A stretch of DNA of 64,000 nt from a virus. Lineage: Duplodnaviria > Heunggongvirae > Uroviricota > Caudoviricetes. Positions within the stretch are counted from its first letter, which is position 1. Every line of letters begins with the position of its first letter. The translations under genes and the position numbers were made by a program. The notes below the pieces were generated by a model. The model had not been told where the DNA came from, searched no databases, and worked only from the letters and a program-made list of their open reading frames with translations. Location of the stretch: the IMG/VR virus record IMGVR_UViG_3300029906_000003, positions 1 to 64,000 of that record, one strand, 5' to 3'. Shown here one piece after another: positions 1 to 64,000 of the stretch.

Positions 1-551
1 ATAAAATTGCTTAAGCAAAAAATTCTATAAGTTTTAAAAGTGTCATGTTTTACACTAATATTAAAAATTGCTTGTCAATCATTAATTAAAAAAGTCCAAT
101 CAGCCAAATCTTTCAAAGTTAATTCCATTCCTTCATATAATTCCATATTTTTATCTCCTTTTGCTTTCTGTAGATTTTTTTGCTATAGATGAAACACCAC
201 AAAAAGTTAGACTCTAAGAGAATATAGAGTCTAAAAATCAGGGGGTTTCTGCTTGTTGAGCGTTTGCTTGACTTCATTATTAATAAATAAAATGACGCAT
301 TTCTTAATCTAATTAGTCTAAAAATTCTTAATTTTTCTTTAATACTACACCCTATTTCTTCAACTCACCCCCAAAATTTCAAATGAGATTTTTTAACGTT
401 CCTTAAGAAAATCTAAAAAACTTTTCTCCAACTAAAAATCTACCTCCATTCAATAAAAATTTTCATATGAAACTGCTAAAATCTCCTTATCTTCCTTTAT
501 AACCAAATCCTCCCACCCATTCTATCCGATAGGAGTGAAAAAACTTTACAT

Positions 552-1106
552 ATGACCGAAAGAGACAGAGAACAGTACTTACTTTATCTCATGCAAAGAC
601 TAATAGATGCCTCTCCCCTTGAGATTTCAAAAAAAGACAGACAAGATATTAAAAAGATCATATTCAAAATGAGAGCCCATTTTTTCCATAAGCCCATAAA
701 TGAAACAGAAGCGCAACTTGAATTAATTGATATAGTATATAATAAATTAGATGATAATATACCAAAATCTACTCGTGAGATAACACTTGAATTAATAGAA
801 GATGGCATTTTCTCTCCCTCCGATGGTTTCCCCAGTATATGTAATGCGGTAGGGGCAGCCCTTAAACGCCTTGATGCCTTATACCAAGTAATAACCGGAA
901 TCCAGGTTCCTCGCACTTATGATACGCGGCATAAGGAAAGAATGTTCATAAAGCGGCCGGAGCCTGGTACTGTAATGGACTTAGACTTTTGGAACGAAAG
1001 ACTTAGACTGGCGGGGAGGCGGCCAGTCCGTTATGTTCTCCCCGCTTACCCGCCCCTAGAAGAAAACGGGAAAAGCGTAGCGAAAGATGCGAGTTGGCGC
1101 CCGTAA
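552..1106 (+). CDS. hypothetical protein. The 3' third runs into a GC-rich structured region, so the true stop is uncertain.
   Basis: ORF track; AGGAG 8 nt upstream of ATG 552; the N-terminal 130 aa are protein-like, the C-terminal part lies in atypical GC-rich sequence. Confidence 0.4.
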   Translation: MTERDREQYLLYLMQRLIDASPLEISKKDRQDIKKIIFKMRAHFFHKPINETEAQLELIDIVYNKLDDNIPKSTREITLELIEDGIFSPSDGFPSICNAVGAALKRLDALYQVITGIQVPRTYDTRHKERMFIKRPEPGTVMDLDFWNERLRLAGRRPVRYVLPAYPPLEENGKSVAKDASWRP

Positions 1107-1440
1107 GGGCTGCAAGGAGCATCTTGAGCGTAGCGAAAGTGCGTCCAGCAGAACATATATATAATATATATATAATACTTACATTCACTTGTTCTATACA
1201 TGGTGGCTTCGCCACCCCAGAGGCGTTTCGCTCACTTCGTTCGCTGCACCCTCTGGACTCCCGCAAAACAATAGCAAAAAGAAAAGGGAAGGCGAAAAGC
1301 CTCCCTTTTTTTATTACATATTTATATATGTTATATATGCTATATACATTATACATATTATATATATTATACAAAACACGTGGCCAGTCACCCCTTGCAT
1401 ACAGTATCGCGTCCTTTGCATACATACACGAAAGCCCGCT
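940..1440. other. GC-rich (about 55%) hairpin-dense region, candidate structured RNA or regulatory element
   Basis: Local GC far above the genome background. Direct repeats gacttagact x2 and agcgtagcgaaag x2. Hairpins GGTGGCttcGCCACC and CCAGAGG..CCTCTGG. Flanked by AT runs. Confidence 0.3.
1286..1313 (+). terminator. rho-independent terminator-like hairpin followed by a T-run
   Basis: gggaaggcgaaaagcctccc followed by tttttttt. Confidence 0.45.
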
Positions 1441-1631
1441 TATATTTCCTTATAATCACAATCTATAACTGCGGGGGCCTCGTCTAATACAGTGACGGTA
1501 CGCATCTCATTGAGTATTTTAACGAGAACCGCGGCGCCCCCAGGTACGCGAGTCTTAAATTCTCTCTTCAAATCATCCACATTTATTAATCGCATTTCTT
1601 TACTTCCTTTTTTAGCTCTCCGTTTCCGCAT
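1440..1631 (-). CDS. hypothetical small protein
   Basis: ORF track; TAA stop. Confidence 0.45.
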   Translation of the reverse strand: MRKRRAKKGSKEMRLINVDDLKREFKTRVPGGAAVLVKILNEMRTVTVLDEAPAVIDCDYKEI

Positions 1632-1699
1632 TAAAATTAATACAAATTTTGAGTTTTAAAAAAGCGGCAAAAACTGCCCAAATTTCAAATCTTCAAATC

Positions 1700-1846
1700 T
1701 CATGCGGCGCCACTCCCAGTCCAATCATTATAACAAACAACCATTATTCCAGCCAGTAGTAAATGAGTAATACTACCTTGTGTAAAAAACATCAGTAAAT
1801 CAAGAACTATAGCAACAAAGCACACAATCTGCATCATTTTAATCAT
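1700..1846 (-). CDS. small hydrophobic membrane peptide (48 aa)
   Basis: manual ORF MIKMMQIVCFVAIVLDLLMFF...; below the ORF-track size cutoff. Confidence 0.3.
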   Translation of the reverse strand: MIKMMQIVCFVAIVLDLLMFFTQGSITHLLLAGIMVVCYNDWTGSGAA

Positions 1847-1867
1847 AGATAGAATCCTCACTTATAC

Positions 1868-2139
1868 TTAATAACTACATTCTTCATATCAGTCATATAC
1901 TTATATTCATCTTCACCAGTTACAATGATATAGAAATCACTTGGCTTACTGAAAGCTAAGACGGGAACAACCTCCCATCCCGTGATATAACCACTATAAA
2001 CATTCTCACCAGCCCCATTAGTTACCCACGCATACATATTAGTAAACGCTTCCGCCCTCTAACTCGCCAAAATACAAATTACTACAATAATAATTCCAAC
2101 AGTAAAACCAATCAAATATTTCTTAATCCCATCTCGCAT
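1868..2139 (-). CDS. hypothetical membrane-anchored protein with 1 in-frame TAG
   Basis: manual: MRDGIKKYLIGFTVGIIIVVICILAS[TAG]RAEAFTNMYAWV...KNVVIK, TAA stop; coherent only if TAG is read through. Confidence 0.4.
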
Positions 2140-2152
2140 ATATTATTTTCCT

Positions 2153-2383
2153 CTATTGTAAAAAATATCCAGTCATAATATCAGTAATAAGAAGATTTAT
2201 ACCTTTTACAATATTTATAATAATCCATGTAATAAGATAAGGGAACCAAAGAACACTATAAGCTATTACTCTTTCTTTCTCCAAGTCATCATTATCAAAG
2301 AAGACCAAAAACACAAGGAAACCTATTAACCCATAAGCGGAAAAACCTAATATAATAGTTGATATTATATAAAACCAATCCAT
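2153..2383 (-). CDS. small membrane protein; ORF ends at a TAG, so it may extend about 10 codons to TAA near 2123
   Basis: ORF track; two TM segments. Confidence 0.45.
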   Translation of the reverse strand: MDWFYIISTIILGFSAYGLIGFLVFLVFFDNDDLEKERVIAYSVLWFPYLITWIIINIVKGINLLITDIMTGYFLQ

Positions 2384-2507
2384 TATTTACTTAAAACTCC
2401 TTTGAATATCTTGAACACTTATAAATAGCAAGAACTAAATAATAAAAACAAGTAAAAGAGCAATAGCGATAATGAAGTGAGCACATCCAGTAAAGAAAAG
2501 CCCTCTA

Positions 2508-3065
2508 TCAATATCCATAATCAACCTCAATGCAATTCATTTCCAACACGCGGCAGGCCGCTTCATGATTTTCCACACGGGTCCCCGCGCAACATGAGGC
2601 GCATACCTTAATGGGGATAGAGGGGAAAGCATTTCTCAACATAATTGCATTACTAAGTACGCATATATCCGTACAAACCCCCACCAGCTCAATACTATCA
2701 ACTTCTTCTTTAAATTCTTTGATTCTATTGATTAAAGTCTTGGCGCCGAAGGTGCTCTTCCAAACTGTATTGAAATGATTTGCATAACCTCTCAATTCGT
2801 CAATAATTTCCCATCCCCAAGTATCAATGAGACAATGCGCGGGCAGCTGTTTCATTTCAATATATTTATTTTGAATCTCTGAACCAAGAGAATGAGTATC
2901 TTGAGTAAAGAAAATGTAGTTTTCTTTATCTTCCAAATATTCTCTAATCTTTTTGTCTATATTAGAAATCATTTTATTAGTCAGAGCTTCATCTTGCTGA
3001 ATAGGCAAAGCTCCTTTCACGTTAATAAAATCATTTTGCATATCAACAACAATTAAAATCTTCAT
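2508..3065 (-). CDS. isochorismatase/cysteine-hydrolase family protein, nicotinamidase (PncA)-like
   Basis: N-terminal MKILIVVDMQNDF and catalytic-Cys motif GVCTDICV, typical of nicotinamidase/pyrazinamidase family; TGA stop; extended -10 promoter TGATATAAT upstream. Confidence 0.7.
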   Translation of the reverse strand: MKILIVVDMQNDFINVKGALPIQQDEALTNKMISNIDKKIREYLEDKENYIFFTQDTHSLGSEIQNKYIEMKQLPAHCLIDTWGWEIIDELRGYANHFNTVWKSTFGAKTLINRIKEFKEEVDSIELVGVCTDICVLSNAIMLRNAFPSIPIKVCASCCAGTRVENHEAACRVLEMNCIEVDYGY

Positions 3066-3287
3066 GCGGCGGCCGTCCTTTCTTACATTATATGCGTGGT
3101 CTCATGCGGCAGTGCGCTTGCCGCATTCCTCTTTTTCTATTGTTTTTTCTTCTTTATATATATTATATCATAAAAAGCAAAAGAAAACAATATATAATTT
3201 TTGATGCGGGCGGCCGTCCCCTGATAACATGAACGCGTCCAAAAAAATAAGCGGTGCCATCCGACACCGCACAGGACGAGGGCCGCA

Positions 3288-4187
3288 TTAAAATTCAATA
3301 ATGGCTTCGCCTTCGTCAGTAATTTTAAGACTTCTAAGAGCGTCCTTAATCATCAGCCCTGTAGACCCATCCCAACTTTCAGCCACTTCATCCAGGCTCT
3401 TGCCTGCGTGCATCTCAAGGATAGAAACAATGGTTTCCGCAATCTTACTCTCATCTTTTAGCATGATTGCGTTCTGCCCCAGTAGATTAGTCCATTCTTC
3501 CTTTACAGGCTGGTAATATACAGGATGGATAATGAGATGATACACGTTATAACGTCTCGACAGTTCAGTCAAGATTTCTTCAGAACTAATATCATCCTGC
3601 ACATCATCGCCAATGAACTCTTTAATGGCTTCCTTACTAATCTTAGGTAAGCAACATTCATCACCAATAGTAAAGATGAAACCTTTCTTCTTGTGTTTAT
3701 CCCAACTATCAATCTTAGTATGTCTTGCCGCAAAGTACCAAGGCAGAGAATAACTCTCACCCGCGTTACCGCCCCCACCTCGTTCAAAGTATACATCATT
3801 GAGCTGTTCCGCGATACGAATGTCACTTTCAAACTGTGTTACTTGAAGGGGGTAATCATCACATTCAGTATCACCAAAGGCCGCGAACATAATCTGCGGG
3901 TCTTCAATGGGCTTGCGGTCATACAGTTCAGAAATCAAATCATTCAGTTTCTTGAAGACACTCTCAAGGCAATGCCCCATAGAACCAGTCACATCCAGCC
4001 CAATGATAATAGGCGTGCTATTAGGATGTTCGTCACTGTCACACGCTTCGCGCGTCACATTCTTAGGACTAAGAGTTTTCTTCATAGAAGTGCACGAATA
4101 AAGAGAATCAACGGTAGAACTCGCACCATAACCCCTAGTTGTAGTATAAGTAGTCCAATCCATTGCAGTCCAACTACCAGAACCCAT
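3288..4187 (-). CDS. von Willebrand factor type A (vWA) domain protein
   Basis: MIDAS motif LDVTGSMG (DxSxS) near the N-terminus. Confidence 0.65.
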   Translation of the reverse strand: MGSGSWTAMDWTTYTTTRGYGASSTVDSLYSCTSMKKTLSPKNVTREACDSDEHPNSTPIIIGLDVTGSMGHCLESVFKKLNDLISELYDRKPIEDPQIMFAAFGDTECDDYPLQVTQFESDIRIAEQLNDVYFERGGGGNAGESYSLPWYFAARHTKIDSWDKHKKKGFIFTIGDECCLPKISKEAIKEFIGDDVQDDISSEEILTELSRRYNVYHLIIHPVYYQPVKEEWTNLLGQNAIMLKDESKIAETIVSILEMHAGKSLDEVAESWDGSTGLMIKDALRSLKITDEGEAIIEF

Positions 4188-4191
4188 AATA

Positions 4192-5199
4192 TCAATCTCC
4201 TTTATAAATCTCGTTTAATGTCCAATCAATCTTTATAAACTTTCGCTCTCCCCATGCAGAGGTGAGGACTTTTTCCCATTTTTTTAACTCAACAACAGCA
4301 TCAGAATTAGAACCAGAATTAAAATATTCAACAAGCGCGGGCGGCGTCTCTGGCGTCATCAGGGTGCGTCCAAATAGCTTTACAGACTCAATATCTGTGA
4401 CAGGACTTGCAATCTTATTGGCTTTTACTGCGGGCGGCATTACGTCAAAGACTTCTTTAGTTGTACCAATCATCTTTTCGCCATCATTGGCCGCGTACTG
4501 CCATCCGCCATATAGATAAATGTCATGATTAGCTAAATCTATAAACATATTATCTAATGTAATTCCATTATGAACGCAACCCCCACCTTTCATATATTTA
4601 AAACAACAGCAAAGGTTAAGAAGGCGAGTAATCATCCAAGCTAAGTGGCGCGGCGGCACATTTAGTCCAAAAAAGTTTTCAACGACTGGCCGCATTGGAA
4701 CTACCTCTGGCCGCTTATTCAAAACAAGCACTTTTTCTTTGTCTATTGTTTCGTAGACTTTGGAAATTTCAGGCAAAAAGTGCTTAAATTTTAAGGCTAT
4801 TTCCTTGTGTGCGAAGTCGATAGCCCCTGTACGGTTAATGTATTGGGCCGAAAATTTTTCTTTGTTTTTATCAAAGATGTACAAAACGTGACTAGCCCCT
4901 ACAAGGCATTTGCCGCACTCAAAGTCATAACTATATTGAGGTCTTACTTCCAAAGTTTTGCTGTCTATTGTTTTTATGCGAACTAAATACTTGCTTTGCC
5001 AATTCCCATTTTGAAGGGCGGCCAGCGCTTCATGATACATGGTATTTAGCTTAGTAAAGGCTTCATATGCATCTTCTTCACAACAAATATCAGGATGACA
5101 AATTTTACTAAGTGCAAAGTACGTTGACTTTACACTGTTAATATCTGGTTCAAATATATCTGCGTACTCTCTTGCCGCAAGAATCTGTTTAATAGTCAT
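4192..5199 (-). CDS. J-domain (HPD motif) protein with a C-terminal kinase-like region
   Basis: YFALSKICHPD (HPD tripeptide of DnaJ J-domains); HNGITLDNMFID resembles a kinase catalytic loop. Confidence 0.5.
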   Translation of the reverse strand: MTIKQILAAREYADIFEPDINSVKSTYFALSKICHPDICCEEDAYEAFTKLNTMYHEALAALQNGNWQSKYLVRIKTIDSKTLEVRPQYSYDFECGKCLVGASHVLYIFDKNKEKFSAQYINRTGAIDFAHKEIALKFKHFLPEISKVYETIDKEKVLVLNKRPEVVPMRPVVENFFGLNVPPRHLAWMITRLLNLCCCFKYMKGGGCVHNGITLDNMFIDLANHDIYLYGGWQYAANDGEKMIGTTKEVFDVMPPAVKANKIASPVTDIESVKLFGRTLMTPETPPALVEYFNSGSNSDAVVELKKWEKVLTSAWGERKFIKIDWTLNEIYKGD

Positions 5200-5490
5200 T
5201 TATTCATTTCCTTTGCTTTTCTTTATATATATATTATATCATAAAAACAAAAGAAAAACAACATGGAATTTTTAAGACGCAAAAAGTGCTATGAACAGAC
5301 ACAAGCAAATCCAACAAAAAGAGAAGCGCCAAAACGCCTCTCCTCATAAATAAAAGTCCTTCTCTGACAAGACTATTTTCTTCTACAACAAGCAGATAAG
5401 GCCCCTATCGAATATTTTATCGTTTCGGAAAAAACTTAGCTCATTCTGCTTGACCGCGCAAAAAGAGGAGGCTTTCGCCCCCTCCATACA

Positions 5491-6366
5491 TTACTCAATA
5501 TTGTTCAATACTGGGATGGTTTCCCCTCCGCCAACATAAGAAGGAAGCTCGCCATTCCACTTACTATCCACGTCCATGATACGATAATATTCAATCAGTT
5601 CAGGCGTAATACTAGAGGTCAATGCCTGGTTAGCTTCCGCCGCTTTCTGGGCCGCATACAATTCAGTATCAGCTGCAATCTTCTGCTGGGTGGCCGCAGC
5701 TTCCGCCTCAATGACCTTCTGTTCAGCCTCCGTCTGGGCGCGTTCCTTATCTTGTTCAGCCTTAGCTTTTGCCTCAACCGCATCTGTAAAGGTGTCCGTG
5801 AAGTCAATATTAATCAGACTAATATAGTCCAGTTCAATATTATAACCACTAAGTTGTGTAGCAAGAGTTTCCGTGATTTCATTCACAGCTTGCGCCCGAC
5901 TTTCAATCAGTTCATTGGCAGTATACTTCGCTAGACCAGTTTTTACTACCTCGCGCATCTTGGGCAAAATGATAATATCTTTATAATTCTTGCCAACTTC
6001 CTTGTACAGGTTCATAGCCGCGTCTTGATTAATTCTATAACCGATTGTAACACTTGCACTCACTTCCTGAATATCAGAACTAAAGCACATCAAGTCTTCA
6101 CTGAACTCTTGCACGCGGTTATCCATTTTAACGACCCCTTGCCACGGAGCGATAAACGACAAACCTGCATCCAGAGTCCTATCTTCAACGCGGCCAAAGG
6201 TAGTAACAATACCCGTATAACCTGTGGGGATGCTCACTACACATGAGGTTACGGCTAGTACTACGGCAAGGGTACACGCCGCCCCGCCAATAATCTTCAT
6301 CTTACCTTTTGTTTTAAGGAAGAGAATCGCGCCAACAATAGCAAAAATAATAGCTACAAAAATCAT
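5491..6366 (-). CDS. SPFH/band-7 (prohibitin/HflK-like) membrane protein
   Basis: N-terminal TM helix; GIVTTFGRV...LSFIAPW signature of SPFH; Ala/Glu-rich coiled-coil tail. Confidence 0.75.
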   Translation of the reverse strand: MIFVAIIFAIVGAILFLKTKGKMKIIGGAACTLAVVLAVTSCVVSIPTGYTGIVTTFGRVEDRTLDAGLSFIAPWQGVVKMDNRVQEFSEDLMCFSSDIQEVSASVTIGYRINQDAAMNLYKEVGKNYKDIIILPKMREVVKTGLAKYTANELIESRAQAVNEITETLATQLSGYNIELDYISLINIDFTDTFTDAVEAKAKAEQDKERAQTEAEQKVIEAEAAATQQKIAADTELYAAQKAAEANQALTSSITPELIEYYRIMDVDSKWNGELPSYVGGGETIPVLNNIE

Positions 6367-7149
6367 TTAATCATTCTCCTTAATTAATTTAGTTACTTTC
6401 TTATAATATTTATTAACAAAATCTTTCTGCGCTTCTTCATCTTCAAAATATGTCAGATGGCGCAAAGCAGATAGATTTTCATCATAATAAAGGAAAGTAT
6501 CCTTTAAAGACTCGTAAGTATAATCACAGTTCTTCAGAAGAGTATCAATCTTATATTCATCCCACTCTTCTTCTTTTGCTTCTTTGATTGCTTGGACAAC
6601 AAAATCGTTATAAGGGATAAAAATATCTCTAATATCTTCGTTTAAACCATGCACATAGTTATCAAGAAATTCCGCTTGGAGGATGGCGTTGACAGTACCT
6701 TTTATTGTACTTTTCTCCAAAAGACTCAAACCCATTTTAACAGAATGAGTAATTGTATTAATTGGATTCAAATAAACAAAAGTATCATACAAATAAGACT
6801 CGCAGAAGTCCCGCCGCCAATATTCAGTCGTGTTAAACCGAGTAAGCAATAGCTCAATGTCTTTGGGATAACCTTGCATTAGACCTTGCGTCCAGGTGCG
6901 GATGTCTTTAAGAACAACCTTCTCTCCATTCTCTAACTGAATCTCTTTATTTACTGGCCCCTTATGCCAGACCGTAAAGTCAAGAGAAGGAATAAATAGA
7001 GTCACGGTATCAACATCGCTTTTTGCAGTGTCGGTTTTATAGTTCTGGCTACCGTACAGATAGGTGCCAAAGTTCTTAGCTTTCGGCGACCACTTCTCCA
7101 ATTCTTTTAAAGCAATACTTTCGTGCGCGGCAAGTGCCTGTTCAATCAT
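6367..7149 (-). CDS. nucleotidyltransferase-fold protein (pol-beta superfamily)
   Basis: GS-x10-DVD motif (YLYGSQNYKTDTAKSDVD) near the N-terminus. Confidence 0.5.
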   Translation of the reverse strand: MIEQALAAHESIALKELEKWSPKAKNFGTYLYGSQNYKTDTAKSDVDTVTLFIPSLDFTVWHKGPVNKEIQLENGEKVVLKDIRTWTQGLMQGYPKDIELLLTRFNTTEYWRRDFCESYLYDTFVYLNPINTITHSVKMGLSLLEKSTIKGTVNAILQAEFLDNYVHGLNEDIRDIFIPYNDFVVQAIKEAKEEEWDEYKIDTLLKNCDYTYESLKDTFLYYDENLSALRHLTYFEDEEAQKDFVNKYYKKVTKLIKEND

Positions 7150-7417
7150 ATGGTATCTCCATTAACTCCAAATTATTAATTAAGAAAACTATGTTAGTAC
7201 CGTTCATTCCATGAGATGATATATTTGCAATTTTACCTTTTTCCATCTTTGCGAAAAGGTTTTTCACGACTGGCCGCGAAACATCACAATCTATACAAAC
7301 CTAAGTAACCACTAAATCTGTGCTTTTTTTCTTTCCACCATCAAAGTATTTATTCAATATATCTTTATACAGGCGACTTTCTTTTTTTGTGAGTGTGGAC
7401 GCAAACATTGCGCGGAG

Positions 7418-7846
7418 CTAATTCTCATCTTTGTCGGGGTCTCGTCCATTGAATTTGTCAATGACCTGCCGCGCGAACTTATAAATAATATTTAACGATT
7501 CTGTTTGCGATGAACTAGTCCATTCTTCTTTTGCTTTAAGGAAAGAATCTTTATATAAAGCATTTTTTAGCGTTGAAGAACTATTATTAAACAATAAATC
7601 AGCTCTTTGAAATGATTCGTGAGTTATGGCATCATCTAATGAATGTAACCCAAAATACTCTCGTATATCAACTACACACACTGAGCCTCTTTCCTTGGTT
7701 GATTTAGGAACTAGACAACTATACAAATCTTTTTCTTTAGGAAGAATTATTCCAAAAATGAGGTTGTTCTAAATTGAAACAACGGCTAGTAACTAATTCC
7801 CATACCATCTGAATAACTCATAGTAACACTCTTTGAGCCCATCCAT
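7418..7846 (-). CDS. hypothetical protein with 2 N-terminal in-frame TAG codons. The track ORF 7418-7726 ends at a TAG; read-through would extend to about 7283.
   Basis: Manual extension upstream through TAGs gives MDGLKECYYELFRWYGN[TAG]LLAVVSI[TAG]NNLIF.. in frame with the track ORF. The sequence downstream of the terminal TAG is protein-like (MFASTLTKKESRLYKDILNKYFDGGKKK). Confidence 0.4.
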
Positions 7847-7985
7847 ATTTCTTTTCTCCTTTTCTCTTGTTTCTTATGTATATATTATATCATCTTTTTA
7901 ATAAAAAATCAATAAGAAATTTTTGGACAAAGATAATTTATGATAAATGGACTATTTTTATAGTAAGAAAAGGAGGTCATGCCTT

Positions 7986-8270
7986 ATGACTTTGAATGGA
8001 AGAATTGGACAAGTTCTAGGCCCATTTGATGCTGGTATTGATTTGCTTGCAGACGATGGCGCTATAGGACAATTTACTCCTGAATCTACTAAGCCTGTCA
8101 TCGAAAAATTAGGTATTCAGACAGATGTGGGTACAATGGTAGAAATTAATGGAGTCCAAATAAAGATTGGAAAAACTGGAATATACGAATTAGACAATCG
8201 TGTAGCAATCAAGACTTTGAAGTTCCCTGATGGGGCAAGTGCAGATACGATTGTTGATTTTGTCTACTAA
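7986..8270 (+). CDS. hypothetical protein (94 aa), possibly structural
   Basis: ORF track, with the start moved to the ATG 9 nt after the AAAGGAGG RBS. Confidence 0.5.
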   Translation: MTLNGRIGQVLGPFDAGIDLLADDGAIGQFTPESTKPVIEKLGIQTDVGTMVEINGVQIKIGKTGIYELDNRVAIKTLKFPDGASADTIVDFVY

Positions 8271-8296
8271 TCAAAAGAAAGAGGTGACTTTAATAC

Positions 8297-11200
8297 ATGA
8301 CTAGCTTTTATGGAAGCGTGAATGGCGGCCAAGGGGGAAGCGGCGAAGGGGTTGATACTTCTACTCTAATGCAGAAGAATAACCCGACCTTCAATGGCAC
8401 TATCACTGGCCCCAATGCGCGCTTTACAGGAACTGTGCAGATTCCTGAACCAACAGAAGATAATCATGCAGCTACCAAAGGCTATGTCGATGCGGCCCTC
8501 GCTGATGTCGATTTAAGTGAAGTTACTACTAGAATGGACGCAATCGAAACCGCATAGGACGAGCTTGCCGCGCAGTTAGATGATAAAGTTGATGCGGAGA
8601 ATCCCGCATTTACTGGCACAGCTACTTTAGATGGAAAGAATATTGCAACTGTAGACTAGATTCCTAATATAAGTGATTTACCTTACCTAGATGAAAATAA
8701 TCCAACTTATACTGGGACTTTAACTGGCGAAAATGCGGCCTTCAGTGGAACCGTCACGGTTGCAACCCCTGCCGCAGAGGGCGAGGCCGCGAACAAAGGC
8801 TATGTGGATGCAGCCAAGACAGAACTTGAAGGAGATATTAATACTTTACAGCAGACTGTTGCAAATCAGGCTGAAACTATTAATACTCTTAATCAATAGG
8901 TAACTAATATAACAGGCGGAACAGTAGAGCTTCCTTATTTGAAGAATACTGGTGATAGCGGCACTGGCGTCTATGATTTCACGGGTGCAACTGTTAATGC
9001 GGCCGACCCAGTTGATAACAGCAATGTTGCAACTAAACACTATGTGGATTAGAAGGTTGCAAGCGCAGGTGGCACAGGTGAAGTCGTAAGCTATACTCAA
9101 GGCGATGGTATTTCTATCTCACCTGAAAATGAGATTAGCTTGTCTATTGATAGCGCGGGCGCCAATGGTTTGAAAGTTGGAGCTAATGGTCTAGGCTTAG
9201 ACCTTGCGACCGGTACAACATCAGGTGCCATGGCCGCATCAGATAAGACTGCTATTGCTTCAAATACGACTGAAATTACTAATATTAAAGATGGAACTAC
9301 TGAATTGCCATACTTAAAAGAGACTAACCCTACATATGAAGGCACTCTAATCGGTGGAGATGCGACTTTCACTGGGAGCGTCTAGATCTCAACTCCTGAC
9401 CAAGACAACGAGGCCGCGAACAAAAGCTATGTAGATACAGCTCTTGCAGAAGCTAAATCTTATACTGATAATGCAGTATCTGGAATTGCTTCTGATGAAA
9501 CAATTCAGCAAATTCAATCTGATATTGAAAATATTGAAAATGGAACTACAGTTCTTCCTTACTTGTCATCAGCTGGGGGAACAGTGACAGGTCCTATCAA
9601 GTATGGAACGAGTCCTAAAGATACGTCAGACTTGGCAAATAAAGCATATGTAGATGCTATCCATGTCCAAGCTGTCGCAGATGCTAAAAATTATACTGAT
9701 AGTGAAATTACTAATCTTGAGAATGGGACAACTGAATTACCTTATATTAAAAACAATGGAGATACTATAACAGGTAGCTATGATTTAACTGGGGCCGCAG
9801 TTACTATCGCTGAACCTGTATCTGATAATAGCCCCGCTACTAAGAAATATGTTGATGATTCTATTTCTGCTATTGATGTAAGTGAATAGATTGCGCCTTT
9901 AACTGGAAGAGTCGCTGCCGCGGAGGGTGAGATTGATACCCTGTAGATTGACGTTGAAGCTGTTGAGATTAGCGTGGCTAATATTACTAATGGGACAACT
10001 GAATTACCTTATGTAAAAGATTCTGGTGACACTGTTACTGGCACCTATAATTTTACGGGAGCTAATGTGACTATTGCCGAACCTACTGTCAGTAATAATC
10101 CTGCTACTAAGAATTACGTTGATACAAAGATAGCAAGCGCAGGCGGCTCTGGAGAAGTTGTGAGTTACACTTAGGGTAATGGTATTAATATTTCTCCTGA
10201 GAACATTATTTCTGTAGTCATTGCCGCAGATAATGCCAATGGTCTCGCTGTCGATACTAATGGTATCAAATTAAATGTGGCGACTTCTACAACAGCTGGT
10301 GCGATGAGTGGAGCTGATAAAGCTAAACTAGATGCTTCTTCTACTACTGAGCAGATGAATCAAGCTATTAGCAGTGCTATTGATGAAGCTCTTGAAGACC
10401 CGACCAAACTGCCTTTTGTAAACATTAATGGAGATACCATGCACGGTAGCCTTACTACCACTGAATTGTTTACTGATTTTGTCACTATTCGTAATGCAGG
10501 GACAGATGGTAAGACAGGTTTCCAGAATAATAGTGATACTGACCATATTAGAGTCTATGATAAAGTAGCCAACACTCTTGTTCCTATTGAAGTTGGAGAA
10601 CCTGTAAACAATCAAGATGCTTCAACCAAGAAATATGTTGACGATAAGGTTACTACTGAAACTGCTGCTAGAGCAGAAGCTATCGAAGACCTTAATGAAG
10701 CAAAAGCAGATAAGGACAATCCCACATTTACTGGCACTCTTTCAGGTGCAAACGCGACTCTTAGTGGCACATTAACTGGCAACACAGCAACCTTCTCAGG
10801 TGGAATTACTGTTCCTCTTGAGCCAGGAGCAGAAGGAAGTGCAACTTCTAAGAAGTATGTTGATGACCAGATTGCCGCCATAGATGTAAGCGAGCAGATT
10901 GAACCTTTAGCTCAAAGAGTTACTACAGCAGAAGGAGAAATTGATACTCTTCAAAGTAATATTGTCAACATCACTAATGGAACTACTGAGTTACCATATA
11001 TTGAAAAATCCAATGGCTCTTATACCGGACAGCTTTTTGGAGAAAACCTTGAGTTGTCTGGCAATATCAACGCAGCAAATGCTGAATTTACTGACAGTGT
11101 TACCGTACCAGTTACACCTATAAATGATGCGAATGCTGCGTCTAAAAAGTATGTAGATGAGAAGGTTGCTACTCTTCCCTATGTAACAAAAGAAGAGGTA

Positions 11201-14200
11201 GAAATTGCTGCTGATACTCGTGATGTAGCTAGAGCATATCGTTATACCTTCAATGATGGTCTTGACGGAACTAATTCTAATGCGGGCTTCGGCTTCATTG
11301 ACTACACTCCTGCTATTGTTACAGAGAAAGATGGAAGTACGGATTTCTCACCTTTGTATATTGGAGAGCCAGAAAAAGAGTCTCAAGCTGCTACTAAGAA
11401 GTATGTCGATGATACTATTGCGGCTGTTAATGCTCCTGAATATACTTTAGCTAAGCAGACCGCAGCAGAAGATGGATATTTCGCCACTTATTATCTGACC
11501 AAAGATAGTGTGCAAGTTGGCGAAAAGATTAATATCCCTAAAGACTACCTAGTTAAAGAAGCAGAATTGTTAGAAGTTGCGGTAACTGATACTCCTTATA
11601 GCGGAGCTGTGATTGGTGACAAGTACATTGACTTTACAATTAATACACAAGCCTCTGATGAAGATGAGCAGCATATCTACTTGCCCGTTAAGGACTTGGT
11701 TGATGTCTATACTGGCGGCAATGGTATAAACATTGACGCATCTAATATTGTAAGTGTTTAGATTGATGCGGCAAATAGTAATGGACTAGCTCTGGGTAGC
11801 GCAGGACTCAAATTAAATCTTGCGACCACGAGCGCCGCAGGAGCTATGAGTGCGGCAGATAAGACTAAATTAGATACTGCAATAAGCGAAGAACAATTAA
11901 CTGCGGTTGAGAATGAAGTTGATACTCTTCAAACAGAAGTAAATAATATTAAGAGCGGGACAACTGACCTTGGTTATTTGAAAGCAACTGACCCAAGTTA
12001 CACAGGAATTATGACTGGTGTCGATGCTACATTCAGTGGAAATGTAGTTGTTCCCGCACCTGATACAGATAATGAAGCTGCTAACAAGAGTTATGTTGAT
12101 ACCGCTATAAGTGGAGCTAAGACAGAGCTTGAAGGAGATATAAGCACTATTCAACAAACTGTTACCGCTGTGCAAGGAACTGTATCTGGTTTTGAGAGTG
12201 AAATTGAAACTCTTACACAAGCCGTAAATAATATTACTAATGGAACAACAGAACTTCCTTATATTAAGGATTCTGGAGATTCTGTTAGTGGTAATTATAG
12301 CTTCAATGGCACTGTTACTGATATTGCATCTCGTACTTCTAATCTTCAGCTTGCCAATTTAAATACTGCTCCTGACCAATGGATAGATGCTGAATATGCT
12401 AATATCAAATACAATTCTACAAATAAGAGAGTAGACTTCAGCCTCATGACCAATACTGGTCTTACTACTAATGGAGTTAAAGTCAGTGGTGCAGAGCCTG
12501 AAGGAACTAATGACTTTACTACTAAAAATTATGTAGATACTAAAGTAACAGACCTTCAGAATAACAAGCTGAATAAAAATAATCCTGCCTTTACTGGCAC
12601 TATTACAGGAGCCAATGCTAGCTTCGCTGGGACATTAACTGGCAATGCAGCAACATTTTCTGGCGGGGTTACTGTACCTCTTGAACCAGGCGAAGAAGGA
12701 AGTGCTACTTCTAAAAAGTATGTTGACAACCAGATTGCTTCTATTGATGTCAGTGAACAAATTGAGCCATTAACTCAAAGAGTCACCGCTGTAGAAGGAG
12801 AAGTTGATACCCTTCAATCTAATGTTGGAACTATTGAAACCAATATCACTAATATTACTAATGGGACAACAGAGCTTCCTTATGTTAAAAAAAGTGGAGA
12901 CACAGTAACTGGCTTGCTTACTCTTGAGCAAGGGGTAAAGAATGTCAACACAGATGACCCCTCTTATGAAACTAATCTAAGTTCTAATGGATTTACTTTT
13001 AAACATGATTCAACAGTAAAAATGCTTAGCCTTCAGGGCAACAAATTAAAATTCTCAGACGCAACTGCTCAAACTTTAGTTCCAGTTGAAGTAGGAACGC
13101 CTATTGAAGATAAAGACGCAGCTACTAAGGGATATGTAGATGAAAATACTTCTCCTTTGTATACGAAGTCTAGCTTTGGTGTAAATATATTTGGATAGCC
13201 CCTAGGCGAAGAAAGCCTAGGAGTTTTCGTAGATAATGTTAAGACTGAAAAGCCTTTATATGGATTAACTCTGTATGGAGACTCGTCTCAAGAACATTAC
13301 GAAGGATATAACTTATTAAATCCTGATAATATTACTGAGAATGTAGGATATAGTGATACTGGTACATCAGAGACTAAACAAGGCGTCTTCAGTATAAAGT
13401 TTGTATTTGAAGAAGGTCAGGATTATGCGTTTGTTCTTGCATGGGATATCAGTAAGAATTTTGAAGAATACTTGTCTCAATTAAATATATTCTATTATAA
13501 TGCTGGACAATCTTTTGTTAGGAAGGAAACCGTCTATTTGGGAAGCCGATATGAGCAATTATTCAATAGTTATACCAACTCTGCTCATTCTGGATATGTA
13601 TATATTGAATTGACTCCTAAAGAGAGTTTTACCCTTACAAAAGAATTTATTACGAATAACTTTATGATTCTTTTAATTGAAAACCGAGCTTTCCCTTTTG
13701 AACCTTATACAGGTAAAAATCCAGCTCCTTCTCTTATATATCCAACTGATATAACAGGTATAGAAGAGAATCCTGTATTATTTGATTATGGACAATTATA
13801 TACGCAAAATAACAGTGGCTCTTCTTCAATTGATTTTGAAAATTTAGGCAAGATACATTTGCCTACTATAACTTCTCCTTTGTATGGAGGTTATCTGGGA
13901 AATATGAGCACTTATAGCGAATCGCCCAATATTATTATGAATTCAATTGCTAGAGCTTCATTTGATAGTGCTACAATATGTAATAATGGTTTAGAAGACT
14001 GTATTTATTATATAGACAAACGTGATTATAAAAAGGGAAAGGATATTAGAGTATTTAAGACTTTAACTATTAATCCTACAGAAGTAAGCGATTACATTAC
14101 TGATGGCGGGGCTTTAGGAAATGGTCATAAGTTTATTCTTAATGTAAATGATAATGTTAAGTTTGAAAATTATAGTTTGAATGACTTAAATGAAAAAGAA

Positions 14201-16123
14201 GAAAAGCTTTTAGTGGTTGTTCCCGTGAATGGTTTTGTTGACTACAATGAAATTGATAGATGGCATCAAAGAATCTGGTGTAACTATTTACAATCTGCTG
14301 ATTTTGAATTTGTTAGTAACCTTGAAGAAGAAAATCCAGAACCAACTACTTCTTATGATACAATTTATTATGATTATGATATTCAAAAGGGTGACGACCC
14401 TTCTAATATAACAATCTCTTTGTCAAATATTGCCATTTATACTACTAGAGCAACAACAGTGGAAGAATTTGCGGCCTTTATTACGACTCCAATGCAAATT
14501 GTATACGCTTTGGATGAACCTGTTGAAACAGATATTCCAGAAGATGAATTACTTAACTTAGATAATATCCATATTAAGAATAATAGCTTATATACTATAC
14601 TGTCAGAAGATATAAACGAAGAGAATCTAAATAGTAATACCGTTAAGATTATTGACTTCGATATTACTTATTATAGAGTTCCTTCTTCCAATGGTGACAT
14701 ATATCCAATTGAAAATCTTAATACTCTGGAGCTCTTTAGCTATAAGGCATTGGCTACTTCCAGTGATAATTCAATAGAAATAAATAATATTAAAGATAAG
14801 CTGACTATTGCAAACCGTGCTGTTTTTATTGGCGATTCAATTTCTCAGGGATATGATAATGATGATTATAGTTTCGTTGATATTTTTAAAAAGAATGACG
14901 ATTTCTCTGGTGTTACTAAATTAGCTGTTGGAGGAGCTACATTAGGTCCTTATCAGATAGTTTCTGAAGCTTCTGGTTATAGTTGTCTTGAACAAATTCA
15001 AGCAAATGAATCTGCGATTTCAGGTGCCAATTTCTGCTTCTTACAGTTCTGCATTAATGATGTAAAATGCTTGGTTTCTAAGAATATCCAGATTGGAACT
15101 CCTTCTGAGACTAGTGCAATAACTACTGTTTGTGGCTATTTGAAGAAGTGTATTGAATTACTGTATACTTATAATCCTACTATTTCTATTGTATTTATTA
15201 ATCTCGCAACTAATGAGCCTGTAATTGATATGATATGGGACAATGAAGTAAATAGCGATGCTGATAAGTATAAATTCTATCATAAAGTTTGGAATCTCAG
15301 CATAGCAGAAGTTCTTGAACAGTATAATATTCCTATGATTAATATCTTTGATTGGACAAGTATAAATGCAAATAACTTTAGCAATTATACAGTTCATACA
15401 GCAGATGGTACTCATTTGAATACAGCTGGAAATACTCTTGCTTATTATCGTATTAAGAATGCTCTTTGGAATGAATCTGAGAAGTCTTATCCAACTCAGC
15501 CAAAGAATTTAATCATTGATGCAACATTAGGCGGAAATATTGGAGTAGAGAATATTGAAAGAATTAAAAACGCTTTTGACAATAATATTCAAGTCTTCTT
15601 CAATCTGAAAGAAAACGAAGATAGTACTGAAGATTTAATTGTCCCTGTTAATTTTAGTTCTGATGTTGGATATGGTTCTCATTTCACATTGGCTCAGGAT
15701 AGCAAATTGTATTTGTATGAATTATAGACAAATACCGTTGGCCAAATTACTTATACATCTTATAATATAACTGATATGAAGGCTAATATTGACATTGCTT
15801 TAGAGGCTGGAACAGAGAAGCTTGAAACTCTTAAGTCTTATTCTGGTGCTACTTATACAATAGATTCTATGAAGCCAAATACTTTGTACAACTTACGCAA
15901 TGTTGACTTACCAACTATTACTGTTACAGCTTTTGAGGCACCAAGTAGTACAGAATATGTTTCTACATATCATATGATTTTCCAGAGTAATGTTACTCCT
16001 GTAATTCTTAATCTGCCAAGTAGTGTTATTTATCCAGAAGATTTTACAATAGAAACTAAGCATATCTATGAAATTAATATCATGGATAATCTGTTAAGCT
16101 ATCAGAGCTGGCCTATGGAATAA
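8297..16123 (+). CDS. giant tail-fiber-like protein (about 2600 aa) with about 13 NGTTELPY-type repeats and a C-terminal SGNH/GDSL esterase domain. It contains at least 12 in-frame TAG codons.
   Basis: Track ORFs 8297-8557, 9140-9385, 9563-9889, 9974-10174, 10277-11761, 11846-13198, 13472-15727 and 15776-16123 are all in one frame and separated only by TAG. Repeats NITNGTTELPY[IV]K, ATKKYVD and AIDVSEQIEPL recur. GDSL motif AVFIGDSISQGY. RBS AAAGAGGTGA. Single gene 8297-15727 versus fusion with 15776-16123 is uncertain. Confidence 0.7.
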
Positions 16124-16134
16124 GAGGTGAGACT

Positions 16135-16859
16135 ATGAATAGTTTAACACGTCGTAGAGTCTTGAAAACGATAACGGGAGGGGGTATCAACTCCATAACT
16201 CGTAATATTTTAGTACAAGAGAAAGATTGCTTGTCAGGAGAAACTTTTGAAGAAAATATGGAATTCACTTCTGCTTATGGAAGTACAGTTGTTGTATATA
16301 TGGATTTTACTTTTACAAGAACTTATACTTCAATAAACAATATTATAGCTATGGGGCGTAATCCTAATACTTGGACAGATGACTCAATAAGACTCTTTGC
16401 TGATACAAACGACCAACTTCTTATTGTTCCTTTTATTAGTTCTGCCCAAACAAACTTCGACGCACCTCCTTTTACTGGGAAAAGAAATAAACTGATTTGT
16501 AAAATTGTTTACCCAACTAGGACAGAAAAAATTCAAACAACAAATATTATGGGTTAGACTCGTAAAATTTCTTATGCCAGTTACACTAATCCAACAGTTA
16601 CTGTCTGGTTAAATGGCCAAGCTGTTTGTACAAATTTTTCTATTTCTGGCAACGGAAGACAAGAGTGTTTAGAAACAGGCTGGTTTGCACAATTCTGGCA
16701 GATTGAAAGCGGATATACGGAAGGTAACTGGGATGCTATTATGGGAGTGAACACCATCTCAAACAAAGAAGGAACTAATAGATTCTATGGAACCTACCAT
16801 GAAATTAGCATAATACAACAAGACTTATCAGATGAAGAACTTTTGGCATTAACAATTTA
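16135..16859 (+). CDS. hypothetical virion-associated protein with 1 in-frame TAG
   Basis: track ORF 16135-16557 ends at TAG and the same frame stays open to TAA 16857-9. Confidence 0.5.
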
Positions 16860-16974
16860 ATGAAGGTAATGTCATGATTGAAGTTAGACGCAGACTCGCA
16901 AGTAATGGGGGGGTAAATAACATACTTCCTATAATTGCGGGATATAAAAGATTGATAAACTTATTAAAAAATAA

Positions 16975-17003
16975 AAAAGAGGGAGCAAATGCTCCCTCTC
17001 TTT
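16975..17003. terminator. bidirectional terminator hairpin
   Basis: aaaaaagagggagcaaatgctccctctctttt between convergent genes. Confidence 0.55.
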
Positions 17004-17005
17004 TC

Positions 17006-18535
17006 TTATGCCATATCAATTACCTTATACCGCTCGCCATCCAGAACTTCATACATCAAATCAGTTCCCGTTTTGCCACTCAAAACCTGCTTGAAGATGA
17101 TGGGGCTGCATCCAGATACATAAGTGATATTAGGGCCATCATCCAGAATGTCAGCATTCCCCGTAGCATTCACATTCCAATACACGAGTTTAGGCAGGGT
17201 AAGGCCATGTGCCGCCCACTTCTCTCGCATATTTTCCATCATAGTTCGCGGATTAGGCTTCTGCGTAGAATATCTGTACACACCACGCGCCGAATCAATC
17301 TGCATATCGCTAATAACAACAAGAGTCTTAGGAATATCTTCCTTTCGAACACCAGGTTGCGTAGCAATCTTCAACAGCAAATCAAAGGTGGCTTCGAGGT
17401 TGGTGTTATCTACGAGATTAGTTCTATAGATACGATTAACCTTATCAACAAAGTCTACGCCTTCAATTTTAATCAACTGCGGGCGAGAAGCAAAAGAAAT
17501 ATAATTGTTCTGGAAAGGACCGCGGCAACGCTCACCGCAGTAGATGCCGAGCGAAATGGCTACGTCAATGGGACGCACAGCATTACCGTAAGTCATGGAA
17601 CCAGAGGTATCCACAACGCACATCATGCTAGATTCCTTGCCCTCAAAGTAATCAGGAAGATTTTCCCAATACTTATTAACAGCAAGCCGCTCAACAGAAT
17701 CGTAATCTGCGGCCTTCACGAATCTCCCATACCGATCCATATGAACGAGGTCAAGGGTCTTCTTAACTACGTCATACGGATAAAGGGTGGCCGCATTGAC
17801 CTTTTTAGTTTCGTCCTTAATGAAAGCCTCATACTCAGCCTTCAAAATGTCGCGGCGGGCAAATGCGTTCTTGTAGATAAGACCTGCACGAGACGGAATC
17901 TTATCAAACATATCCGCAATCTCATCCCAGCGGTTGGCGGACATGAGCTTCTCAAGCACCTTAATGCGCTCACGCAGAATGCTAAGTACCTTCCGATACT
18001 GACGAGAGGTCATACCCAAGTACTTCCGCACATCATGAGCCAGCGCAATGGTCTTGGCCGCACTCGCGTTCTCGGAAGGCAGCCACTTAGCCAGCAAAGA
18101 AGGGGCCTTGCACTCCATATCCAAAGCCAGCTGATGCTTGACAATCTTCATTGCATCATTCCAAAGCTGAGTGCCCTGAGTAATGTACAGAAGGTCGTCC
18201 CAGCGGCCATATTCGGGGATGAACCCAAGATTATGCTTAGCCGCATCCTTGTTATAGCCGATTAGCCAACGATAACAGGTACGAAAGTACCGACGCTCGC
18301 CTTGGCCTCCGCGCACATCCCTTTCATAGAACAAACACTTCAGCGCATAGACGGGATTCTCATCAAACGCATTCTTAAACAAAAGAATGCAATCTTCATC
18401 CGGTCTATTCCGCATCGCGCCCGCATGAGCAAACATATCATACAGAGCTTCGCCCGTACTCTTATGTGCCAGCCCGCCATTCTGGGTGAGGCCATAGTTT
18501 GCAGACTTGTTCATCTCATTCATAAAAGTATTCAT
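17006..18535 (-). CDS. vWA-domain protein (DUF2828/TROVE-like architecture)
   Basis: VVDTSGSM MIDAS motif; 509 aa; the overlapping + ORF 16874-18265 is a shadow ORF. Confidence 0.65.
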   Translation of the reverse strand: MNTFMNEMNKSANYGLTQNGGLAHKSTGEALYDMFAHAGAMRNRPDEDCILLFKNAFDENPVYALKCLFYERDVRGGQGERRYFRTCYRWLIGYNKDAAKHNLGFIPEYGRWDDLLYITQGTQLWNDAMKIVKHQLALDMECKAPSLLAKWLPSENASAAKTIALAHDVRKYLGMTSRQYRKVLSILRERIKVLEKLMSANRWDEIADMFDKIPSRAGLIYKNAFARRDILKAEYEAFIKDETKKVNAATLYPYDVVKKTLDLVHMDRYGRFVKAADYDSVERLAVNKYWENLPDYFEGKESSMMCVVDTSGSMTYGNAVRPIDVAISLGIYCGERCRGPFQNNYISFASRPQLIKIEGVDFVDKVNRIYRTNLVDNTNLEATFDLLLKIATQPGVRKEDIPKTLVVISDMQIDSARGVYRYSTQKPNPRTMMENMREKWAAHGLTLPKLVYWNVNATGNADILDDGPNITYVSGCSPIIFKQVLSGKTGTDLMYEVLDGERYKVIDMA

Positions 18536-18589
18536 AACTTTTCTCCTTTTCTCTTGCTGTAAAAATCTTATCCTAGATTTCTGTATTAC

Positions 18590-19066
18590 TTACTTTGCTC
18601 TTGCCATCTTGCTGTCAAGGTCTTCGATATAATTTGCCACCTTATCATACAGCTTCTTAGCTTCTTTCAGCTTCTTTGCAGCCAGACGCCGCTTGTCCTT
18701 GTAATATTTGCCCAACATTTTGTTCCGAGCAACCTTCATACCTTCTTTCAGATTGAAAGTATCATCAACAGAACAATAAGCTACGCCCTTATAGACTTCA
18801 TTCATATAATAATTAGTATCTGAAAAATAGCTACTTTCCAGAGTTGAAACGTATCCATTGACGACTCGACCAATATCGCGATCATACATATCACCCAGCG
18901 CGTCACAAGCGCAATCGCCCCAGTTCTCATCTTCCTTGCCCATGATTGCAATTACGATTCCCTTATACGGATGGCCGCAATACACGCCCTGGGCCGTTTC
19001 ATCGTAATAATATGCAATCCGATGAGTTTTATCCGCAGGCAGATACTTCATATTATTATTAGCCAT
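18590..19066 (-). CDS. hypothetical protein
   Basis: ORF track; RBS AGGAGAA. Confidence 0.5.
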   Translation of the reverse strand: MANNNMKYLPADKTHRIAYYYDETAQGVYCGHPYKGIVIAIMGKEDENWGDCACDALGDMYDRDIGRVVNGYVSTLESSYFSDTNYYMNEVYKGVAYCSVDDTFNLKEGMKVARNKMLGKYYKDKRRLAAKKLKEAKKLYDKVANYIEDLDSKMARAK

Positions 19067-19087
19067 TTTATTTTCTCCTTTTTTCTC

Positions 19088-19525
19088 TTAAACAATAGAA
19101 CTGAAATAATCAGTTACAACCTTATTCACCAACTTACCGTCAGCTTTTCCTTTTACTTTTGCCATAATCGCTTTCATAAACTTACCTTTATCTTTCGCGG
19201 AAAAAGGATAAAGTTCCTTAGCGACCTGCAAAACAATGACATGAATTTCATCTTCTGTCATCATGCGCGGCAAGTATTTATCAATCACACTAATCTCATA
19301 ATTGATTGTCTTTAGTTCTTCATCTGTGCGGGCGTAGCCTCTGTTTTCAAGAAGCGCGTTCTTTTCTTTGCGGAACGCGTTATAGATTTCATCAACGCCG
19401 CCCCCATCTTTTTCTACTTTCTTAGCAACAGACAGCAAATAAGAATAAATCTTCTCCGCGGGCTTGTCACCATTTTTTAAAGCTTCGATTCTGCGGTCAT
19501 TTAAATTTCTAATCATATTCTTCAT
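19088..19525 (-). CDS. GatB/YqeY-domain protein
   Basis: the EISVIDKYLP...MTEDEIHVIV...GKFMKAIMAKVKGKADG pattern matches YqeY/GatB C-terminal domain family. Confidence 0.55.
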   Translation of the reverse strand: MKNMIRNLNDRRIEALKNGDKPAEKIYSYLLSVAKKVEKDGGGVDEIYNAFRKEKNALLENRGYARTDEELKTINYEISVIDKYLPRMMTEDEIHVIVLQVAKELYPFSAKDKGKFMKAIMAKVKGKADGKLVNKVVTDYFSSIV

Positions 19526-19764
19526 TACTTATTATACCAAATTACATTCTTATATATTCTTGCTTTTGTTAGGAAATTTTCCAAATCAAATAAATCTACT
19601 TCATCTTTTTCCTCCAAAGATTCATTAAGAAAGAATCCATATCCACTCTCCGTATCAAAGATTCCCATAATAACTCCCGTAAGGAACTCATTAACAGGAA
19701 CAATATTTGCGTATGGAGCTATCTCACAAGTCAAGATAAACATAATGTTCACCATCAATAACAA
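19525..19764 (-). CDS. hypothetical small protein overlapping the upstream gene in another frame; could be a frameshift product
   Basis: ORF track; TAATG overlap with the downstream start. Confidence 0.25.
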   Translation of the reverse strand: MLLMVNIMFILTCEIAPYANIVPVNEFLTGVIMGIFDTESGYGFFLNESLEEKDEVDLFDLENFLTKARIYKNVIWYNK

Positions 19765-20035
19765 AGTTCAAACTCTTAAGAAAAGCTCTGAACATATTCC
19801 GAATCGTGGCGGCGTCCTCTTCATCCTTGGACGCACCCTCATATGGCATTTCCTTAAACAAAGAAAATCTCAGGCTCACCTGTGTATCGGGAGAGACTGC
19901 GCCCGCGCTCACATTTTTAGCAAGCTCTTTCTCCTTCAAGTCAGGATACTGCTCATAAAATGCTTCAAGGGCTTCCTGAAAATTAATATGAATAAATGGC
20001 CCCTTTACAAAAAGTTTTTCCTTTTTCTTTGCCAT
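19724..20035 (-). CDS. hypothetical protein
   Basis: ORF track; TGA stop. Confidence 0.5.
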   Translation of the reverse strand: MAKKKEKLFVKGPFIHINFQEALEAFYEQYPDLKEKELAKNVSAGAVSPDTQVSLRFSLFKEMPYEGASKDEEDAATIRNMFRAFLKSLNFVIDGEHYVYLDL

Positions 20036-20175
20036 AAGTTATTTCTCCTTTTGTTTTCTTATGTATAAATTATATCATAAAAAAGGAAAATAATCAATAA
20101 GCAATTTTATTTTTTAAACAATAGAAAAAAGAAAAAGAGACGCGGCAGCTCGTGCCTTACGTCTCTAGTTGCGTT

Positions 20176-20249
20176 GGAGCAGGATACCAGACTCGAACTG
20201 GCGCTGTATGATTGGAAGTCATAAATGCTACCACTACACCAATCCTGCA
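20176..20249 (-). tRNA. tRNA-Gly(UCC)
   Basis: cloverleaf folded by hand: acceptor GCAGGAT/ATCCTGC, anticodon stem TATGA/TCATA with loop CTTCCAA, T-loop TTCGAGT, U73, CCA encoded. Confidence 0.8.
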
Positions 20250-20254
20250 TATGT

Positions 20255-20328
20255 GGAGCCGCCACGAAGAATCGAACTCCGATACGCTCATTACAAGTGA
20301 GCAGTTCTACCGTTAAACTATGGCGGCA
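20255..20328 (-). tRNA. tRNA-Thr(UGU)
   Basis: acceptor GCCGCCA/TGGCGGC, anticodon stem GCTCA/TGAGC, loop CTTGTAA, T-loop TTCGATT. Confidence 0.85.
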
Positions 20329-20406
20329 TAATTACTAGAGACTAAAAATAAATGGAGGTTTTTTCAGAACCGATTTATAAAATAAAATTTGCTGTGAGTC
20401 TCTAAT

Positions 20407-20482
20407 GGAGCACATGGGAATCGAACCCATCTGACTTCTTCCTTGCAAGGGAAGCGAACACCCCATGCATTCCCGTACCCCA
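20407..20482 (-). tRNA. tRNA-Ala(UGC)
   Basis: acceptor GGGGTAC/GTGCTCC with G3:U70, anticodon stem CTTCC/GGAAG, loop CTTGCAA, T-arm ATGGG-TTCGATT-CCCAT; CCA not encoded. Confidence 0.7.
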
Positions 20483-20485
20483 TAT

Positions 20486-20561
20486 GGTTGCAACTCGGAG
20501 ACTTGAACTCCAATCCTTCGATTATCAGTCGAAAGTTTTAACCGGTTAAACTAAGTCGCAT
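20486..20561 (-). tRNA. tRNA-Ile(GAU)
   Basis: anticodon stem TTCGA/TCGAA, loop CTGATAA, T-loop TTCAAGT, CCA. Confidence 0.85.
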
Positions 20562-20636
20562 TATAAAAACTAGAGAGCTTCAAAAATAAATCCAAGTCTT
20601 GTTATTTGATACCTCTTGCTGTAACTCTCTAATGGT

Positions 20637-20725
20637 GGTGCGCCCTGGGGGAATCGAACCCTCACAATGCGATAGCGTCTGAAGATTAGAAGTCAACTGT
20701 TTTATCCAATTAAACTAAGAGCGCT
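20637..20725 (-). tRNA. tRNA-like, type II architecture, anticodon arm does not pair (probable pseudo-tRNA)
   Basis: good acceptor GCGCTCT/AGGGCGC, D-arm GTTT..AAAC and T-arm, but no pairing around ..GTTGACTTCTAATCTTCAG.. Confidence 0.3.
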
Positions 20726-20958
20726 TAAATATAATTGATGAAAGAATTATTTTTGAACAGTCTTACTAATTCTGCGCTATCTACATCATTCAATCGGTTA
20801 GCAAGTTTATTAAGAATCTTAACAGTGCTCTCATTGTAATCTCCTTTATTAAGGATCTTAATAATTTCATCTTTTGCCGCAGAACTGTCCATAATGTACA
20901 AATTTAAAAGATTATCACTTGTAATTTTAGGATAAATAGTCATTCTATTCCCCTTCAA
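20725..20958 (-). CDS. hypothetical small protein
   Basis: ORF track. Confidence 0.4.
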   Translation of the reverse strand: MKGNRMTIYPKITSDNLLNLYIMDSSAAKDEIIKILNKGDYNESTVKILNKLANRLNDVDSAELVRLFKNNSFINYI

Positions 20959-21028
20959 GGCATAATATATTATTTTTTATTTTTCCAGAATAATAATTAA
21001 AAATTGCTGTATATGCCTTCATGGCTGA

Positions 21029-21664
21029 TTATAAATATCTCCATTCATATCCGTAAGCAGTTTTTCTTTTCCCTCTACAAGCAGCAGATATATGACTAAT
21101 GACTCCATTTATTTTTGAAAAAGTAATTCCTTCTTCGATTAAATATCTTGCAGCATCACTCATAGATAAGAATGTTCTTACGGGTAAATTATTTTTATAA
21201 GCAATAACTTTTTTAGAGCAGATTTCTTTCTGAAAAGAGTTATCTTTTATTCTAGGAACTCCTCTCGATTCTAAAATATTATATACTGAATCTACACAAA
21301 TATTCAAAGTATCTGCTACTTTTACACAGTTGTGTAAATTTTGATAAGTTTCAACAACTAAATCATAATCAATATATTTCTTTCCATCTCCTCCTAAAGT
21401 TGCATTATACCCGTTATGGTAAGAACCATAATATTGAATCCAATATCGCTCTCTCTCTTCTGAATTATCTGTTTCTTCAATCAGCTCAATATGGAAATGT
21501 TCTGGTCCATATTTATTCATTGCTGCATATAAAGGGCGCTTTTCGCATTTTTCTCTTTTATAGTCACAAAGATGCTCTTTAAATCTTGATTGAATACTCT
21601 ATTCTGTTTTTCCAATATAGATTTTCTAATTAATGTCGTTTGTAATTTTGTAGATGTATGCCAT
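21029..21664 (-). CDS. GIY-YIG homing endonuclease (I-TevI-like) with 2 in-frame TAG codons inside the GIY-YIG motif
   Basis: Track ORF 21029-21520 extended upstream gives MAYIYKITNDIN[TAG]KIYIGKTE[TAG]SIQSRFKEH. The ERERYWIQYYGS..NGYNATLGG region and the C-terminal ..AYGYEWRYL match I-TevI family. RBS AAGGAG. Confidence 0.75.
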
Positions 21665-21756
21665 ACTTAAATAGCTCCTTTCTATATGGTTCATTCTGTT
21701 AAAATAATAAAATATTTTTATCCAGGCGCACCACGTGGAGGAAAACCTTTGCGCCC

Positions 21757-21852
21757 TCGAGGCGGTGGGATTCGAACCCACATACTAGGGGTCAGAGCCC
21801 TAGGCTGTGAATGTTTTAGAGACATTTGCTGAACCAATTTAGCTACGCCTCG
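21757..21852 (-). tRNA. suppressor tRNA, anticodon CUA (reads UAG), long variable arm (type II), A73
   Basis: acceptor CGAGGCG/CGCCTCG, D-stem GCT/AGC, anticodon stem AATGT/ACATT with loop CTCTAAA (CUA at 34-36), variable arm hairpin CTAGGG-CTCTGAC-CCCTAG, T-arm GTGGG-TTCGAAT-CCCAC; CCA not encoded. Confidence 0.7.
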
Positions 21853-21991
21853 TTACGATACGAGAGGCAATTTACTTATGGTAATACAATCTTTTTTCCT
21901 TGTACTTTATCGCATATATTTGCTGTCTGTCTCTCTTTGTATTTATATTATATCATAATTTTAATTTTATGTCAATAGAATTTTTTAAATA

Positions 21992-22183
21992 TTAAAGAAC
22001 TCCGCGCCGATGAAGTTCATGGCAAATGATATTATACCTTGAAACAATAGCAGAGAAATTAATATACTTGGCTTTTACAGACTCTTCAATTACATTCCAC
22101 AGTTTATCTCGTTCTCTCATTAAACGTTCAGTCGAAAGCTCATTAGGAAAATGAGTCTCAACATTGTACATCTTTTCGTTCAT
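21992..22183 (-). CDS. hypothetical small protein
   Basis: ORF track. Confidence 0.4.
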   Translation of the reverse strand: MNEKMYNVETHFPNELSTERLMRERDKLWNVIEESVKAKYINFSAIVSRYNIICHELHRRGVL

Positions 22184-22216
22184 GCGGCCTCAGTCCTTTC
22201 TTTACAGTATTGAGTA

Positions 22217-22292
22217 TGGTCGGAACGGCGAGACTCGGACTCGCTGCATCCAGATCCCAAATCTGGCATTCTACCAGTTGAATTACGTCCCG
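22217..22292 (-). tRNA. tRNA-Pro(UGG)
   Basis: anticodon stem CCAGA/TCTGG, loop TTTGGGA, D-arm ATTC..GAAT, CCA. Confidence 0.85.
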
Positions 22293-22312
22293 TTTTAGAC
22301 GGCTCCTGCCGC

Positions 22313-22484
22313 ATTATCTTCGCTGTAGGAACCAAATATCTCTCTTCCTTTGTCTCTTGATATTATCTATTTCTTTAGATAAACTACTTATTTTATTTTC
22401 TATTCTTACAATATCTGAAATGATAATTGGAGGATTATTTATAGATTCTAATTCTACTATTTTATCATCTAATTGTTCATACAT
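22313..22484 (-). CDS. hypothetical small coiled-coil protein (56 aa)
   Basis: manual ORF MYEQLDDKIVELESINNPP... Confidence 0.3.
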
Positions 22485-22511
22485 AGTATCACCTGCTCTT
22501 TATCATTCATA

Positions 22512-22587
22512 TGGGCAGAAGGAAGAGAATTGAACTCTTACTATCAAATCCACAATTTGAGGTGCTAACCATTACACTACCAACTGC
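22512..22587 (-). tRNA. tRNA-His(GUG)
   Basis: extra G-1 opposite C73, anticodon stem TCAAA/TTTGA, loop TTGTGGA; two U-U mismatches in the acceptor stem. Confidence 0.7.
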
Positions 22588-22603
22588 ATATTATATTTTT
22601 TAG

Positions 22604-22679
22604 TGGTGCGCTCGGAGAGATTTGAACTCTCGACCAACGGATTAAAGGTCCGCGACTCTTCCAGCTGAGTTACGAGCGC
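22604..22679 (-). tRNA. tRNA-Lys(UUU)
   Basis: acceptor GCGCTCG/CGAGCGC, anticodon loop CCTTTAA (unusual C33), T-loop TTCAAAT, CCA. Confidence 0.75.
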
Positions 22680-22694
22680 ATAGAAAAGAGAAGA

Positions 22695-23231
22695 TTAGCT
22701 CTTCTCTGTTTGATTTAGAATAATTTTAAATATATCTTCCGCTGTTTTAATAGTCTTACTAGCTTTTTCTACTTCCTGAGCGGTTTTTGCTTTCATATCT
22801 TTAAGAAATTCTGCTTGAACCGCGCATTGTTTATCTCTTTCCTCTTGTTCTTTTTTGTCCTTGAAATATTTATCTACTTTGTCGTAGTCTATTGCGGTCT
22901 TTAATTTAATATATTCGTAATTTGGTTCTGAAGAACTCAGATATACACTTATATTAGTATATTGTTGTTTTTTCTTCTTTTCAAATTCTTCATATGACTT
23001 ATCTGAAATATAAATTAAATATTTATGGCCAGGAGTTCTTTTTAAAAGAAAATTTTTAGGATAAAGCTCATGGAATAGAATATATTGGTTTGCTGTTAAT
23101 TCTATACAAGATGCCGAACTAGGAGGACTCATAAATTCATGTATAGCGGATATTTTTGCTAATTTATCAACAATAAAAGCAGTAGCAAAAAACGTACAGA
23201 GAAAAATTAGAACAACTAACATTTTAACCAT
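22695..23231 (-). CDS. hypothetical membrane-anchored protein
   Basis: ORF track; N-terminal TM helix. Confidence 0.55.
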   Translation of the reverse strand: MVKMLVVLIFLCTFFATAFIVDKLAKISAIHEFMSPPSSASCIELTANQYILFHELYPKNFLLKRTPGHKYLIYISDKSYEEFEKKKKQQYTNISVYLSSSEPNYEYIKLKTAIDYDKVDKYFKDKKEQEERDKQCAVQAEFLKDMKAKTAQEVEKASKTIKTAEDIFKIILNQTEKS

Positions 23232-23248
23232 ATATTACCTTCCTTTTG

Positions 23249-23322
23249 TGGAGCACACGGTTGGAGTCGAACCAACTTTCACAGATTTGCAGCCTGCTAT
23301 CTAGCCGTCTGATTCCGTGCGC
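23249..23322 (-). tRNA. tRNA-Cys(GCA)
   Basis: anticodon stem GCAGG/TCTGT (two G-U pairs), loop CTGCAAA, T-loop TTCGACT, U73, CCA. Confidence 0.7.
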
Positions 23323-23617
23323 ATATAAATACTCCCCAATATTTTGTAGTCCGTATCAGACTATTATCCGAATTGTTCTCCTTGGGGAAGGCAAACTCCT
23401 TGAGATTTGCTCAAGTATAGCCAACTATTAATATAGTTGTCAAATAATAAAGCAGGTGTGCTATTACGCTAAAAAATATTATTTTTACCTATTGGCACTT
23501 CATTATTTTATAGGACATTATTTCATGTAGCCTATTATATAATTTTTTGCACCTAATAGAATAATATTTACTCATTATAGGATAGCTGCTTCTAAGCTTA
23601 CCTTCCTGCTTTGCATA

Positions 23618-23709
23618 TGGCGCCGGTTAGAAGATTCGAACTTCTGGAGGGGAATTTCCCCTCAAGGGTTTAGCAAACCCCTGCACTCGACCAACTATGC
23701 GAAACCGGC
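23618..23709 (-). tRNA. tRNA-Ser(GCU)
   Basis: type II: acceptor GCCGGTT/AACCGGC, anticodon loop TTGCTAA, long variable arm GAGGGG-AAATT-CCCCTC, G73, CCA. Confidence 0.85.
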
Positions 23710-23723
23710 AAAAAAAAACAAGA

Positions 23724-23799
23724 CAGTATGTATATACTAATGCGTTACCATTACGCTATATTCGCTATTAATGGCGCGAACATTCGGATTTGAACCGAA
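23724..23799 (-). other. permuted or fragmented tRNA-like element: a 3' half (T-arm, acceptor 3' strand, CCA) lies 6 nt upstream of a matching 5' half (acceptor, D-arm, hairpin)
   Basis: sense order TTCGG-TTCAAAT-CCGAA TGTTCGC G CCA ttaata GCGAATA TA GCGT-AATGGTA-ACGC ...; the two acceptor strands are complementary. Confidence 0.3.
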
Positions 23800-23869
23800 A
23801 ATACTTAGTTCCCTAAGAATTTTGCTGTTACTGTCTTTATTTATATAAAACTATCAAGATACCTTTTTA

Positions 23870-23938
23870 AAACTGGGACTCGAACCCAGACCCTTTTGAT
23901 TATCAGTCAAATGCTCTAACCAGTTGAGCTATTAAGCG
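23870..23938 (-). tRNA. tRNA-Ile(GAU)-like pseudogene (acceptor strands do not pair)
   Basis: D-arm GCTC-AACTGGTTA-GAGC, anticodon arm TTTGA-CTGATAA-TCAAA and T-arm CTGGG-TTCGAGT-CCCAG are good, but the 3' acceptor TTTTAAA does not pair with the 5' side. Confidence 0.3.
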
Positions 23939-24056
23939 CGAGGTGCGCTCAAAAGTGTTTGCTGTAAGTATCTTTAATTGCGGATGGGATTAACCAATAT
24001 ATTTCTGCAAAATTAGTTAAAACAGACTCACCACGTGAAGGTTTTTGCATGAGTCC

Positions 24057-24142
24057 CGGGCGGGGTGGGATTCGAACCCACGGAGGCGTGAACCTCAACG
24101 GTTTTCAAGACCGTCTCAATAATCCAGCTCTGACACCCGCCC
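24057..24142 (-). tRNA. tRNA-Ser(UGA)
   Basis: acceptor GGGCGGG/CCCGCCC, anticodon stem ACGGT/ACCGT, loop CTTGAAA, long variable arm, G73. Confidence 0.85.
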
Positions 24143-24150
24143 AAAATAAT

Positions 24151-24297
24151 GGGGAAATTCACCCCTTGGCCGCATTCATCTGCCGCTTAGCCTTACGAAC
24201 AAGATTCTTATTACTTACCTGCTTTTTACCATTACTTACTGTATCACGATAGTTCAAACGGTTAATACGATTCTGAAAATGTTCAACAGTCTTATTC
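24151..24297 (-). CDS. small basic (Lys/Arg-rich) protein (48 aa)
   Basis: manual ORF MNKTVEHFQNRINRLNYRD...; RBS GGAGGG. Confidence 0.3.
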
Positions 24298-24305
24298 ATA
24301 TTATT

Positions 24306-24524
24306 TTAGCCCTCCAACATTGTCCAAAGAGTTACTTTATAACCAAATTGTGAATCTTCAATTAAAGGAACAATAGCAACAATATCTTTGCTTGCCAAAT
24401 TATTTGCCTTATAAAAAGTGATAAAACTTTCAATAACATTTTTCATAGCCGCCTTTTTGCTTGGATGCGGCCCATCCTCAAAAGTTCTAATTCTCATTTT
24501 CTGTAATAATGTTTTTCCCACCAC
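24306..24524 (-). CDS. hypothetical small protein
   Basis: ORF track. Confidence 0.45.
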   Translation of the reverse strand: MVGKTLLQKMRIRTFEDGPHPSKKAAMKNVIESFITFYKANNLASKDIVAIVPLIEDSQFGYKVTLWTMLEG

Positions 24525-24607
24525 TTCAAATAATCTTTAAGGGTTCCCTGGTTCTTCAAATGCGGCGATGGCGTTCCAAAAATTTTTAATTGCATTCCGA
24601 CGACACC

Positions 24608-24970
24608 TTACTTCCGATACTGAGGGCCGCGCTTATAATAAAAATTAACGAAGTCCTCAAGACTATTAATTTCAGGATGCTTCCACATAAAATATGGAGT
24701 AATTCCAGTTGCTTCATACTCTCTCATTTCGTGATAGTATGAAGCAATAACATCTTTCAAAGGCCAATAACAAATATAATCCGCAATATCCCAAGATTCA
24801 AAATTCTTTCGATAATATTTTTTTGCTCTTGGATTAGATGATTCATCCATTTGCCGCAGGAGGTCTTGCTTCATCTTTCTACGATACTTTCGATTAGCAA
24901 TTTGCTTAATCTGTTTCTTTTTCCTATTGCCATCTTTTGAAACAGGAAATTTCTTATAGCTACGACTCAT
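24608..24970 (-). CDS. hypothetical basic protein
   Basis: ORF track. Confidence 0.5.
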   Translation of the reverse strand: MSRSYKKFPVSKDGNRKKKQIKQIANRKYRRKMKQDLLRQMDESSNPRAKKYYRKNFESWDIADYICYWPLKDVIASYYHEMREYEATGITPYFMWKHPEINSLEDFVNFYYKRGPQYRK

Positions 24971-25090
24971 TAAGCAATCCTCCTACTCTTTTAACAAGAC
25001 AGTTTTTAATAATCACTTATATGATTCAAATTCATATGTTTATATTATAAAAACATTTGCTGTAACTGTCTTTCTTTTGTTTATATGCTT

Positions 25091-25119
25091 ATTATATCAT
25101 TTTTATAAAAATCTGTCAA
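25091..25119 (-). promoter_or_regulatory. sigma-A consensus promoter (TTGACA-17-TGaTATAAT), leftward
   Basis: revcomp reads ttgttgTTGACAgatttttataaaaaTGaTATAATaag; it is followed in the transcript by the conserved leader AAGACAGTTACAGCAAA. Confidence 0.6.
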
Positions 25120-25199
25120 CAACAGATTTCTTAATCTAAAATAAGTAGCAGTTTTACATCATGCTCAGGATGCGTCTTGAGGTAGCGAAATCTCTTGAC

Positions 25200-25286
25200 T
25201 GGTGGGCAGGGAACGGATTTGAACCTTTGAAGGACTAAGCCACCAGAACTACAATCTGGCCTCGTTGACCACTTGAGTACCTACCC
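25200..25286 (-). tRNA. tRNA-Tyr(GUA)
   Basis: type II; anticodon stem CCAGA/TCTGG, loop TTGTAGT, 3-bp D-stem, A73; T-stem has one mismatch and an extra C. Confidence 0.65.
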
Positions 25287-25294
25287 ATAATTAA

Positions 25295-25372
25295 TGGTAC
25301 TGTTGGAGAGACTTGAACTCTCAATTGTACAAGGTTTGAACTTGTTGCGTATGCCAATTCCGCCACAACAGC
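25295..25372 (-). tRNA. tRNA-Leu(CAA), atypically short variable arm
   Basis: anticodon stem ACAAG/CTTGT, loop TTCAAAC, T-arm GAGAG-TTCAAGT-CTCTC, A73, CCA. Confidence 0.6.
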
Positions 25373-25439
25373 ATATAAATTAGCCTTTTAAAGTCATGCT
25401 TAGGACTCATTGAAATGATGTAGTTAATTAGACTGCTAA

Positions 25440-25529
25440 TGGTGCGGGAAGAGAGATTTGAACTCTCATTCCTACTTTGTTCGGAGTCAACTTCTAAGGC
25501 TGATGTGGCTGCCGTTTCACCATTCCCGC
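25440..25529 (-). tRNA. tRNA-Leu(UAG)
   Basis: type II; anticodon stem TCAGC/GTTGA, loop CTTAGAA, T-arm GAGAG-TTCAAAT-CTCTC, A73. Confidence 0.8.
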
Positions 25530-25584
25530 ATATGAGAGCCTTTTATAGTCGTACTCAGGACTAATTTTTGGAGGTTCATCATGG

Positions 25585-25899
25585 TGGTGCTGCTGACGAG
25601 ATTTGAACTCGTAAGCTATTTCTAGCAACGGATTTTCTTACTACTTCATGTCGCCATGACCGCATTTGCGTTGTAGTCTGGAGTATACCTTGACCATATT
25701 ACTATTGTAACTTAGGTCCGCGCCGTCTACTCTCTCCACATTCCATTTTTCAATGTTAGCTCGGCGATAGTCTTAACCGATATTAATTAAGATTTCCCCC
25801 GAATTTGACGCGATTCACTCTAGTCATTTCTTCCTAGGTGCTCAAGCCTTCTTTTGTTAAGGCCAAGTCCGTAGTGTTTGCCAATTTCACCACAGCAGC
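25585..25899 (-). tRNA. tRNA-Leu(UAA) interrupted by a 229-nt putative group I intron in the anticodon loop. Exons are 25866-25899 and 25585-25636; the intron is about 25637-25865.
   Basis: 5' exon: GCTGCTG TG GTG-AAATTGGCAAA-CAC T ACGGA CTT. 3' exon: AAAA TCCGT T-GCTA-GAAA-TAGC-TT ACGAG-TTCAAAT-CTCGT CAGCAGC A CCA. Both acceptor strands and both anticodon-stem strands are complementary. The intron follows U34 and ends in G, as in cyanobacterial tRNA-Leu(UAA) introns. Confidence 0.55.
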
Positions 25900-26613
25900 A
25901 TATAGAAATTGAATACCTCACTTTTAACCACTCGCTAGACCTTCGTCTTACTCTCATCTATTCTCTGTTATATTCAGTCACGAGGCAATGAAGTCTGAGC
26001 TTCGGGTAGCGACCCCTAACTTCTTCACTGGCGGACCTAAATCCGCATTCTCTCTAGCCGCTTGATTACGACTAACTTTCACTCGTCATTCAGACCAATG
26101 TGTATAATACATATTCATCCAACGTCCAGATTTTGAGCTACTTGTACTGAACTCTCCCCTTATAGACAGATTTCTCTGCTTCAACTGGACATTATTTGCT
26201 TACTAGGATTACCTAGAGTTTGCTTAGTTTCCTAGGCTAAACCTTATCTAGGCTTATTCTCGTACTTGCGAGCGTCTATTGCGCAAACGGGGAGTCAAGT
26301 TCATACCTTTAACTAGGGAATAAATTACTAGCACCATAAACTCGCGGAAGTGGCCTTTGGCCGCTCATACTCTCACATCACTGAAAGAGTCATTTGGCTG
26401 TTACAAGGGTATCCTCTTGTCCAGTCCTACCCGCATATTTAAAGCTCATGTCTAGGCCAGATGACCTTCTGTCTTCACCTAGATAGCTAGTGGCTAAAAG
26501 TAAGGTATTCAATTCTCAAAGTTCTATTTATTTATCAAGACAGTATTTAAATCAGACTATCAATCTAACATTATCCAAGCTAAAATTTGCTGTAACTGTC
26601 TTTTGATGTATTT

Positions 26614-26642
26614 ATTATAACAAATTTTTATTTATTTGTCAA
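26614..26642 (-). promoter_or_regulatory. sigma-A consensus promoter (TTGACA-17-TATAAT), leftward, with the conserved leader motif
   Basis: revcomp reads TTGACAaataaataaaaatttgtTATAAT, then ..AGACAGTTACAGCAAATTTT. Confidence 0.6.
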
Positions 26643-26658
26643 TAAGGAATTTTATCTA

Positions 26659-27211
26659 TTAAACTTTGTTAAAGATAAAAACAACTTCCTTAGTGACCTC
26701 TTCCTCGTCAACAGTGTCAGTCAGATTGAGGACAATAGCAACACTAGACCAAGTCTCAGGCTCCTTAAAATAGACAGAACCTTCAAGAGAATAATCAGAA
26801 ATGTTTACGCCGTCTTCATCATGCGGATTCAGATTCACCTCAAGCAGATTATCGTCGCCAGTGTTCACAGGAGTCTCAGGAACATAACTGCCATCAAAAT
26901 AAGCGCGAACCATCAAATTCAAATGACCGTCATCAGGTTCCGCACTATTGATTTCAACGACCTTATCCAAATGATTCACCATTGTAAAATCTACCTGAAT
27001 ATAGCCGTCATGAGTAACGCCATACCCTACAGAATTTACAACGAATGCCTTGTCATCAAAAATCAAACTCTTAGTCTGCGGCTGGGAAGTAATGCCTTCA
27101 TCCTTATCTGCGGCAGGAGTCTGAGCTCAAGCCGTCATCATACTAGTTGCGGCCATGACACCAATAGCAGAAAGAAATGCCCGACGAGAAATCTTATTAA
27201 AATTCTTCATT
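26659..27211 (-). CDS. secreted (Tat-signal) hypothetical protein with an in-frame TGA between the signal peptide and the mature domain
   Basis: MKNFNKISRRAFLSAIGVMAATSMMTA[TGA]AQTPAADKDEG.. runs in frame into track ORF 26659-27066 (which starts at TTG); the twin-arginine motif SRRAFL is present. Confidence 0.35.
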
Positions 27212-27262
27212 AATTTTACCTCACTTTATGTTTTTGTTTTTTAATTTATTTATATTTTTTAC

Positions 27263-27338
27263 TGGAAGCGGCCATGGGGATTGAACCCATATCTCGAACT
27301 TGAGAGGCTCGTATCTTTGCCGATTGGACGAGGCCGCC
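27263..27338 (-). tRNA. tRNA-like, possible Glu(CUC); D-arm poorly formed
   Basis: acceptor GGCGGCC/GGCCGCT, T-arm ATGGG-TTCAATC-CCCAT, CCA; best anticodon stem CGAGC/GTTCG with loop CTCTCAA. Confidence 0.35.
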
Positions 27339-27493
27339 ATAAAAACAAGACGGAGTATAAAATGGAGCTATTTAAAGTAGCAATTTTTATTAGAATATTT
27401 GCTGTATCCGTCTTTAAGCTAATCCTTTTATATGGAGGACTAAAACCATACATCGTTATAGAAAGGAATTAAATATAATGGAACTTACTCCGG

Positions 27494-27569
27494 TGGTTGC
27501 GATGGAAGGATTTAAACCTTCGAATGGAGGAGTCAAAGTCCTCTGCCTTCATCACTTGGCTACACCGCA
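27494..27569 (-). tRNA. tRNA-Gln(UUG)
   Basis: U1:A72, anticodon stem GAGGA/TCCTC, loop CTTTGAC, T-arm GAAGG-TTTAAAT-CCTTC, CCA. Confidence 0.85.
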
Positions 27570-27608
27570 TTATAACTTAGCCTTTTTACATGGAAGGCTA
27601 AAACCGCA

Positions 27609-27684
27609 TGGGTGCGGATACGAGAATCGAACTCGTCCTATACTGCTTATGAGACAGTTCAGTACTCCAGCACTGTCATCCGCG
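27609..27684 (-). tRNA. tRNA-Met(CAU); the C1-A72 mismatch suggests an initiator type
   Basis: anticodon stem ACTGT/GCAGT, loop CTCATAA, T-loop TTCGATT, CCA. Confidence 0.75.
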
Positions 27685-27823
27685 ATATAAAAGCAAGCTT
27701 ATTTTACTACTGGCCTTGCTAACCAGGTGTCTGTTCAGTTCCTCCGAGTTCGTCATTCTTATATTATAGTCCCTTTGAACTCGCCAACTACGTTTTCCCT
27801 CGAAAGGCACAACTAAGGACTGA

Positions 27824-27916
27824 TGGAAGCGTAGAGGAGGCTCGAACTCCCAAACAGTATCACTACTGAGCTCCACTGTGAAAGAGTGGGGACTCTACCA
27901 ATTTGTCTACTACGCC
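27824..27916 (-). tRNA. tRNA-Glu(UUC)-like with an unusual 21-nt variable arm
   Basis: acceptor GGCGTAG/CTACGCT, D-stem GAC/GTC, anticodon stem CCACT/AGTGG, loop CTTTCAC, extra arm CAGT-AGTGAT-ACTG, T-arm GGGAG-TTCGAGC-CTCCT, CCA. Confidence 0.45.
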
Positions 27917-28036
27917 ATATTAAAGAGAAAAGATTTAAAAGTATTACTTTTCTCTTGTTTGTATATCTATTATACCATTTTTTATCTATTTTGTCAATAA
28001 GTAATTTCTTAAATCAAATTTTTCTTTTCTTTCTCT

Positions 28037-28177
28037 CTATGCGTTTTTATACGCTTCTAGCTCTTTCAAAAGTTTACATCCATTACAAGACTTCCTACGT
28101 TCGCAAAACCAACAGTTATCGGTATCCAGAGTAAACCATCGCGGAGGCTCTGGCCGCATCTTTCGTTTCTTTTTCAT
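28037..28177 (-). CDS. small Cys-rich (CxxC..CxxC) protein
   Basis: manual ORF MKKKRKMRPEPPRWFTLDTDNCWFCERRKSCNGCKLLKELEAYKNA, ends at a TAG (possible read-through). Confidence 0.3.
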   Translation of the reverse strand: MKKKRKMRPEPPRWFTLDTDNCWFCERRKSCNGCKLLKELEAYKNA

Positions 28178-28215
28178 AGATGTACTCCTTTTTCTATTGT
28201 TATTTTATTGCTGAC

Positions 28216-28291
28216 TGGTGCGGAATGAGGGATTTGAACCCACTACTTTTTGGATGTAAGCCAAATACTCTACCAACTGAGTTAATCCCGC
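28216..28291 (-). tRNA. tRNA-Val(UAC)
   Basis: acceptor GCGGGAT/ATTCCGC, anticodon stem TTTGG/CCAAA, loop CTTACAT, CCA. Confidence 0.85.
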
Positions 28292-28297
28292 ATTTTT

Positions 28298-28373
28298 TGG
28301 TGAGGTATCTTCGAGTTGAACGAAGATTGATAGATTTTCAGTCTACTGCCTTGACCACCTAGGCTAATACCCC
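28298..28373 (-). tRNA. tRNA-Phe(GAA)
   Basis: anticodon stem GTAGA/TCTAT, loop CTGAAAA, D-arm GCCT..AGGC, CCA. Confidence 0.85.
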
Positions 28374-28374
28374 A

Positions 28375-28450
28375 TGGCATAGTCGGAGAGAATCGAACTC
28401 CCAACATATAGTTTTGGAGACTATTGTTCTACCAGTTGAACTACGACTAC
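28375..28450 (-). tRNA. tRNA-Trp(CCA)
   Basis: anticodon stem ATAGT/ACTAT, loop CTCCAAA, T-loop TTCGATT, CCA. Confidence 0.8.
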
Positions 28451-28455
28451 ATAAT

Positions 28456-28530
28456 TGGCGGGTACACAGAGAATCGAACTCTGATTTTCAACTGGACAGG
28501 TTGAACTTCTAGCCATTGAACTATGCACCC
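28456..28530 (-). tRNA. tRNA-Asp(GUC)
   Basis: anticodon stem TCAAC/GTTGA, loop CTGTCCA, T-arm CAGAG-TTCGATT-CTCTG, CCA. Confidence 0.8.
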
Positions 28531-28534
28531 ATAA

Positions 28535-28611
28535 TGGAGGGGTATTTCAGATTTGAACTGAAGACACGAAGCTTAACAGGCTTCTGCTCTAACCTACTGA
28601 GCTAATACCCC
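28535..28611 (-). tRNA. tRNA-Asn(GUU)
   Basis: acceptor GGGGTAT/ATACCCC, anticodon stem GAAGC/GCTTC, loop CTGTTAA, CCA. Confidence 0.85.
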
Positions 28612-28757
28612 ATATATGGCGGGACAAGATGCGCCCTGCCGCAAGACAGTTTTATATTTCTTGCCTATCAAATATATATAAAAGAAATTTGCTGTATCTG
28701 TCTTATGTATTTATTATACCATTTTTTTATTTTTTTATCAATAAGGATTTTTTTTTA

Positions 28758-29585
28758 TTAAGCTATATAATCCTTTAAAACAGAAGCCCTGATTGGATTC
28801 CTCATCTTCTTGAGGGCGCACTTTTCTACTTGCCGCACTCGTTCTTTAGAAAGACCAATCTTTCTTGCAATTTCATCAAGAGTAAGAGGTTTAATATAAC
28901 CAATACCGAACCGCATCTTTAATATATCAGATTCTTTATCAGGAAGAGTACTCAATACTTTATTTATCTTCTAACACATTTCTTTTTCTTCATACTTCTC
29001 TTGAATTTCTGATTCTTTATCTTCAATAAAATCACCAAAAGAGTCTTCATTATCTTCCGAGATGGGAGAATCAAGAGAAATCATATCATTCATATAACTC
29101 TTAATTTTTTTCAGCTCTTCAAAAGTAATGCCCATTTCCGCGGCAACCTCTTCATCAGAGAACGAGTTATATTTTTGCATCATTCCCGTCGTAATCTTTT
29201 TATACTTATTAATTTTCTCAACAATATGACTAGGAACTCTGATATTTTCAGATTGCTGACTTAATGCTCGCGAAATTGCAGACTTAATCCAATAATAAGC
29301 ATATGTACTAAAACGATAACTACTGGACAAATCATATTTGTCAATAGCTGTCATTAAGCCAATATTACCTTCTTGGACCAAATCCAAAAAAGATAAACTT
29401 GCATTTTGCGAATAATATTTCTTAGCAATAAAAACAACAAGTCTAAGATTAGCCTCAATCAATTCTTCTCGTGCAGTCTTATTTCCTGACTGTGCTTTTT
29501 CAAGAAGAATCCTTTCGGTTTCCGTATCTAATATATTATCAGATAACTCATTTAAATAGATAGAACTAATATCAATATCTGCCAT
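28758..29585 (-). CDS. sigma-70 family sigma factor (regions 2-4, group 3/SigF-G-like) with 1 in-frame TAG between regions 3 and 4
   Basis: Track ORFs 28971-29585 (DLVQEGNIGLMTAIDKYD, region 2) and 28758-28955 (LTLDEIARKIGLSKERVRQVEKCALKKMR, region 4.2 HTH) share one frame and are separated by a single TAG: ..KEMC[TAG]KINKVLSTLPDKESD.. Confidence 0.75.
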
Positions 29586-29646
29586 TTATCTACATTCTCC
29601 TTTTTGTGTCAATAATTATAACATAAAAAAGAAAAAATGTCAATGG

Positions 29647-29865
29647 TTACTTTTTTGTTTTAGTATCCGCACGGTAACACAGCATAGAAACTGTCCAACA
29701 CTCATTTCCACATTCAGGACAACTAGCTGTATAATACGGAGGATTCAAGTCGTCCGCGGGGTGAAGGCACGTTTCTGTCGCCCTTTCAGCTTCAAAGACG
29801 CACCCACACAAATTACAATGGAAACGAATATTATTATAGTGATAACCATGTTCAAGGACTCTCAT
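29647..29865 (-). CDS. zinc-ribbon protein
   Basis: two CxxC pairs (CNLCGC, CPECGNEC). Confidence 0.45.
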   Translation of the reverse strand: MRVLEHGYHYNNIRFHCNLCGCVFEAERATETCLHPADDLNPPYYTASCPECGNECWTVSMLCYRADTKTKK

Positions 29866-29869
29866 TATT

Positions 29870-30463
29870 TTATTCCTCCACTATTACTTGAAAGACTTCC
29901 TTATCTACCCACAATCCAGAATTTAATGCCTCTTCATGCGAATCAAAGTAAATGTCAATAATCTTTTTTCCTAGTCCGCCGCCGCGGTCTTCAACAATGT
30001 ACTCATGTCCATCAATAACAATCTTAGTTCCGAAAGGAATACCATTCATTGCCGCAGTCCTGCCCGCAGTAGCTTTCGTTCCAGATGCAGTAATGCCATC
30101 CGTCTTGCCGCAACACTTTACGCAAGGGCAATAGGCAGAAATCTTATAAACGCCAAGTGAAACCAATTCAGGTTCTTTCTCTTTTTTAGCTTCCGCCTCT
30201 TTAATAATTACAGCATCTTTTTCTTTTTGCTCTAAAGCTAACTGCTCCATAGTAAATTCATACGGAGACTGATATGCGACAAGCTCACTATCGCATTCTT
30301 GAGACGCAATGGCATTTTTTACCGAAATGCATCCTACTAACGCAATAAGTGCGATTCCCGCGATAAATTCCTTTCCCAATCTCATTTCTCTTTCTCCTTT
30401 TCTATTGTTTTGATGCAAAGAATGAGAACTGGGAGGGGTAATATTAATTAAAAAATGAGCCAA
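29870..30463 (-). CDS. 3D-domain (MltA/YocH-like) lytic transglycosylase lipoprotein. The likely true start is MRLGKEF.. near 30388.
   Basis: lipobox LIALVGC; 3D domain YKISAYCPCVKCCGKTDGITASG...IDIYFDSHEEA. Confidence 0.65.
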   Translation of the reverse strand: MAHFLINITPPSSHSLHQNNRKGEREMRLGKEFIAGIALIALVGCISVKNAIASQECDSELVAYQSPYEFTMEQLALEQKEKDAVIIKEAEAKKEKEPELVSLGVYKISAYCPCVKCCGKTDGITASGTKATAGRTAAMNGIPFGTKIVIDGHEYIVEDRGGGLGKKIIDIYFDSHEEALNSGLWVDKEVFQVIVEE

Positions 30464-30659
30464 ATAAATTATCTAAAATAGTCCAGACATCTATAAGGCT
30501 CATTTATTGGTGCCACCCCCGTGAATCGAACACGGAACCTGTCAATTATAAGTTGACTGCTCTGACCAGTTGAGCTAGAGCGGCATATAAGGAGGCTTGA
30601 AGCACCTTGTCGCTTTCACATGGCGGCCTCTTTCTTTATATATTATACCATTTTTATTC

Positions 30660-30812
30660 TTCTTCGTCAATAAAAGATTTTTTAAGCTGAATTACTTCAT
30701 AATCAATGACAGTATAACGCTCCTGAAGAAAATACAAATCAGCAAAATTGTTAATAACACAAATATGCTTAATAGAATAGTCGTCAATATACCAAACCTG
30801 AATATGAAGCAT
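30660..30812 (-). CDS. hypothetical small protein (50 aa)
   Basis: manual ORF; RBS AAGGAGAG. Confidence 0.25.
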
Positions 30813-30829
30813 CTTTAACTCTCCTTCTT

Positions 30830-31114
30830 TTATAGATTAAACTTATCAATCAATCTACGAACATTTTCTAGTTCTTCTTCTGTTGGCATAGAATCAATAG
30901 AAGAAAGAATTGGTGCGGGCAGCTCACTATCTCCACGCTGAGACTCGTGTGATACGTTCTCCTTTGCCGCGGTCATAGTAAGTTTAATTTGAATTTCTTC
31001 ACCATCTTCAATGCCGCAAATTCTTAACTCTTTACCATTAATGAATGAGTTAGGAAAAATCTAAAGAATAAGGTTAGAAATTTTTTCCTTAGTTGCGCTT
31101 CCTTTTGCCGCCAT
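30830..31114 (-). CDS. hypothetical protein with 1 in-frame TAG; possibly an AbrB/SpoVT-like swapped-hairpin regulator
   Basis: manual: MAAKGSATKEKISNLIL[TAG]IFPNSFINGKELRICGIEDGEEIQIKL.. Confidence 0.35.
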
Positions 31115-31182
31115 TATTTTCTCCTTTATATTTTTTATCTTTATTGTATAATTATTATATCATTTTTCTTATTTTTTGTCAA

Positions 31183-31998
31183 TTATGTTTTTTCTTTTTT
31201 ATCTTTTATCTTTTTTGCAACGTGACTCAATTCTTCAATCCTCTTGCACATTTTACATGAGCCATCTATAAGACAACGTTTGCGGCAACTCGTTCTAAAC
31301 CAAGCAAACTCTGGCCCAATGTATCTATTATCAATATCAGAATCTAGTCCCAAGATAATTTCTTTCAGCGGCCCCCACCATTTTTTTTCTTTTGCATATA
31401 TCTTGTATAGAGTTCCATCTGAATTGTTAAAAGATATAAGTTCGCAAACATCAACCCAATTCTCATAAGCAGATATATCCTCTGGCCGCACATAGAATTG
31501 CGTCAATTTATCTCCATACGAGTATGATGACTGACAGATATTAGGGTATATCCGTACAGAGGCGCCGGCCGCATGAACCTTCTTTGCAACATTTTGAATA
31601 TCAAATCCTAATTGGTTTCCAATATATATATCAGTTACACCAAGAGAAAGAAAACCATCTATGGTATCGTAGTCCAATGGGATGTTGACAAAAAAGAATG
31701 GAATCTTATCTTCTTTAAAGAAATCAAGTATATTTTTTATTTTTTCATTGTTAAGATAATAAGCAAATCTTATTTTTATTTTCTCTGGATATTTTTTGAC
31801 TAGAGACTTAATTGATTTATATTCTTGGCCACGCAAAGACAATTTATCTATTACATCATTAGAGCAACTTAGAATAAAAGAGGTGGAATCATCGTCCCAC
31901 CCCTGAATTTGATTCTCTATTGCTTTGATGCGGCCAAAGTCTATGTCAATAATTAGTTCATCCAATCCGGGGACGCTTTTCCGCATACAAAACTTCAT
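31183..31998 (-). CDS. hypothetical protein with a C-terminal Cys cluster
   Basis: ORF track. Confidence 0.55.
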   Translation of the reverse strand: MKFCMRKSVPGLDELIIDIDFGRIKAIENQIQGWDDDSTSFILSCSNDVIDKLSLRGQEYKSIKSLVKKYPEKIKIRFAYYLNNEKIKNILDFFKEDKIPFFFVNIPLDYDTIDGFLSLGVTDIYIGNQLGFDIQNVAKKVHAAGASVRIYPNICQSSYSYGDKLTQFYVRPEDISAYENWVDVCELISFNNSDGTLYKIYAKEKKWWGPLKEIILGLDSDIDNRYIGPEFAWFRTSCRKRCLIDGSCKMCKRIEELSHVAKKIKDKKEKT

Positions 31999-32001
31999 TT
32001 A

Positions 32002-32217
32002 TTACTCCCATCTATCCCATTTTGATTCTCGCAATTCTTTCTTACGGGCATCGCGCATCTTTTCTTCTTTGAGATTTTTACGAGCAGGTTTTCCACCCGG
32101 AATTGCATCATACTTAGAGCACTTCTGACAATAATGCCAGAAAGTTCCTTCTCGCCCTAAAGCACAATGCCCTTCATACTCATAATACTGACACGCAATA
32201 TTTCTTTCTTTTGCCAT
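32002..32217 (-). CDS. small Cys/His-rich protein
   Basis: ORF track. Confidence 0.4.
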   Translation of the reverse strand: MAKERNIACQYYEYEGHCALGREGTFWHYCQKCSKYDAIPGGKPARKNLKEEKMRDARKKELRESKWDRWE

Positions 32218-32247
32218 TGGGATAAATCCTTTCTTTATTATATTATA

Positions 32248-32661
32248 TTACTTTACACTAGAGAACATTGCGTTCAAGAAATTCTTGATAATGTCATCAT
32301 CACTCTTGCCCTTGGGCGCTTTAGTCATATTACCAAAACTCTTAAAAGTATTGTCCAAGTCACGAAGAGTTTCGTCAATAATTTCATCCAAATCCTTCTT
32401 GATAAGTTCAGCAAGGTCCCCTTCGAAGCTAGAATCAACACAAATGACCAAGTAATTCTTCAGTGCCTTAACAAGTTCAACTCTTGCCGCATCGGCCTTA
32501 GCCTTCTGCTCATTCTGGCTATTATCTGCCTTAGCCTTCTCAATAATCCTATCAAGAAATTTGTGATACTGTTCAGCAACCTTCTTCTGATGCTCTGCAT
32601 CAACTCCAAGGCACTCCTTCATATACTCATAATCAACGGACATAATCTTCTTGTTTTCCAT
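32248..32661 (-). CDS. hypothetical protein
   Basis: ORF track. Confidence 0.5.
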   Translation of the reverse strand: MENKKIMSVDYEYMKECLGVDAEHQKKVAEQYHKFLDRIIEKAKADNSQNEQKAKADAARVELVKALKNYLVICVDSSFEGDLAELIKKDLDEIIDETLRDLDNTFKSFGNMTKAPKGKSDDDIIKNFLNAMFSSVK

Positions 32662-32791
32662 TAATAATTTCTCCTTAAAAAGTTAATCAAAACAAACAAA
32701 TTTTCTTTATATTATTATAAGTTAAAAATGCGGCCAGGTCAATATAGCATTTTTGGGACTAATCCAATGTTGCATAGGACGGCTGGCCGCG

Positions 32792-33517
32792 TTACGAATT
32801 GAACCCCGCATAATCAAAAATAATTGGCCGCCCTTCAACATCATAACCATAATTTAGCTCGTGCATATCTCCCAGCAAATTAGCCACATAGTCAAGATGT
32901 TTATTGCTTTCAAGATAACTCGTGAACTTATTTAAGAAAAGTTCTCCATAAATATCATAAACTTTTGCAAGCCATTTCTGCTCAAAATAGCGATTTGCAC
33001 TACTAGGCTTCCTATTGATATAATTTCTTGCTTTGTTTGAAACCTCTATGGCAGAAGCATAAGCCGTTGGAGTTCCAATTACCCCTTGCAAATAATAACT
33101 AATACCTTTCTTGCTCTTGTAAAATTTAATTTCAGCAAAAACATCTAAAAGTTCTTCTTCATTGTCGTCTCTTAACATTTCACAGAAACAAATTTCATCT
33201 TCTAAATAATTATCATTAATGCAGCCAGTGAGATATTTATGAGACAGAGGAATTTTAATTACGATTGGGAGCAAATCCATTTGAAAGACAATCTTTGTTG
33301 CTCCATAATGATAACTAATATCCCCCAGAGAATTACCAAAAACTTTCTTCAAACAATAAACTTTTTTATTTAAAAGTTTTTCCATGGCCTTATCAGACTC
33401 CATTTCATTGTCTAGCCAAGTTGCAGTAGCCTTTTCTAATTCTTTTGTCTGAATATTAATTATATCAATAATCTTATCAATAATATATTTATTTTTTTGA
33501 GTAAGGACAGGAAACAT
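32792..33517 (-). CDS. hypothetical protein
   Basis: ORF track. Confidence 0.55.
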   Translation of the reverse strand: MFPVLTQKNKYIIDKIIDIINIQTKELEKATATWLDNEMESDKAMEKLLNKKVYCLKKVFGNSLGDISYHYGATKIVFQMDLLPIVIKIPLSHKYLTGCINDNYLEDEICFCEMLRDDNEEELLDVFAEIKFYKSKKGISYYLQGVIGTPTAYASAIEVSNKARNYINRKPSSANRYFEQKWLAKVYDIYGELFLNKFTSYLESNKHLDYVANLLGDMHELNYGYDVEGRPIIFDYAGFNS

Positions 33518-33634
33518 TTTAATCTCCTTTTTCTCTTTCTATTGTTTTATCTTTTATAAATGTATTATATCATATATCATATTATTTATCAATAAATAAT
33601 TTTTGCTTCTGAAACAATAGAAGAAAATATATAT

Positions 33635-33662
33635 TGACATATCTATTATAATATGGTATAAT
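33635..33662 (+). promoter_or_regulatory. sigma-A consensus promoter TTGACA-16/17-TATAAT driving the rightward block
   Basis: atatTTGACAtatctattataatatggTATAATtttt. Confidence 0.55.
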
Positions 33663-33696
33663 TTTTTCAGAAAATCAATAGAAAGGAAAAAGATAA

Positions 33697-34881
33697 ATGT
33701 TTTCTAACCTAAAAAATATTTATGCTATTGTTGGTGCAAATTTTGGAGATGAAGGAAAAGGAATGATGACAGCATATTTTGCAAGGGAAGCTAATCATCC
33801 TATTGTCGTTCTCCATAATGGAGGCTGCCAGCGCGGTCATACTGTTCTTTCTAAAGATAATAATATTAGGCATATTTTTCATCATTTTGGGGCAGGTACT
33901 CTTGATGGTGCTCCTACTTTCTTTGCAGATACTTTTCTTATTAATCCAATGGTTCTCGTTCGAGAATATAATGAATTAAAAGAAAAAGGAATTACTCCGC
34001 ATTATTATATTCATAAGGACTGCTTGATTACTACTATTTATGATGTAATGATTAATCAGATTCTTGAAATTGATAGGGGCCGTGTATCTAAGCATGGCTC
34101 TTGCGGCTGGGGCATTTTTGAAACTTTGTATCGAAATCATTCAGCTACAGTTGATTTTAAAGATAAGCTTATTAAAAAATGTAGTATGACGGTAGAAGAG
34201 TTCAATATGCTAAATATTATTAGCAAAATTGATTTTATGGATTTTATTCGCAAAGAATATTTACCACTTCGGCTTAATAGTTTTAATATTCGTAAAGATA
34301 TGAATGAATATTATTCTAAAATTATTAATAGCGATGGCGCAATGATTCATTATATTGAAGATTTCAACTTCATGATTCAGCACGCAGATGGAATTGTAGA
34401 TAATGAAATCCTTAATGGCTATGAAGATATTATTTTTGAAAATGGGCAGGGGCTTTTGCTTGACCAAAATAATGAGGAATATTTTCCCCATTTGACCCCT
34501 AGCAATACTGGAATTAAAAATCCTGTCGCTATCATGAAAACTATCAATACTAATATCCCTATCCATGCCTGTTATGTATCTCGTACTTATGTGACTAGAC
34601 ATGGAGCAGGTCGTCTTGACAATGAGTGCGATAAAAAGGATATCTGTGCTAATATGTGGGATAGAACTAATATTTATAACCCTTGGCAGGATTCTCTTAG
34701 ATATGGTTTTCTTGACTATAAAAATCTAATGAAAAATATCAATAATGATATCAAAGATGGAGCTGGGCTAGTAGATTTTTCTATTGCATTTACTCATTTG
34801 AATGAATATCCTATGAAAAGGTTCTTTCCCGAAAATCGCTATATTTCTTTTAAGGATGGTGAAGTTATTAAACGATGGTAA
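33697..34881 (+). CDS. adenylosuccinate synthetase (PurA) homolog, candidate PurZ
   Basis: P-loop GANFGDEGKGM, GGCQRGHTV (PurA GxxxAGHT), SCGWG; phage-encoded and immediately followed by an HD hydrolase. Confidence 0.7.
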   Translation: MFSNLKNIYAIVGANFGDEGKGMMTAYFAREANHPIVVLHNGGCQRGHTVLSKDNNIRHIFHHFGAGTLDGAPTFFADTFLINPMVLVREYNELKEKGITPHYYIHKDCLITTIYDVMINQILEIDRGRVSKHGSCGWGIFETLYRNHSATVDFKDKLIKKCSMTVEEFNMLNIISKIDFMDFIRKEYLPLRLNSFNIRKDMNEYYSKIINSDGAMIHYIEDFNFMIQHADGIVDNEILNGYEDIIFENGQGLLLDQNNEEYFPHLTPSNTGIKNPVAIMKTINTNIPIHACYVSRTYVTRHGAGRLDNECDKKDICANMWDRTNIYNPWQDSLRYGFLDYKNLMKNINNDIKDGAGLVDFSIAFTHLNEYPMKRFFPENRYISFKDGEVIKRW

Positions 34882-35378
34882 AAGAATTTTCAATTTTTAA
34901 AGATGAACCTGCGACTTATGATTCTGTAGAAAGATTTAAAGAAATTTGTGAATATTCTTATCAAAAGGATAGTTATAAGCATATTTTCCAAGTTGGAGAA
35001 AAAATAGTAGAGCTATTTTGTGGAAAAATGCACGATCTTAGTCAATATAATTTTATAATTGCTGTAGCCTATGGACACGATCTCTTAGAAGATACTCTTT
35101 TTGCAAAAGAAGAAGATCTTTCTAAATTTGATGAAGATTTTATTAAGGCAATTTCTTATCTTACGAGAGATAAAGAAAAAGAATCTTATAAAGACTATAT
35201 TATTAAAATTAAAACTTTTTATGAAGATAGCAAATCTAAATCAGAATATGAAAAGAAGCTTGCAGAAGCTGTATATTATGTAAAACTAGCAGACATATTT
35301 GACCATTTGTCAAGGATAAAAACTTTGAAACCTTCTTTAAAGAAAAGATATTTGGAGGCACTTGATATTTTGCTATAA
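34875..35378 (+). CDS. HD-domain phosphohydrolase, DatZ-like
   Basis: H..HD..D pattern (KH, AVAYGHDLLED, KLADIFDHL); about 167 aa; ATGGTAA overlap with the upstream gene. Confidence 0.55.
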   Translation: MVKEFSIFKDEPATYDSVERFKEICEYSYQKDSYKHIFQVGEKIVELFCGKMHDLSQYNFIIAVAYGHDLLEDTLFAKEEDLSKFDEDFIKAISYLTRDKEKESYKDYIIKIKTFYEDSKSKSEYEKKLAEAVYYVKLADIFDHLSRIKTLKPSLKKRYLEALDILL

Positions 35379-35383
35379 GAAAA

Positions 35384-36130
35384 ATGTTGAATAAAAAAAT
35401 AAAATATTATATAATACTTATAGGAAGTATATTTCTATTATGGAATATTGGAGCAAAATTAACTTCTCCAATTTTTATTCCAGATCCATTTACCGTTTTT
35501 GATTCATTTATTAAAATGGCTTTAAATGGACAATTATGGATAGCGTTTATTTATTCATTTACTAGAATTACAATAGCATCAATAATAAGTGCAGTTTTAG
35601 CAATTTTTCTTGGGTGTTTAATAAAAATTTATTATCCGGTAAATACTTTATTAAGCCCTATTGTAAATATTATGCGTTTTCTTCCAGTTACCGCCTTTTA
35701 TCCAATGCTTACTATTTGGTTCGGTATTGGAGAAGAAATGAAAATTGCATTTCTTTTTGTAGCAACTTTTGTATATATGTTGCCAAGCGTAATTCTTGCC
35801 TTAAATGAAGTAAATAAAGACGTAATAGAAGCAGCTTCTGTAGAAGGAGCAAATAAAGAACAATTAATTCATAAAATTATTCTTCCAATTGCGACGCCTT
35901 CTATTGCGCAGTCTTTTGCAATGATGTATGGAATTGGATATACTTATATTGCAGTAGCTGAACAAACAAATGCGAAATATGGAATTGGATATTTAATTTA
36001 TACATCTTCCGCAAGAGGATTAACCTACATGACATTTGTAGGAATTTTAACTATAATCTTAGTTGGAATTTTATTTGATTTATTTGCAAATAAAATAATA
36101 AAGAGTATTTTTAATTGGAAATTTAATTAA
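35384..36130 (+). CDS. ABC transporter permease (NitT/TauT/SsuC family)
   Basis: 6 TM segments; EAASVEGANKEQLIHKIILPIATPSI signature. Confidence 0.7.
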   Translation: MLNKKIKYYIILIGSIFLLWNIGAKLTSPIFIPDPFTVFDSFIKMALNGQLWIAFIYSFTRITIASIISAVLAIFLGCLIKIYYPVNTLLSPIVNIMRFLPVTAFYPMLTIWFGIGEEMKIAFLFVATFVYMLPSVILALNEVNKDVIEAASVEGANKEQLIHKIILPIATPSIAQSFAMMYGIGYTYIAVAEQTNAKYGIGYLIYTSSARGLTYMTFVGILTIILVGILFDLFANKIIKSIFNWKFN

Positions 36131-36154
36131 TTAAAGAAAGGAAAAATATAAAAT

Positions 36155-36715
36155 ATGAAGAAAAATTTTCTTGAAAAGCTAGGACTTATTGAAACTTCTG
36201 AAAGTGAAGATGGAAAATCTTCAATTCTTCCAGAAGAAATGCTAGAGACAGATGTTCCTGAAGAAATTCCCGAAGTTCCTGTTCATTTTTCTTCTGACGA
36301 CGTACTAACTATTGAAGGTATTTATACATCAAATGATGTTAATGATTTATCTCAAACTGTATATAAAGTTAAAGAAATGATTGATACGCTACCCAAGGAA
36401 ATGCCAGATAAGACCAAGCAGACTACCGTATGTAGCATGATGAATGTTATTGGCTTAAGCATAGATTCAATTTTTGAAGATGCAAAAAATCGTATAAGTA
36501 TTTTGCACTCTGCTTTTGAAGCTAAAAATAGAAATCTAACAAAAGACCTCAATGATAATGAAATGAGCATTGAGGCACTTAAGCAAGAAATTGAAAACAG
36601 ACAAAAGCGTAGCCAAGAAATTCAAAAGGCTATCAAAGAAAATGGAGATACAATGAGTAAGGAATTAGAAAAAATTAGCTATATTACAGAATTTATTGGG
36701 GGTGAAAAAGAATGA
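36155..36715 (+). CDS. hypothetical acidic protein
   Basis: ORF track. Confidence 0.5.
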   Translation: MKKNFLEKLGLIETSESEDGKSSILPEEMLETDVPEEIPEVPVHFSSDDVLTIEGIYTSNDVNDLSQTVYKVKEMIDTLPKEMPDKTKQTTVCSMMNVIGLSIDSIFEDAKNRISILHSAFEAKNRNLTKDLNDNEMSIEALKQEIENRQKRSQEIQKAIKENGDTMSKELEKISYITEFIGGEKE

Positions 36716-37461
36716 CCCTTACAACAACACAATTTATTATAATCTGTGCTATTGTCTTATTCGCTATTATCCTATTTATTTTCCCATCTTTCAGAAAACA
36801 GCTTAAGTCTCTTGTTGGTGGATTCTTACAGATTTTCATTCAGGATAAAGCAAAAACCCCAGAAGGCGCAAGAGCAATCTATTCTCAAGCGATTGAAGAG
36901 CGCCAAGAAGACTATAGAAAAATCTGCAATGCAGTAGATGATTTTGCTGGAAAATTTAAGTCTTTTACTGACGAGTATAACAAAAACAAAAAAATTGCAG
37001 AAGATGCAGACAACAAAGCGCGTCTTGCTGTAAGCAGAAATGATATGGAAACTGCGAGAACTTGGGCACAAACGCGGCAAGAAGCTATTGATATGTGTAA
37101 TAATATTTCTCCATATATCGAAGAAACAAAAAGTGCTCTTGAAGAAGCAAGAAAAATTAAAGAGCAAATTGGAAATGAACTTGCAAAACTGAAAAGAGAA
37201 AGCAAAAATGTTATTACTCAAATGGAATTTAATGAGAAAATGACAGACTCTTATTCAAGGATGGATAACCTTCGCGTTGATTCAGCAACAGAAAAACTTC
37301 TTAATGCCACAAGAGAAGGAATCCAAGAAAAGAAAGAGCGTGCTGCTGGAGCTAAGATGAATTATCAAACTAGCCGAGAAGGAAAACAGGCTGCGGCAAA
37401 AGCAAAGGCAGCAGATTATGATATTGACGCATATTTGAATTCAATTAAGAAAAAGAATTAA
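36712..37461 (+). CDS. PspA/IM30-family protein with an N-terminal TM helix
   Basis: coiled-coil EERQEDYRK...ARLAVSRNDMETARTWAQTRQEA, similar to PspA/LiaH. Confidence 0.55.
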   Translation: MTLTTTQFIIICAIVLFAIILFIFPSFRKQLKSLVGGFLQIFIQDKAKTPEGARAIYSQAIEERQEDYRKICNAVDDFAGKFKSFTDEYNKNKKIAEDADNKARLAVSRNDMETARTWAQTRQEAIDMCNNISPYIEETKSALEEARKIKEQIGNELAKLKRESKNVITQMEFNEKMTDSYSRMDNLRVDSATEKLLNATREGIQEKKERAAGAKMNYQTSREGKQAAAKAKAADYDIDAYLNSIKKKN

Positions 37462-37472
37462 GGAGTAAATAA

Positions 37473-39062
37473 ATGAATAAATTTAAGCTTACTACGGCAG
37501 GTCGAATTTTGATTGTTGTTATTGTGCTTGCTATTTTGGGAGGCATTGGCGCTTTTGCTTTTAAGTCAGGCTTTATTAACATTGACAAAAATAGTACAGA
37601 TGACAGTATCACGTCTATTATTCCTGATAAAGACTCTACTGCTACACCAGTATCAGAAGATAATACTATCAATTTGTCTCTTGATGAATGGGCGGGATGG
37701 CTTTCTATCGTAACTGCGAACGGCGGTTTAACTACTCAACCTGGCTCTGTATTTGATGAACTCGGTATTAAGGTAAATATTAATGTTATTAACGATGCTA
37801 CTGAGTCTAGCAATGCTCTAATTGCAGGCGATCTTCAGGCGGCAGGATATACTACTAACCGCGTTGCTTTCTTGTCCAATAAGTTTAAATCTGCAAATTT
37901 TGATGTTGTAATGCCAGTTTTTACTAACTATTCTTATGGTGGCGATGGCATTATCGCTTCTAAGAATTTTGCAGATATTGATACTTGGGTTAATGCCCGT
38001 ATTGGCGTACCTGAATTCTCTGAGGCACAGACCATCGTGGCCTGGTTCGTTAAAAACTCTGATTTGAGTGAAGAGGATCAGAACAAAATTCTTGACAATT
38101 TGATTACTTTTGCTACTGCTGATGACACTGCGAAGGCTTTCTTTGCTGGCGAGCTTGATGTTGCTGCTACTTGGGAGCCTTATCTTACTCAGGCAAAAAC
38201 TTATACGAATTCTACTGTTGTATTTGACACTAAATCTTCTAGTTCGTTGGTTATGGACGGTATCCTTTTTGATCGTGATTGGGCAGAAGCACATCGTGAC
38301 ACAGTTGAAAAATTTATTCAGGGTGTAATCATGTGTTATGACCAGCCTATCAATTATGATGCTGCTCGTGAAGTATTCCCTATGTACGGTACAAGTTCTG
38401 ATGAAGATATTGCCGCAACTTATGCTAATGCAAAAATGGCAAGCTGGGGAGATAACTATGAAATTCTGACTGAAACAGCGCCTATGATTTATAATCAGAT
38501 GTGCGATATTTGGATTGAGCTAGGTGAAACTGTAAATAAAGATCTGTCTAGCACTATTTTTGATGTAAGTTATATTGAAAATCTTAAGAGCACTTTTGCT
38601 GGTACAAATGCATCAAGCGAGACTACAAATGCAAATGTATCTAGCGATTATAAAAATTCTGTAACCGAGATGGTATCTAATAATCTTGATTATGAATCTC
38701 TGCTGAGTAAGTCTGCAAATGTTACTTTCGTACCTGATACAGCAGTATTTAGCGATCAGACAACTGCGGCAGCCGAGTTGAATGAGTTTGTAGATATTGC
38801 AAAAACTCTTAATGGAACTATCATTGTAATTAATGGTAATATTAATACTGCTTCTGCAACAGAGTTTGGTAAGAATTTGTCTGTAAATCGTGCTCAAGCA
38901 GTCGCAAATTATCTTGCAACGCAAGGTATTGATACTAATCGAATGATTATTACTGGGGCTGGAAATGCTAAGTATCTTGCTGACCAGGCCGCAGGTACAC
39001 TCAATTCTGATGCTTCTGTCTATCAGTCTACTGATATTAGCTTTCTTAGAATTGAGGGATAA
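37473..39062 (+). CDS. membrane-anchored substrate-binding (SsuA/NMT1-like) protein fused to a C-terminal OmpA-like peptidoglycan-binding domain
   Basis: N-terminal TM helix; C-terminal NRAQAVANYLATQGIDTNRMIITGAGN (OmpA_C motif). Confidence 0.55.
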   Translation: MNKFKLTTAGRILIVVIVLAILGGIGAFAFKSGFINIDKNSTDDSITSIIPDKDSTATPVSEDNTINLSLDEWAGWLSIVTANGGLTTQPGSVFDELGIKVNINVINDATESSNALIAGDLQAAGYTTNRVAFLSNKFKSANFDVVMPVFTNYSYGGDGIIASKNFADIDTWVNARIGVPEFSEAQTIVAWFVKNSDLSEEDQNKILDNLITFATADDTAKAFFAGELDVAATWEPYLTQAKTYTNSTVVFDTKSSSSLVMDGILFDRDWAEAHRDTVEKFIQGVIMCYDQPINYDAAREVFPMYGTSSDEDIAATYANAKMASWGDNYEILTETAPMIYNQMCDIWIELGETVNKDLSSTIFDVSYIENLKSTFAGTNASSETTNANVSSDYKNSVTEMVSNNLDYESLLSKSANVTFVPDTAVFSDQTTAAAELNEFVDIAKTLNGTIIVINGNINTASATEFGKNLSVNRAQAVANYLATQGIDTNRMIITGAGNAKYLADQAAGTLNSDASVYQSTDISFLRIEG

Positions 39063-39065
39063 TAA

Positions 39066-39173
39066 TGATTTGGATAAGCATTCTTAATATTGTATATATT
39101 TTTTTAGCAGGTTTGATTATAGGTTCTCTTATAACCGCTATTGGAATTATTCATCATATAAAGAATAAATAAT
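39066..39173 (+). CDS. 35-aa hydrophobic peptide
   Basis: manual ORF MIWISILNIVYIFLAGLIIGSLITAIGIIHHIKNK. Confidence 0.25.
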
Positions 39174-39182
39174 TTTTAAAGA

Positions 39183-39215
39183 ATACAGCTTAATTAAGCT
39201 GTATTCTTTTTATTA
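39183..39215 (+). terminator. rho-independent terminator
   Basis: aatacagcttaattaagctgtatt followed by ctttttatt. Confidence 0.55.
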
Positions 39216-39294
39216 TCAAAAATTTCTTATTGATTTTTTATTAAAAAGATGATATAATATATACATAAGAAACAAAAGAAAAGGAGAATAGACT

Positions 39295-40533
39295 ATGGTT
39301 AATCCTAAAACTGGTATGCGGGAACTTGCTTACGTTGTTAAAGTAGATTGTATTAATCCTCTCCCTGGGTATGACCGGGTTGAGCAGGCAGTCGTGGGTG
39401 GCTGGTGTCTGGTTGTGAAAAAAGACCAGTTTAAGCCCGGAGACCTTGGAATCTATTTTGAGATTGATTCCAAAGTTCCCGCTGTAGAACCCTTCCTGTT
39501 CCTTGAATCTAAACATTATAAGATTAAGACCCAGCGTATGTGTAAATCTATTTCGCAGGGTTTGCTTATGCATCCGTCTGATTTTGGTTGGACTTTGAAT
39601 GAAGATGGGACTATTAATGCGGATGGCGACACCCTTGCATTGGGCGATTTCTTGACTGCACGTCTTAACGTAACTTATGCGTCTGAAGAGGATAATGCGC
39701 GTAAGGGCATTAATCCTACTTCGTCTAAGTATCAGAGCATGGCCGCCCGCAACAAAGAACGCTTTAAGAAAGCTCCGTATCGTTGGCTTATGAAATATGA
39801 GCTTGGCCGCAAGTTTCTTTTCCTTATTTTTGGCAAGAAACGCGATACTATTCCCACTCACTTCCCAACTAAGTTCAATGGGGTATCTAAAACCGATTCT
39901 GAGCGGGTTGAGAATATGCCTTGGGTGTTGAAGGATAAGAGTCCTTTAATTGTAACTTCTAAGGTAGATGGCACTTCTAGCACTTTTATCTTAGAGAAGA
40001 AGCCTTTCGGCAAATACGAATATTATGTTTGTTCTCGTAACGTGAGACAGCTTGTCCCTGACCAGAAAAACTTTCATGCGGAAGATGAAAATGTTTACTG
40101 GGAGGTTAGTGACAAATTTCATATTAAGGAATTTCTTAAGGATTATATCGAAAAGAATAATTTTGCTTGGGCCGCAATTCAAGGCGAGACTGCGGGCATT
40201 AGTTTGAAGGGAGTTAAAATTCAGGGCAACCCGCATGGCTTAGGAGAACTTTCTTTCTTTGCTTTTGATTTAATTAACTCTAAGGAAGGCAAGGTAAATC
40301 CTGTTGAAGGTGAATATCTTGTTAGACCTTATGGAATTAATTGGGTTCCTATTATCTCAACCAACTTCATTCTTCCTGATACCATGGAGGAATTCAAAAA
40401 GCAGGCGGACGGGCCTTGTGACATTAAGCATTCAACCGGACTTCGCGAAGGGTTCGTCTATCGCCGCGCCGATAATCCGAACTTTAACTTCAAAAATGTT
40501 AGCAATCAATATCTGTTGAAGAAGAAGGAGTAA
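39295..40533 (+). CDS. RNA ligase (Rnl-like)
   Basis: nucleotidyltransferase motif I TSKVDGTS (KxDG); 412 aa; extended -10 promoter TGATATAAT upstream. Confidence 0.65.
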   Translation: MVNPKTGMRELAYVVKVDCINPLPGYDRVEQAVVGGWCLVVKKDQFKPGDLGIYFEIDSKVPAVEPFLFLESKHYKIKTQRMCKSISQGLLMHPSDFGWTLNEDGTINADGDTLALGDFLTARLNVTYASEEDNARKGINPTSSKYQSMAARNKERFKKAPYRWLMKYELGRKFLFLIFGKKRDTIPTHFPTKFNGVSKTDSERVENMPWVLKDKSPLIVTSKVDGTSSTFILEKKPFGKYEYYVCSRNVRQLVPDQKNFHAEDENVYWEVSDKFHIKEFLKDYIEKNNFAWAAIQGETAGISLKGVKIQGNPHGLGELSFFAFDLINSKEGKVNPVEGEYLVRPYGINWVPIISTNFILPDTMEEFKKQADGPCDIKHSTGLREGFVYRRADNPNFNFKNVSNQYLLKKKE

Positions 40534-40536
40534 TTT

Positions 40537-41331
40537 ATGGCTAATAGGATTTTTCTTTGTGGGGACATCCATGGGGATGCATCCCCTATTTTTGATTTTG
40601 CGAACAGAGTTAAATTAGACGAGACTGATTATATTATCTTTCTTGGTGACTTTGGTGCTAATTATTGGCTTGACCATAGAGATGATAAATTTAAGCAACA
40701 GATGGAAGAAATCCCTGGATATAAGATTGTTCTGCGCGGCAACCATGAAGCTAGACCATCCGAGCTAATGGAAACTGCAACCGCATTTGACAAATGGAAT
40801 ATAATTAATGTGACAGAATTAGCTATCCAAGGAAATTTCATTGTATAGAATAGATACCCTCATATTCTTTATATGAGCGATGGACCTTCTATTTATACTA
40901 TACGCGGCAAAACCATTATAACTCTCCCCGGCGCTTATAGTGTAGATAAATATTATCGTTTGCAGAAAGGTTGGCGCTGGTTTGAGCATGAGCAAATGAT
41001 GGAAGGTGAAATGAATATTGTCCGTAGTTGGATGAGAAATAAATTACATATTAACGGCGTTTTCTCTCACACTTGCCCGCTCAAATATGAACCAACTGAT
41101 TTGTTTTTGCCTATGGTTGACCAATCTTCTGTTGATAAGACTATGGAAAATTTCTTCGATGAAGTTGATGATAAACTTCGTCCAAACGTATGGGTATGGG
41201 GCCACTTCCATCAATATCGCGAGTACCCGCGCGGAGAGGACGGCCGCCGCGCCCTTATGCTATCCAATGATAAACTCGTTCTTTTTGACGAACTTTTTGA
41301 CAAAGAAAAAGACTCGTTGACAACTTATTAA
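40537..41331 (+). CDS. metallophosphoesterase (PPP/lambda-phosphatase-like) with 1 in-frame TAG
   Basis: Track ORFs 40537-40848 and 40873-41331 share a frame and are joined through the TAG at 40846. Motifs LCGDIHGD, GNHE, GHFH. Confidence 0.7.
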
Positions 41332-41409
41332 AAATATGATATAATTATTATAGAGAACAGAAAAAAGACAATTCTGTTCTCTATTGTTTTATAAAGGAGG
41401 AAATAAAAA

Positions 41410-41865
41410 ATGATTGTTAAGTGCATGGCTAGAAAAATTCTCGAAAAGAATATTAATAATTTTGATGTACCAACTATCATTATTTCTATTCGCAGTATTG
41501 GAGATAAACCTCCTAAAAAGCTTTTTCTTCATTCGAATCCTCAAGTAAAAGACTTCATCACCCTTGCTTTTGATGATGTTATTACTTATTGCCAAGGCTA
41601 TTATCCTATTACTGAACAGCAAGCCAGAAAAATTGCAAGATTTGTTATGCGCTATAAAGATAGTAGAGTAGAGCAAATTGTTGTCCATTGTGATGCGGGC
41701 ATTTCCAGGAGTGCGGGAGTAGCTGCGGCAATCGCTCAATATCTGAATGGAAATGACGATGACTTTTTTGTCAGAAGCCCATACCATCCAAATATGACTT
41801 GTTATTCTAAAGTGCTTTTTGCACTCCATGTTGCGGAGTTAGAGGAGGAAGATAACAATGGCTAA
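41410..41865 (+). CDS. Cys-based (CX5R) phosphatase, dual-specificity/RNA-phosphatase-like
   Basis: VVHCDAGISRSAG P-loop. Confidence 0.6.
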   Translation: MIVKCMARKILEKNINNFDVPTIIISIRSIGDKPPKKLFLHSNPQVKDFITLAFDDVITYCQGYYPITEQQARKIARFVMRYKDSRVEQIVVHCDAGISRSAGVAAAIAQYLNGNDDDFFVRSPYHPNMTCYSKVLFALHVAELEEEDNNG

Positions 41866-42274
41866 TTTTAAACAACTTAAAAAATACCAAAGAAAAATTA
41901 ACAAATTGGTTCGTGAGCTTAATAATATTTTAGCCGCAGACCCTTTATTTAATAATATTCATGTGAAATTTTTTAAACGAGAATATTATTATAAGCAAGA
42001 GCCAAAGACAGAATGTTTTATTCCTAAACAGGGGGTAGATTTTTTCTTGCTCTATACTAATGATTATAATAATAATGAATGGACATCTAACTTACCTTTT
42101 GAAAACACGACAGAAAATAAATTAGATGATGCTCTCAAACAATTAAGCTATTATATTCATCAATGGATGCCGGACTACCTTGAGCATACCTACCAATCAA
42201 TAGATGAAGATGAATGGAATGAGAAATGTTCTAATTCTATTGTATATAAATATTTAAATGAGGAAAATAATTGA
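41858..42274 (+). CDS. hypothetical protein
   Basis: ORF track. Confidence 0.5.
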   Translation: MANFKQLKKYQRKINKLVRELNNILAADPLFNNIHVKFFKREYYYKQEPKTECFIPKQGVDFFLLYTNDYNNNEWTSNLPFENTTENKLDDALKQLSYYIHQWMPDYLEHTYQSIDEDEWNEKCSNSIVYKYLNEENN

Positions 42275-42558
42275 TGAACAAGAATTTTGGAGAAGCTTCT
42301 AAATTTTATTGCACGAAATGCGGGAAAGAAGCTCTGCCTGTTTTTCGCACTTCTAAAAATCAGCGTGGGCCTGGGCATCTAAAAGTATTGTATTGCCCGC
42401 ATTGTAAAGATGTTCATAATTGTGTTGAGATTAAACCCATAAGTAATTATACAAAAGAAATTTTCAAGATTGAATTTGAAGGTCACAATTTTGATGAAAA
42501 AGGAAACAGAATTGTGCCTTGGGAGAAATTTATTAGAAAGAAGGATAATAATGGCTAA
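42274..42558 (+). CDS. zinc-ribbon protein
   Basis: CTKCG...CPHCK. Confidence 0.45.
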   Translation: MNKNFGEASKFYCTKCGKEALPVFRTSKNQRGPGHLKVLYCPHCKDVHNCVEIKPISNYTKEIFKIEFEGHNFDEKGNRIVPWEKFIRKKDNNG

Positions 42559-43102
42559 TTTATATATGATGATGGGCTTGCCTGGAAGCGGAAAAACTAC
42601 TTTTGCTCATACTTATTTTAAGCATCAGCCAGGGCCGCCCCCCGTATATATTTCCAGAGATGAAATTAGATTTGGAATCTTGGAAAAGTATAATATTGAT
42701 ACAGAAGATGAATACTTTGCTCATGAAGTAGAAGTCTATGAGAAATTCTGCAATCAAATTATTCTCTATCTTAAAAAAGGATACGATGTAATTGCTGATG
42801 CTACTCATCTTTATAATGCTTCAAGATGGAAGCTGATAAATCGTGTAAGTGATTACTATGATAAATGGATTATTATTTTTCTCAACCCTAATGTAAGAGA
42901 GTGCATTGAAAACAATAGAAAAAGAACAGGACTTGCGCGCGTGCCTGAAAATGTTATTTATCATATGAATCGTAATATGGAGTATCCTTCACTTAATAAA
43001 GATATGCTTGGGCGCGGCATCAATGAAATTTGGACTGTAACCCCTAAGTCAAAGAAATGGTGTATTGACGTACATACTTATAAGGAGATTTTGAATGAGT
43101 GA
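42551..43102 (+). CDS. P-loop polynucleotide-kinase-like protein (PNK/AAA_33)
   Basis: MMMGLPGSGKTT Walker A; start moved to the internal ATG behind an RBS. Confidence 0.6.
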   Translation: MANLYMMMGLPGSGKTTFAHTYFKHQPGPPPVYISRDEIRFGILEKYNIDTEDEYFAHEVEVYEKFCNQIILYLKKGYDVIADATHLYNASRWKLINRVSDYYDKWIIIFLNPNVRECIENNRKRTGLARVPENVIYHMNRNMEYPSLNKDMLGRGINEIWTVTPKSKKWCIDVHTYKEILNE

Positions 43103-43643
43103 GATATTCTTTACTTCTGATTGGCATTTTTGTCATGATAAACCTTTTATATACGAGAGTAGACATTTCTCTGATATTGAGTCAATGAATGAAAGCATTG
43201 TTGAAAACTATAACAGCTTAGTTTCTCCAAATGATACTGTTTATTGTCTTGGAGACTGTATGTTGGTGAATGATGCGGCCGCCCTTGCTTATATTAGACG
43301 CCTCCATGGCAATATTAAGCTAGTCCTGGGGAATCATGACACGGCTGCCCGCATAAAAAAGTATTCAGAACTGCCTAACATTGAAATTCTTGGCTATGCT
43401 TATATGCTTAAATTAACAAAAACAAAAAATGCTTTTCTTTGTCACTACCCAACTATTTGTGATAATGGCGATAATAAGGTATTTAGTTTACACGGACATA
43501 CTCATTCTCGCTATTGCTTTGAGATGGTTGATGCAGAGTCTGATAGATGGACTTTAAATGTTGGTATTGACGCATGGAATTGCTGCCCAGTTCATGTTAG
43601 CCAAGTAATTGATTCAATACAGAAAGGCCCTTGGGCAAATTAA
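43095..43643 (+). CDS. calcineurin-like metallophosphoesterase
   Basis: SDWHFCH, GNHD, GHTH. Confidence 0.65.
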   Translation: MSEIFFTSDWHFCHDKPFIYESRHFSDIESMNESIVENYNSLVSPNDTVYCLGDCMLVNDAAALAYIRRLHGNIKLVLGNHDTAARIKKYSELPNIEILGYAYMLKLTKTKNAFLCHYPTICDNGDNKVFSLHGHTHSRYCFEMVDAESDRWTLNVGIDAWNCCPVHVSQVIDSIQKGPWAN

Positions 43644-43696
43644 AATAATCTTTAAAGCCTTACTCCTATAAAAAATAGGGAGTGAGGCTTTTTATT

Positions 43697-44146
43697 ATGA
43701 AATCATATAGACAAAGAGCTGCAAGGATACAGCAAAAGAAAGAAGAATGGGAAAAAGAAAAAGTCCTATTACAAGAAGAATATAATCTTAAACAAGAGAA
43801 AAAGCTCTTTAAACAAAAGCAGAAAAAGAAATGGTTTGATAAACTAAGCAAAATAAAAAAGCCAAATACTTCTAAAATGTTAATTCTCTTTCTGTTTATT
43901 AACTGTACTCTTATTGAATTATTTTCTTGTGGAATTATCATTTACGCATTAACGTTATCAAAGACGACTATGTTAGCTGTTGATTTTTCACCCTTGACCG
44001 CATTGATTGGCGCTATTGTTACAGAAGTTATTGGATATGCGGTCTATTCTATTAAATCAATGAAAGAAAACACTAAGGGCGGCATTACTTATGAAACAGC
44101 AATATTGAATGGAGGTCAAGATAAAAACAATGAACAAAATGAATAA
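43697..44146 (+). CDS. membrane protein with an N-terminal basic region
   Basis: ORF track; two TM helices. Confidence 0.45.
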   Translation: MKSYRQRAARIQQKKEEWEKEKVLLQEEYNLKQEKKLFKQKQKKKWFDKLSKIKKPNTSKMLILFLFINCTLIELFSCGIIIYALTLSKTTMLAVDFSPLTALIGAIVTEVIGYAVYSIKSMKENTKGGITYETAILNGGQDKNNEQNE

Positions 44147-44451
44147 AATAACTGACTTTGAATTGAAGTTCTTTAACTTATTAAAAAATGAACTTAAAAC
44201 CCAATATAATATTGACGTTGCTATTGATTTACAAGAGGAAAATGGTATTACTGATATTTTTGGAGACAACATAATAAATGCAATATTGCAAGTTCTCTAT
44301 TAGCAAACTCAACCAGCAAAGAAAGTATTATATAATATACTCAAAGAATTTATTCCAAAAGAATTAAGATTTGAACAAATAGTTACTTTTGAAGAATTTA
44401 GTTCTTTGATTGACCATATTTTATAGATTCTAATTTAGAATTAAGGTGATA
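44130..44451 (+). CDS. hypothetical protein with 3 in-frame TAG codons
   Basis: track ORF 44109-44303 continues ..ILQVLY[TAG]QTQPAKKVLYNILKEF...HIL[TAG]ILI[TAG]N to TAA. Confidence 0.35.
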
Positions 44452-44454
44452 TAA

Positions 44455-45119
44455 TTGAGTGTACAAACATATTCATTAAGGACACAAGGAGATAATTTTT
44501 TAAGTAAGAATTTTAGAGTGCGGGAGTTTAAGTGCAATGATGGTTCGGACTCAATCTTAATTGACAGTGACTTAGTTAATGTTTTACAAAAAGTGCGTGA
44601 CCATTTTAATTAGCCCGTAACCATAAATAGTGCGTATAGAACACAATCATATAATCGAAAAGTGGGCGGAAGCAGCTCTAGTCAACATTGTAAGGGGACT
44701 GCCGCAGATATAGTTGTTAAAAATATTAATCCTTTGGCTGTTGCTTTATACATTGTTTCTTTACCCGAGTTTGCGGCAAAAGGTGGAGTTGGATATTATT
44801 CAAGAGCTAACTTAAAAAGCGGCTTTGTCCATGTAGACACGCGCAGCTATGTAAGTAGATGGATTAGTAAGGCTGGAACATCATATTTAAGCACTTCTAA
44901 AATTATGCCTACAATTAAACGCGGTCAGAGAGATGCCACTTCAAAAGGTAGAATTAGTTACGCTGTAACTGTATTACAACGTCACTTAAAGCTAACTGCT
45001 GATGGCATCTTTGGGACTAATACAGAAACAAAAGTAAAAGAATTTTAGAAACAAGCAGGTCTTACAGTTGATGGAATAGTAGGACAAAAAACTTGGGAAA
45101 AATTAGGAGGATTATAATT
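44455..45119 (+). CDS. endolysin: peptidase M15 (VanY/L-Ala-D-Glu peptidase type) plus two PG_binding_1 repeats, with 2 in-frame TAG codons
   Basis: FRVREFKC..DSDLVNVLQKVRDHFN[TAG]PVTINSAYR..SQHCKGTAADI; C-terminal LQRHLKLTADGIFGTNT..[TAG]..QAGLTVDGIVGQKTW; TTG start proposed. Confidence 0.65.
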
Positions 45120-45503
45120 ATGGAAAATGTTTTAGGCTTTTTAGTTGGAAACTGGGTTCTGATTATTTTATGTATCGCGGCCCTAGCTTATTTGATTTAT
45201 AAAGTTTATAAATTTACTAAGGCGCCCACTGACGTACAGATTGCAAACCTGAAAGAATGGTTGAAAGGTGCGGTTACAGAAGCGGAGGCGGCCTTGGGGA
45301 GTGGAACAGGCCAATTAAAATTAAGATACGTTTATGATTTAGCTATAGAAAAGTTTTCTTGGCTAGAAACATTCGTTACTTTTGAACAATTTAGCGCTAT
45401 GGTAGATGAAGCCTTAGACTGGATGGACAAACAGCTAAGTGATAATGAAGCCATCAAAACCTATGTTATTAATGGAGACATTACTCCTATTGAATTAGAA
45501 TAA
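45120..45503 (+). CDS. putative holin or membrane protein
   Basis: starts at ATG directly after the endolysin TAA with RBS GGAGGA; one TM helix. Confidence 0.4.
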   Translation: MENVLGFLVGNWVLIILCIAALAYLIYKVYKFTKAPTDVQIANLKEWLKGAVTEAEAALGSGTGQLKLRYVYDLAIEKFSWLETFVTFEQFSAMVDEALDWMDKQLSDNEAIKTYVINGDITPIELE

Positions 45504-45517
45504 AATAAAATAATAAA

Positions 45518-45548
45518 AAGAGGTAGGTTATATATCTACCTCTTTATC
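45518..45548 (+). terminator. rho-independent terminator
   Basis: gaggtaggttatatatctacctc followed by tttatctttt. Confidence 0.55.
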
Positions 45549-45688
45549 TTTTGTTAATAATTATGAACAGTTCTTGTATAAAATATTGACAAATTATGAA
45601 CAGGGTATGTCTATAAGTAAAAATAAAAGGTAAGAGATAGATATTTCTCTTACCTAATTTACTTTATCTAATAAGTACATATACTATT

Positions 45689-45709
45689 ATATATATATAT
45701 ATATATATA
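45689..45709. repeat. (AT)10 microsatellite
   Basis: atatatatatatatatatata. Confidence 0.9.
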
Positions 45710-45893
45710 CTAATACCTTTCCTCTGGAGTATTTAAAACCAATAATCATCATCGTCTCTCTCTGTTAATATTGTACCAAAAATTTTTTGGGTTGTCAAGA
45801 GGGGAATTTTTGAGACTAGGTACGAAGTAGCATAAATGAGGATAGATTTTAAGCAAAATATATGATATAATGAAAGAAAAAGGGGAAAAGAAT

Positions 45894-46415
45894 ATGAAAA
45901 AATATCTTCAAATATATACAGACGGTTCTAGTCGTGGTGATAGACAAGGTGGATATGGTGTGGTAGTTATTGAAAATAATGAAATACCTATTCTTATTGA
46001 GTCTCGTCAATTTAGCAACGTAACGAATAATCAAATGGAATTAATTGCAATATTAAGAGCTTTACAATTAGCTTGTAATGAATATAAAGATTGCAGAGTT
46101 TCTATTTATAGCGATTCTGCTTATTGCGTAAATATATGCACGGATTGGATTTATAAATGGGAGAAGAATGGCTGGTCAAGGTCAGCTACTAAAAAACAAG
46201 AGATAAAGAATTTAGAAATAATCCAAAAGATTTTTTCTCTTTTACCCACATCTCCGCTGGGCTTTAATATCTGTAATTACAGTATTAATAAAGTACGCGG
46301 ACATACGGGTATATTCGGGAATGAACTAGCTGACTGTGCGGCCACAGGCTGTAAAAATAAAATTAAAAAAGCCCTCGAAGAAAAACACGTTACACAATGT
46401 ATCCTTGATTTTTGA
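45894..46415 (+). CDS. rnhA: ribonuclease HI
   Basis: IYTDGSS, NNQMELIA, IYSDSAY, VRGHTGIFGNELADCAA. Confidence 0.75.
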   Translation: MKKYLQIYTDGSSRGDRQGGYGVVVIENNEIPILIESRQFSNVTNNQMELIAILRALQLACNEYKDCRVSIYSDSAYCVNICTDWIYKWEKNGWSRSATKKQEIKNLEIIQKIFSLLPTSPLGFNICNYSINKVRGHTGIFGNELADCAATGCKNKIKKALEEKHVTQCILDF

Positions 46416-46471
46416 CAGAAAATTATATATAATATGATAGATAAAATACATAAAAAAGGAGAAAGGTAGAC

Positions 46472-48376
46472 GTGTCAGAAAAAGATAAAAATCTATATGG
46501 AAAAGACTCGATTGAGTCATTGAACCCACGAGAGTTTACACGTTTGCGGCCGCAGGTATACGCAGGTGATTGCACTTATTCTACGCAATTACTCGTTGAA
46601 ATTATATCGAATGCAGTCGATGAATACAATATTGGGCATGGCCGCGATATTTTTGTAACAATAGATGAAGATATATGTGAAGTAAGAGATTGCGGCCAAG
46701 GCTTTATTCCAGGACTAATTCGAGAAGATGGAATATCAGTTCTTGAAGCCGCTTTTAGTGTTCTTAATACAAGCGGCAAGTTCAAAAATGATGGGGCCTA
46801 TGAAGGTACTTCACTTGGCAGCTTTGGGATAGGCGCAAAGATAACTAACTTCTTGTCTCATTGGTTTGAAGTTGAAACTTACAGAGACGGAAAAAGCGAA
46901 AAACTATATTTTGTTGAAGGATTGCGGCAAGGAGATATGGTTTTAAGCGAGACTAAAGAAAGGAATGGGACGAAAGTTAGGTGGCAACCGAGTGAAGAAT
47001 TTTTTACTCACACAGAAGTTGATATTAAAGTAATTAAAGACTTATTCAACACAATTAGTTGTCTGTGTCCTGGACTTAATATTCTTTTAACTTATAATGG
47101 AGAAGCCATTCAATATTATTCTAAGAATGGATTAAATGATTTGTTAAACGATAAAGTTAAAAATAATGAAATTATTAAGAATAGATTTAATGCGAATATT
47201 GTTTCTGGGAAGAGTCGTTTGAATTTAGTTCTCACTTATACAAATAGTTACACTAGTTCTATCATTCCTTATGTGAATGTCGGTTTTACAGAGTCGGGGC
47301 CGCACATTACACAAATAAAGACTCTTATTACAAGAGAATTAAATAAGTTTTTTCGCGAAAAGAAATGGTTAAAAGAAAAAGATGAAAATCTGTCTGGCGA
47401 TGACTGTCAAGAAGGTATGAATGTAATCTTTAATATTACTGCTTCAAATGTCGGATATGATGCGCAAGTTAAAAGCAGAATAACTAAGATAGATATTAAA
47501 GACTTACTTACTCAACTTTCTATTGATTTTCAAAAATGGTTAGTCTTAAATGAGAAAGACATTAAACAGATTGCAGATAAAGCTCTGAATGCGCGTAAAG
47601 CGCGTGAGGCCGCACGGAAAGCTAAAGAGGTAGTCCGTAATAAGGGAGAGAAAAAGCCTAAACTACTTACTCTTCCCACTAAATTGGTTGATGCATGGTC
47701 TAAAGATAGGTCTAAATGTGAATTAGCTATCACAGAGGGAGATTCAGCTGCTGCAGGATTGATTGAAGCCCGCGATAGTGAAACGCAAGGTGTCTTTCCT
47801 ATACGCGGTAAGATATTGTCTGTAATGAAAGCCACAGACGAAAAGATTTGGTCTAATCAAGAGATAGTGAATCTTGTTAAGGCGCTAGGATTAGATGTCG
47901 ACGCAAAAACACGGAAGCTTGTTTATGATAAGACTAAACTACGATATGATAAGATACTCATGTGCTGTGATGGTGATGCAGATGGCGAGCAAATACGAAA
48001 TCTTTTACTCACATTGTTTTGGGTATTATGTCCAGAGCTAATCATTAATGGTCATGTATATGCAACTTATCCTCCGTTATTTCGTATAACAACAGCTAAG
48101 AATGAATATATATTCTTAAAGGATGCGGCCGCACTTAATGAATACAAGAACGCACATCAAGGCGAAAAGTATCTAGTCTCACGAAATAAGGGACTAGGGG
48201 AAAGCGACGGGGACGAACTAAGATATTGTATACTTGACCCCGCCACGAGAAATATTGAACAAATGCAAGTGAATGATATTGAAGATACTGATAAGTTATT
48301 TGATATATTAATGGGGCCATCTGTCCCGCCAAGACGCGAATATATATTAATACACGGGGAGGAAGCGAGAGTTTAA
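46472..48376 (+). CDS. type IIA DNA topoisomerase, ATPase/TOPRIM subunit (GyrB/T4 gp39-like)
   Basis: GHKL ATPase N-terminus; TOPRIM motif EGDSAAAG. Confidence 0.8.
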   Translation: MSEKDKNLYGKDSIESLNPREFTRLRPQVYAGDCTYSTQLLVEIISNAVDEYNIGHGRDIFVTIDEDICEVRDCGQGFIPGLIREDGISVLEAAFSVLNTSGKFKNDGAYEGTSLGSFGIGAKITNFLSHWFEVETYRDGKSEKLYFVEGLRQGDMVLSETKERNGTKVRWQPSEEFFTHTEVDIKVIKDLFNTISCLCPGLNILLTYNGEAIQYYSKNGLNDLLNDKVKNNEIIKNRFNANIVSGKSRLNLVLTYTNSYTSSIIPYVNVGFTESGPHITQIKTLITRELNKFFREKKWLKEKDENLSGDDCQEGMNVIFNITASNVGYDAQVKSRITKIDIKDLLTQLSIDFQKWLVLNEKDIKQIADKALNARKAREAARKAKEVVRNKGEKKPKLLTLPTKLVDAWSKDRSKCELAITEGDSAAAGLIEARDSETQGVFPIRGKILSVMKATDEKIWSNQEIVNLVKALGLDVDAKTRKLVYDKTKLRYDKILMCCDGDADGEQIRNLLLTLFWVLCPELIINGHVYATYPPLFRITTAKNEYIFLKDAAALNEYKNAHQGEKYLVSRNKGLGESDGDELRYCILDPATRNIEQMQVNDIEDTDKLFDILMGPSVPPRREYILIHGEEARV

Positions 48377-50710
48377 ATGGATATAAGAGATGAATTAAGA
48401 CAAAATGCTGTTGATTATGCATATGAAGTTAATGTACAACGAGCTTTCCCTGATGTAAGAGATGGATTGAAACTTGGACAGCGGGCTTGCATATGGGAAA
48501 TGTATGTACGAGGCTATGCCTCAAATAAACCTCATGTCAAGTCGGCAAAGGTCTCAGGAGGGGTGATAGCGAACTGGCACCCTCACGGTGACGCTGCAGC
48601 CTATGAAACTTTTGCGCGTATGTCTATGCCATGGATTAATAATATTCCAGAAGTTGACTGGCATGGCGCGAACGGGAACCAAATTATTGGAAACGCTCCT
48701 GCTAGTTCTCGCTATACTGAAACGAGATTATCAAAAGCAACAGAAGAAGGTATGTTGCAAGGATTAAAGAAGAATAATGTTGATATGCAGTTAAATTTTT
48801 CAGAAGATGAAGAATGGCCTGTTGTATTGCCTGCAATTATGCCTCGACTTCTAATTAATGGTTGTCAAGGGATTGGTTTCACTATTTCAAATTGCTGGTT
48901 GCCTAATAATTTAAAGGAAATAAGCAAAGTTATTAATGAATATATATTAACAGGCACTCTTAACTATGATAATATATTTCCTGATTTTCCCACAGGTGGA
49001 ATCATCTTAAACAAAGATGAAATACATAAGATATATGAAACAGGAAAAGGTAGAGTCGTCTTGCGCGGCAAAGCAGAAATTGATAAGGATTCTATTCTTA
49101 TAACAGAACTCCCTTATCAAGTTTTTGTAGAACCTTTAATTGAGCAAATTAAGAAATTAGTAGAATCAGAAGATATTCTATATATTAAAGATATACTTAA
49201 TAAAAGCGATAGAAAAAAGCTACTTATTGAAATTGAGTGCGAGAAGAATAAAGCCTCAATAGTTTTAGCTAAATTATTTGAAATAACAGACCTTCAAAAG
49301 ACTTACAATGCAAATCAATACGCCTTGGTAGGCAAAACTCCTCAACTATTGACCTTAAAAGATTATATTGATATTTATGTAAAACATAATATTGAGTGTA
49401 TAAAGAGAGAATATCAATTTGACTTAAATAAAGTCCAAAATAGAATGGAAATAGTTTTGGGCTTAATTAAAGCGCTTGAAGATATAGATAATATTATTAG
49501 TTTAATTAAGAAAGCTGATAATTCTAAAGATGCTCAAAATAAATTGATAGAAAGATATTCTTTTACAGAGAGGCAAGCGAAAGGTATTATTGATATGAGG
49601 CTTGGTAAGCTAGCTCACCTTGAGAAAATTGAATTAAATCAAGAGAAAGAAGAATTGATTTCTCAAATTAAGGCTTTCAATCAAGTTTTAAGTTCTCAAC
49701 AAAGTCAAATCCAGATTTTATTAGATAGATTAAACACATTCGTTAAGAAATATGGCTATGAAAGAAGAACAAAAGTTATTCAACTAGAAGAAGATAAGAA
49801 AGCAAAAGAAGAAAAAGCTAAAAGTATTCCTAGTGAAAAAACTTTAATCAAGGTTAAAAGTAATAATGCAATAGAAAGAGAAAACATTAAGGACATAAAA
49901 GTCCAAAAAAAGTATGGTAAGGGGACTAAGGCCAATAATGAGTCATTAATCACTTTAATTTCTTCTTATACAGATAAGTATATAATGCTTTTTACAAACA
50001 TGGGAAGAATGTATAAGATATTAATAAATGATATTCCTGAATTAAATACAAATCTTTCTGACTTAATAAAACTAAAAGAAGATGAAAAAGTAATCGCGGC
50101 CGCCGTCCCTGAAAATACCGAGACTAAGTATGTCGTGTTCTTTACACGGAATGGATTACTAAAGAAGACTAGTTTCAGTGAGTATAATGATTTGAAGCGT
50201 GGGAGCGGGGTCGCAGCAATTAAATTGCTACCAGGAGATTCTGTAGTGAATGTGATTTTTATTAACGAAGAAAATGTATTTATCTTAACCAAAAACGGAA
50301 TTGGTATTCAATTTGAAACTAAAGATATTAAAGCAATAGGAAGAAATACTAGTGGAGTAAAGGCTATTAAATTAGAGGAAGGTGATAGTGTAGTACGCGG
50401 CCTCGCGTCCTCTGATGATTCATACGCAAGTCTTGCAATCTTTACTGAAAATGGATATGGTAAAAGGATTGGTGTCGATGAACTCTTTATCCAAGGCCGC
50501 GGAGGTAAAGGTCTTCAATACTATAAGTCAACTGACGAAACAGGTAAGATTATTGGAGGAATTTTTATAAAGGATTCTGATTCAAAGATTCTGTTAAGTG
50601 GAGTTTCTTCTAATCTATGTCTTGCTGCATCAGACATAATTCAAGCAGGCCGCTATAGTCAAGGGCATCTTCTAGCAAAGAACTATATCTTATCAGCAAC
50701 TTTGTTATAA
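48377..50710 (+). CDS. type IIA DNA topoisomerase, breakage-reunion subunit (GyrA/ParC-like)
   Basis: N-terminal RAFPDVRDGLKLGQRACIW; 777 aa. Confidence 0.8.
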   Translation: MDIRDELRQNAVDYAYEVNVQRAFPDVRDGLKLGQRACIWEMYVRGYASNKPHVKSAKVSGGVIANWHPHGDAAAYETFARMSMPWINNIPEVDWHGANGNQIIGNAPASSRYTETRLSKATEEGMLQGLKKNNVDMQLNFSEDEEWPVVLPAIMPRLLINGCQGIGFTISNCWLPNNLKEISKVINEYILTGTLNYDNIFPDFPTGGIILNKDEIHKIYETGKGRVVLRGKAEIDKDSILITELPYQVFVEPLIEQIKKLVESEDILYIKDILNKSDRKKLLIEIECEKNKASIVLAKLFEITDLQKTYNANQYALVGKTPQLLTLKDYIDIYVKHNIECIKREYQFDLNKVQNRMEIVLGLIKALEDIDNIISLIKKADNSKDAQNKLIERYSFTERQAKGIIDMRLGKLAHLEKIELNQEKEELISQIKAFNQVLSSQQSQIQILLDRLNTFVKKYGYERRTKVIQLEEDKKAKEEKAKSIPSEKTLIKVKSNNAIERENIKDIKVQKKYGKGTKANNESLITLISSYTDKYIMLFTNMGRMYKILINDIPELNTNLSDLIKLKEDEKVIAAAVPENTETKYVVFFTRNGLLKKTSFSEYNDLKRGSGVAAIKLLPGDSVVNVIFINEENVFILTKNGIGIQFETKDIKAIGRNTSGVKAIKLEEGDSVVRGLASSDDSYASLAIFTENGYGKRIGVDELFIQGRGGKGLQYYKSTDETGKIIGGIFIKDSDSKILLSGVSSNLCLAASDIIQAGRYSQGHLLAKNYILSATLL

Positions 50711-50786
50711 TGTTTTGAGGTCAAGATTTTTATCTTGACCATTTTATTTTATTATGGTATAATTATTATAAGAAAGTAGGTGTATT

Positions 50787-52709
50787 ATGGAAAATAATAT
50801 CCAAGAAAAGATTGCATTATTGAATAGAGCGACTAAAGCCTATGATGAAGGACATCCAATCATGTCTGATAAAGAATGGGACTCTATTTATTTTAGTATT
50901 AAGAGACAAGCAGATAGTCAAGGGATTGATTATCAAGTAGTATCTGAACTTAAAAAGGTTGAACACAATCATCCAATGCTTAGTCTCAATAAGACAAAAG
51001 ATATTGAAGTATTGAAATCATTTATTGGCGACCGAGAATATGTAGTTATGCCTAAATACGATGGTTTATCGTGTTCTCTATTGTATAAAAAAGGCAAATT
51101 AGTACGCGCTGAAACTCGCGGCAATGGCCAAGTCGGAGAGGATATTACTCATAATGCGATGGTTATTCCGTCTATCCCAAAATGGATTAACGACGAAAGT
51201 AAAGAAGTAATTGTTGATGGTGAAATTATTTGCCGCAATAATATTTTTCAGAAAAACTTTTCTGACCAATATAGTAATTCGAGAAATTTTGCGGCGGGCA
51301 GTATTAGATTGCTTGATGCTAATGAATGCGGCAAAAGAGGACTAGAGTTCTGGGCTTGGACACTAATTAAGAGTGATTCTAAGTCTAATTCTTTCAATCA
51401 GAATATGCTTTCTCTTTTTAACAATAGATTTTATGAGACTTGGATTTCATCAAAAGATGTACCTTCAATAGAGGCAGCGATTAGTGAACTAAAGTCTTGG
51501 GCCGCGTATAATTTTATTCCTATTGATGGCGTAGTAGTTAGATATGATGATGAAGAATATTCATCTTCTCTTGGTAATACTGCACATCATCCTCGTGGCG
51601 CATTGGCTTTTAAATTTTATGATGAAACTTATCCTACAAGGCTTGAAAATATTGAGTGGACTATGGGCCGTTTGGGCACTCTAACTCCCGTAGCTGTGTT
51701 TCAAGCTGTGGAAATTGATGGTGCAGTTATTAATAGAGCTAATTTACATAATATAACCATTATGAATGAGTTGCTTGGTCCGCATCCATATCAAGGGCAA
51801 GAAATTGAAGTCTATCGTGCAAACATGATAATTCCGCAAGTCTATTCGGCAGATAAAAAAATTCCTTCTGTGAAAGTAGAATACTTTGTAAAACCAGCAA
51901 TTTGTCCGTATTGCGGAGAGAAACTCGTTGAAAAAACTTTGAATGATTCTACAGTTTTAATGTGTGTAAACACTAGTTGTGAGTCAAACATGATTGAACG
52001 TTTGAATCATTTTGCGGGTAAGAAGGGTATGGATATTAAAGGATTATCTAAAGCTACCATAGAAAAACTTATCCGTAAAGGCTGGCTGAACTCTCCTTAT
52101 GATTTTTATGAATTAAAGAGTCATAAAGAAGAAATGATAAAGATGCCAGGTTTTGGTGTTAAATCTGTTGATAAAATTTTGAAAGCAATAGAACAAAGTA
52201 AAGAGGAATGCGACTGGCCGCAGTTTCTTTCTGCTATAGGTATTCCTTCTATTGGTATAAATGTGGCCAAAGAATTAGCTAATTATTTTGATTCATATCA
52301 GAGTTTTAGAGATGCAATCAATCAAGGATATAACTTCATGTCTCTGTATAATTTTGGTGAAAGCAAACATATTGAAATAATGAAATTTGATTATACAGAA
52401 GCGGATAAAGTGGCATCTATATTGACGTTCAAAAAAAATAATGTTATAAAAGATATAAGAAAAGGAAATAATCTTGAAGGACTAACTTTTGTTATTACTG
52501 GTAAACTTTCTCACTTTAAGAATAGAGATGAACTGAAAAGTTTGATTGAAAGTTATGGTGGTAAAGTAAAAGAAACTGTTAATAGAGATATTTCTTACCT
52601 TATTAATAATGATATTCAGTCAGGTTCTGCAAAAAATAAGAAGGCTAAAGATTTGAATATTCCTATTATTTCAGAAGAAACATTCTTGGAAAGATTTGAC
52701 TTATCATAA
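50787..52709 (+). CDS. ligA: NAD-dependent DNA ligase
   Basis: adenylation motif MPKYDGLS (KxDG), Cys4 zinc finger CPYCGE..C, C-terminal BRCT region. Confidence 0.85.
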   Translation: MENNIQEKIALLNRATKAYDEGHPIMSDKEWDSIYFSIKRQADSQGIDYQVVSELKKVEHNHPMLSLNKTKDIEVLKSFIGDREYVVMPKYDGLSCSLLYKKGKLVRAETRGNGQVGEDITHNAMVIPSIPKWINDESKEVIVDGEIICRNNIFQKNFSDQYSNSRNFAAGSIRLLDANECGKRGLEFWAWTLIKSDSKSNSFNQNMLSLFNNRFYETWISSKDVPSIEAAISELKSWAAYNFIPIDGVVVRYDDEEYSSSLGNTAHHPRGALAFKFYDETYPTRLENIEWTMGRLGTLTPVAVFQAVEIDGAVINRANLHNITIMNELLGPHPYQGQEIEVYRANMIIPQVYSADKKIPSVKVEYFVKPAICPYCGEKLVEKTLNDSTVLMCVNTSCESNMIERLNHFAGKKGMDIKGLSKATIEKLIRKGWLNSPYDFYELKSHKEEMIKMPGFGVKSVDKILKAIEQSKEECDWPQFLSAIGIPSIGINVAKELANYFDSYQSFRDAINQGYNFMSLYNFGESKHIEIMKFDYTEADKVASILTFKKNNVIKDIRKGNNLEGLTFVITGKLSHFKNRDELKSLIESYGGKVKETVNRDISYLINNDIQSGSAKNKKAKDLNIPIISEETFLERFDLS

Positions 52710-52732
52710 AAAATAATATATAATAAGGATAT

Positions 52733-52906
52733 ATGACAAAGAAAGAAATAAAAAAGTACGCGCAGAAGATTGCGCAAATTGAAACTGATGATACTATTTC
52801 AAATAGCAAGAAAGAAGAATTGATTTATCAAATTATTGCGACTTTTTCTACGCAGGATATTCTTGCTATCGGAAATCAAGTTGATAAAATTTTAGATAAT
52901 TATTAA
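52733..52906 (+). CDS. hypothetical 57-aa protein
   Basis: manual ORF MTKKEIKKYAQKIAQIETDD.. Confidence 0.3.
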   Translation: MTKKEIKKYAQKIAQIETDDTISNSKKEELIYQIIATFSTQDILAIGNQVDKILDNY

Positions 52907-52920
52907 AGGAGACAAAAATT

Positions 52921-53241
52921 ATGTTGAAAGAAAACGCTCGTATTGTATTTAAGTATTTGCTTGACCATGATGGAGAGAATTTTACTGCAAGTGATATTGC
53001 AGAAGAGACTGGCCTGAATATTAAGTCTGTTAATGGTATTTTGACCCAGGCATTTCAACGCCATCGTGACCCTGTTACCAGAGAAATCGTTCCCCTGATT
53101 GAACGGGTTCCCGCAGAGCTTGAGATGACTGATGAAGATGGTAATGTAACTCACAAGCCCATTAAGTTGATTGTTCTGACTGACGAAGGCCGGGAGTTCG
53201 ACCCTGACGAGACTGCACCCGTCGAAAATCCAGACGAGTAA
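52921..53241 (+). CDS. hypothetical acidic protein
   Basis: ORF track. Confidence 0.5.
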   Translation: MLKENARIVFKYLLDHDGENFTASDIAEETGLNIKSVNGILTQAFQRHRDPVTREIVPLIERVPAELEMTDEDGNVTHKPIKLIVLTDEGREFDPDETAPVENPDE

Positions 53242-53246
53242 AATAC

Positions 53247-53275
53247 ATGGGACTCATAATGAGTCCCTTTTTTTG
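53247..53275 (+). terminator. rho-independent terminator
   Basis: gggactcataatgagtccc followed by tttttttg. Confidence 0.65.
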
Positions 53276-53286
53276 TAGGAGAATAT

Positions 53287-54237
53287 ATGACCATTGTTAT
53301 AATAATATTATTAATGCTTGTTATAATTCTTCTATTTATAAATACTTCTATAAAAAAAATAGATGCAAGAGAAGCATAGCTAAAAGTAGAAGAATTATAG
53401 CATAAGAATACGATACTACAGTATACAATATAGCAATAGCAAGATGAAAAAGAAAAATATTCTAGCAAGATAAATAATCTAATTCAAGAGAAAGAAAAAC
53501 TTGATACTGAAATAAACCAGAAGAAAATATGCTTAGTTAATTATGAAAAAGATATTGAACTAGATTACTAGAATAAACAATAGCAAATGAAAAATGCGGC
53601 AAGTCTTTATTTTGACTCGCTAGAAAAATCATATAAAACAAAAGAAGAAGAATATGATAAGAAGTGCGCGGCCCTCGTCTCAGAAATGGCGGACATGCAA
53701 TCCTAGTATGCAGAGATTTAGTCCCAACTTGTATAGGGCGCCGCGGCCGCATTAAGAGAGCGAGAAAAGAAAGAGAAGATTAATTTCTACAAACTCAAAT
53801 TATCAGATTCTGATTCTATTGATATAAAAGAATTGTTTGAGCTAAGAAAGAGGTTCCGCAATCCTTCTGCATTAAGCAAATTGGTTTGGAGCGAATACTT
53901 CTTGAAGTAGACCTCTGAATTATGTAATAGAGTATTGGGGACTAATACGAAATGCGGAATTTATAAAATAACTAACTTAATTTCTAATCAGGCTTATATT
54001 GGTCAAAGTGTAGATATAGCTAGTCGTTTTAAGCAACACATTAAATGCGGTTTGGGCATAGACGCGCCTGCATCAAATAAACTATATAAATCCATGATCG
54101 AAGATGGTGTTTGGAATTTTTCTTTTGAATTATTAGAAGAATGCCCTAAAGATAAATTAAATGAAAGAGAATCTTTCTGGATAGATTTATATTAGACTAA
54201 TAAAGTAGGATTAAATAGTACGAAAGGAAATGGCTAA
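53287..54237 (+). CDS. coiled-coil protein with a C-terminal GIY-YIG nuclease domain; 13 in-frame TAG codons
   Basis: One frame runs from ATG 53287 (RBS AGGAG) into track ORF 53935-54195 (GIYKITNLISNQAYIGQS..R..H..ERESFWI). Translation with TAG as X gives a Q/E/K-rich coiled coil. Confidence 0.6.
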
Positions 54238-54905
54238 TGGGACAAATTATTTTACAACCAGAAACTACAAAGAATGTATTTGAGCTAATGGGGCGGGCCG
54301 CGGGTTACTGTTATGGTTCAGACATTAGCAATGTTGAGAAGAATGTCAAGCGAGGCCGCGAGTGTTTTAAGAATAAGCACGACAGAACATTAGAATATCC
54401 TCAAATTTATGTAGTCTTTAAAGACTATTCTGCAAGAGTCATGAGAGAATTGTATACGCATATTGGCGGCGCACCTACAAGATTGCAGTCAAGTACGCGC
54501 TATATTAATTATGGAAATTTCAATTATGTAACGCCTAAAGCAATAGAGAAAGATAAAGATTTAAAAGACGAGTATGATAGGGCGATGAATAACATTGTTC
54601 TTAGTTATTGTGAGCTATTGTCTAAAGGGGTTAGCAAAGAAGATTTAGGTAATTTACTGCCATTAGGAATGTGTACTACAGTCTTTTTCCGTACTAATGC
54701 GCGCCAAGTGATTGATATGGCTCATACTCGTTTGTGCACGCGTGCGCTCCCTGAGTTTCAAGGACTCATGCATGATTTCAAAAGTGCGCTTGCCGCATAC
54801 TCACCAGACTGGGAAGAGATAGTTAATATTACTTTTCGTCCAAAATGTGAAATTCTTGGATACTGCCCAGAGAAAAATAGCTGCGGACGAATGCCGAAAA
54901 AGTGA
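54237..54905 (+). CDS. ThyX-family (flavin-dependent thymidylate synthase-like) protein with a divergent active-site motif
   Basis: GRAAGYCYGS, KHDRTLEY (compare GHESVLEH), SSTRY (SxRY), LPLGMCTTVFFRTNARQ; the canonical RHR motif reads THI here. Confidence 0.55.
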   Translation: MGQIILQPETTKNVFELMGRAAGYCYGSDISNVEKNVKRGRECFKNKHDRTLEYPQIYVVFKDYSARVMRELYTHIGGAPTRLQSSTRYINYGNFNYVTPKAIEKDKDLKDEYDRAMNNIVLSYCELLSKGVSKEDLGNLLPLGMCTTVFFRTNARQVIDMAHTRLCTRALPEFQGLMHDFKSALAAYSPDWEEIVNITFRPKCEILGYCPEKNSCGRMPKK

Positions 54906-54980
54906 TATAGAAAAAACAAAAATAATATCGTATAATATATATGTAGTTTATAATAGTTTTTAAGATTGGAGAAAAAGTAA

Positions 54981-55958
54981 ATGAGAAAGAAAGTAATTAA
55001 TAATACTGTTATTTATGGATACGTTTATCAGCTAGGAACTACAGACAAAAACAGATTGCAGGTAAAGACTGTAAAGAATCCTAATTCTCCGAACTTTGGA
55101 AAAGAGTTCATTCAGGGCGAGCTTGATGTTGCAGTAGATGAAGATGGGTTGAACGTAGTCCCAATTCATTTTACTTATGTGACTCGTTACCAGAAAGATG
55201 GTAAGACTGAAAATCGGACTTATGGTATCTTGAAGTCTTTGATTGAAAATGAGTCTGATAAGACTTGGATTAGCGCGGGTAAGGAGAACGCAGCTAAGGT
55301 AAAAGTAACGACCTCTCTTGATGTAAATGACTTCTATAGCGTTAAGCAAAATCAGCTTGTTGCCGCGCTACAAATCAGAGGCTCTTTTGTTGATAATATC
55401 TCAACTCTTCCTGTAGAAGATGAAAGAAATAAGTTCGAAGCAGATATTCTATTCAATAGAGCAAGTAGAATTGAAGCAGATGAAGAAAAAGGTATCGAGC
55501 AGGATTATCTTGAATTGGGCGGAGCTGTATTTAATTTCAAAGGAGAGCTTTTGCCGCTAAAGTTCTGTGTCAGAATTGAAAGTGGTATAGAATACTTTGA
55601 GAGCCTTGATATTTCTTCTTCTAATCCTCAGTTCATGTCTTGCATTGGTCATGTTAATTGTATGACAGTCAGAAAAGAGCTTCATAGCGAAAGTGTGTGG
55701 GGCGAAGCTAAAGTTGATGTCTTTGAAAATAAGAGTAAGACTTTAGATATTACTGGTATTCAGAAGGTTTATGACTTTGGCGACGAAGATAATGGTATTA
55801 CTGCGGAAGAGCTTAAGACTAAGATGCAGGATAGACAGATTAAGTTGGCAACTATTAAGAAAGATACCGAAGATTATCAGGCTAATAAAGAGAAAACTAC
55901 ATCTTCATTTGATAAAATCCTACCTAAAGACGACAATGATGAAGATTATGATTTTTAA
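54981..55958 (+). CDS. hypothetical protein with an acidic tail
   Basis: ORF track. Confidence 0.5.
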   Translation: MRKKVINNTVIYGYVYQLGTTDKNRLQVKTVKNPNSPNFGKEFIQGELDVAVDEDGLNVVPIHFTYVTRYQKDGKTENRTYGILKSLIENESDKTWISAGKENAAKVKVTTSLDVNDFYSVKQNQLVAALQIRGSFVDNISTLPVEDERNKFEADILFNRASRIEADEEKGIEQDYLELGGAVFNFKGELLPLKFCVRIESGIEYFESLDISSSNPQFMSCIGHVNCMTVRKELHSESVWGEAKVDVFENKSKTLDITGIQKVYDFGDEDNGITAEELKTKMQDRQIKLATIKKDTEDYQANKEKTTSSFDKILPKDDNDEDYDF

Positions 55959-55980
55959 TGATTGATGGAGGATAAATAAT

Positions 55981-56334
55981 ATGGCAATAGATTTATTGGC
56001 AATTTAGCCTCACAAGGTTAGTCGTGATTTGTCGGGGTACGCAGTCTATGTGTACGGACCAGCTAAAGTCGGCAAGACGACATTTGCGTCCCAGTTCCCG
56101 AATACACTCCTTCTCGCGTGTGAAAAAGGTTATAGCGCAATCCCCGGTATCTATCCCGTGGATATTACCTCATGGCGCGAGATTCGTGATGTCATAAGAG
56201 AGTTGAAAAAACCAGCAGTTAAAGAAAAGTTTCATACGATTGCTATTGATACAGTAGACCTTGCTGGAATGATGTGTGAAAAATATGTTTGCGCTTAGAA
56301 TGGCGTAGATAAGATTACCGAATTGCCTTACGGT
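55981..56334 (+). CDS. Sak4-like/AAA_24 recombination ATPase, exon 1 (1 in-frame TAG at codon 9)
   Basis: MAIDLLAI[TAG]PHKVSRDLSGYAVYVYGPAKVGKTT..IAIDTVD..ITELPYG; splice site inferred. Confidence 0.55.
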
Positions 56335-57430
56335 CTAAACTTGGCCGCCTAAGATAGAAATATTTTAGTGAAAACAGAGTAAAAACTGGAAGGCTGAAAT
56401 GCTAATCAGAGCGGAAGTTGGATTTTAAAAGGTCTAACACGCGCAACGCATAGGACTATTAAACAATAAAAGGGAGGTTTGGCCTGAATGGCGAAACGGA
56501 GAGAATTTTCTTTAGAAGAGATAGAAGATATATGTAATTCTTATAAATTAGGAGTTCCAAGACAACAATTAAGTTTAAAATATCATTGTACAGATAAAGT
56601 CATAGTTAGGATATTAGAAGAAAATAATATAAAAATTAGAAGAGTAAAGAATCCAGGAAAACATCCAAAAAGATATAATGTTAATGAAGAATATTTTAAT
56701 ATAAATAATCAAAGCAATAATAGTGCTTATATATTAGGTATATTAGCATCTGATGGATGTGTAGCAAAAAATCAAAATCAAATTTATATAGAGTTACAAA
56801 GATGTGATAAAGAGCTTTTAGAGAAGATAAATAAAGAAATAGAAAACGAACGGCCAATAAAAGATTACCATAATAACTCAAAAAATTATGATAATAGTAA
56901 ATTATATTTCTTCTCTAAACAAATAAAAGATGATTTATCTTTATATAATATAATTCCTAACAAGACTGCTTATAATAATGACTTTTTACATAATATTGAC
57001 CCCAGATATTATATAGACTTTATTAGAGGCTTATTTGATGGAGATGGAGCTATTAAATGGACAGGAGGTTCTATTCAATGGCAAATTGATTCCACTTCAT
57101 TAAAAACTCTTAATCATATTCAAGAAATATTAAAAGAAATAGGAATAGAAACAAAAATAGTTGGCAAGTCAGAAAAACAAATAATCCATTATAATGTTTA
57201 TAGAATATACTGCTATAACTATGAAAACTGTTATAAACTTTATCAATTATTTTATTCTAAAGAAAATGTCATTTGTTTAAACAGGAAAAAAGAACATTTT
57301 AAAGAACTTTTATTGAAATATAAGTCCCACGAGACTCTGGGCCTGTAAAAAGGCTAAAAGATATGCTGAACTTATACGAATAAGTAAGTATAAGAACTAG
57401 AGGATAAAAAGCCTCTAGGATAACATAATG
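56335..57430 (+). mobile_element. putative group I intron (about 1.1 kb) carrying a LAGLIDADG homing endonuclease ORF
   Basis: separates the two halves of the AAA_24 gene; 5' exon ends in U, intron ends in G; P9-like hairpin CTAGAGG..CCTCTAG near the 3' end. Confidence 0.5.
56488..57348 (+). CDS. LAGLIDADG homing endonuclease (double-motif)
   Basis: YILGILASDGCV and FIRGLFDGDGAI; own RBS AAGGGAGG. Confidence 0.8.
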   Translation: MAKRREFSLEEIEDICNSYKLGVPRQQLSLKYHCTDKVIVRILEENNIKIRRVKNPGKHPKRYNVNEEYFNINNQSNNSAYILGILASDGCVAKNQNQIYIELQRCDKELLEKINKEIENERPIKDYHNNSKNYDNSKLYFFSKQIKDDLSLYNIIPNKTAYNNDFLHNIDPRYYIDFIRGLFDGDGAIKWTGGSIQWQIDSTSLKTLNHIQEILKEIGIETKIVGKSEKQIIHYNVYRIYCYNYENCYKLYQLFYSKENVICLNRKKEHFKELLLKYKSHETLGL

Positions 57431-58075
57431 CAAGGTTGGAATCTAATGAAGCGTGAGTTTGAAGATGTGTGCAGAAACATAACGCAATCTGGATACGCAT
57501 TGATTTTCATCTCACACGATAAAGACCGCACTATAAAAGATGACAAAGGGCAAGAGATAATCCAAATCTTCCCTTCCTGCCCGTCTAGTTTTAATGATAT
57601 TGCAAAAAATGCAGCAGATATATATGGATATGCTCAAAAGTATAAAGATGAATCTGGTAAACCTAAAGTTCGTTTGGTATTACGTTCAGCGGATGGAAAT
57701 ATTGACACAGGGAGTCGTTTCAAGTACATTCGCCCTAGTATTGAATTTACTTATACAGCTCTTGTCGAAGCTGTAAATGAAGCAATAGACAAAGAAGCTG
57801 CGGAAACTGATAACAAGTTTATTACGAATGAGAGAGAAACCTTCAAAGAAGAAGAAAAGCTAGATTATAATACTTTAATTCAGCAGTTCAATGAAGAAGT
57901 ATCTCTCCTCATGGAGAAGAATAAGAGTTATTATGCTCCATATATTACAACTATTGTGAATAAGTATCTTGGAAAGAATAAAAAGGTCTCTGACTCAACC
58001 CCTGAACAAGTTGACTTAATTAAACTCATTGTTGACGAAATCAATGATGAATTAGTTAGCAAGATGAACTTATAA
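57431..58075 (+). CDS. Sak4-like/AAA_24 ATPase, exon 2
   Basis: QGWNLMKREF..GYALIFISHDKD (Walker B region) continues the frame from exon 1. Confidence 0.55.
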   Translation, partial: QGWNLMKREFEDVCRNITQSGYALIFISHDKDRTIKDDKGQEIIQIFPSCPSSFNDIAKNAADIYGYAQKYKDESGKPKVRLVLRSADGNIDTGSRFKYIRPSIEFTYTALVEAVNEAIDKEAAETDNKFITNERETFKEEEKLDYNTLIQQFNEEVSLLMEKNKSYYAPYITTIVNKYLGKNKKVSDSTPEQVDLIKLIVDEINDELVSKMNL

Positions 58076-58147
58076 AGATAACGAGGTCAAGGATAAAACC
58101 TTGACTTTTTTTTGTTATTATGATATATTTATTATAAGGTGATTTTT

Positions 58148-58669
58148 ATGGGCTTAAGAACCTGCATTTATTGTAAACAAAAATTTGACATAGATAAAGT
58201 TGATAAAGCAACTTTAGTTAAAGTTACTCCATCCAGATATGCTCACAAAAAATGCTATGAAGATTTTAATAACAATAGACTAAAGAAAAAAGGAAATGAA
58301 GTTACTCTTGAAGCGGTAAAGGCTTATATTAATGAAGCCTTAAAAGGGACTGAAATTAATTGGCCTAATCTAATGAAAGAGATTGTTAAGTATACCAAAT
58401 CAGGATATAATTATGAAAGAATTTATAAGACTTTGATTTATTGTTTTGAAGTCAAGAGAATAGATAAATTTAAGTTTAATGGGCATATTGGATTAATTAA
58501 TAATTATTTTGCAGAAGCGGCTAAGTATTATAAAGATATTGATAAATATAACGAATTAAAGGCAATAGAAATAAAGAAAGAGGACGCGGCCAAGCAGATA
58601 AAAATCCTGCCGCCGCGCAGTAAACCAAATATAAAGTTAATTGATTTGGAGGAAGATTTAGGTCTATGA
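58148..58669 (+). CDS. hypothetical zinc-finger protein
   Basis: ORF track (start at MGLRTCIYC). Confidence 0.5.
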   Translation: MGLRTCIYCKQKFDIDKVDKATLVKVTPSRYAHKKCYEDFNNNRLKKKGNEVTLEAVKAYINEALKGTEINWPNLMKEIVKYTKSGYNYERIYKTLIYCFEVKRIDKFKFNGHIGLINNYFAEAAKYYKDIDKYNELKAIEIKKEDAAKQIKILPPRSKPNIKLIDLEEDLGL

Positions 58670-60195
58670 ATAAAAGGATTGTAGATATGCAAAGTAATCT
58701 TCAAGTATTAGGAAATTTGTTGTTGAATCCTAGCCTTTTAGACCAGCCAGAATATAATGTAATCAAAGAAGATTTTACAGAAGATTTACATAGAGTAATT
58801 TTTGCCGCAGTAACTAATTTGTACAAGTTAGGAAATAAAGAAATTACTGCGCCTCTCATTAATGATTATTTAAGAGATAAAGTAAAAGCCTATACAATCT
58901 TCAAATCTTGTAATGGTATTAACTGGATAAAACAAACTCTTGAAATTGTTCAATCTAATGGATTTAATTATTATTATAAGAGAATGAAGAAGTTCACTCT
59001 TTTAAGAATGTATAATGATATTGGATTAGATATATCAAATTTTTATGATGCTGATAATGCTTTTGATTTAAAGAAGAAACAAAAGCAAGATGAATGGTTG
59101 GATAATACAGACGTTGAAGAAATAGCTGACTTAATTGATAAGAAAATTAATTCTATTAAGTTAAAATATGCGAATGTTTCAGAGTCAGATTTTTTTGATG
59201 GCGGCGATGGCATTGTCGAGTTGATTGAAAGTTTTAAATCAACCCCTGATGTGGGAATGCCTTTATATGGAGACATTATTAATACCGTAACGCGCGGCGC
59301 TCGTCTCGGAAAGTTTTATTTGCGCTCTATGCCGACAAATACTGGTAAGTCGCGTATGATGATTGCAGACGTATGTAACTTTGGATGCGATGAAATTTAT
59401 AATATTGAGACTGGTCGCTGGGAAAAGAATGGCGTGAAGGTAGAAACTTTATTCATCATTACAGAGCAGAAAAAAGATGAAGTACAAACTGCTATGTTGG
59501 CTTTTTTGTCTGGTGTTAATGAAGAAAAGATTAGATTATACTCATATAATGAGGATGAGTTGCAAAGAATTTATCATGCGGCTGAATTAATAAAGAACTC
59601 TAAAATCCATATAAAAGAATTACCAGATTTTTCCATGCAAGATATTGAAAATGCAATAAAATATTCAATTAATGAATGGGGAGTTCAATACGTATTATTT
59701 GATTATCTACATTCATCTTTGAAAATATTAAGTGAAGTATCTAGTAAAGCGCGAGTATCTAATTTAAGAGAAGATAACATTCTTTTTATGATTAGTACTC
59801 GCCTTAAAGATTTATGCACGCAATATGATATTTTTATTCTAACTTCCACCCAGTTGAATGGAGGATACCAAGATGCAACGGTATATGACCAGAACCTGTT
59901 GCGAGGAGCGAAGAGTATCGCGGACAAGACGGATATCGGAATGATTGGACTTGGTACCACAGAGAAAGACCGCGAGACACTGCAAAATCTCACTATACAG
60001 CTTGGTGTTCCAATGCCAAATATAAAAATCTCAATATATAAGAACAGGGGCGGCCGCTGGAAAGATATTATTCTATGGTGCAATGCAGATAAAGGTATTT
60101 GTAGATATAATCCAATCTTTGTTACAGACTATAACTATGAGTTGATTCCTATTGTTGATTTAAAAATTAATGTAGAGGATTTAAATAATGCTTGA
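58666..60195 (+). CDS. DnaB-family replicative helicase
   Basis: N-terminal DnaB-like domain; RecA-fold motifs GARLGKFYLRSMPTNTGKS and KNRGG. Confidence 0.7.
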   Translation: MNKRIVDMQSNLQVLGNLLLNPSLLDQPEYNVIKEDFTEDLHRVIFAAVTNLYKLGNKEITAPLINDYLRDKVKAYTIFKSCNGINWIKQTLEIVQSNGFNYYYKRMKKFTLLRMYNDIGLDISNFYDADNAFDLKKKQKQDEWLDNTDVEEIADLIDKKINSIKLKYANVSESDFFDGGDGIVELIESFKSTPDVGMPLYGDIINTVTRGARLGKFYLRSMPTNTGKSRMMIADVCNFGCDEIYNIETGRWEKNGVKVETLFIITEQKKDEVQTAMLAFLSGVNEEKIRLYSYNEDELQRIYHAAELIKNSKIHIKELPDFSMQDIENAIKYSINEWGVQYVLFDYLHSSLKILSEVSSKARVSNLREDNILFMISTRLKDLCTQYDIFILTSTQLNGGYQDATVYDQNLLRGAKSIADKTDIGMIGLGTTEKDRETLQNLTIQLGVPMPNIKISIYKNRGGRWKDIILWCNADKGICRYNPIFVTDYNYELIPIVDLKINVEDLNNA

Positions 60196-61294
60196 TAAAG
60201 ACCAAATAAAAAATTCTTTAAGTATCAATCAAATCTTTGATTTTTTATCAGAGTATGGCGGCGAGCCAATAGTGAAAGATAGTAATACTATTATTAGTAA
60301 AACTATCTGTCATAATGCAATAGAAGAAATAAATGATGCAAGTTATAAGTTATATTATTATGACAACACTCATTTGTTTCATTGTTATACTGGATGTGCA
60401 GAGCCTAGCTTTGATATATACGATTTAATGACTAAAATCAAAAATATTAATGGCAATGACCAATGGAAAATGGCTAATTCTGTTTTTTATATAGCAGAGT
60501 ATTTTGGTTATTCTCAATTAGATTCAACTTTAAGCCAAGAAGAAAAAGTTTTACCAGATTGGAAAATCCTTAAAGATTATGATAAAATAAATTTAGAAAT
60601 AGATGAAAAACAAATTGTTGAATTAAAAATCTATGATGAAAAAGTTCTTAGATATTTGCCTAGGCCGCATATCTTAAATTGGGAAAGAGAAGGAATAACT
60701 AAACAGGTCATGCAAAAGAATAATATTTGTTATGACCCTTTAAGTCAAGGGATAGTTATTCCACATTATAATATTGAGAATCAATTAATTGGAATAAGAG
60801 AAAGAACACTAATTAAAGATAAAGAAATAGAAGGAAAATATAAACCAGCTTTTTTGAATGGGCAATTATATAATCATCCATTAGGATTTAATTTATATAA
60901 TATAAACAATAGCAAAAATAACATAAAACTAATGCAGAAAGCTATTATCTTTGAGTCAGAGAAATCAACTTTGTTAATGCAATCATATTTTCCTGGAGCT
61001 GATATTAGTGTAGCGTGCTGCGGCAGCAATTTAACTAATTATCAATTCAAGTTATTGTTATCTCTTGGCGTAAATGAAGTTTCAATAGCTTTTGATAGGC
61101 AATTTAAGAAAGTTGGAGATGAAGAATTTAAAAGATGGACAAAAAAGCTGGAGAGTATTAATAATAAATATAAAGGCTTTTGTCGTATTACTTTTCTGTT
61201 TGATAAAAAAGGACTATTAAATTACAAAGATAGTCCAATAGATTGCGGGCCAGATATATTTATGAAATTATACACAGAAAGGATTGCTATGTAA
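60188..61294 (+). CDS. DNA primase (zinc-binding plus TOPRIM)
   Basis: CHNAI..HLFHCYTGC zinc finger; TOPRIM IIFESEKS. Confidence 0.7.
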   Translation: MLDKDQIKNSLSINQIFDFLSEYGGEPIVKDSNTIISKTICHNAIEEINDASYKLYYYDNTHLFHCYTGCAEPSFDIYDLMTKIKNINGNDQWKMANSVFYIAEYFGYSQLDSTLSQEEKVLPDWKILKDYDKINLEIDEKQIVELKIYDEKVLRYLPRPHILNWEREGITKQVMQKNNICYDPLSQGIVIPHYNIENQLIGIRERTLIKDKEIEGKYKPAFLNGQLYNHPLGFNLYNINNSKNNIKLMQKAIIFESEKSTLLMQSYFPGADISVACCGSNLTNYQFKLLLSLGVNEVSIAFDRQFKKVGDEEFKRWTKKLESINNKYKGFCRITFLFDKKGLLNYKDSPIDCGPDIFMKLYTERIAM

Positions 61295-61298
61295 GAAA

Positions 61299-63062
61299 AT
61301 GGGTTTTAACTTTAAACTAATTAATCCTAGAAATGAATTATATACAATAGAAGAATAGATATTAACGAATCGTGGAATCCCTTATGAATTAGTTAGCTCT
61401 TATTTGGATAGAAATAACTTTGATGACATTGCTGAACCAGAAACTTTAGGAGAAGAATTGTTGGAGAAGGCGGCTAAAGCAATAGGAGAATGTATTGAAC
61501 GCGGCGGCCGCACCCTTGTCATAGTGGATTGCGATGTTGATGGGTATACCTCTAGTGCTTTACTTGTCAATTATTTAAATCGTATTGCCCCCACATGGGC
61601 TAAGGACAATCTCTTTTATTATCATCATACCTCTAAACAACATGGTCTGGGAGATTGTATAGATGAAGCGTTGAAATATGATTTAGTTATTTGTCCAGAT
61701 AGTGCATCTTCTGATGTAAATGAGCATAAGAGATTATATGATGCAGGAATACCTTTAATCGTATTAGACCACCACTTGACAGACATCGGAGAAAATACTT
61801 TAAACTATCCTTATGCTATTATTATAAATAGCTAGTGCAATGGATACAAAAATAAAGATTTATCTGGCGTAGGAGTTGTTTGGCAGTTCTGTAGATATTG
61901 TGATAAAAGAATGAACCGCAATTATGCAGATGATTATTTAGACTTGGCCGCGGTTGGACTAGTAGGAGATATGATGGATTTGAAGTCTATGGAGACGAAG
62001 GAACTAGTCCAATTAGGGCTTGGCCGCATCCATAATCCTTTTCTTGTTGGTATGTGTGAGAAGAACGCTTTCTCAATGAAGGGTGCAGTTAATCCATTTA
62101 CCGTAACATTTTATATTGTGCCTTTTGTTAATGCGATAACTAGAAGCGGAACTCAAGAGGAAAAAGAATTAATTTTTGATTCAATGCTTGAGTCAAAAGC
62201 TAATAATAAGATTCTTTCAACAAAAAGAGGTCATAAGTTAGGAGAACAAGAAACAATCCTTACGCAAGCTCTTAGGGTAGTTACAAATGTTAAAAAACGT
62301 CAAACTGATGCTCAAGATGCTAGTGTAGAATATCTAGAGCGCATTATCGCAGAGAAAGGACTGGCCGCGCACAAAACTTTAATTATCACTTTAGAAAATA
62401 ATAATAAGGTTGAACCAGAAGTTAGAGGTTTAATTGCTAATAAATTAATGGCTAAATATTGCAGGCCTTGTTGCATTTTAACGTTGCGGAATGACATCTA
62501 TGAAGGTAGTGCAAGAGGATATGAAAAAGGTAGTGTGAAAGATTTCAAAAATATATGCGAACAAACTGGCTTGATTGAATACGCGCAAGGTCATATGTCC
62601 GCCTTTGGTCTTAGTGTGGCTAAAGAAAATTTAGCTAAATTTATTGAGACATTAGATGATATTCTTGTAGATTTTACCCCTGATTCTTCTTACTTTGTTG
62701 ATTTTATTTATGAGAATAAAGATATTCCTGATAAAGACATTCTGACTATTGCTTCCATGAATGATTTGTGGGGGCAAGGAGTAGCAGAACCTTATATTGC
62801 AATTATTCATTTAAAATTGACTAAAGATATGATAACACTAATGTCGCCTGGCGCGCATCCTACACTAAAGTTTTCTGTCAATAAAATAGGTATTATTAAA
62901 TTTAAAGCTAGTCAAGAAGAATATGAACAGTTAATAGCTGATGGATACGTTGAACTTAATATTATTGGTAGATGCGCAAAAAATGAATGGCATGGAAGAA
63001 TTTCACCTCAAATACTTGTAACTGATTATGAAATAATTAGTAAATGTGATTATGATTTTTGA
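61299..63062 (+). CDS. recJ: RecJ-like DHH-family 5'-3' ssDNA exonuclease with 2 in-frame TAG codons
   Basis: One frame from ATG 61299 runs through the TAGs at about 61365 and 61836 and joins track ORFs 61404-61835 and 61911-63062. Motifs ILTNRGI, VIVDCDVDGYTS, VLDHHLTD. Confidence 0.7.
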
Positions 63063-63145
63063 TTAAGCTGCTGTGGAAGCAGCTTTTTCTATATTGATAA
63101 AAAAGTAAAAATATGATATAATTATTATATATGAGGTGATAATTA

Positions 63146-64000
63146 TGGAATTGAATGAAGGCCAGAAGAAAGCTGTTCAAGAAGCAATTAAAAGAATCAA
63201 TAATCATGAAATTTGTACTTGTATAGCTGGGCCTGCGGGCACAGGCAAAGCTCAACCGGTAAGCACCAAGATTCCTACTCCAACTGGAAAAATGCGTATG
63301 GGCGATTTAAGGGTTGGAGACTTTGTTTTTAATGAAAAAGGTCAACCAACAAAGGTAATTGGAGTTTTTCCGCAAGGAGTCAAAGAAATTTATGAAGTTA
63401 GTTTACAAGATGGGAGAAAAACTCAGTGCTGCGAAGAGCATCTGTGGTATGTAAAGCAGATTGGCTGTAAGAATTGGAAAGTATTCACTACAAAAGAAAT
63501 ACTAGATAGCAATTTGTATTTGATTGCCGCATATAGAATCCCAGTATGTAATAATCCAGTAGAATATAATTATCCTGATGAAATTGGAATAGATTATTTC
63601 CTTGCAGGCCAGCAACTAGCTATTCAAGAAGAAGAGATTCCAGAATCTTATAAATATATTTCAATTCCTAGTCGTCATAAACTAATCCAAGGCTTAATGT
63701 CTTGGGGTGGCACGATAAATAGCGAGAGTTATGATGTTAGGTTTAGTACCAAAAATGAGGCACTGGCCGCAGATGTCCAAGAAGTGTTATATAGTCTAGG
63801 ATATATTTCTTCTTTATCTATTGATTTATCTTATCATTTGAATATTGATATTCCAAATAAGAAAAAATATAAGTTATTTGAAAAAGGCTCGGAACACTAT
63901 CTACTTGCATTGGAAGCAATGAAAATAAAGCAGCTTAGAGATTTTGATTCAACTGCTATTGTTAATATTCAACCAACTGGTCGTTATGAAGAGATGGTCT
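63146..64000 (+). CDS. SF1 (Dda/RecD-like) helicase, 5' part, interrupted by an intein (Hint plus LAGLIDADG-like domain) inserted in the Walker A motif; truncated by the window end
   Basis: LNEGQKKAV..CIAGPAGTGK, then AQPVSTKIPTPTGKMRMGDLRVGDFVF..KTQCCEEHLWYV (Hint blocks A and B), then YFLAGQQLAIQ. Confidence 0.55.

What the first reader, a model, noticed from the sequence alone, without database searches (positions are those of the whole stretch)
2508..7149. Leftward accessory cluster: nicotinamidase-like, vWA, J-domain/kinase-like, SPFH and nucleotidyltransferase genes; a second vWA/TROVE-like gene lies at 17006-18535
None of these are standard phage core functions. Nicotinamidase points to NAD+ salvage or counter-defence against NAD-depleting immunity, which also fits the NAD-dependent ligase. 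vWA plus SPFH plus J-domain proteins are typical of host-takeover or anti-defence modules.
Basis: inference. Interest (0 to 1): 0.5.

Follow-up and report, generated by a model that had tools for sequence, protein, structure and literature searches.

The report
J-domain pseudokinase–vWA phage accessory genes
The five accessory genes are real and were named correctly, but they form three separate operons of a large TAG-recoded gut phage. One operon (a chaperone-recruiting dead kinase plus a metal-site vWA protein) belongs to a widespread three-gene module, shared by phages and Clostridia, for which I found no published description.

Summary
All five minus-strand ORFs at 2508-7149 exist with exactly the reported ends, and every fold call holds.
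- 2508-3065: a nicotinamidase with a complete catalytic triad and metal site.
- 3288-4187: a vWA fold with a MIDAS motif.
- 4192-5199: a J-domain with an invariant HPD motif, fused to a kinase fold that lacks the catalytic residues (a pseudokinase).
- 5491-6366: a membrane-anchored SPFH protein.
- 6367-7149: a Pol-beta nucleotidyltransferase, distantly RlaP-like.
- 17006-18535: a TROVE/vWA Ro-like protein.

They are not one machine. Terminator-like hairpins and an identical 21-nt promoter box split them into three units: HTH gene–NTase–SPFH, J-pseudokinase–vWA, and nicotinamidase plus small membrane proteins.

Only the J-pseudokinase–vWA pair is a conserved unit. In 160 other loci the vWA gene is almost always followed by a divergent PurA-like synthetase, and usually preceded by the J-pseudokinase. 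In about a third of the bacterial loci an NrtR-family Nudix regulator sits just upstream. In this window the PurA-like gene is displaced to 33697-34881.

The likeliest mechanism is inferred, not shown: an adaptor pair that recruits host DnaK and acts with the PurA-like enzyme. No known anti-defence family matched. The nicotinamidase is solitary, so the NAD counter-defence reading stays plausible but unproven.

The parts
7142..7846 (-). 234-aa gene with four in-frame TAG (read as Gln). Its C-terminus resembles a CodY-type winged HTH. It overlaps the NTase start by 8 nt and is the first gene of operon 1.
   Evidence: In locus L014 the NTase homologue is fused to HTH_CodY (PF08222, 7e-10). A promoter-like TTGATT-17-TG-TATAAT lies at 7912-7884.
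6367..7149 (-). Pol-beta superfamily nucleotidyltransferase (260 aa), distantly RlaP-like.
   Evidence: Pfam NTP_transf_2 0.025 and phrog_388 6e-6. Motif G33-S34...D45-x-D47, D82. Relatives that pass the PF10127 RlaP cut-off: the L048 ORF next to a J-pseudokinase gene (33.5 bits) and P0294 (37.9 bits).
5491..6366 (-). SPFH/Band-7 membrane scaffold protein (291 aa) with N-terminal hydrophobic anchor segments and a C-terminal Ala/Glu/Gln-rich, probably coiled-coil tail. It starts directly after the NTase stop.
   Evidence: Pfam Band_7 6e-30 and phrog_200 3.5e-55. Hydropathy. Zero-nt gap to the NTase gene.
5466..5482 (-). Terminator-like hairpin plus T-run ending operon 1.
5226..5246 (-). Promoter box TTTTATGATATAATATATATA (extended -10) in front of the J-pseudokinase gene.
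   Evidence: four matches in the window against 0.05 expected. The box is identical to the one at 3155-3175.
4192..5199 (-). J-domain (residues ~1-65, HPD at 35-37) fused to a protein-kinase-fold domain that lacks the catalytic residues (HRD becomes H-N-G, DFG becomes G-G-W, no beta3 Lys). A J-domain pseudokinase, called JK here.
   Evidence: HPD is kept in 144, 143 and 145 of 145 aligned sequences (window protein plus 144 family representatives). The family has 820 clusters at E<=1e-30.
3288..4187 (-). vWA-fold protein (299 aa) with the MIDAS motif D65-x-T67-x-S69 and D176. It starts 4 nt after the JK stop. Family phrog_2971.
   Evidence: The family has 6060 homologues and no Pfam model.
3251..3270 (-). 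Terminator-like hairpin plus T-run ending the JK-vWA operon.
3155..3175 (-). Second copy of the identical promoter box, in front of the nicotinamidase gene.
2508..3065 (-). Nicotinamidase/pyrazinamidase-type cysteine hydrolase (185 aa) with D8-K103-C136 and metal ligands D56, H58, H77.
   Evidence: phrog_19305. 37% identical to the annotated nicotinamidase of phage phAss-1.
1858..2383 (-). Two small predicted membrane proteins (86 and 93 aa, one in-frame TAG each) downstream of the nicotinamidase gene.
17006..18535 (-). TROVE-like plus vWA (Ro60-like) RNA-binding protein. It is not sequence-related to the 3288-4187 vWA protein.
   Evidence: Pfam DUF2828 4e-25 plus DUF7788 1.5e-35 and phrog_850 1e-112. 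BLASTP against the other vWA protein is non-significant.
33697..34881 (+). Divergent PurA-like (adenylosuccinate-synthetase superfamily) gene. It is the usual third member of the JK-vWA module and is displaced about 30 kb here.
   Evidence: It keeps GDEGKG, GHT and FE.GQG, but scores far below the NCBIfam PurA cut-off (78 vs 402 bits) and PurZ cut-off (35 vs 300 bits).

Best explanation
The region is a mosaic of three independently promoted accessory operons on the leftward arm of a large phage. The phage recodes TAG to Gln and probably infects Clostridia.

(1) HTH gene, RlaP-like NTase and SPFH protein. The NTase is probably an RNA 3'-end-adding repair enzyme, matching the phage's other RNA-repair genes. 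The SPFH protein is a membrane scaffold of unknown client.

(2) J-domain pseudokinase (JK) and MIDAS-vWA protein. This is the only evolutionarily conserved unit. Proposed mechanism (inferred): the J-domain, through its invariant HPD motif, docks on host DnaK (Hsp70) and triggers ATP hydrolysis. The catalytically dead kinase domain and the vWA protein, through its metal-ion site, hold the client. This makes the pair an Hsp70-based counterpart of MoxR-vWA chaperone/adaptor pairs. The most likely client or partner is the divergent PurA-like nucleotide synthetase that is encoded next to the vWA gene almost everywhere else. Here it lies at 33697-34881.

(3) A genuine nicotinamidase plus two small membrane proteins. 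The enzyme converts nicotinamide to nicotinate, which would feed the host Preiss-Handler route to NAD+.

Shown: gene identities, folds, motif states, operon signals and gene linkage. Inferred: DnaK recruitment, the client, the timing of expression and all physiological roles.
For: Operon split:
- Hairpin plus T-run sites at 5482-5466 and 3270-3251, and an identical 21-nt extended -10 box at 5246-5226 and 3175-3155 (four matches against 0.05 expected).
- Gaps of 0 to 4 nt (or an 8-nt overlap) within units, against 291 and 222 nt between units.

J-domain pseudokinase:
- AF2 pLDDT 91. The best PDB match is the DnaJ-PKA chimera.
- HPD is kept in 144, 143 and 145 of 145 sequences.
- The HRD-Asp position is G/A in 114 and D in only 20. 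The DFG position is G-G in at least 140 of 145. There is no conserved beta3 Lys.
- Homologues pass the Pfam DnaJ cut-off (34 and 31 bits against 27.8).

vWA protein:
- Integrin I-domain fold, with D65/T67/S69/D176 invariant down to 37% identity.

Linkage:
- Among 85 non-window loci (80 IMG/VR phage contigs, Vibrio and Mycobacterium phages, one unannotated human-faecal phage record, two metagenome contigs), a PurA-like gene follows the vWA gene in 85 of 85. JK sits directly upstream in 67 of 85; counting the three window copies, 70 of 88.
- Among 80 independent bacterial loci, JK is directly upstream in 60 of 69 testable loci, and a PurA-like gene lies within 3 kb downstream in 71 of 73.
- Unbiased neighbour clustering finds only these three genes plus an NrtR-family Nudix regulator (27 loci) as recurrent.

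PurA-like gene: it keeps the catalytic motifs but has lost the Asp-binding TTGRxRR and guanine-binding regions.

Nicotinamidase: all six catalytic and metal residues are present.

NTase: GS...DxD motif, plus relatives that pass the RlaP threshold. RNA ligase, PNK-like kinase, phosphoesterase, TROVE, YqeY and 23 tRNAs are present in the window.

TAG avoidance: the five genes contain 0 TAG in 1370 codons against 7.2 expected from the recoded ORFs (P about 7e-4). This fits translation before recoding sets in.
Against: - No experiment and no complex prediction links JK, vWA, PurA-like and DnaK.
- The window's own J-domain scores below the Pfam cut-off (19.2 against 27.8 bits).
- About 20% of loci have vWA plus PurA-like without JK, so DnaK recruitment cannot be essential to the core.
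- A few JK homologues lack HPD, and 20 of 145 keep an Asp at the HRD position.
- In this window the PurA-like gene is 30 kb away on the other strand, so co-regulation is lost here.
- The vWA model is less secure than the JK model. The best model has pLDDT 81, and the other four have 66-71.
- The promoter and terminator calls are consensus matches only.
- A solitary nicotinamidase could serve ends other than NAD salvage.
Confidence: 0.5

Rival explanations
1. One reading: the cluster is an integrated NAD+-centred counter-defence or host-takeover island. The nicotinamidase restores NAD+ after attack by Thoeris, DSR or other NADase systems, and the vWA, SPFH and J-domain proteins are anti-defence effectors.
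For: - The nicotinamidase is genuine.
- phAss-1 links a homologue to Prs, a gene annotated as nicotinamide phosphoribosyltransferase, and a NadE-like gene.
- In bacteria the JK-vWA-PurA-like module is often preceded by an NrtR-family regulator. Members of that family sense ADP-ribose (the effector is from general knowledge).
- A NADAR gene and a SIR2 gene lie near the module in two other phage loci.
- Phage NAD+ synthesis as a counter to NADase effectors is documented (PMC7824862).
Against: - PADLOC gave no meaningful hit.
- No second NAD-salvage enzyme turned up in the parts of the window and left flank that were checked.
- Nicotinamidase alone does not rebuild NAD+, and it competes with NAMPT-type salvage.
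- A nicotinamidase is near the module in only 2 of 80 phage loci and 1 of 80 bacterial loci.
- The genes form three separate transcription units.
- The NrtR family also includes sugar regulators such as AraR, which is the top PDB hit.
Confidence: 0.2
2. The whole set (NTase, JK, vWA, PurA-like, TROVE, SPFH) is one RNA-repair and translation-maintenance island that counters anticodon nucleases. JK-vWA would act as an assembly factor for an RNA-repair ribonucleoprotein.
For: - In locus L042 the order is RNA ligase, RlaP NTase, JK, vWA, PurA-like, PNK/HD kinase, PhoH, TROVE, flotillin/SPFH, Thg1. YqeY, Pth2 and an isochorismatase lie upstream.
- 35 of 80 phage loci have at least one RNA-repair or translation gene within 10 kb of the vWA gene.
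- In mycobacteriophages a polynucleotide kinase lies three genes upstream of JK.
- The window itself carries Rnl, a PNK-like kinase, a phosphoesterase, TROVE, YqeY, 23 tRNAs and a ROOL RNA.
Against: - In 80 bacterial loci, RNA-repair genes are essentially absent within 6 kb of the module. There are no RlaP, PNK, Thg1, Pth2 or YqeY hits, and Rnl and TROVE appear in one locus each.
- Many of the 35 phage loci are near-duplicates of one another.
- In the window, Rnl and the PNK-like gene are 35 kb away from the cluster.
- PurA-type chemistry has no known role in RNA repair.
Confidence: 0.12
3. JK is an active Ser/Thr kinase, as annotated in mycobacteriophages. It would phosphorylate the vWA protein as in TerY-P type kinase-vWA signalling pairs.
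For: - The mycobacteriophage homologue passes the Pfam Pkinase cut-off (36 against 31.7 bits) and is annotated as a serine/threonine kinase.
- phrog_3043 is named 'kinase'.
- The fold is a eukaryote-like protein kinase.
- 20 of 145 family members keep an Asp at the HRD position.
Against: - The window protein and most of the family have H-N-G in place of HRD and G-G-W in place of DFG, and no conserved beta3 Lys.
- The mycobacteriophage copy also lacks the HRD Asp (HGA).
- No PP2C phosphatase accompanies the pair.
Confidence: 0.08
4. JK-vWA is a virion-assembly chaperone pair, analogous to the MoxR-vWA pair needed for tail assembly in Acidianus two-tailed virus, or to the generic phage DnaJ co-chaperones predicted to aid folding and assembly.
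For: - Phage DnaJ-domain proteins have been predicted to recruit host Hsp70 for folding and assembly, and MoxR-vWA pairs have been implicated in assembly (PMC7824862).
- The cluster lies next to a giant 2608-aa tail-fibre-like gene.
Against: - The module occurs as a stand-alone operon in bacterial chromosomes, flanked by ABC transporters, glycosidases and regulators, with no phage structural genes in the 6-kb flanks.
- It is tightly linked to a metabolic-type PurA-like enzyme.
- It is TAG-free, unlike the adjacent recoded genes (the tail-fibre-like ORF and g234).
Confidence: 0.08

Closest known systems
MoxR AAA+ / vWA chaperone-adaptor pairs (RavA-ViaA, CbbQ-CbbO, NorQ-NorD, CobS-CobT; phage and archaeal-virus versions)
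   Same: A small soluble MIDAS-vWA protein is encoded next to a chaperone-system component and next to the enzyme it is thought to service.
   Different: There is no AAA+ ATPase here. The partner is a J-domain protein that would borrow the host's Hsp70 instead. The client is unknown, with the PurA-like enzyme suspected.
Rki (ORF057w) of T4-like phage RB43, a phage J-domain protein that binds DnaK and stabilises sigma-32 (PMC3486835)
   Same: Both are phage-encoded J-domain proteins with an HPD motif that presumably act on host DnaK.
   Different: Rki is not described as carrying a kinase-like domain or as having a vWA or PurA-like partner (from memory). No sequence relationship to Rki was tested here.
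TerY-P triad (vWA TerY + Ser/Thr kinase + PP2C phosphatase) of Ter stress-response systems (recalled from Anantharaman, Iyer and Aravind 2012, not re-read here)
   Same: A kinase-fold gene lies adjacent to a vWA gene.
   Different: The kinase here is catalytically dead and carries a J-domain. There is no phosphatase. The third partner is a PurA-like synthetase.
Mycobacteriophage cluster C (Bixzunavirus) genes annotated 'serine/threonine kinase', 'hypothetical protein' and 'PurA-like adenylosuccinate synthetase' (e.g. Roots515 gp264, 265, 267)
   Same: These are true homologues in the same order. JK is 25% identical with HPD present, and vWA is 37-38% identical.
   Different: In the window the PurA-like gene is unlinked, and the kinase-like domain is further degenerated (DFG becomes GGW).
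PncA/Pnc1 nicotinamidases and phage NAD+ salvage sets (phAss-1 nicotinamidase-Prs-phosphoribosyltransferase operon; NadV/NatV and NARP pathways, the latter from memory)
   Same: Same fold, catalytic triad and metal site. The top PDB hits are nicotinamidases.
   Different: It scores below the NCBIfam PncA equivalog cut-off (23 against 174 bits). It stands alone, without a phosphoribosyltransferase, Prs, NMNAT or NadE.
RlaP (PF10127) RNA-ligase-associated Pol-beta NTases (PMC12776372; PMC7824862)
   Same: GS...DxD NTase core. Homologues in related phages pass the RlaP threshold and sit beside RNA ligase. The phage carries Rnl and PNK-like genes.
   Different: The window protein itself does not reach the RlaP model. 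It is coupled to an HTH gene and an SPFH gene rather than to a ligase.
PurA and PurZ (adenylosuccinate synthetase and the 2-aminoadenine-pathway synthetase)
   Same: The P-loop GDEGKG, the GHT catalytic His and the FE.GQG motif are conserved.
   Different: Its scores are far below both family cut-offs. The Asp-binding and guanine-binding segments are replaced, so the substrate is unknown.

Membership tests
Nicotinamidase (PncA/Pnc1, isochorismatase-like hydrolases) | Isochorismatase-fold domain | tested here: met
   PF00857, 80.2 bits against a cut-off of 27.
Nicotinamidase (PncA/Pnc1, isochorismatase-like hydrolases) | Asp-Lys-Cys catalytic triad | tested here: met
   D8, K103 and C136 align to the Pnc1 and S. 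mutans enzyme positions.
Nicotinamidase (PncA/Pnc1, isochorismatase-like hydrolases) | Metal site D-x-H ... H (P-x-H-C) | tested here: met
   D56, H58, H77. H77 aligns with Pnc1 H94.
Nicotinamidase (PncA/Pnc1, isochorismatase-like hydrolases) | Curated equivalog score (NF008623) | tested here: not met
   23.3 bits against a cut-off of 174. The protein is a divergent member. Enzyme activity was not tested.
J-domain protein (Hsp40 co-chaperone) | HPD tripeptide between helices II and III | tested here: met
   H35-P36-D37 lies between predicted helices 20-34 and 44-64. It is invariant in about 145 sequences.
J-domain protein (Hsp40 co-chaperone) | Pfam DnaJ gathering score | tested here: inconclusive
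   The window protein scores 19.2 against 27.8 bits. Homologues P0004 (34.0) and P0007 (31.2) pass.
J-domain protein (Hsp40 co-chaperone) | Stimulates Hsp70 ATPase | not testable with these tools
   A biochemical assay is needed.
Active eukaryote-like protein kinase | Bilobal kinase fold | tested here: met
   Foldseek matches to PKA, PLK1 and VRK at prob 1.0.
Active eukaryote-like protein kinase | Catalytic residues (beta3 Lys, HRD Asp, DFG Asp) | tested here: not met
   H-N-G, G-G-W and no conserved Lys. The domain is therefore a pseudokinase.
vWA / MIDAS domain | Rossmann-like vWA fold | tested here: met
   Integrin I-domain and Sec23 matches at E 4e-7. Viral VWFA proteins also match.
vWA / MIDAS domain | MIDAS D-x-S-x-S plus distal Thr and Asp | tested here: inconclusive
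   D65-V-T67-G-S69 (Thr replaces the first Ser) and D176 are invariant. The distal Thr was not assigned.
MoxR-vWA chaperone system | Adjacent MoxR AAA+ ATPase | tested here: not met
   No AAA+ gene lies next to the vWA gene in the window or among the recurrent neighbours.
TerY-P triad | vWA plus active kinase plus PP2C phosphatase | tested here: not met
   The kinase is inactive and no phosphatase is a recurrent neighbour.
SPFH / Band-7 | SPFH domain with membrane anchor | tested here: met
   PF01145, 105 bits. N-terminal hydrophobic segments are present.
RlaP NTase (PF10127) | Pfam gathering score | tested here: not met
   There is no PF10127 hit for the window protein even at E<=1. Relatives L048 (33.5 bits) and P0294 (37.9 bits) pass the cut-off of 23.
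RlaP NTase (PF10127) | Pol-beta motif hG[GS]x9-13 D-x-[DE] | tested here: met
   G33-S34, then D45-V-D47.
RlaP NTase (PF10127) | Neighbourhood with an RNA ligase | tested here: not met
   Rnl lies 32 kb away in the window. It is adjacent only in related loci such as L042.
Ro60/Rsr TROVE proteins (gene 17006-18535) | TROVE-like N-terminal module plus C-terminal vWA | tested here: met
   DUF2828 and DUF7788 are both above their cut-offs.
Ro60/Rsr TROVE proteins (gene 17006-18535) | Associated Y-RNA | tested here: not met
   No Y-RNA family reached its Rfam gathering score in 1-34000.
Known anti-phage or anti-defence families (PADLOC models) | Profile match | tested here: not met
   Only two chance-level hits, at E about 0.01. 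PADLOC holds host defence models, not anti-defence proteins, so this test is weak.
PurA / PurZ (gene 33697-34881) | Curated equivalog scores | tested here: not met
   78 against 402 bits for PurA, and 35 against 300 bits for PurZ.

The most novel reading that the evidence does not exclude
J-domain pseudokinase + MIDAS-vWA + divergent PurA-like synthetase is a previously unrecognised system that depends on Hsp70 and converts or senses nucleotides. It is shared by Clostridia (and other bacteria) and by large phages of Mycobacterium, Vibrio, Rhizobium and the gut. In cells it would be switched on by an NrtR-type Nudix regulator responding to an ADP-ribose-like metabolite. Phages would carry it to remake or modify a purine nucleotide when host immunity depletes or corrupts the nucleotide or NAD pool. 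In this window, a nicotinamidase has taken the synthetase's place next to the pair.
Probability: 0.15. Interest if true: 0.8.

Novelty: new variant of a known kind. Interest (0 to 1): 0.55.

Why it matters
The individual genes are ordinary kinds: nicotinamidase, SPFH, Pol-beta NTase and Ro-like protein.

What matters is the J-pseudokinase–vWA pair.
- It belongs to a large family set. JK has 820 sequence clusters at E<=1e-30, and the vWA protein has 6060 homologues (top matches about 60% identical) and no Pfam model.
- It has near-obligate linkage to a PurA-like enzyme of unknown substrate, across unrelated phages and bacterial chromosomes.
- I found no paper describing it.
- It suggests that viruses and bacteria can couple the host Hsp70 machine to a nucleotide-metabolic enzyme through a dead kinase and a metal-site adaptor.
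- A culturable model already exists: cluster C mycobacteriophages in M. smegmatis.

The work also shows that 'serine/threonine kinase' annotations in about 200 mycobacteriophage genomes are probably wrong. The one copy examined lacks the catalytic Asp and carries a J-domain.

Tried and rejected
- Megablast of the region against 50,697 phage records gave no match.
- PADLOC gave nothing meaningful.
- PDB sequence searches gave no hit for JK, the NTase, TROVE or the vWA profile.
- The afdb50 fold library was unavailable.
- The BFVD search of the vWA model returned only generic VWFA proteins.
- Ten literature searches combining adenylosuccinate synthetase or PurZ, J-domain or DnaJ, vWA, pseudokinase, NrtR and phage found no description of the triad. 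The library lacks most subscription journals, so absence is weak evidence.
- I looked for a shared replacement gene upstream of the vWA gene in the JK-less loci and found none.
- I looked for more NAD-salvage genes, using phAss-1 Prs, NAMPT and NadE as tblastn probes plus Pfam scans of 20 further window ORFs and the recorded gene calls of the 9.4-kb left flank. None was found. The rest of the genome could not be reached.
- I considered PurZ (a Z-base genome) for the PurA-like gene and rejected it: 35 against 300 bits.
- I considered homology between the two vWA proteins and rejected it.
- I considered an AbiE-like NTase/HTH toxin-antitoxin pair for the g234-NTase genes. There is no PADLOC support (g234 itself was not scanned).
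- I looked for a suppressor tRNA(CUA) in the window and found none among the ARAGORN and Rfam tRNAs.

Full report
OBSERVATION.
- 2508-3065 (185 aa)
- 3288-4187 (299 aa)
- 4192-5199 (335 aa)
- 5491-6366 (291 aa)
- 6367-7149 (260 aa)
- 17006-18535 (509 aa)

All start with ATG, most have an AGGAG-type ribosome-binding site, and they stop with TGA or TAA. The same gene calls appear on public metagenome contigs that carry identical proteins (ENA ERZ27239276 k119_162205, 140 kb; Logan SRR4096758).

The window is a large phage with 23 tRNA genes. It has no close relative among 50,697 deposited phage genomes.

A 2608-aa tail-fibre-like ORF (8297-16123) carries 11 in-frame TAG, and repeat alignment shows they stand for Gln. 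A 234-aa gene at 7846-7142, with four TAG, overlaps the NTase start and is part of the same leftward block.

The five cluster genes contain 0 TAG in 1370 codons, against 7.2 expected at the rate of the recoded ORFs (P about 7e-4). They can therefore be translated under the standard code, as expected for early genes of recoded phages. The timing itself is an inference.

WHAT EACH GENE IS.

(i) 2508-3065 is an isochorismatase-fold hydrolase (Pfam 2.6e-22). Its best solved relatives are nicotinamidases (3s2s, yeast Pnc1 2h0r, S. pneumoniae 3o90). It has the catalytic D8, K103 and C136, and the metal ligands D56, H58 and H77. It scores below NCBI's PncA equivalog cut-off, so it is a divergent nicotinamidase.

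(ii) 3288-4187 has no Pfam or NCBIfam match. It belongs to phrog_2971 (1.8e-64). Its AF2 model (pLDDT 81, pTM 0.85) matches integrin I-domains and other vWA domains (Foldseek E 4e-7, prob 1.0). D65-x-T67-x-S69 and D176 are invariant even at 37% identity.

(iii) 4192-5199 has an N-terminal J-domain with H35-P36-D37 between two long helices, followed by a bilobal protein-kinase fold (AF2 pLDDT 91). The best PDB matches are the DNAJB1-PKA chimeras, then PKA, PLK1, VRK1 and VRK3.
- In an alignment of 145 sequences (the window protein plus 144 representatives), HPD is kept in 144, 143 and 145 of them.
- The HRD Asp position is G (93) or A (21), with D in only 20.
- The DFG position is G-G (141 and 140 of 145).
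- No beta3 Lys is conserved.
- It is therefore a J-domain pseudokinase, called JK here.

(iv) 5491-6366 is an SPFH/Band-7 protein (6e-30) with N-terminal hydrophobic anchors.

(v) 6367-7149 is a Pol-beta NTase. The profile evidence is weak (0.025; phrog_388 6e-6). The G33-S34...D45-x-D47 motif is present. Homologues in related phages (L048, beside a JK gene) and P0294 pass the RlaP (PF10127) threshold. RlaP enzymes add one or two nucleotides to damaged RNA 3' ends (PMC12776372).

(vi) 17006-18535 is DUF2828 plus DUF7788 (TROVE-like plus vWA, phrog_850 'RNA-binding protein', 1e-112). It is unrelated in sequence to the other vWA protein. No Y-RNA was detected.

ANATOMY: THREE UNITS, NOT ONE.
- Within units the genes overlap or abut: g234/NTase overlap by 8 nt, NTase/SPFH have a 0-nt gap, and JK/vWA have a 4-nt gap.
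- Between units there are 291-nt and 222-nt spacers.
- Each spacer starts with a GC-rich hairpin plus T-run (5482-5466 and 3270-3251).
- Each spacer ends with the identical 21-nt box TTTTATGATATAATATATATA (5246-5226 and 3175-3155). There are four matches in the window against 0.05 expected by chance.
- A TTGATT-17-TG-TATAAT site precedes g234.
- The units are therefore g234-NTase-SPFH, JK-vWA, and nicotinamidase plus two small membrane proteins. These are consensus signals, not transcript data.

WHAT TRAVELS TOGETHER.

The vWA protein has 6060 database homologues, and the top 120 are 57-96% identical. JK has 820 50%-identity clusters at E<=1e-30. In phage records the vWA protein is found in 201 Mycobacterium entries (those examined are Bixzunavirus, cluster C), 10 Rhizobium, 6 Vibrio and some gut phages.

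In mycobacteriophage Roots515 the order is 'serine/threonine kinase' (a JK homologue with HPD), then vWA, a small ORF and 'PurA-like adenylosuccinate synthetase'.

I then compared two independent samples.

Sample 1: 85 non-window loci, made up of 80 IMG/VR viral contigs, two annotated phage records (Vibrio and Mycobacterium), one unannotated human-faecal phage record and two metagenome contigs.
- A PurA-like gene follows the vWA gene in 85 of 85.
- JK lies directly upstream in 67 of 85 by HMM. Counting the three copies of the window itself, the figure is 70 of 88.

Sample 2: 80 loci from bacterial genomes and MAGs. Most are Lachnospiraceae and other Clostridia. Others include Desulfosporosinus, Desulfitobacterium, Ruminococcus, Butyrivibrio, Melainabacteria and a few Proteobacteria, and some are complete chromosomes.
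- JK is directly upstream in 60 of 69 testable loci.
- A PurA-like gene lies within 3 kb downstream in 71 of 73.

An unbiased clustering of all neighbouring ORFs in the bacterial set found only four recurrent families: PurA-like (74 loci), vWA (73), JK (70), and a Nudix plus winged-helix regulator of the NrtR/AraR family (27 loci). That regulator sits just upstream, on the same strand in 20 loci and divergent in 7. The other flanks vary (ABC transporters, a GH2 glycosidase, response regulators). The module is therefore also a cellular operon, not only a phage one.

By contrast, within 10 kb of the vWA gene the phage loci show an NTase in 28 of 80, TROVE in 27, SPFH in 24, a PNK/HD kinase in 26, Rnl in 12 and an isochorismatase in 2. 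In the bacterial loci these are essentially absent. Many of the positive phage loci are near-duplicates of one another.

The window is the exception to the main rule. Its PurA-like gene sits at 33697-34881 on the other strand, and a nicotinamidase follows the vWA gene instead.

THE PurA-LIKE PARTNER. It keeps the P-loop GDEGKG (catalytic Asp), the GHT (catalytic His), FE.GQG and TRHG.G motifs. It scores 78 bits against a cut-off of 402 for PurA, and 35 against 300 for PurZ. The family has replaced the Asp-binding TTGRxRR segment and lacks the guanine-specificity region. It probably still activates a carbonyl by phosphoryl transfer. Its acceptor, amine donor and NTP are unknown.

MECHANISM (INFERRED). 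An invariant HPD motif is the signature of productive Hsp70 engagement. This is established for J-domain proteins, and was shown for the phage J-protein Rki (PMC3486835).

A dead kinase domain most plausibly serves as a binding module. A MIDAS-vWA domain binds an acidic side chain of a partner through a metal ion, and in prokaryotes it typically acts as the adaptor of a MoxR AAA+ chaperone.

I therefore propose that JK-vWA is an Hsp70-based counterpart of MoxR-vWA pairs. It would deliver, assemble or regulate the PurA-like enzyme. About 0.4 of my confidence rests on this step.

The NrtR-family neighbour in bacteria hints at control by a nucleotide-like or sugar-like effector. Which one is undetermined, because the family includes both ADP-ribose-sensing NrtR and arabinose-sensing AraR.

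The nicotinamidase would convert nicotinamide to nicotinate for the host Preiss-Handler pathway. In phage phAss-1, a homologue is co-operonic with Prs, a gene annotated as nicotinamide phosphoribosyltransferase, and a gene that looks NadE-like from its PP-loop motif. No such partner was found in the window, in the 6.7 kb of left flank probed by tblastn, or in the gene calls for the full 9.4-kb left flank.

The NTase fits the phage's RNA heal-and-seal set, alongside TROVE, YqeY and the tRNA array:
- Rnl at 39295-40533
- a PNK-like kinase at 42470-43102
- a metallophosphoesterase at 43095-43643

COMPARISON WITH WHAT IS KNOWN. Each domain is familiar. The closest systems are MoxR-vWA pairs, the TerY-P kinase-vWA-phosphatase triad, phage J-protein Rki, PncA-based NAD salvage, RlaP/Rnl RNA repair and Ro/TROVE.

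The JK-vWA-PurA-like triad fails the defining features of MoxR-vWA (no AAA+ ATPase) and of TerY-P (inactive kinase, no phosphatase). A comparative survey of jumbo phages mentions only sporadic DnaJ co-chaperones and MoxR-vWA pairs, not this module (PMC7824862). My other literature searches found nothing. The search is limited to open-access text.

VERDICT.
The genes are accessory and the nicotinamidase is real. The 'typical anti-defence module' claim has no support, and the genes do not form one system.
- The most interesting content is the conserved JK-vWA(-PurA-like) module, for which I found no description.
- Novelty: a new variant of a known kind (chaperone plus vWA adaptor).
- Interest: 0.55.

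Noticed in passing
window 8297-16123 (+), 7142-7846 (-), and many other ORFs: TAG is read as a sense codon (Gln, code-15-like). A 2608-aa tail-fibre-like ORF with a C-terminal GDSL lipase domain has 11 in-frame TAG. No suppressor tRNA(CUA) was found among the tRNAs in the window.
   Followed up: partly
window 25918-26506 (-): A full-length ROOL RNA (RF03087, 303 bits against a gathering score of 99) is embedded in the tRNA array.
   Followed up: no
window 20175-30584 (-): An array of 23 tRNA genes found by ARAGORN, plus two more seen only by Rfam (23252-23322, anticodon GCA, and 23871-23933, anticodon GAT).
   Followed up: partly
window 3155-3175, 5226-5246, 20062-20082, 21940-21960 (-): A repeated extended -10 promoter box, TTTTATGATATAATATATATA. 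Two copies are identical and two are variants, all on the minus strand. It may mark one temporal class of phage promoters.
   Followed up: partly
window 7142-7846 (-); L014 6709-7758: The C-terminus of g234 resembles the CodY winged-helix domain. In a related phage the NTase homologue is fused to an HTH_CodY domain (PF08222, 7e-10). This suggests a functional NTase-HTH pairing.
   Followed up: partly
window 35384-36130 (+) and 36712-37461 (+): A phage-encoded ABC-transporter permease (TauC/SsuC-like, 4e-30) lies close to the PurA-like gene, and a PspA/IM30 membrane-stress protein (4.5e-9) lies a little further downstream.
   Followed up: no
window 39295-40533, 41410-41865, 42470-43102, 43095-43643 (+): An RNA heal-and-seal set: RNA ligase, a weak DSP-type phosphatase match (below the Pfam cut-offs), a PNK-like P-loop kinase (AAA_33) and a calcineurin-like phosphoesterase.
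   Followed up: partly
L094-L173 (bacterial genome loci), e.g. L104 4242-4907: An NrtR/AraR-family Nudix plus winged-helix regulator sits immediately upstream of the JK-vWA-PurA-like operon in 27-28 of 80 bacterial loci, across several clades.
   Followed up: partly
L002 (Mycobacterium phage Roots515) 4835-5965, and about 200 cluster C mycobacteriophage records: The gene annotated 'serine/threonine kinase' carries an N-terminal J-domain with HPD and lacks the HRD Asp (HGA). The annotation is probably misleading.
   Followed up: partly
window 3288-4187 and homologues (alignments A2, A3): The vWA family has an invariant N-terminal Met-Gly and, in close relatives, a C-terminal ...EF. No explanation was found for either.
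   Followed up: no
L089 (phage phAss-1) 8001-12439: A nicotinamidase-Prs-phosphoribosyltransferase operon, followed by a small unidentified protein and a NadE-like PP-loop protein, in another code-15 gut phage. It looks like a nearly complete Preiss-Handler type NAD route.
   Followed up: partly
window 1312-1371: A short 9-nt tandem repeat (TATTATATA, about 7 copies) in an AT-rich intergenic stretch to the left of the cluster.
   Followed up: no

What the first reader, a model, noticed from the sequence alone, without database searches (positions are those of the whole stretch)
8297..16123. TAG (amber) is a sense codon in at least 13 genes, while TAA and TGA still terminate
Across the window, adjacent same-frame ORFs separated only by TAG reconstruct coherent proteins of known families. 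The cases are the giant fiber (at least 12 TAG), GIY-YIG endonuclease 21029-21664 (2, inside the GIY-YIG motif), sigma factor 28758-29585 (1), lambda-like phosphatase 40537-41331 (1), M15 endolysin 44455-45119 (2), coiled-coil GIY-YIG 53287-54237 (13), Sak4-like gene (1), RecJ 61299-63062 (2), 16135-16859 (1), 1868-2139 (1), 7418-7846 (2 or more), 30830-31114 (1) and 44130-44451 (3). Unambiguous stops at gene ends are TAA or TGA, often as ATGA or TAATG overlaps, for example at 36712, 58666, 42272 and 43100. Inside the fiber, near-identical paralogous repeats place TAG opposite Gln three times (YTQGDGISISPEN versus YT*GNGINISPEN, and AIDVSEQIEPL..GEIDTLQ versus AIDVSE*IAPL..GEIDTL*). Other alignments place it opposite Thr, Ala or Val. 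TAG therefore most likely encodes Gln, but that is not proven. Replication genes (topoisomerase, ligase, DnaB, primase, PurA-like) carry no TAG, whereas structural, lysis, endonuclease and sigma genes do, which is consistent with a regulated recoding switch.
Basis: partly seen in the sequence, partly recalled or inferred. Interest (0 to 1): 0.9.

Follow-up and report, generated by a model that had tools for sequence, protein, structure and literature searches.

The report
Phage reads TAG as glutamine
This 64-kb piece of a roughly 140-kb uncultured phage reads the stop codon TAG as an amino acid, almost certainly glutamine; this recoding is already known in phages, but the phage's own TAG-reading tRNA carries an unusual extra arm that looks like a glutamine anticodon loop.

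Summary
With only TAA and TGA as stops the window gives a 2,608-codon fibre gene. I count 43 in-frame TAG in 15 of 64 called genes. Pfam domains and orthologues run straight through the TAGs, and 20 TAG positions are conserved in diverged relatives. Every line of comparison points to glutamine: TAG swaps with CAG or CAA in orthologues, fibre repeats place Gln opposite TAG, and one TAG falls on an almost invariant Gln of the peptidoglycan-binding domain.

A tRNA with anticodon CUA lies at 21757-21852(-), and ARAGORN miscalls it as Phe(AAA).

This is the known "code 15" recoding of phages (Ivanova 2014, Borges 2022, Peters 2022), and public gene-calling pipelines already translate this genome that way. 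The phage is therefore a new member of a known kind.

The suppressor tRNA itself is unexpected. It has an extra arm whose loop, CUCUGAC, copies a tRNA-Gln(CUG) anticodon loop. In IMG/VR, long-armed CUA suppressors carry (C/U)UGA in that arm in 15 of 17 cases, and long-armed UCA suppressors carry CCAA, the Trp anticodon, in 32 of 33 cases. I found no description of this pattern. The "regulated switch" idea has statistical support only.

The parts
21757..21852 (-). Amber-suppressor tRNA, anticodon CUA, 96 nt. It has an extra arm in the variable region (stem CUAGGG/CCCUAG, loop CUCUGAC), C1-G72, A73, and no encoded CCA.
   Evidence: Rfam tRNA model gives 56.7 bits, with anticodon loop CUCUAAA and a 25-nt insert in the variable region. 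The MFE fold is a cloverleaf plus an extra hairpin. ARAGORN miscalls it Phe(aaa). Relatives have CUA tRNAs in the same slot between tRNA-Pro/His and tRNA-Arg(UCU).
8297..16123 (+). Giant tail-fibre-like gene of 2,608 codons with 11 in-frame TAG. It has N-terminal repeats and a C-terminal GDSL/SGNH lipase-like domain.
   Evidence: A public pipeline already called it as one 2,608-residue product with PF13472. Its paralogous repeats place Gln opposite TAG at residues 531, 550 and 626.
53287..54237 (+). Coiled-coil plus GIY-YIG endonuclease, 11 in-frame TAG. TAG makes up 11 of its 23 Gln-family codons, the strongest enrichment in the window.
44455..45117 (+). Endolysin (Peptidase_M15_3 plus PG_binding_1), 2 TAG. 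The second TAG sits on the conserved Gln of the PG-binding motif.
44130..44444 (+). Small gene of unknown function upstream of the endolysin, 3 TAG. Two of them are conserved as TAG in relative L001 and all three in L002/L003.
28758..29585 (-). Sigma-70-family factor with 1 TAG at codon 205, between regions 3 and 4.
   Evidence: The same codon is CAG in L014/L015 and CAA in L017.
40537..41331 (+). Calcineurin-like (lambda-type) phosphoesterase, 1 TAG.
   Evidence: The codon is CAA in L001, L014 and L017.
61299..63062 (+). RecJ-like DHH exonuclease, 2 TAG.
55981..56352 (+). N-terminal part of a Sak4-like (AAA_24) gene, 2 TAG. The C-terminal part is at 57428-58075, and a LAGLIDADG ORF (56488-57348) lies between them.
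21029..21664 (-). GIY-YIG homing-endonuclease-like gene directly downstream of the suppressor tRNA, 2 TAG.
7142..7846 (-). Gene of unknown function, 4 TAG, all conserved as TAG in relative L011.
16135..16860 (+). Gene downstream of the fibre, 1 TAG.
30830..31114 (-). Small gene, 1 TAG, which is CAA in L001.
1858..2139 (-). Small membrane-protein-like gene, 1 TAG. No diverged relative was available.
2123..2383 (-). Small membrane-protein-like gene with a TAG 10 codons before its TAA. Whether this TAG is a sense codon or the real end is undecided.
20175..30584 (-). tRNA array of 26 tRNA or tRNA-like genes. It includes the ordinary tRNA-Gln(UUG) at 27494-27569 and the suppressor.

Best explanation
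The window comes from a roughly 140-kb tailed phage that decodes UAG as glutamine (NCBI translation table 15), while UAA and UGA remain stops.

Shown here:
- In-frame TAG lies inside conserved genes.
- TAG positions are conserved as TAG, or replaced by CAG/CAA, in relatives.
- The phage carries its own tRNA with anticodon CUA in its tRNA array.

Inferred: during infection this tRNA is made, given its CCA end, and charged with Gln by a host enzyme. That enzyme would be GlnRS, or GluRS followed by GatCAB. The charged tRNA outcompetes release factor 1 at UAG, so the 15 or more TAG-containing genes (fibre, endolysin, endonucleases, sigma factor, RecJ and others) are made full-length.

TAG accounts for only 8% of Gln-family codons. 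It is absent from the core replication genes, which fits selection against TAG in genes needed before the suppressor has accumulated (the Borges et al. model). Individual TAGs otherwise behave like CAG-to-TAG drift.

The suppressor belongs to a recurrent class of phage suppressors. Their variable arm displays a copy of the anticodon loop of the tRNA whose amino acid they insert. I infer that this arm helps keep Gln identity despite the changed anticodon.
For: TAG is sense:
- Searches give the ORF structure: 43 TAG in 15 genes, with stops TAA 50 and TGA 13.
- Searches show domains spanning the TAGs.
- Searches show 20 TAG=TAG positions in relatives.
- One search shows identical sequence in independent assemblies.

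TAG means Gln:
- The PG_binding_1 column is Q in 110 of 112 homologues and Q in 4 of 4 PDB homologues.
- In orthologues of at least 50% identity with at least 60% local identity, the partner codon is CAA 5 times, CAG 3 times, AAA 2, GAG 1 and ACT 1. Single-base TAG/CAG swaps include fibre residue 550, fibre residue 867 (the TAG here is in L012) and sigma residue 205.
- The fibre's paralogous repeats give Q at three sites.
- A summed BLOSUM62 score over 21 observations gives Q 37, K 20 and E 16.

The decoder:
- tRNA(CUA) at 21757-21852(-).
- Relatives L012, L014 and L017 carry, in the same slot, a 75-76-nt CUA tRNA with tRNA-Gln hallmarks (U1-A72, G73, loop CUCUAAC) and compensatory acceptor-stem changes.

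The extra arm:
- It has a 6-bp stem and the loop CUCUGAC.
- In unbiased IMG/VR scans, 15 of 17 long CUA tRNAs carry (C/U)UGA in that arm and 32 of 33 long UCA tRNAs carry CCAA. The cross terms are 0 of 33 and 1 of 17, Fisher p about 6e-11.
- RNAalifold predicts the extra helix, with compensatory changes at all three of its pairs.

External support:
- Code 15 in phages was proven by metaproteomics (PMC9523058).
- 28 of 29 phage tRNA(CUA) inserted Gln in E. coli extract (PMC12636597).
- A public pipeline already translated this genome through TAG as Q.
Against: - There are no protein-level data for this phage.
- The window's own suppressor lacks the acceptor-end marks of tRNA-Gln: it has C1-G72 and A73 and no encoded CCA. 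What charges it is therefore unknown.
- Some TAG sites align with Lys (100 of 120 homologues at the first endolysin site; AAA partners), Thr or Val.
- About 61 kb of the genome could not be read, so other suppressors, a release factor or a synthetase may exist.
- Suppression efficiency is unknown.
- The host is unknown. If it lacks GlnRS, the charging route would have to go through GluRS and GatCAB, whose U1-A72 requirement (my recollection of the literature, not a tool result) this tRNA does not meet.
Confidence: 0.9

Rival explanations
1. TAG is sense but encodes another amino acid. Candidates are Lys (as with the B. subtilis sup-3 suppressor, from my own knowledge), or Ser/Leu/Tyr as the long variable arm might suggest. 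Alternatively it is decoded ambiguously.
For: - The first endolysin TAG aligns with Lys in 100 of 120 homologues.
- AAA is the partner codon at two well-aligned orthologous sites, and more often in the coiled coil.
- The suppressor has a long extra arm, G2-C71, A3-U70 and C11-G24, which recall E. coli tRNA-Ser identity elements (sequence; the identity rules are from my own knowledge).
Against: - Q beats K by 17 half-bits over 21 observations, and Ser scores about 2.
- All three sites with 13 of 14 identical flanking residues have Gln partners.
- The PG-binding column is Gln in 110 of 112 homologues.
- No TCN, AGY, TTR or TAY partner occurs at a well-aligned site.
- Other class I tRNAs of this phage clade (Glu, Arg, Ile) also carry extra arms, so the arm does not mark a class II identity.
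- The arm's loop is a Gln, not a Ser, anticodon look-alike.
Confidence: 0.05
2. TAG is still mainly a stop. The phage relies on low-level, regulated read-through, so most product is truncated and only a fraction is full-length. On this view recoding is a dosage or timing device rather than a true reassignment.
For: - TAG is rare, at 8% of Gln-family codons, and unevenly spread.
- No release-factor gene or anti-RF1 function was seen in the 79 kb examined.
- Borges et al. propose a timing role.
Against: - The fibre needs 11 successive read-throughs, and so does the coiled-coil endonuclease. At low efficiency essentially no full-length protein would result.
- No called gene uses TAG as its only stop.
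- TAG sits at structurally essential positions, for example inside the M15 and GIY-YIG domains.
Confidence: 0.1
3. The TAGs are real stops in decayed or split genes, or they are sequencing or assembly errors.
For: None beyond the bare presence of in-frame TAG.
Against: - Only TAG interrupts genes, never TAA or TGA.
- Twenty TAGs are conserved in diverged relatives.
- Sequence after each TAG stays conserved at the protein level.
- The sequence is identical in independent assemblies.
- A cognate tRNA(CUA) is present.
Confidence: 0.01
4. TAG encodes pyrrolysine, which is how ARAGORN labels CUA tRNAs.
For: ARAGORN prints 'tRNA-Pyl' for the CUA tRNAs of relatives. This label follows from the anticodon alone.
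Against: - No PylS or PylBCD domain appears in the gene tables for the roughly 79 kb examined.
- The tRNA has G18G19, a T-loop UUCGAAU and a 5-bp anticodon stem, unlike tRNA-Pyl (tRNA-Pyl features are from my own knowledge).
- Alignments point to Gln.
Confidence: 0.01

Closest known systems
TAG-to-Gln ('genetic code 15') phages. These include crAss-like phages, Lak phages and the gemstone clades of Borges et al. (bioRxiv 10.1101/2021.08.26.457843, later Nat Microbiol 2022), with proteomic proof in Peters et al. 2022 (PMC9523058).
   Same: - In-frame TAG in structural, lysis and some other genes, while TAA and TGA are kept as stops.
- A phage-encoded tRNA(CUA).
- A low-GC genome (35.5%).
- TAG avoided in part of the replication machinery.
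- No dedicated synthetase seen.
- The roughly 140-kb genome size is within the range Borges et al. give for their larger gemstone clades (201 +/- 22 and 154 +/- 27 kb).
   Different: - Clade membership was not tested, because no terminase lies in the window.
- There is no close relative in GenBank phages: best protein identity is 34-40% and there is no megablast hit.
- TAG use is light, at 8% of Gln-family codons.
- TAG-containing genes are scattered rather than forming one block.
Phassvirus / phAss-1 (Babkin et al. 2023, PMC10607447).
   Same: A gut phage of about 136 kb with a large tRNA set (36), three tRNA-Sup(CTA) genes, TAG in 28% of ORFs, and no synthetase found.
   Different: No detectable nucleotide similarity to any phage record. 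Relatedness to phAss-1 was not tested at the protein level. Only one suppressor was seen in the 79 kb examined here.
Classical amber suppressors that insert Gln: E. coli supE (tRNA-Gln CUA) and the tRNA-Trp-derived su7 (from my own knowledge). Also the phage tRNA(CUA) tested in E. coli extract (PMC12636597).
   Same: A CUA anticodon with Gln insertion. In PMC12636597, 28 of 29 phage tRNA(CUA) inserted Gln.
   Different: Those are ordinary 75-77-nt class I tRNAs. The window's tRNA is 96 nt with a second, anticodon-like arm and a non-Gln acceptor end. PMC12636597 marked predicted suppressors longer than 100 nt as low confidence and does not describe such arms in the passages I read.
T4 SegB, a GIY-YIG homing endonuclease inside the T4 tRNA gene cluster (PMC2330249).
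   Same: A GIY-YIG gene sits next to the suppressor tRNA in the window and in L011. The tRNA slot holds three unrelated CUA tRNAs in phages that are otherwise 87-94% identical.
   Different: Endonuclease activity and tRNA-gene replacement are inferred here, not shown.

Membership tests
Phage with TAG reassigned to Gln (translation table 15) | In-frame TAG inside genes whose homology continues on both sides | tested here: met
   Pfam domains span the TAGs in 6 genes. Orthologues continue past TAG in 13 of 15 genes.
Phage with TAG reassigned to Gln (translation table 15) | TAA and TGA still terminate, and TAG is not needed as a stop | tested here: met
   Stops are TAA 50 and TGA 13. All 49 TAG-free genes end at TAA or TGA. 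Making TGA or TAA a sense codon gives no coherent long ORFs.
Phage with TAG reassigned to Gln (translation table 15) | TAG aligns preferentially with Gln | tested here: met
Phage with TAG reassigned to Gln (translation table 15) | Phage-encoded tRNA with anticodon CUA | tested here: met
   21757-21852(-). Syntenic CUA tRNAs occur in 4 relatives.
Phage with TAG reassigned to Gln (translation table 15) | Gln found at UAG positions in the proteins | not testable with these tools
   This needs LC-MS/MS.
Phage with TAG reassigned to Gln (translation table 15) | Recoded codons concentrated in late (structural and lysis) genes and avoided in early genes | tested here: inconclusive
   Topoisomerase, ligase, DnaB and primase have 0 TAG among 98 Gln-family codons (P about 3e-4). 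The fibre, endolysin and endonucleases are TAG-rich. RecJ, Sak4 and the helicase also carry TAG. Expression timing is unknown.
Bacterial tRNA-Gln identity (for the window's suppressor) | Weak 1:72 pair (U1-A72), G73, and G2-C71/G3-C70 | tested here: not met
   The window tRNA has C1-G72, A73 and A3-U70; only G2-C71 fits. The suppressors of L012, L014, L017, L019, L020 and L023 do have U1-A72 and G73.
Class II tRNA (Ser/Leu/Tyr) identity for the suppressor | A long variable arm starting 1-2 nt after the anticodon stem, plus G73 (Ser) or an isotype-specific D-loop or anticodon | tested here: not met
   The arm is flanked by 6-nt and 3-nt linkers and the discriminator is A73. The alignments exclude Ser, Leu and Tyr. 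Class I tRNAs of the clade (Glu, Arg, Ile) carry similar inserted arms.
Pyrrolysine system | pylS and pylBCD genes, and tRNA-Pyl architecture | tested here: not met
   No such domains appear in the 79 kb examined. The tRNA has canonical D and T loops.
Long-armed phage stop-codon suppressors with an anticodon-loop look-alike arm (a class defined here) | A canonical cloverleaf with a stop anticodon, plus a hairpin in the variable region whose loop carries the anticodon and A37 of the inserted amino acid's tRNA | tested here: met
   The window tRNA has the loop CUCUGAC on a 6-bp stem. Class statistics are, and the consensus fold.

The most novel reading that the evidence does not exclude
The extra arm of the window's suppressor tRNA is a functional copy of the tRNA-Gln(CUG) anticodon loop. 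It would let a tRNA whose real anticodon is CUA keep being recognised as tRNA-Gln. GlnRS and TrpRS both read the anticodon (my own knowledge), so a suppressor that changes its anticodon risks losing its identity.

Two forms of this are possible:
- The enzyme contacts the arm directly.
- The tRNA switches between two folds. In fold A the stop-anticodon hairpin is the anticodon arm and the look-alike is the variable arm. In fold B the look-alike is the anticodon arm and the stop-anticodon hairpin bulges out after nucleotide 26.

The same design recurs in unrelated large phages for both known reassignments: Gln look-alikes in UAG suppressors and Trp look-alikes in UGA suppressors. If this is real and undescribed, it is a general answer to the question Borges et al. 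left open, namely how recoding phages get suppressors charged without bringing a synthetase.
Probability: 0.3. Interest if true: 0.8.

Novelty: new member of a known kind. Interest (0 to 1): 0.42.

Why it matters
The recoding itself matters for practical reasons. Under the standard code this genome's fibre, endolysin, sigma factor and several nucleases are shredded into fragments. Any annotation, host-range or lysin-mining effort must therefore use table 15. The window adds an abundant, uncultured clade of roughly 140-kb phages to the list of TAG-to-Gln users. Hundreds of related contigs of 130-146 kb appear in public metagenomes.

The more interesting point is mechanistic. The phage's decoder belongs to a class of two-armed suppressor tRNAs whose second arm mirrors the anticodon loop of the amino acid being inserted. 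That gives a concrete, testable handle on how phages impose a new codon meaning on an unmodified host. It also suggests a possible design principle for engineered suppressors that stay good substrates for anticodon-reading synthetases.

Tried and rejected
Searches that found nothing:
- Megablast of the replication block and of the fibre against 50,697 phage records gave no hit.
- The search for related loci with the RecJ protein gave no confirmed relative in IMG/VR.
- An exact 24-mer of the suppressor was not found in IMG/VR, and a degenerate pattern was not found in JGI metagenomes.
- PHROGs gave no family for seven of the TAG-containing or adjacent small genes.
- Rfam gave no group I intron in the gap that splits the Sak4-like gene.

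Ideas tested and dropped:
- Parentage of the suppressor from pairwise identity to the phage's other tRNAs was inconclusive. The top scores were Ser(UGA), Glu(UUC), Trp and Val, for trivial reasons such as a shared T arm or shared arm length.
- The idea that the long arm marks a Ser/Leu/Tyr-type suppressor, so that TAG means Ser, Leu or Tyr, was considered and rejected on alignment evidence. Glu, Arg and Ile tRNAs of the clade also have inserted arms.
- The idea that the sigma-factor TAG is a conserved timing device was weakened, because it is CAG or CAA in close relatives.
- Q residues in database proteins of close relatives cannot count as independent evidence. P0001's Q residues at those positions are TAG in its DNA.

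Limits of reach:
- The remaining 61 kb or so of the genome could not be reached, because look-ups are limited to window proteins and homologue hits.
- Whether the more distant relatives L013 and L018 use the standard code could not be settled. They have no TAG in 500 and 1,274 aligned codons, and no CUA tRNA was found.

Full report
WHAT THE WINDOW IS. The 64-kb window (35.5% G+C) is phage DNA. It holds:
- a 26-member tRNA array on the minus strand;
- a giant fibre gene;
- a lysis cassette;
- a replication and recombination block: topoisomerase II subunits, NAD-ligase, ThyX, a Sak4-like gene, DnaB, primase, RecJ and a helicase.

Identical sequence occurs in at least seven contigs from different samples and assemblers. 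One of these is a 140,382-bp contig that is circularly permuted relative to the window, so the genome is about 140 kb. No GenBank phage is close: megablast gives no hit and the best protein identities are 34-40%. Public metagenomes nevertheless hold a large family of 130-146-kb relatives.

Under the standard code the longest ORF is 843 aa. With TAG as sense there is one frame of 2,610 codons at 8294-16123(+), containing 11 TAG. Making TGA a sense codon gives no such gain.

I called 64 genes using ribosome-binding sites and neighbouring genes. Fifteen of them contain 43 in-frame TAG. All genes end in TAA (50) or TGA (13), apart from one that runs off the window.

Pfam domains cross the TAGs in both GIY-YIG genes, the sigma factor, the phosphoesterase, the M15 endolysin and RecJ. 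The sigma factor matches SigA as a single stretch over residues 8-274.

In diverged relatives (L001, L002, L011, L012, L014, L017; 77-95% DNA identity where alignable), 20 TAG codons sit at the same aligned positions. This excludes sequencing error and pseudogenes.

Just outside the window, the helicase (1 TAG), a GIY-YIG gene (1) and a GIY-YIG/HTH gene (7) continue the pattern, while the 842-codon Pol III alpha gene has none.

WHICH AMINO ACID. A caution first: proteins of close relatives in the big protein database were already translated with TAG as Q. P0001 has Q where its DNA (L001) has TAG. Those Q residues are not evidence, so I used codons and distant homologues.

(i) The second endolysin TAG falls on the F-Q motif of PG_binding_1. 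The column is Q in 110 of 112 homologues and in all four solved structures that align there.

(ii) In orthologue comparisons at well-aligned sites, the partner codon is CAA 5 times, CAG 3 times, AAA 2, GAG 1 and ACT 1. The three sites with 13 of 14 identical flanking residues are all Gln. They include single-base TAG/CAG swaps in both directions. The sigma TAG is CAG in a 94%-identical orthologue and CAA in a 91%-identical one.

(iii) Within the fibre, the best-matching paralogous repeats put Q opposite TAG at residues 531, 550 and 626. They put T, V, V and A opposite four others.

(iv) A crude BLOSUM62 sum over these 21 observations gives Q 37, K 20 and E 16, with Ser, Leu and Tyr far behind.

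Gln is therefore strongly favoured. Lys is the only rival worth naming.

THE DECODER. ARAGORN lists no CUA tRNA, but it calls an odd 96-nt 'tRNA-Phe(aaa)' at 21757-21852(-). The Rfam tRNA model (56.7 bits) and the minimum-energy fold both give a normal cloverleaf. Its anticodon stem is AAUGU/ACAUU and its loop is CUCUAAA, so the anticodon is CUA, with U33 and A37. A 25-nt insert in the variable region forms a 6-bp hairpin.

The phage also has an ordinary tRNA-Gln(UUG). Rfam adds two further tRNAs that ARAGORN missed: a tRNA-Cys and a partial Ile-like tRNA.

In four relatives a CUA tRNA occupies the same slot, upstream of tRNA-Arg(UCU).
- L012, L014 and L017 share a 75-76-nt type with U1-A72, G73, loop CUCUAAC and compensatory acceptor-stem changes. 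It looks like a G36A derivative of tRNA-Gln(CUG).
- L011 and the window each have a different, unrelated sequence.

GIY-YIG endonuclease genes flank the slot in the window and in L011. This recalls SegB in the T4 tRNA cluster (PMC2330249) and suggests cassette replacement. That is an inference.

THE EXTRA ARM. The window tRNA's acceptor end (C1-G72, A73, no CCA) is not Gln-like. No parent tRNA could be identified. However, the loop of its extra arm, CUCUGAC, is exactly a tRNA-Gln(CUG) anticodon loop.

A first pattern search that fixed both loops found the same architecture in 148-402-kb IMG/VR contigs. Those copies have Gln-like acceptor stems and covarying extra-arm stems.

To remove that bias I then scanned only for the anticodon loop CTCTAAA, a gap of 30-45 nt and the T loop, and kept the hits that ARAGORN accepts as tRNA(cta) of at least 86 nt.
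- 17 distinct tRNAs resulted.
- 15 carry (C/U)UGA in the variable region.
- 13 carry it in a loop closed by at least 3 bp, against 0.4 expected from shuffles (maximum 5 in 1,000). One search gives similar figures when the window and L020/21 are included.
- RNAalifold on ten of them predicts the fifth helix, with compensatory changes at all three pairs and a conserved 7-nt loop.

As a control I ran the same scan for opal suppressors with the loop CTTCAAA.
- 33 distinct long tRNA(UCA) resulted, mostly starting with A1 (26 of 33) and often with acceptor ends such as AGGGGCU...AGCCCCU-G that resemble E. coli tRNA-Trp, as I recall it.
- 32 carry CCAA, mostly within CUCCAAA or GUCCAAA; CUCCAAA is the tRNA-Trp(CCA) anticodon loop.
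- None carries YUGA.
- Only 1 of the 17 CUA tRNAs carries CCAA. Fisher p is about 6e-11 in both directions.

The extra arm therefore mirrors the anticodon loop of the amino acid assigned to the stop codon: Gln for UAG and Trp for UGA. For the window, this is a third, independent pointer to Gln.

Both GlnRS and TrpRS depend on the anticodon (established knowledge). From this I infer that the arm preserves identity, either by direct contact or through an alternative fold in which it takes the anticodon-arm position. Neither is shown.

I found no paper describing this pattern. A jumbo-phage survey mentions 'intronic sequences' in tRNAs of alternatively coded phages, which may be the same objects as seen by tRNAscan-SE (PMC13037316).

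Other class I tRNAs of this clade also carry inserted arms whose loops are not anticodon-like. The arm of tRNA-Glu shows clear covariation.

IS THERE A SWITCH? TAG is 8% of Gln-family codons overall.
- The two topoisomerase subunits, the ligase, DnaB and primase together have 98 CAA or CAG codons and no TAG. The probability of this is 0.92^98, about 3e-4.
- The coiled-coil GIY-YIG gene (11 of 23) and gene 7142-7846 (4 of 7) are significantly enriched.
- Homing-endonuclease genes are the richest class.

This matches the pattern Borges et al. describe: structural and lysis genes recoded, replication genes variable. But RecJ, Sak4 and the helicase also carry TAG. The holin-like genes carry none. 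The sigma TAG is not conserved. No release factor, synthetase or amidotransferase gene was seen in the window plus about 7 kb on each side. A YqeY (GatB-tail-like) protein does sit beside the tRNA array. The switch remains a reasonable but untested reading.

COMPARISON AND VERDICT. This is translation table 15 in a phage. The phenomenon was predicted in 2014 (Ivanova et al., from my own knowledge). It was surveyed by Borges et al., proven by metaproteomics (PMC9523058), and described for a similar 136-kb gut phage (PMC10607447). Current pipelines handle it automatically, and they had already called this very fibre as a 2,608-residue protein.

The finding as written is therefore correct but not new. 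It is a new member of a known kind. What may be new is the architecture of its suppressor tRNA and the look-alike rule that it exemplifies.

Noticed in passing
window 25918-26506 (-); also L011 1000-1574, L012 2406-2981, L018 13214-13802: A full-length ROOL RNA (Rfam RF03087, 303 bits) sits in the middle of the phage tRNA array. It is conserved at the same place in relatives.
   Followed up: partly
window 17006-18535 (-) and 19088-19525 (-): A Ro-like/TROVE RNA-binding protein (DUF2828 plus DUF7788) and a YqeY (GatB-tail-like) protein lie just downstream of the tRNA array. Both are conserved in all relatives examined. The YqeY fold is related to the tRNA-binding tail of GatB (my own knowledge), so a role in handling phage tRNAs is conceivable.
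   Followed up: partly
window 27824-27916 (-) tRNA-Glu(UUC); 20636-20724 (-) tRNA-Arg(UCU); L018 9078-9171 tRNA-Ile(UAU): Class I tRNAs of this phage clade carry inserted hairpins in the variable region. The tRNA-Glu arm is conserved across relatives, with compensatory changes in 4 of 5 pairs (CAGUA/UACUG versus UAACA/UGUUA). Its loop (GUGA) is not anticodon-like.
   Followed up: partly
IMG/VR loci L220-L332 (for example L250, L263, L271): 33 distinct long tRNA(UCA) opal suppressors, mostly starting with A1. In 32 of them the extra arm carries CCAA, usually as CUCCAAA (the tRNA-Trp anticodon loop) or GUCCAAA.
   Followed up: yes
window 21757-21852 versus L011 6461-6534, L012 6525-6600, L014 18084-18158, L017 16985-17059: The same genomic slot holds three unrelated CUA tRNAs in phages whose flanking genes are 87-99% identical. 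GIY-YIG endonuclease genes adjoin the slot in the window and in L011, which suggests cassette replacement by homing.
   Followed up: partly
window 55981-58075 (+): The Sak4-like (AAA_24) gene is split. The N-terminal part is 55981-56352, the C-terminal part is 57428-58075, and a LAGLIDADG endonuclease ORF (56488-57348) lies between them in another frame. Rfam finds no group I intron there, so whether this is an intron or a true gene split is undecided.
   Followed up: partly
window 63145-64000 (+), continuing to about 65157 in L004: The RecD/UvrD-like helicase appears to carry an intein inside its P-loop. The sequence reads GPAGTGK, then A...(about 290 aa)...VTHN, then TTVV. This was judged by eye only. 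The gene also has one in-frame TAG beyond the window.
   Followed up: no
window 23252-23322 (-) and 23871-23933 (-): Rfam finds two tRNA-like genes that ARAGORN misses. One is a tRNA-Cys(GCA). The other is an Ile(GAU)-like element that matches only model positions 6-65, so it has no proper acceptor stem.
   Followed up: partly
window 21029-21664, 53287-54237; L004 15046-15810, 18545-19378 (window-equivalent 65233-69565): Homing-endonuclease-type genes (GIY-YIG) are numerous, at least four in 79 kb. As a class they are the most TAG-rich genes, with 2, 11, 1 and 7 TAG.
   Followed up: partly
protein database entries P0001, P0241-P0246; loci L004, L008: The public protein collection already holds this phage's proteins translated with TAG as Q. 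Q residues in near relatives are therefore circular evidence for the codon's meaning unless the DNA is checked.
   Followed up: yes
L012 3753-3966: A group I intron (Rfam RF00028, 51.5 bits) lies within the tRNA array of a relative. No counterpart was detected in the window.
   Followed up: no

What the first reader, a model, noticed from the sequence alone, without database searches (positions are those of the whole stretch)
21757..21852. CUA-anticodon suppressor tRNA with a type II (long-arm) architecture
The hand-folded cloverleaf is perfect apart from the expected features. It has a 7-bp acceptor, anticodon stem AATGT/ACATT with loop CUCUAAA (CUA at 34-36), a T-arm identical to this phage's tRNA-Ser(UGA) T-arm, and A73. 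It also carries a 28-nt variable region with a 6-bp hairpin. This is the obvious decoder of the in-frame UAG codons. Gln tRNAs are normally type I, whereas a long arm with A73 points toward a Leu- or Tyr-like identity. The paralog evidence favours Gln, so the charged amino acid is open.
Basis: seen in the sequence. Interest (0 to 1): 0.85.

Follow-up and report, generated by a model that had tools for sequence, protein, structure and literature searches.

The report
Amber suppressor tRNA carrying spare Gln anticodon loop
This phage gene is a real stop-codon-reading (UAG) tRNA whose unusually long extra arm is a copy of the glutamine tRNA anticodon loop, a design that recurs in many phage suppressor tRNAs and may be how they still get loaded with the right amino acid.

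Summary
Window 21757-21852 (minus strand) is a 96-nt tRNA gene (Rfam 56.7 bits, threshold 29) with anticodon CUA, A73 and a 28-nt variable region holding a 6-bp hairpin. ARAGORN's "Phe-AAA" label is a register error. The phage uses in-frame TAG, and evidence that avoids database circularity says TAG means Gln.

The extra-arm loop, CUCUGAC, differs at one base from the anticodon loop of the phage's own tRNA-Gln (CUUUGAC), and that tRNA-Gln also has A73.

In motif-blind samples of phage contigs, 32 of 37 long-arm CUA tRNAs carry YUGA in the extra arm, against 13 of 180 Ser/Leu/Tyr arms (p about 1e-22). Stems covary while the loop U-G is invariant. As predicted, long-arm opal suppressors (UCA) carry the Trp loop (UCCA in 25 of 28), and long-arm tRNA-Ile(UAU) carries GAU (13 of 15).

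Best explanation: a Gln-inserting amber suppressor whose extra arm is a surrogate anticodon loop for the charging enzyme. That functional step is inferred, not shown. I found no description of it in the searchable literature. The window's copy is an atypical member (C1-G72, A3-U70, no encoded CCA).

The parts
21757..21852 (-). Amber suppressor tRNA gene (96 nt, anticodon CUA, discriminator A73 at 21757, no encoded CCA)
   Evidence: Rfam RF00005 56.7 bits against a threshold of 29. ARAGORN gives the same coordinates. The MFE fold is the cloverleaf.
21810..21826 (-). Anticodon arm: stem AAUGU/ACAUU, loop CUCUAAA; anticodon CUA at 21819-21817
   Evidence: Rfam alignment. The CUA register evaluates to -29.9 kcal/mol and ARAGORN's AAA register to -17.8.
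21782..21809 (-). 28-nt variable region (tRNA positions 44-71): 6-nt 5' linker, hairpin, 3-nt 3' linker
   Evidence: Sequence and fold.
21785..21803 (-). Extra-arm hairpin, the 'anticodon replica': stem CUAGGG/CCCUAG, 7-nt loop CUCUGAC at 21797-21791, with CUG at 21795-21793
   Evidence: The loop differs at one base from the phage's own tRNA-Gln anticodon loop CUUUGAC. The same loop sits on different stems in L121 and L464. Loop U-G is invariant in 31 aligned class members. Closing pairs are 97%, 97% and 74% paired with 3-5 pair types.
21765..21781 (-). T arm GUGGG-UUCGAAU-CCCAC
   Evidence: Identical to the T arm of tRNA-Ser(UGA) at 24056-24143.
21947..21975 (-). Consensus sigma-70-type promoter (TTGACA, 17 nt, TG-extended TATAAT; 12 of 12 matches), about 95 nt upstream of the tRNA 5' end
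   Evidence: It is preceded by a terminator-like hairpin at 22018-21997. This is a consensus match only; transcription was not shown.
27494..27569 (-). The phage's ordinary tRNA-Gln(UUG): U1-A72, A73, anticodon loop CUUUGAC (the comparator for the replica loop)
8294..16123 (+). Giant fibre-like gene, 2609 codons with 11 in-frame TAG (a client of the suppressor)
   Evidence: Called as one 2608-aa gene on the source contigs. Sister-repeat analysis gives Q opposite TAG.
44455..45117 (+). Peptidase M15 / peptidoglycan-binding gene with 2 in-frame TAG; one lies in the conserved 'FQ' of the PG-binding domain
   Evidence: In JGI/NCBI-sourced homologs this column is Q in 7 of 8.
61266..63062 (+). RecJ-like exonuclease gene with 2 in-frame TAG
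   Evidence: JGI homologs have Q in 3 of 4 at both columns. TAGs in a relative's RecJ gene align to window CAA three times and GAA once.
21029..21662 (-). GIY-YIG homing-endonuclease-like gene immediately downstream of the tRNA; it contains in-frame TAG itself
   Evidence: Reading of the sequence, and a 211-aa GIY-YIG gene called on the source contigs.

Best explanation
The gene encodes an amber suppressor tRNA. It is probably transcribed from its own consensus promoter, pairs with UAG through a canonical CUA anticodon arm, and inserts glutamine at the in-frame TAG codons of this phage's genes, which lie mostly in structural and homing-endonuclease genes.

Its long 'variable arm' is not a Leu/Ser/Tyr-type arm. 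It is a hairpin whose 7-nt loop (C-U-C-U-G-A-C) replicates a tRNA-Gln anticodon loop (Y32-U33-C/U34-U35-G36-A37-N38).

The proposed mechanism is inferred, not shown. Changing the anticodon from CUG/UUG to CUA removes G36, one of the nucleotides that the Gln-charging enzyme reads. The replica loop, tethered at the top of the anticodon stem, offers the missing anticodon identity nucleotides to the host enzyme (GlnRS, or the GluRS/amidotransferase route), so the suppressor is still charged with Gln.

The same design appears in opal suppressors (a Trp CCA loop) and in tRNA-Ile(UAU) (a GAU loop), so the window's tRNA belongs to a general class of phage tRNAs that carry a surrogate anticodon loop. 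Within that class it is atypical. Its acceptor (C1-G72, A3-U70, A73) lacks most acceptor-stem Gln determinants, and it has the longest and most anticodon-arm-like replica (6 bp plus a 7-nt loop).

My confidence by step: real CUA tRNA about 0.97; decodes TAG as Gln about 0.8; extra arm is a selected Gln-anticodon-loop replica about 0.9; the replica acts in aminoacylation about 0.5.
For: SHOWN
1. It is a real tRNA with anticodon CUA.
2. TAG is read through. The longest ORF grows from 842 to 2609 codons, and the source contigs have these genes called through TAG.
3. TAG means Gln, on evidence that avoids circularity:
- JGI/NCBI-sourced homologs have Q in 7 of 8, 3 of 4 and 3 of 4 at three TAG columns.
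- TAGs in a relative's gene align to window CAA three times and GAA once.
- In sister repeats of the fibre gene, Q is 7 of 20 against a 2.6% background, p = 5e-7.
4. The replica loop CUCUGAC compares with the phage's own tRNA-Gln loop CUUUGAC.
5. Class-level evidence, from search patterns that fixed only the anticodon loop and the T loop:
- 32 of 37 long-arm CUA tRNAs have YUGA, against 13 of 180 Ser/Leu/Tyr arms, Fisher p = 1e-22, with a shuffle expectation of 0.15.
- The variants are CUG or UUG, the two Gln anticodons.
- In a MAFFT alignment of 31 members, the only invariant columns not fixed by the search are U8, A14, G18 and the loop U-G.
- There are 22 distinct stems among 32 sequences. 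Closing pairs are 97%, 97% and 74% paired with 3-5 pair types, against 10-71% in slid registers.
- Replica stems are no more similar to their own anticodon stems than to those of other tRNAs (0.13 against 0.19), so the arm is not a young duplication.
6. A prediction was tested and met. Long-arm UCA suppressors carry UCCA in 25 of 28, with loop N-U-C-C-A-A-A and Trp-like acceptors A1-U72/G73. Long-arm Ile(UAU) tRNAs carry GAU in 13 of 15. The motif-by-class matrix is diagonal. Long-arm ochre tRNAs, for which no phage recoding is known, show none.
7. Relatives of this phage (54-57% DUF2828 identity) carry a long-arm CUA tRNA with U1-A72, G2-C71, G3-C70, G10 and G73.

FROM THE LITERATURE
- Phage CUA tRNAs are charged by E. 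coli and Prevotella GlnRS in vitro (10.1101/2025.10.30.685624).
- TAG to Gln in phages was validated by proteomics (PMC9523058, abstract).
Against: - No experiment or structure shows that any synthetase touches the extra arm. In the standard GlnRS complex the anticodon-binding domains sit far from the variable region (my own knowledge), so a non-standard docking or a folded-back arm is required.
- Replica stems vary from 2 to 6 bp, which is hard to reconcile with one rigid geometry.
- Many phage CUA suppressors have short arms and no replica (54 of 70 in the unbiased sample), so the arm is not essential for amber suppression.
- The window's tRNA lacks the weak 1-72 pair seen in 28 of 30 class members, and lacks G3-C70. 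If the host uses the GluRS/GatCAB route, C1-G72 should be rejected by the amidotransferase (PMC9976931).
- One tandem paralog (L464:476-573) has UUA, not YUG, in its replica loop.
- The class members were partly defined by the motif they share. Positions 34-37 are therefore selected; positions 32-33, the stems and the control rates are not.
- Only 64 kb of a genome of at least 140 kb was seen, so another suppressor could exist elsewhere.
Confidence: 0.6

Rival explanations
1. The replica arm is an evolutionary scar. These suppressors arose by duplicating the anticodon arm inside a Gln (or Trp, or Ile) tRNA gene. One copy mutated to the new anticodon and the other remains as a tolerated, functionless extra arm. 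The tRNA is still a Gln suppressor, charged through U35 and other determinants.
For: The replica loop is nearly identical to the decoding loop (CUCUGAC against CUCUAAA). The 3' linker of 5-7 nt in 26 of 31 members resembles a former variable loop. Short-arm CUA suppressors work without a replica (10.1101/2025.10.30.685624).
Against: Loop U35-G36 is invariant and A37 is 30 of 31, while stems, linkers and acceptor stems have diverged completely. Replica stems show no residual similarity to their own anticodon stems. The same outcome in three identity classes would need repeated neutral retention.
Confidence: 0.15
2. The replica loop is functional but serves a partner other than the synthetase. 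Candidates are a phage or host factor that licenses the suppressor, a decoy against anticodon-targeting nucleases, a tRNA-modification enzyme, or pairing with a T-box leader to raise host glnS/trpS/ileS expression.
For: Selection on the loop is clear, but nothing identifies the partner. The geometry for synthetase binding is awkward (my own knowledge).
Against: What the three motifs (YUG, CCA, GAU) share with their tRNA bodies is the cognate amino-acid identity. Gln, Trp and Ile identity all include anticodon nucleotides (PMC9976931). No candidate factor was found in the window. T-box recognition needs the anticodon at the normal distance from the elbow (my own knowledge).
Confidence: 0.15
3. 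One reading: the long arm and A73 give the tRNA a class II identity (Tyr like supF, or Leu or Ser), so UAG is read as Tyr, Leu or Ser.
For: A73, U35 and a long arm match bacterial Tyr determinants, and A73 matches Leu (PMC9976931). One phage CUA tRNA was charged by a Prevotella TyrRS (10.1101/2025.10.30.685624). Seven of 37 long-arm phage CUA tRNAs do look like ordinary class II tRNAs.
Against: At TAG columns, Y is 6 of 106 and 1 of 119, and L and S are absent from the leading residues. Sister repeats give Y 0, L 1 and S 1 of 20. C1-G72 is not the bacterial Tyr pair, and the Ser discriminator G73 is absent (PMC9976931). The arm belongs to the YUGA class, not the Ser/Leu/Tyr type, and has a 6-nt 5' linker unlike classical arms.
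Confidence: 0.06
4. Two-headed tRNA: the molecule can fold so that either hairpin serves as the anticodon arm. It is charged in the 'CUG' fold as an ordinary tRNA-Gln and then decodes UAG (or both CAG and UAG) after refolding.
For: In the window and in L121/L464 the replica is a 5-6 bp stem with a 7-nt loop, which is the format of an anticodon arm, followed by a 3-4 nt linker the size of a normal variable loop. Removing the CUA stem costs only 1.6 kcal/mol.
Against: Most class members have only 2-3 bp replica stems, too short for an anticodon arm. No natural tRNA is known with a hairpin inserted at position 26 (my own knowledge).
Confidence: 0.04

Closest known systems
Phage-encoded Sup-CUA tRNAs of TAG-to-Gln ('code 15') phages: crAss-like, Lak, phAss-1 and others
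   Same: A CUA anticodon, encoded in a tRNA cluster of a large phage whose structural genes contain in-frame TAG that aligns with Gln. Charging is presumed to be by host GlnRS (10.1101/2021.08.26.457843; PMC10607447; PMC9523058; 10.1101/2025.10.30.685624).
   Different: None of these papers, as far as the searchable text shows, describes a long extra arm or an anticodon-loop replica. This phage has no DNA-level relative among deposited phages.
E. coli supE (tRNA-Gln CUG to CUA) and su+7 (tRNA-Trp CCA to CUA, charged with Gln)
   Same: A single-base anticodon change creates an amber suppressor that GlnRS charges because of U35 (PMC9976931). The relatives' suppressor body is closest to the same phage's tRNA-Trp with the 1-72 pair flipped, and the window's anticodon loop differs from its own tRNA-Trp loop by one base.
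   Different: The classical suppressors are short-armed and have nothing that restores G36. Here a complete YUG loop is displayed in an added arm.
Class II tRNAs and class II tRNAs with 'wrong' anticodons: nematode nev-tRNAs (PMC3333845), allo-tRNAs (PMC5389517)
   Same: [quoted passage not shown]
   Different: In those tRNAs the arm itself confers Leu or Ser charging whatever the anticodon, and its loop sequence is not conserved. Here the loop sequence is the conserved part, it matches the cognate anticodon, the flanking linkers are atypical (1-6 nt on the 5' side, 5-7 nt on the 3' side in most members; 3 nt in the window), and the 7/5 acceptor/T geometry is standard.
Anticodon-arm mimics outside tRNA that synthetases read: E. 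coli thrS operator, yeast aaRS mRNAs, viral tRNA-like structures
   Same: A hairpin displaying the cognate anticodon triplet is recognised by the synthetase's anticodon-binding domain (PMC9976931). This shows that such loops can be read out of their normal context.
   Different: Those mimics are in mRNAs or viral RNA ends and serve regulation or 3'-end charging. Here the mimic would sit inside a decoding tRNA next to a different, working anticodon.
tRNA-Pyl (ARAGORN's default label for CUA tRNAs)
   Same: A CUA anticodon reading UAG.
   Different: This tRNA has the universal G18-G19, a standard T loop (UUCGAAU), an 8-nt D loop and a 28-nt variable region. tRNA-Pyl lacks these conserved loops and has a 3-nt variable loop (my own knowledge).

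Membership tests
tRNA (Rfam RF00005) | Covariance-model score at or above the gathering threshold | tested here: met
   56.7 bits against 29; E 1.4e-9 and 4.6e-12.
tRNA (Rfam RF00005) | Cloverleaf with U8, A14, G18-G19, U33, T loop UUCGAAU and a 7-bp acceptor stem | tested here: met
   One A13.C22 mismatch in the D stem.
Amber suppressor of a TAG-recoded phage | Anticodon CUA in a canonical 5-bp stem with a 7-nt loop | tested here: met
   ARAGORN's AAA register is 12 kcal/mol worse.
Amber suppressor of a TAG-recoded phage | In-frame TAG codons in genuine genes of the same genome | tested here: met
   a 2609-codon fibre gene with 11 TAG, plus RecJ, M15 peptidase, a sigma factor and GIY-YIG genes.
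Amber suppressor of a TAG-recoded phage | TAG positions correspond to one amino acid (Gln) in standard-code homologs | tested here: met
   The raw homolog counts are inflated because public databases translate relatives' TAG as Q.
Amber suppressor of a TAG-recoded phage | The tRNA is expressed and aminoacylated during infection | not testable with these tools
   Only a consensus promoter match 95 nt upstream.
Class II tRNA of Tyr identity (bacterial) | Long variable arm, A73, U35 | tested here: met
Class II tRNA of Tyr identity (bacterial) | G1-C72 first pair (the bacterial determinant; C1-G72 is archaeal/eukaryal; PMC9976931) | tested here: not met
   The tRNA has C1-G72.
Class II tRNA of Tyr, Leu or Ser identity | The decoded codon corresponds to Tyr, Leu or Ser in homologs | tested here: not met
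Class II tRNA of Ser identity | G73 discriminator | tested here: not met
   A73. The phage's own tRNA-Ser(UGA) has G73.
E. coli-type tRNA-Gln identity set (PMC9976931) | U35 | tested here: met
   CUA anticodon.
E. coli-type tRNA-Gln identity set (PMC9976931) | G36 in the anticodon | tested here: not met
   Position 36 is A in the decoding loop. A full C-U-G-A is present in the extra-arm loop instead.
E. coli-type tRNA-Gln identity set (PMC9976931) | Weak 1-72 pair (U1-A72) and G3-C70 | tested here: not met
   C1-G72 and A3-U70. The relatives' suppressor does meet both.
E. coli-type tRNA-Gln identity set (PMC9976931) | G2-C71 and the G10-C25 pair | tested here: met
E. coli-type tRNA-Gln identity set (PMC9976931) | Discriminator G73 | tested here: not met
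   A73. However, this phage's own tRNA-Gln(UUG) and 7 of 30 replica-arm suppressors also have A73.
Replica-arm suppressor class (defined here) | A hairpin in the variable region whose loop reads Y-U-(C/U)-U-G-A-N | tested here: met
   CUAGGG[CUCUGAC]CCCUAG. The same loop occurs in L121 and L464 on different stems.
Replica-arm suppressor class (defined here) | Weak or mismatched 1-72 pair (28 of 30 members) | tested here: not met
   C1-G72.
tRNA-Pyl | 3-nt variable loop, small D loop, absence of G18-G19 and the T-loop consensus (my own knowledge) | tested here: not met
   One search shows the standard D and T loops and a 28-nt variable region.

The most novel reading that the evidence does not exclude
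Phages that change the meaning of a codon solve the synthetase-recognition problem by building a second, non-decoding anticodon loop into the tRNA's variable region. The host GlnRS, TrpRS or IleRS reads this surrogate loop (YUG, CCA, GAU) while the ribosome reads the real one (CUA, UCA, UAU). That would be a previously unrecognised class of tRNA identity element and a natural, modular way to uncouple charging from decoding. The window's tRNA, whose acceptor stem is not Gln-like, would be a case where identity rests largely on the surrogate loop.
Probability: 0.45. Interest if true: 0.92.

Novelty: new variant of a known kind. Interest (0 to 1): 0.82.

Why it matters
Phage stop-codon recoding is well documented, but how host synthetases charge the suppressors has stayed an acknowledged open question (Borges et al. 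preprint). A conserved copy of the cognate anticodon loop in the extra arm, seen independently for Gln, Trp and Ile, gives a concrete mechanism that can be tested directly by mutating one loop and measuring charging.

If it holds:
- It adds a new kind of identity element to tRNA biology.
- It explains why some phage suppressors are oversized, and why tRNA finders mislabel or miss them (here as Phe-AAA or Pyl).
- It offers a natural design principle for engineering tRNAs in which decoding and charging are uncoupled.

For annotation, the replica motif predicts which amino acid a suppressor inserts. It also serves as a warning that public protein databases already translate TAG as Q in such phages, which makes naive homolog counts circular.

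Tried and rejected
- **ARAGORN's tRNA-Phe(AAA) call:** rejected as a register error.
- **Close relatives among deposited phages:** none. Only a 216-bp ligase match to Clostridium phage c-st, and no match for the tRNA.
- **Strict DNA patterns for the tRNA in viral contigs:** an exact anticodon-arm pattern found nothing, so I relaxed the patterns.
- **Raw homolog counts at TAG columns** (Q 96/106, 109/119, 117/119): set aside as partly circular after I found that the 'Q' in relative P0130 is itself a TAG.
- **Solved RecJ structures:** uninformative at the TAG column.
- **Origin of the window tRNA's body:** no convincing parent. The best in-window matches are Trp-CCA and Ser-UGA at 75%, and no close body exists in the sample.
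- **tRNA-Pyl identity:** rejected on structure.
- **Young-duplication origin of the replica arm:** not supported.
- **A replica in ochre (UUA) long-arm tRNAs:** none among 8.
- **Replicas in the window's other oversized tRNAs** (Arg-UCU, Glu-UUC): none obvious.
- **A synthetase or release factor in the window:** none among the 10 largest ORFs. Smaller ORFs and the rest of the genome were not scanned.
- **Metagenome scan for the window's exact loop variant:** one contig only.
- **Bacterial genome scan:** 12 good long-arm CUA tRNAs, of which 4 contain YUGA (Bacillota and Acutalibacteraceae MAGs, an untitled locus, and a doubtful one in Alistipes). That is too few to assign a host.
- **MAFFT alignment for formal pair counting:** it split the helix flanks, so I counted pairs in a structure-anchored register instead of using count of structure pairs.
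- **Literature:** five full-text searches and eight papers checked found no description of the replica arm. Subscription-only papers were not searchable.
Full report
**1. The observation**

ARAGORN and the Rfam tRNA model both place a tRNA gene at exactly 21757-21852 on the minus strand. The Rfam score is 56.7 bits against a gathering threshold of 29, with E 1.4e-9 over the whole window. The minimum-free-energy fold is a five-helix cloverleaf (-29.9 kcal/mol, z = -2.9).

Read from the sequence, the tRNA is:
CGAGGCG-UA-GCUA-AAUUGGUU-CAGC-A-AAUGU-CUCUAAA-ACAUU-CACAGC-CUAGGG-CUCUGAC-CCCUAG-UAU-GUGGG-UUCGAAU-CCCAC-CGCCUCG-A.

There are two corrections:
- The D stem has an A13.C22 mismatch, and no CCA is encoded.
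- ARAGORN names the gene tRNA-Phe(AAA). Its drawing slides the anticodon stem by two bases and creates two mismatches and a broken D stem. That register is 12 kcal/mol worse than the CUA register, so it is an artefact.

**2. Context**

The window is part of a phage genome of at least 140 kb that is known only from metagenomes. It has no DNA-level relative among deposited phages. It carries 25 tRNA or tRNA-like genes and a ROOL RNA between about 20.1 and 30.6 kb.

Reading through TAG, but not through TGA, fuses fragments into long genes. The longest ORF grows from 842 to 2609 codons, with 11 in-frame TAG. The public gene calls on the source contigs already read through TAG. TAG is frequent in the fibre gene and in two GIY-YIG genes, and absent from the gyrase, ligase and DnaB genes.

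A 12-of-12 consensus sigma-70-type promoter with an extended -10 lies about 95 nt upstream of the tRNA, just after a terminator-like hairpin. This is a consensus match, not proof of transcription.

**3. What TAG means**

Columns opposite four TAG codons in two conserved proteins are Q in 96/106, 109/119 and 117/119 homologs and K in the fourth. I then found that a 55%-identical relative's 'Q' at one of these columns is itself a TAG that the database translated as Q. These counts are therefore partly circular.

Three lines of evidence avoid that problem:
- JGI/NCBI-sourced homologs, which I assumed were called with the standard code, have Q in 7 of 8 (the conserved FQ of the peptidoglycan-binding domain), 3 of 4 and 3 of 4.
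- Four TAGs in the relative's RecJ gene fall on ordinary window codons: CAA three times and GAA once.
- Inside the window's own fibre gene, residues opposite TAG in sister repeats are Q in 7 of 20 cases against a 2.6% background (p = 5e-7). Tyr appears 0 times, and Leu and Ser once each.

TAG therefore most probably encodes Gln, as in other recoded phages (10.1101/2021.08.26.457843; PMC9523058).

**4. What the long arm is**

Relatives of this phage (54-57% identity in a neighbouring DUF2828 protein) carry a CUA tRNA of 89 nt including its encoded CCA, in a similar position upstream of that gene. Its acceptor is UGGGGUG/CACCCCA with G73 and CCA, which gives U1-A72, G2-C71, G3-C70 and G10. That is the Gln acceptor set, yet the tRNA has a 19-nt variable region. 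So the long arm does not mark a Leu/Ser/Tyr body in this group.

The extra-arm loops looked alike: window CUCUGAC, relatives UUCUGAG. They also resemble the anticodon loop of the window's own tRNA-Gln(UUG), CUUUGAC.

To test this without bias, I scanned IMG/VR with patterns that fix only the anticodon loop (CUCUAAA) and the T loop, and kept sequences with a sound cloverleaf.
- In the first scan, 16 of 70 unique CUA tRNAs had variable regions of 16 nt or more, and 14 of these contained CUGA.
- With a second scan, 37 long-arm tRNAs were in hand: 25 with CUGA, 4 with UUGA in the hairpin loop (UUG is the other Gln anticodon) and 1 with CUGC. Seven looked like ordinary class II tRNAs.
- By simple motif count, YUGA occurs in 32 of 37 long-arm CUA tRNAs. 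It occurs in 13 of 180 Ser/Leu/Tyr extra arms from the same contigs. Shuffles of the same regions give 0.15. Fisher p = 1e-22.

The structure around the motif is also supported:
- In a MAFFT alignment of 31 members including the window, the only invariant columns not imposed by the search pattern are U8, A14, G18 and the U-G of the extra-arm loop.
- In a 7-nt-loop register the loop reads Y32 (27/31), U33 (23/31), C/U34, U35 (31/31), G36 (31/31), A37 (30/31), N38.
- The three closing pairs are 97%, 97% and 74% paired with 5, 3 and 4 pair types. Slid registers give 10-71%.
- There are 22 distinct stems among 32 sequences.
- Replica stems are no more similar to their own anticodon stems than to those of other tRNAs (0.13 against 0.19). 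The arm is therefore old, and its loop is under selection.
- L121 and L464 carry the window's exact loop, CUCUGAC, on the stem CACGG/CCGUG instead of CUAGGG/CCCUAG, with canonical Gln-type acceptors.

**5. A prediction, tested**

If the arm displays the cognate anticodon, then opal suppressors of TGA-to-Trp phages should display CCA. They do:
- Of 28 long-arm UCA tRNAs, 26 contain CCA and 25 contain UCCA. The typical form is stem-[CUCCAAA]-stem with U33 in 24/25 and A37 in 24/25, covarying stems, and Trp-like A1-U72/G73 acceptors.
- Long-arm tRNA-Ile(UAU), first seen as by-catch, carries GAU in 13 of 15 tRNAs from an unbiased scan, all with unique arms.
- The motif-by-class matrix is diagonal. 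CUA: 0.86 / 0.05 / 0.14. UCA: 0 / 0.89 / 0.18. Ile-UAU: 0.20 / 0.20 / 0.73. Ser/Leu/Tyr: 0.07 / 0.01 / 0.07.
- Long-arm ochre tRNAs are few (8) and show no replica.
- Other oversized tRNAs (Met, Lys, His and others; the window's Arg-UCU and Glu-UUC) show no copy of their own anticodon.

**6. Mechanism**

*Shown.* The tRNA, its anticodon, TAG read-through, the TAG-Gln correspondence, and a selected Gln-anticodon-loop replica in the extra arm as a class property.

*Inferred.* The replica supplies the anticodon identity nucleotides, above all G36, that the Gln-charging enzyme needs and that the CUA anticodon lacks. [quoted passage not shown] Phage CUA tRNAs are charged by E. coli and Prevotella GlnRS in vitro (10.1101/2025.10.30.685624).

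*Speculative.* The arm is tethered at nucleotide 44, at the top of the anticodon stem, and is followed by a single-stranded linker (5-7 nt in 26 of 31 class members; 3 nt in the window). A 3-6 bp hairpin folded back along the anticodon stem could bring its loop near the true anticodon loop.

*Weaknesses.*
- No binding or kinetic data exist.
- Replica stem lengths vary.
- Most phage CUA suppressors have no replica.
- One tandem paralog has UUA in the replica loop.
- The window's own tRNA lacks the weak 1-72 pair and G3-C70. It has C1-G72, A3-U70 and A73, although the phage's own tRNA-Gln also has A73. If the host makes Gln-tRNA through GluRS and GatCAB, C1-G72 should be an obstacle (PMC9976931).

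The window's copy may therefore depend more heavily on its unusually complete replica (6 bp plus a 7-nt loop), or it may be charged differently.

**7. Comparison with what is known**

The tRNA works like the Sup-CUA tRNAs of code-15 phages and like E. coli supE and su+7. In the relatives the suppressor body is closest to the same phage's tRNA-Trp, with the first pair flipped (79% against 70% to tRNA-Gln).

It is not a class II tRNA in the Leu/Ser/Tyr sense, nor a nev-tRNA or allo-tRNA (PMC3333845, PMC5389517), where the arm confers Leu or Ser charging and its loop is not conserved. It is not tRNA-Pyl.

The nearest conceptual precedents for a synthetase reading an out-of-place anticodon hairpin are the thrS operator and similar mRNA mimics (PMC9976931).

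Five full-text searches, and reading of the key recoding papers, a review of non-canonical tRNAs and the 2023 tRNA identity review, found no description of an anticodon-loop replica in a tRNA extra arm. Subscription-only literature could not be searched.

**8. Verdict**

- The tRNA itself is a new variant of a known kind (a phage amber suppressor).
- The class-level regularity that it led to, a cognate anticodon-loop replica in the extra arm of Gln, Trp and Ile 'wrong-anticodon' phage tRNAs, appears to be unreported and can be tested directly.

Interest is 0.82. This is held back by the lack of any functional data, by the atypical acceptor of the window's copy, and by the chance that the pattern is described in literature I could not search.

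Noticed in passing
IMG/VR loci, e.g. L271, L265, L278, L234, L239: Long-arm opal-suppressor tRNAs (anticodon UCA, 92-95 nt) carry an extra-arm hairpin whose loop is the tRNA-Trp anticodon loop (N-U-C-C-A-A-A). UCCA is present in 25 of 28, the stems covary, and the acceptors are Trp-like (A1-U72, G73).
   Followed up: yes
IMG/VR loci, e.g. L601, L630, L693, L698, L680: Long-arm tRNA-Ile(UAU) genes (87-100 nt, all with A73) carry an extra-arm loop containing GAU, the standard Ile anticodon (CAGAUUA, CUGAUUU, UAGAUAA): 13 of 15 in an unbiased scan. The window's own Ile-UAU (30508-30584) is short-armed.
   Followed up: yes
window 25918-26506 (-); also L008:2931-3555: A full-length ROOL RNA (Rfam RF03087, 303 bits) sits inside the tRNA array. 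A relative at 57% protein identity has one too (300 bits).
   Followed up: no
window 20636-20724 (-) and 27824-27916 (-): tRNA-Arg(UCU) (89 nt) and tRNA-Glu(UUC) (93 nt, 21-nt variable region with a 5-bp hairpin) are oversized, although these isotypes normally have short variable loops. No copy of a cognate anticodon is evident in their extra arms. The Arg tRNA's anticodon stem has two mismatches as drawn.
   Followed up: partly
window 23252-23322 (-) and 23871-23933 (-): Two tRNA-like genes found only by Rfam, not by ARAGORN: a tRNA-Cys(GCA) (41.9 bits), and a hit matching model positions 6-65 with a GAU loop (56.8 bits) that lacks a good acceptor stem. No tRNA-Met was found in the window.
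   Followed up: no
window 21029-21662 (-) and 53263-54237 (+): Two GIY-YIG endonuclease-like genes are rich in in-frame TAG. One lies directly downstream of the suppressor tRNA. The other has 11 TAG in 324 codons.
   Followed up: partly
Public protein database entries P0121-P0240, e.g. P0130 / L007:1001-2776: Proteins of recoded relatives are stored with TAG already translated as Q: 6 TAGs in the gene for P0130. Counting Q at TAG columns in database homologs is therefore circular unless the codons are checked.
   Followed up: yes
L464:476-573 and 724-820: Two long-arm CUA tRNAs lie in tandem on one metagenome contig. One has replica loop CUCUGAC, identical to the window's. The other has UCUUAAC, with UUA in place of YUG, which is an exception to the rule or a decaying copy.
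   Followed up: partly
L011:4390-4463: ARAGORN reports a tRNA with a 4-base 'anticodon' (UAAA) in an enlarged loop in a relative of this phage. Rfam scores it at 37.9 bits.
   Followed up: no
window 20175-30584 (-): Most tRNA genes in the array encode their 3' CCA. The suppressor and tRNA-Ser(UGA), which share an identical T arm, do not. A few others, such as Ala-UGC and the Rfam-only genes, were not clearly scored.
   Followed up: no
L009:5040-5128 compared with L009:3607-3680: In relatives, the long-arm CUA suppressor's acceptor and D arm are nearly identical to the same phage's tRNA-Trp(CCA), except that the 1-72 pair is flipped from A-U to U-A. This suggests a Trp-to-Gln identity switch like E. 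coli su+7.
   Followed up: partly
IMG/VR loci L071, L119, L209, L186, L183: A minority of long-arm CUA tRNAs have no replica loop and look like ordinary class II bodies (GGGC... acceptors with A73, or Ser-like with G73). Some phages may therefore read TAG as Tyr, Leu or Ser.
   Followed up: no
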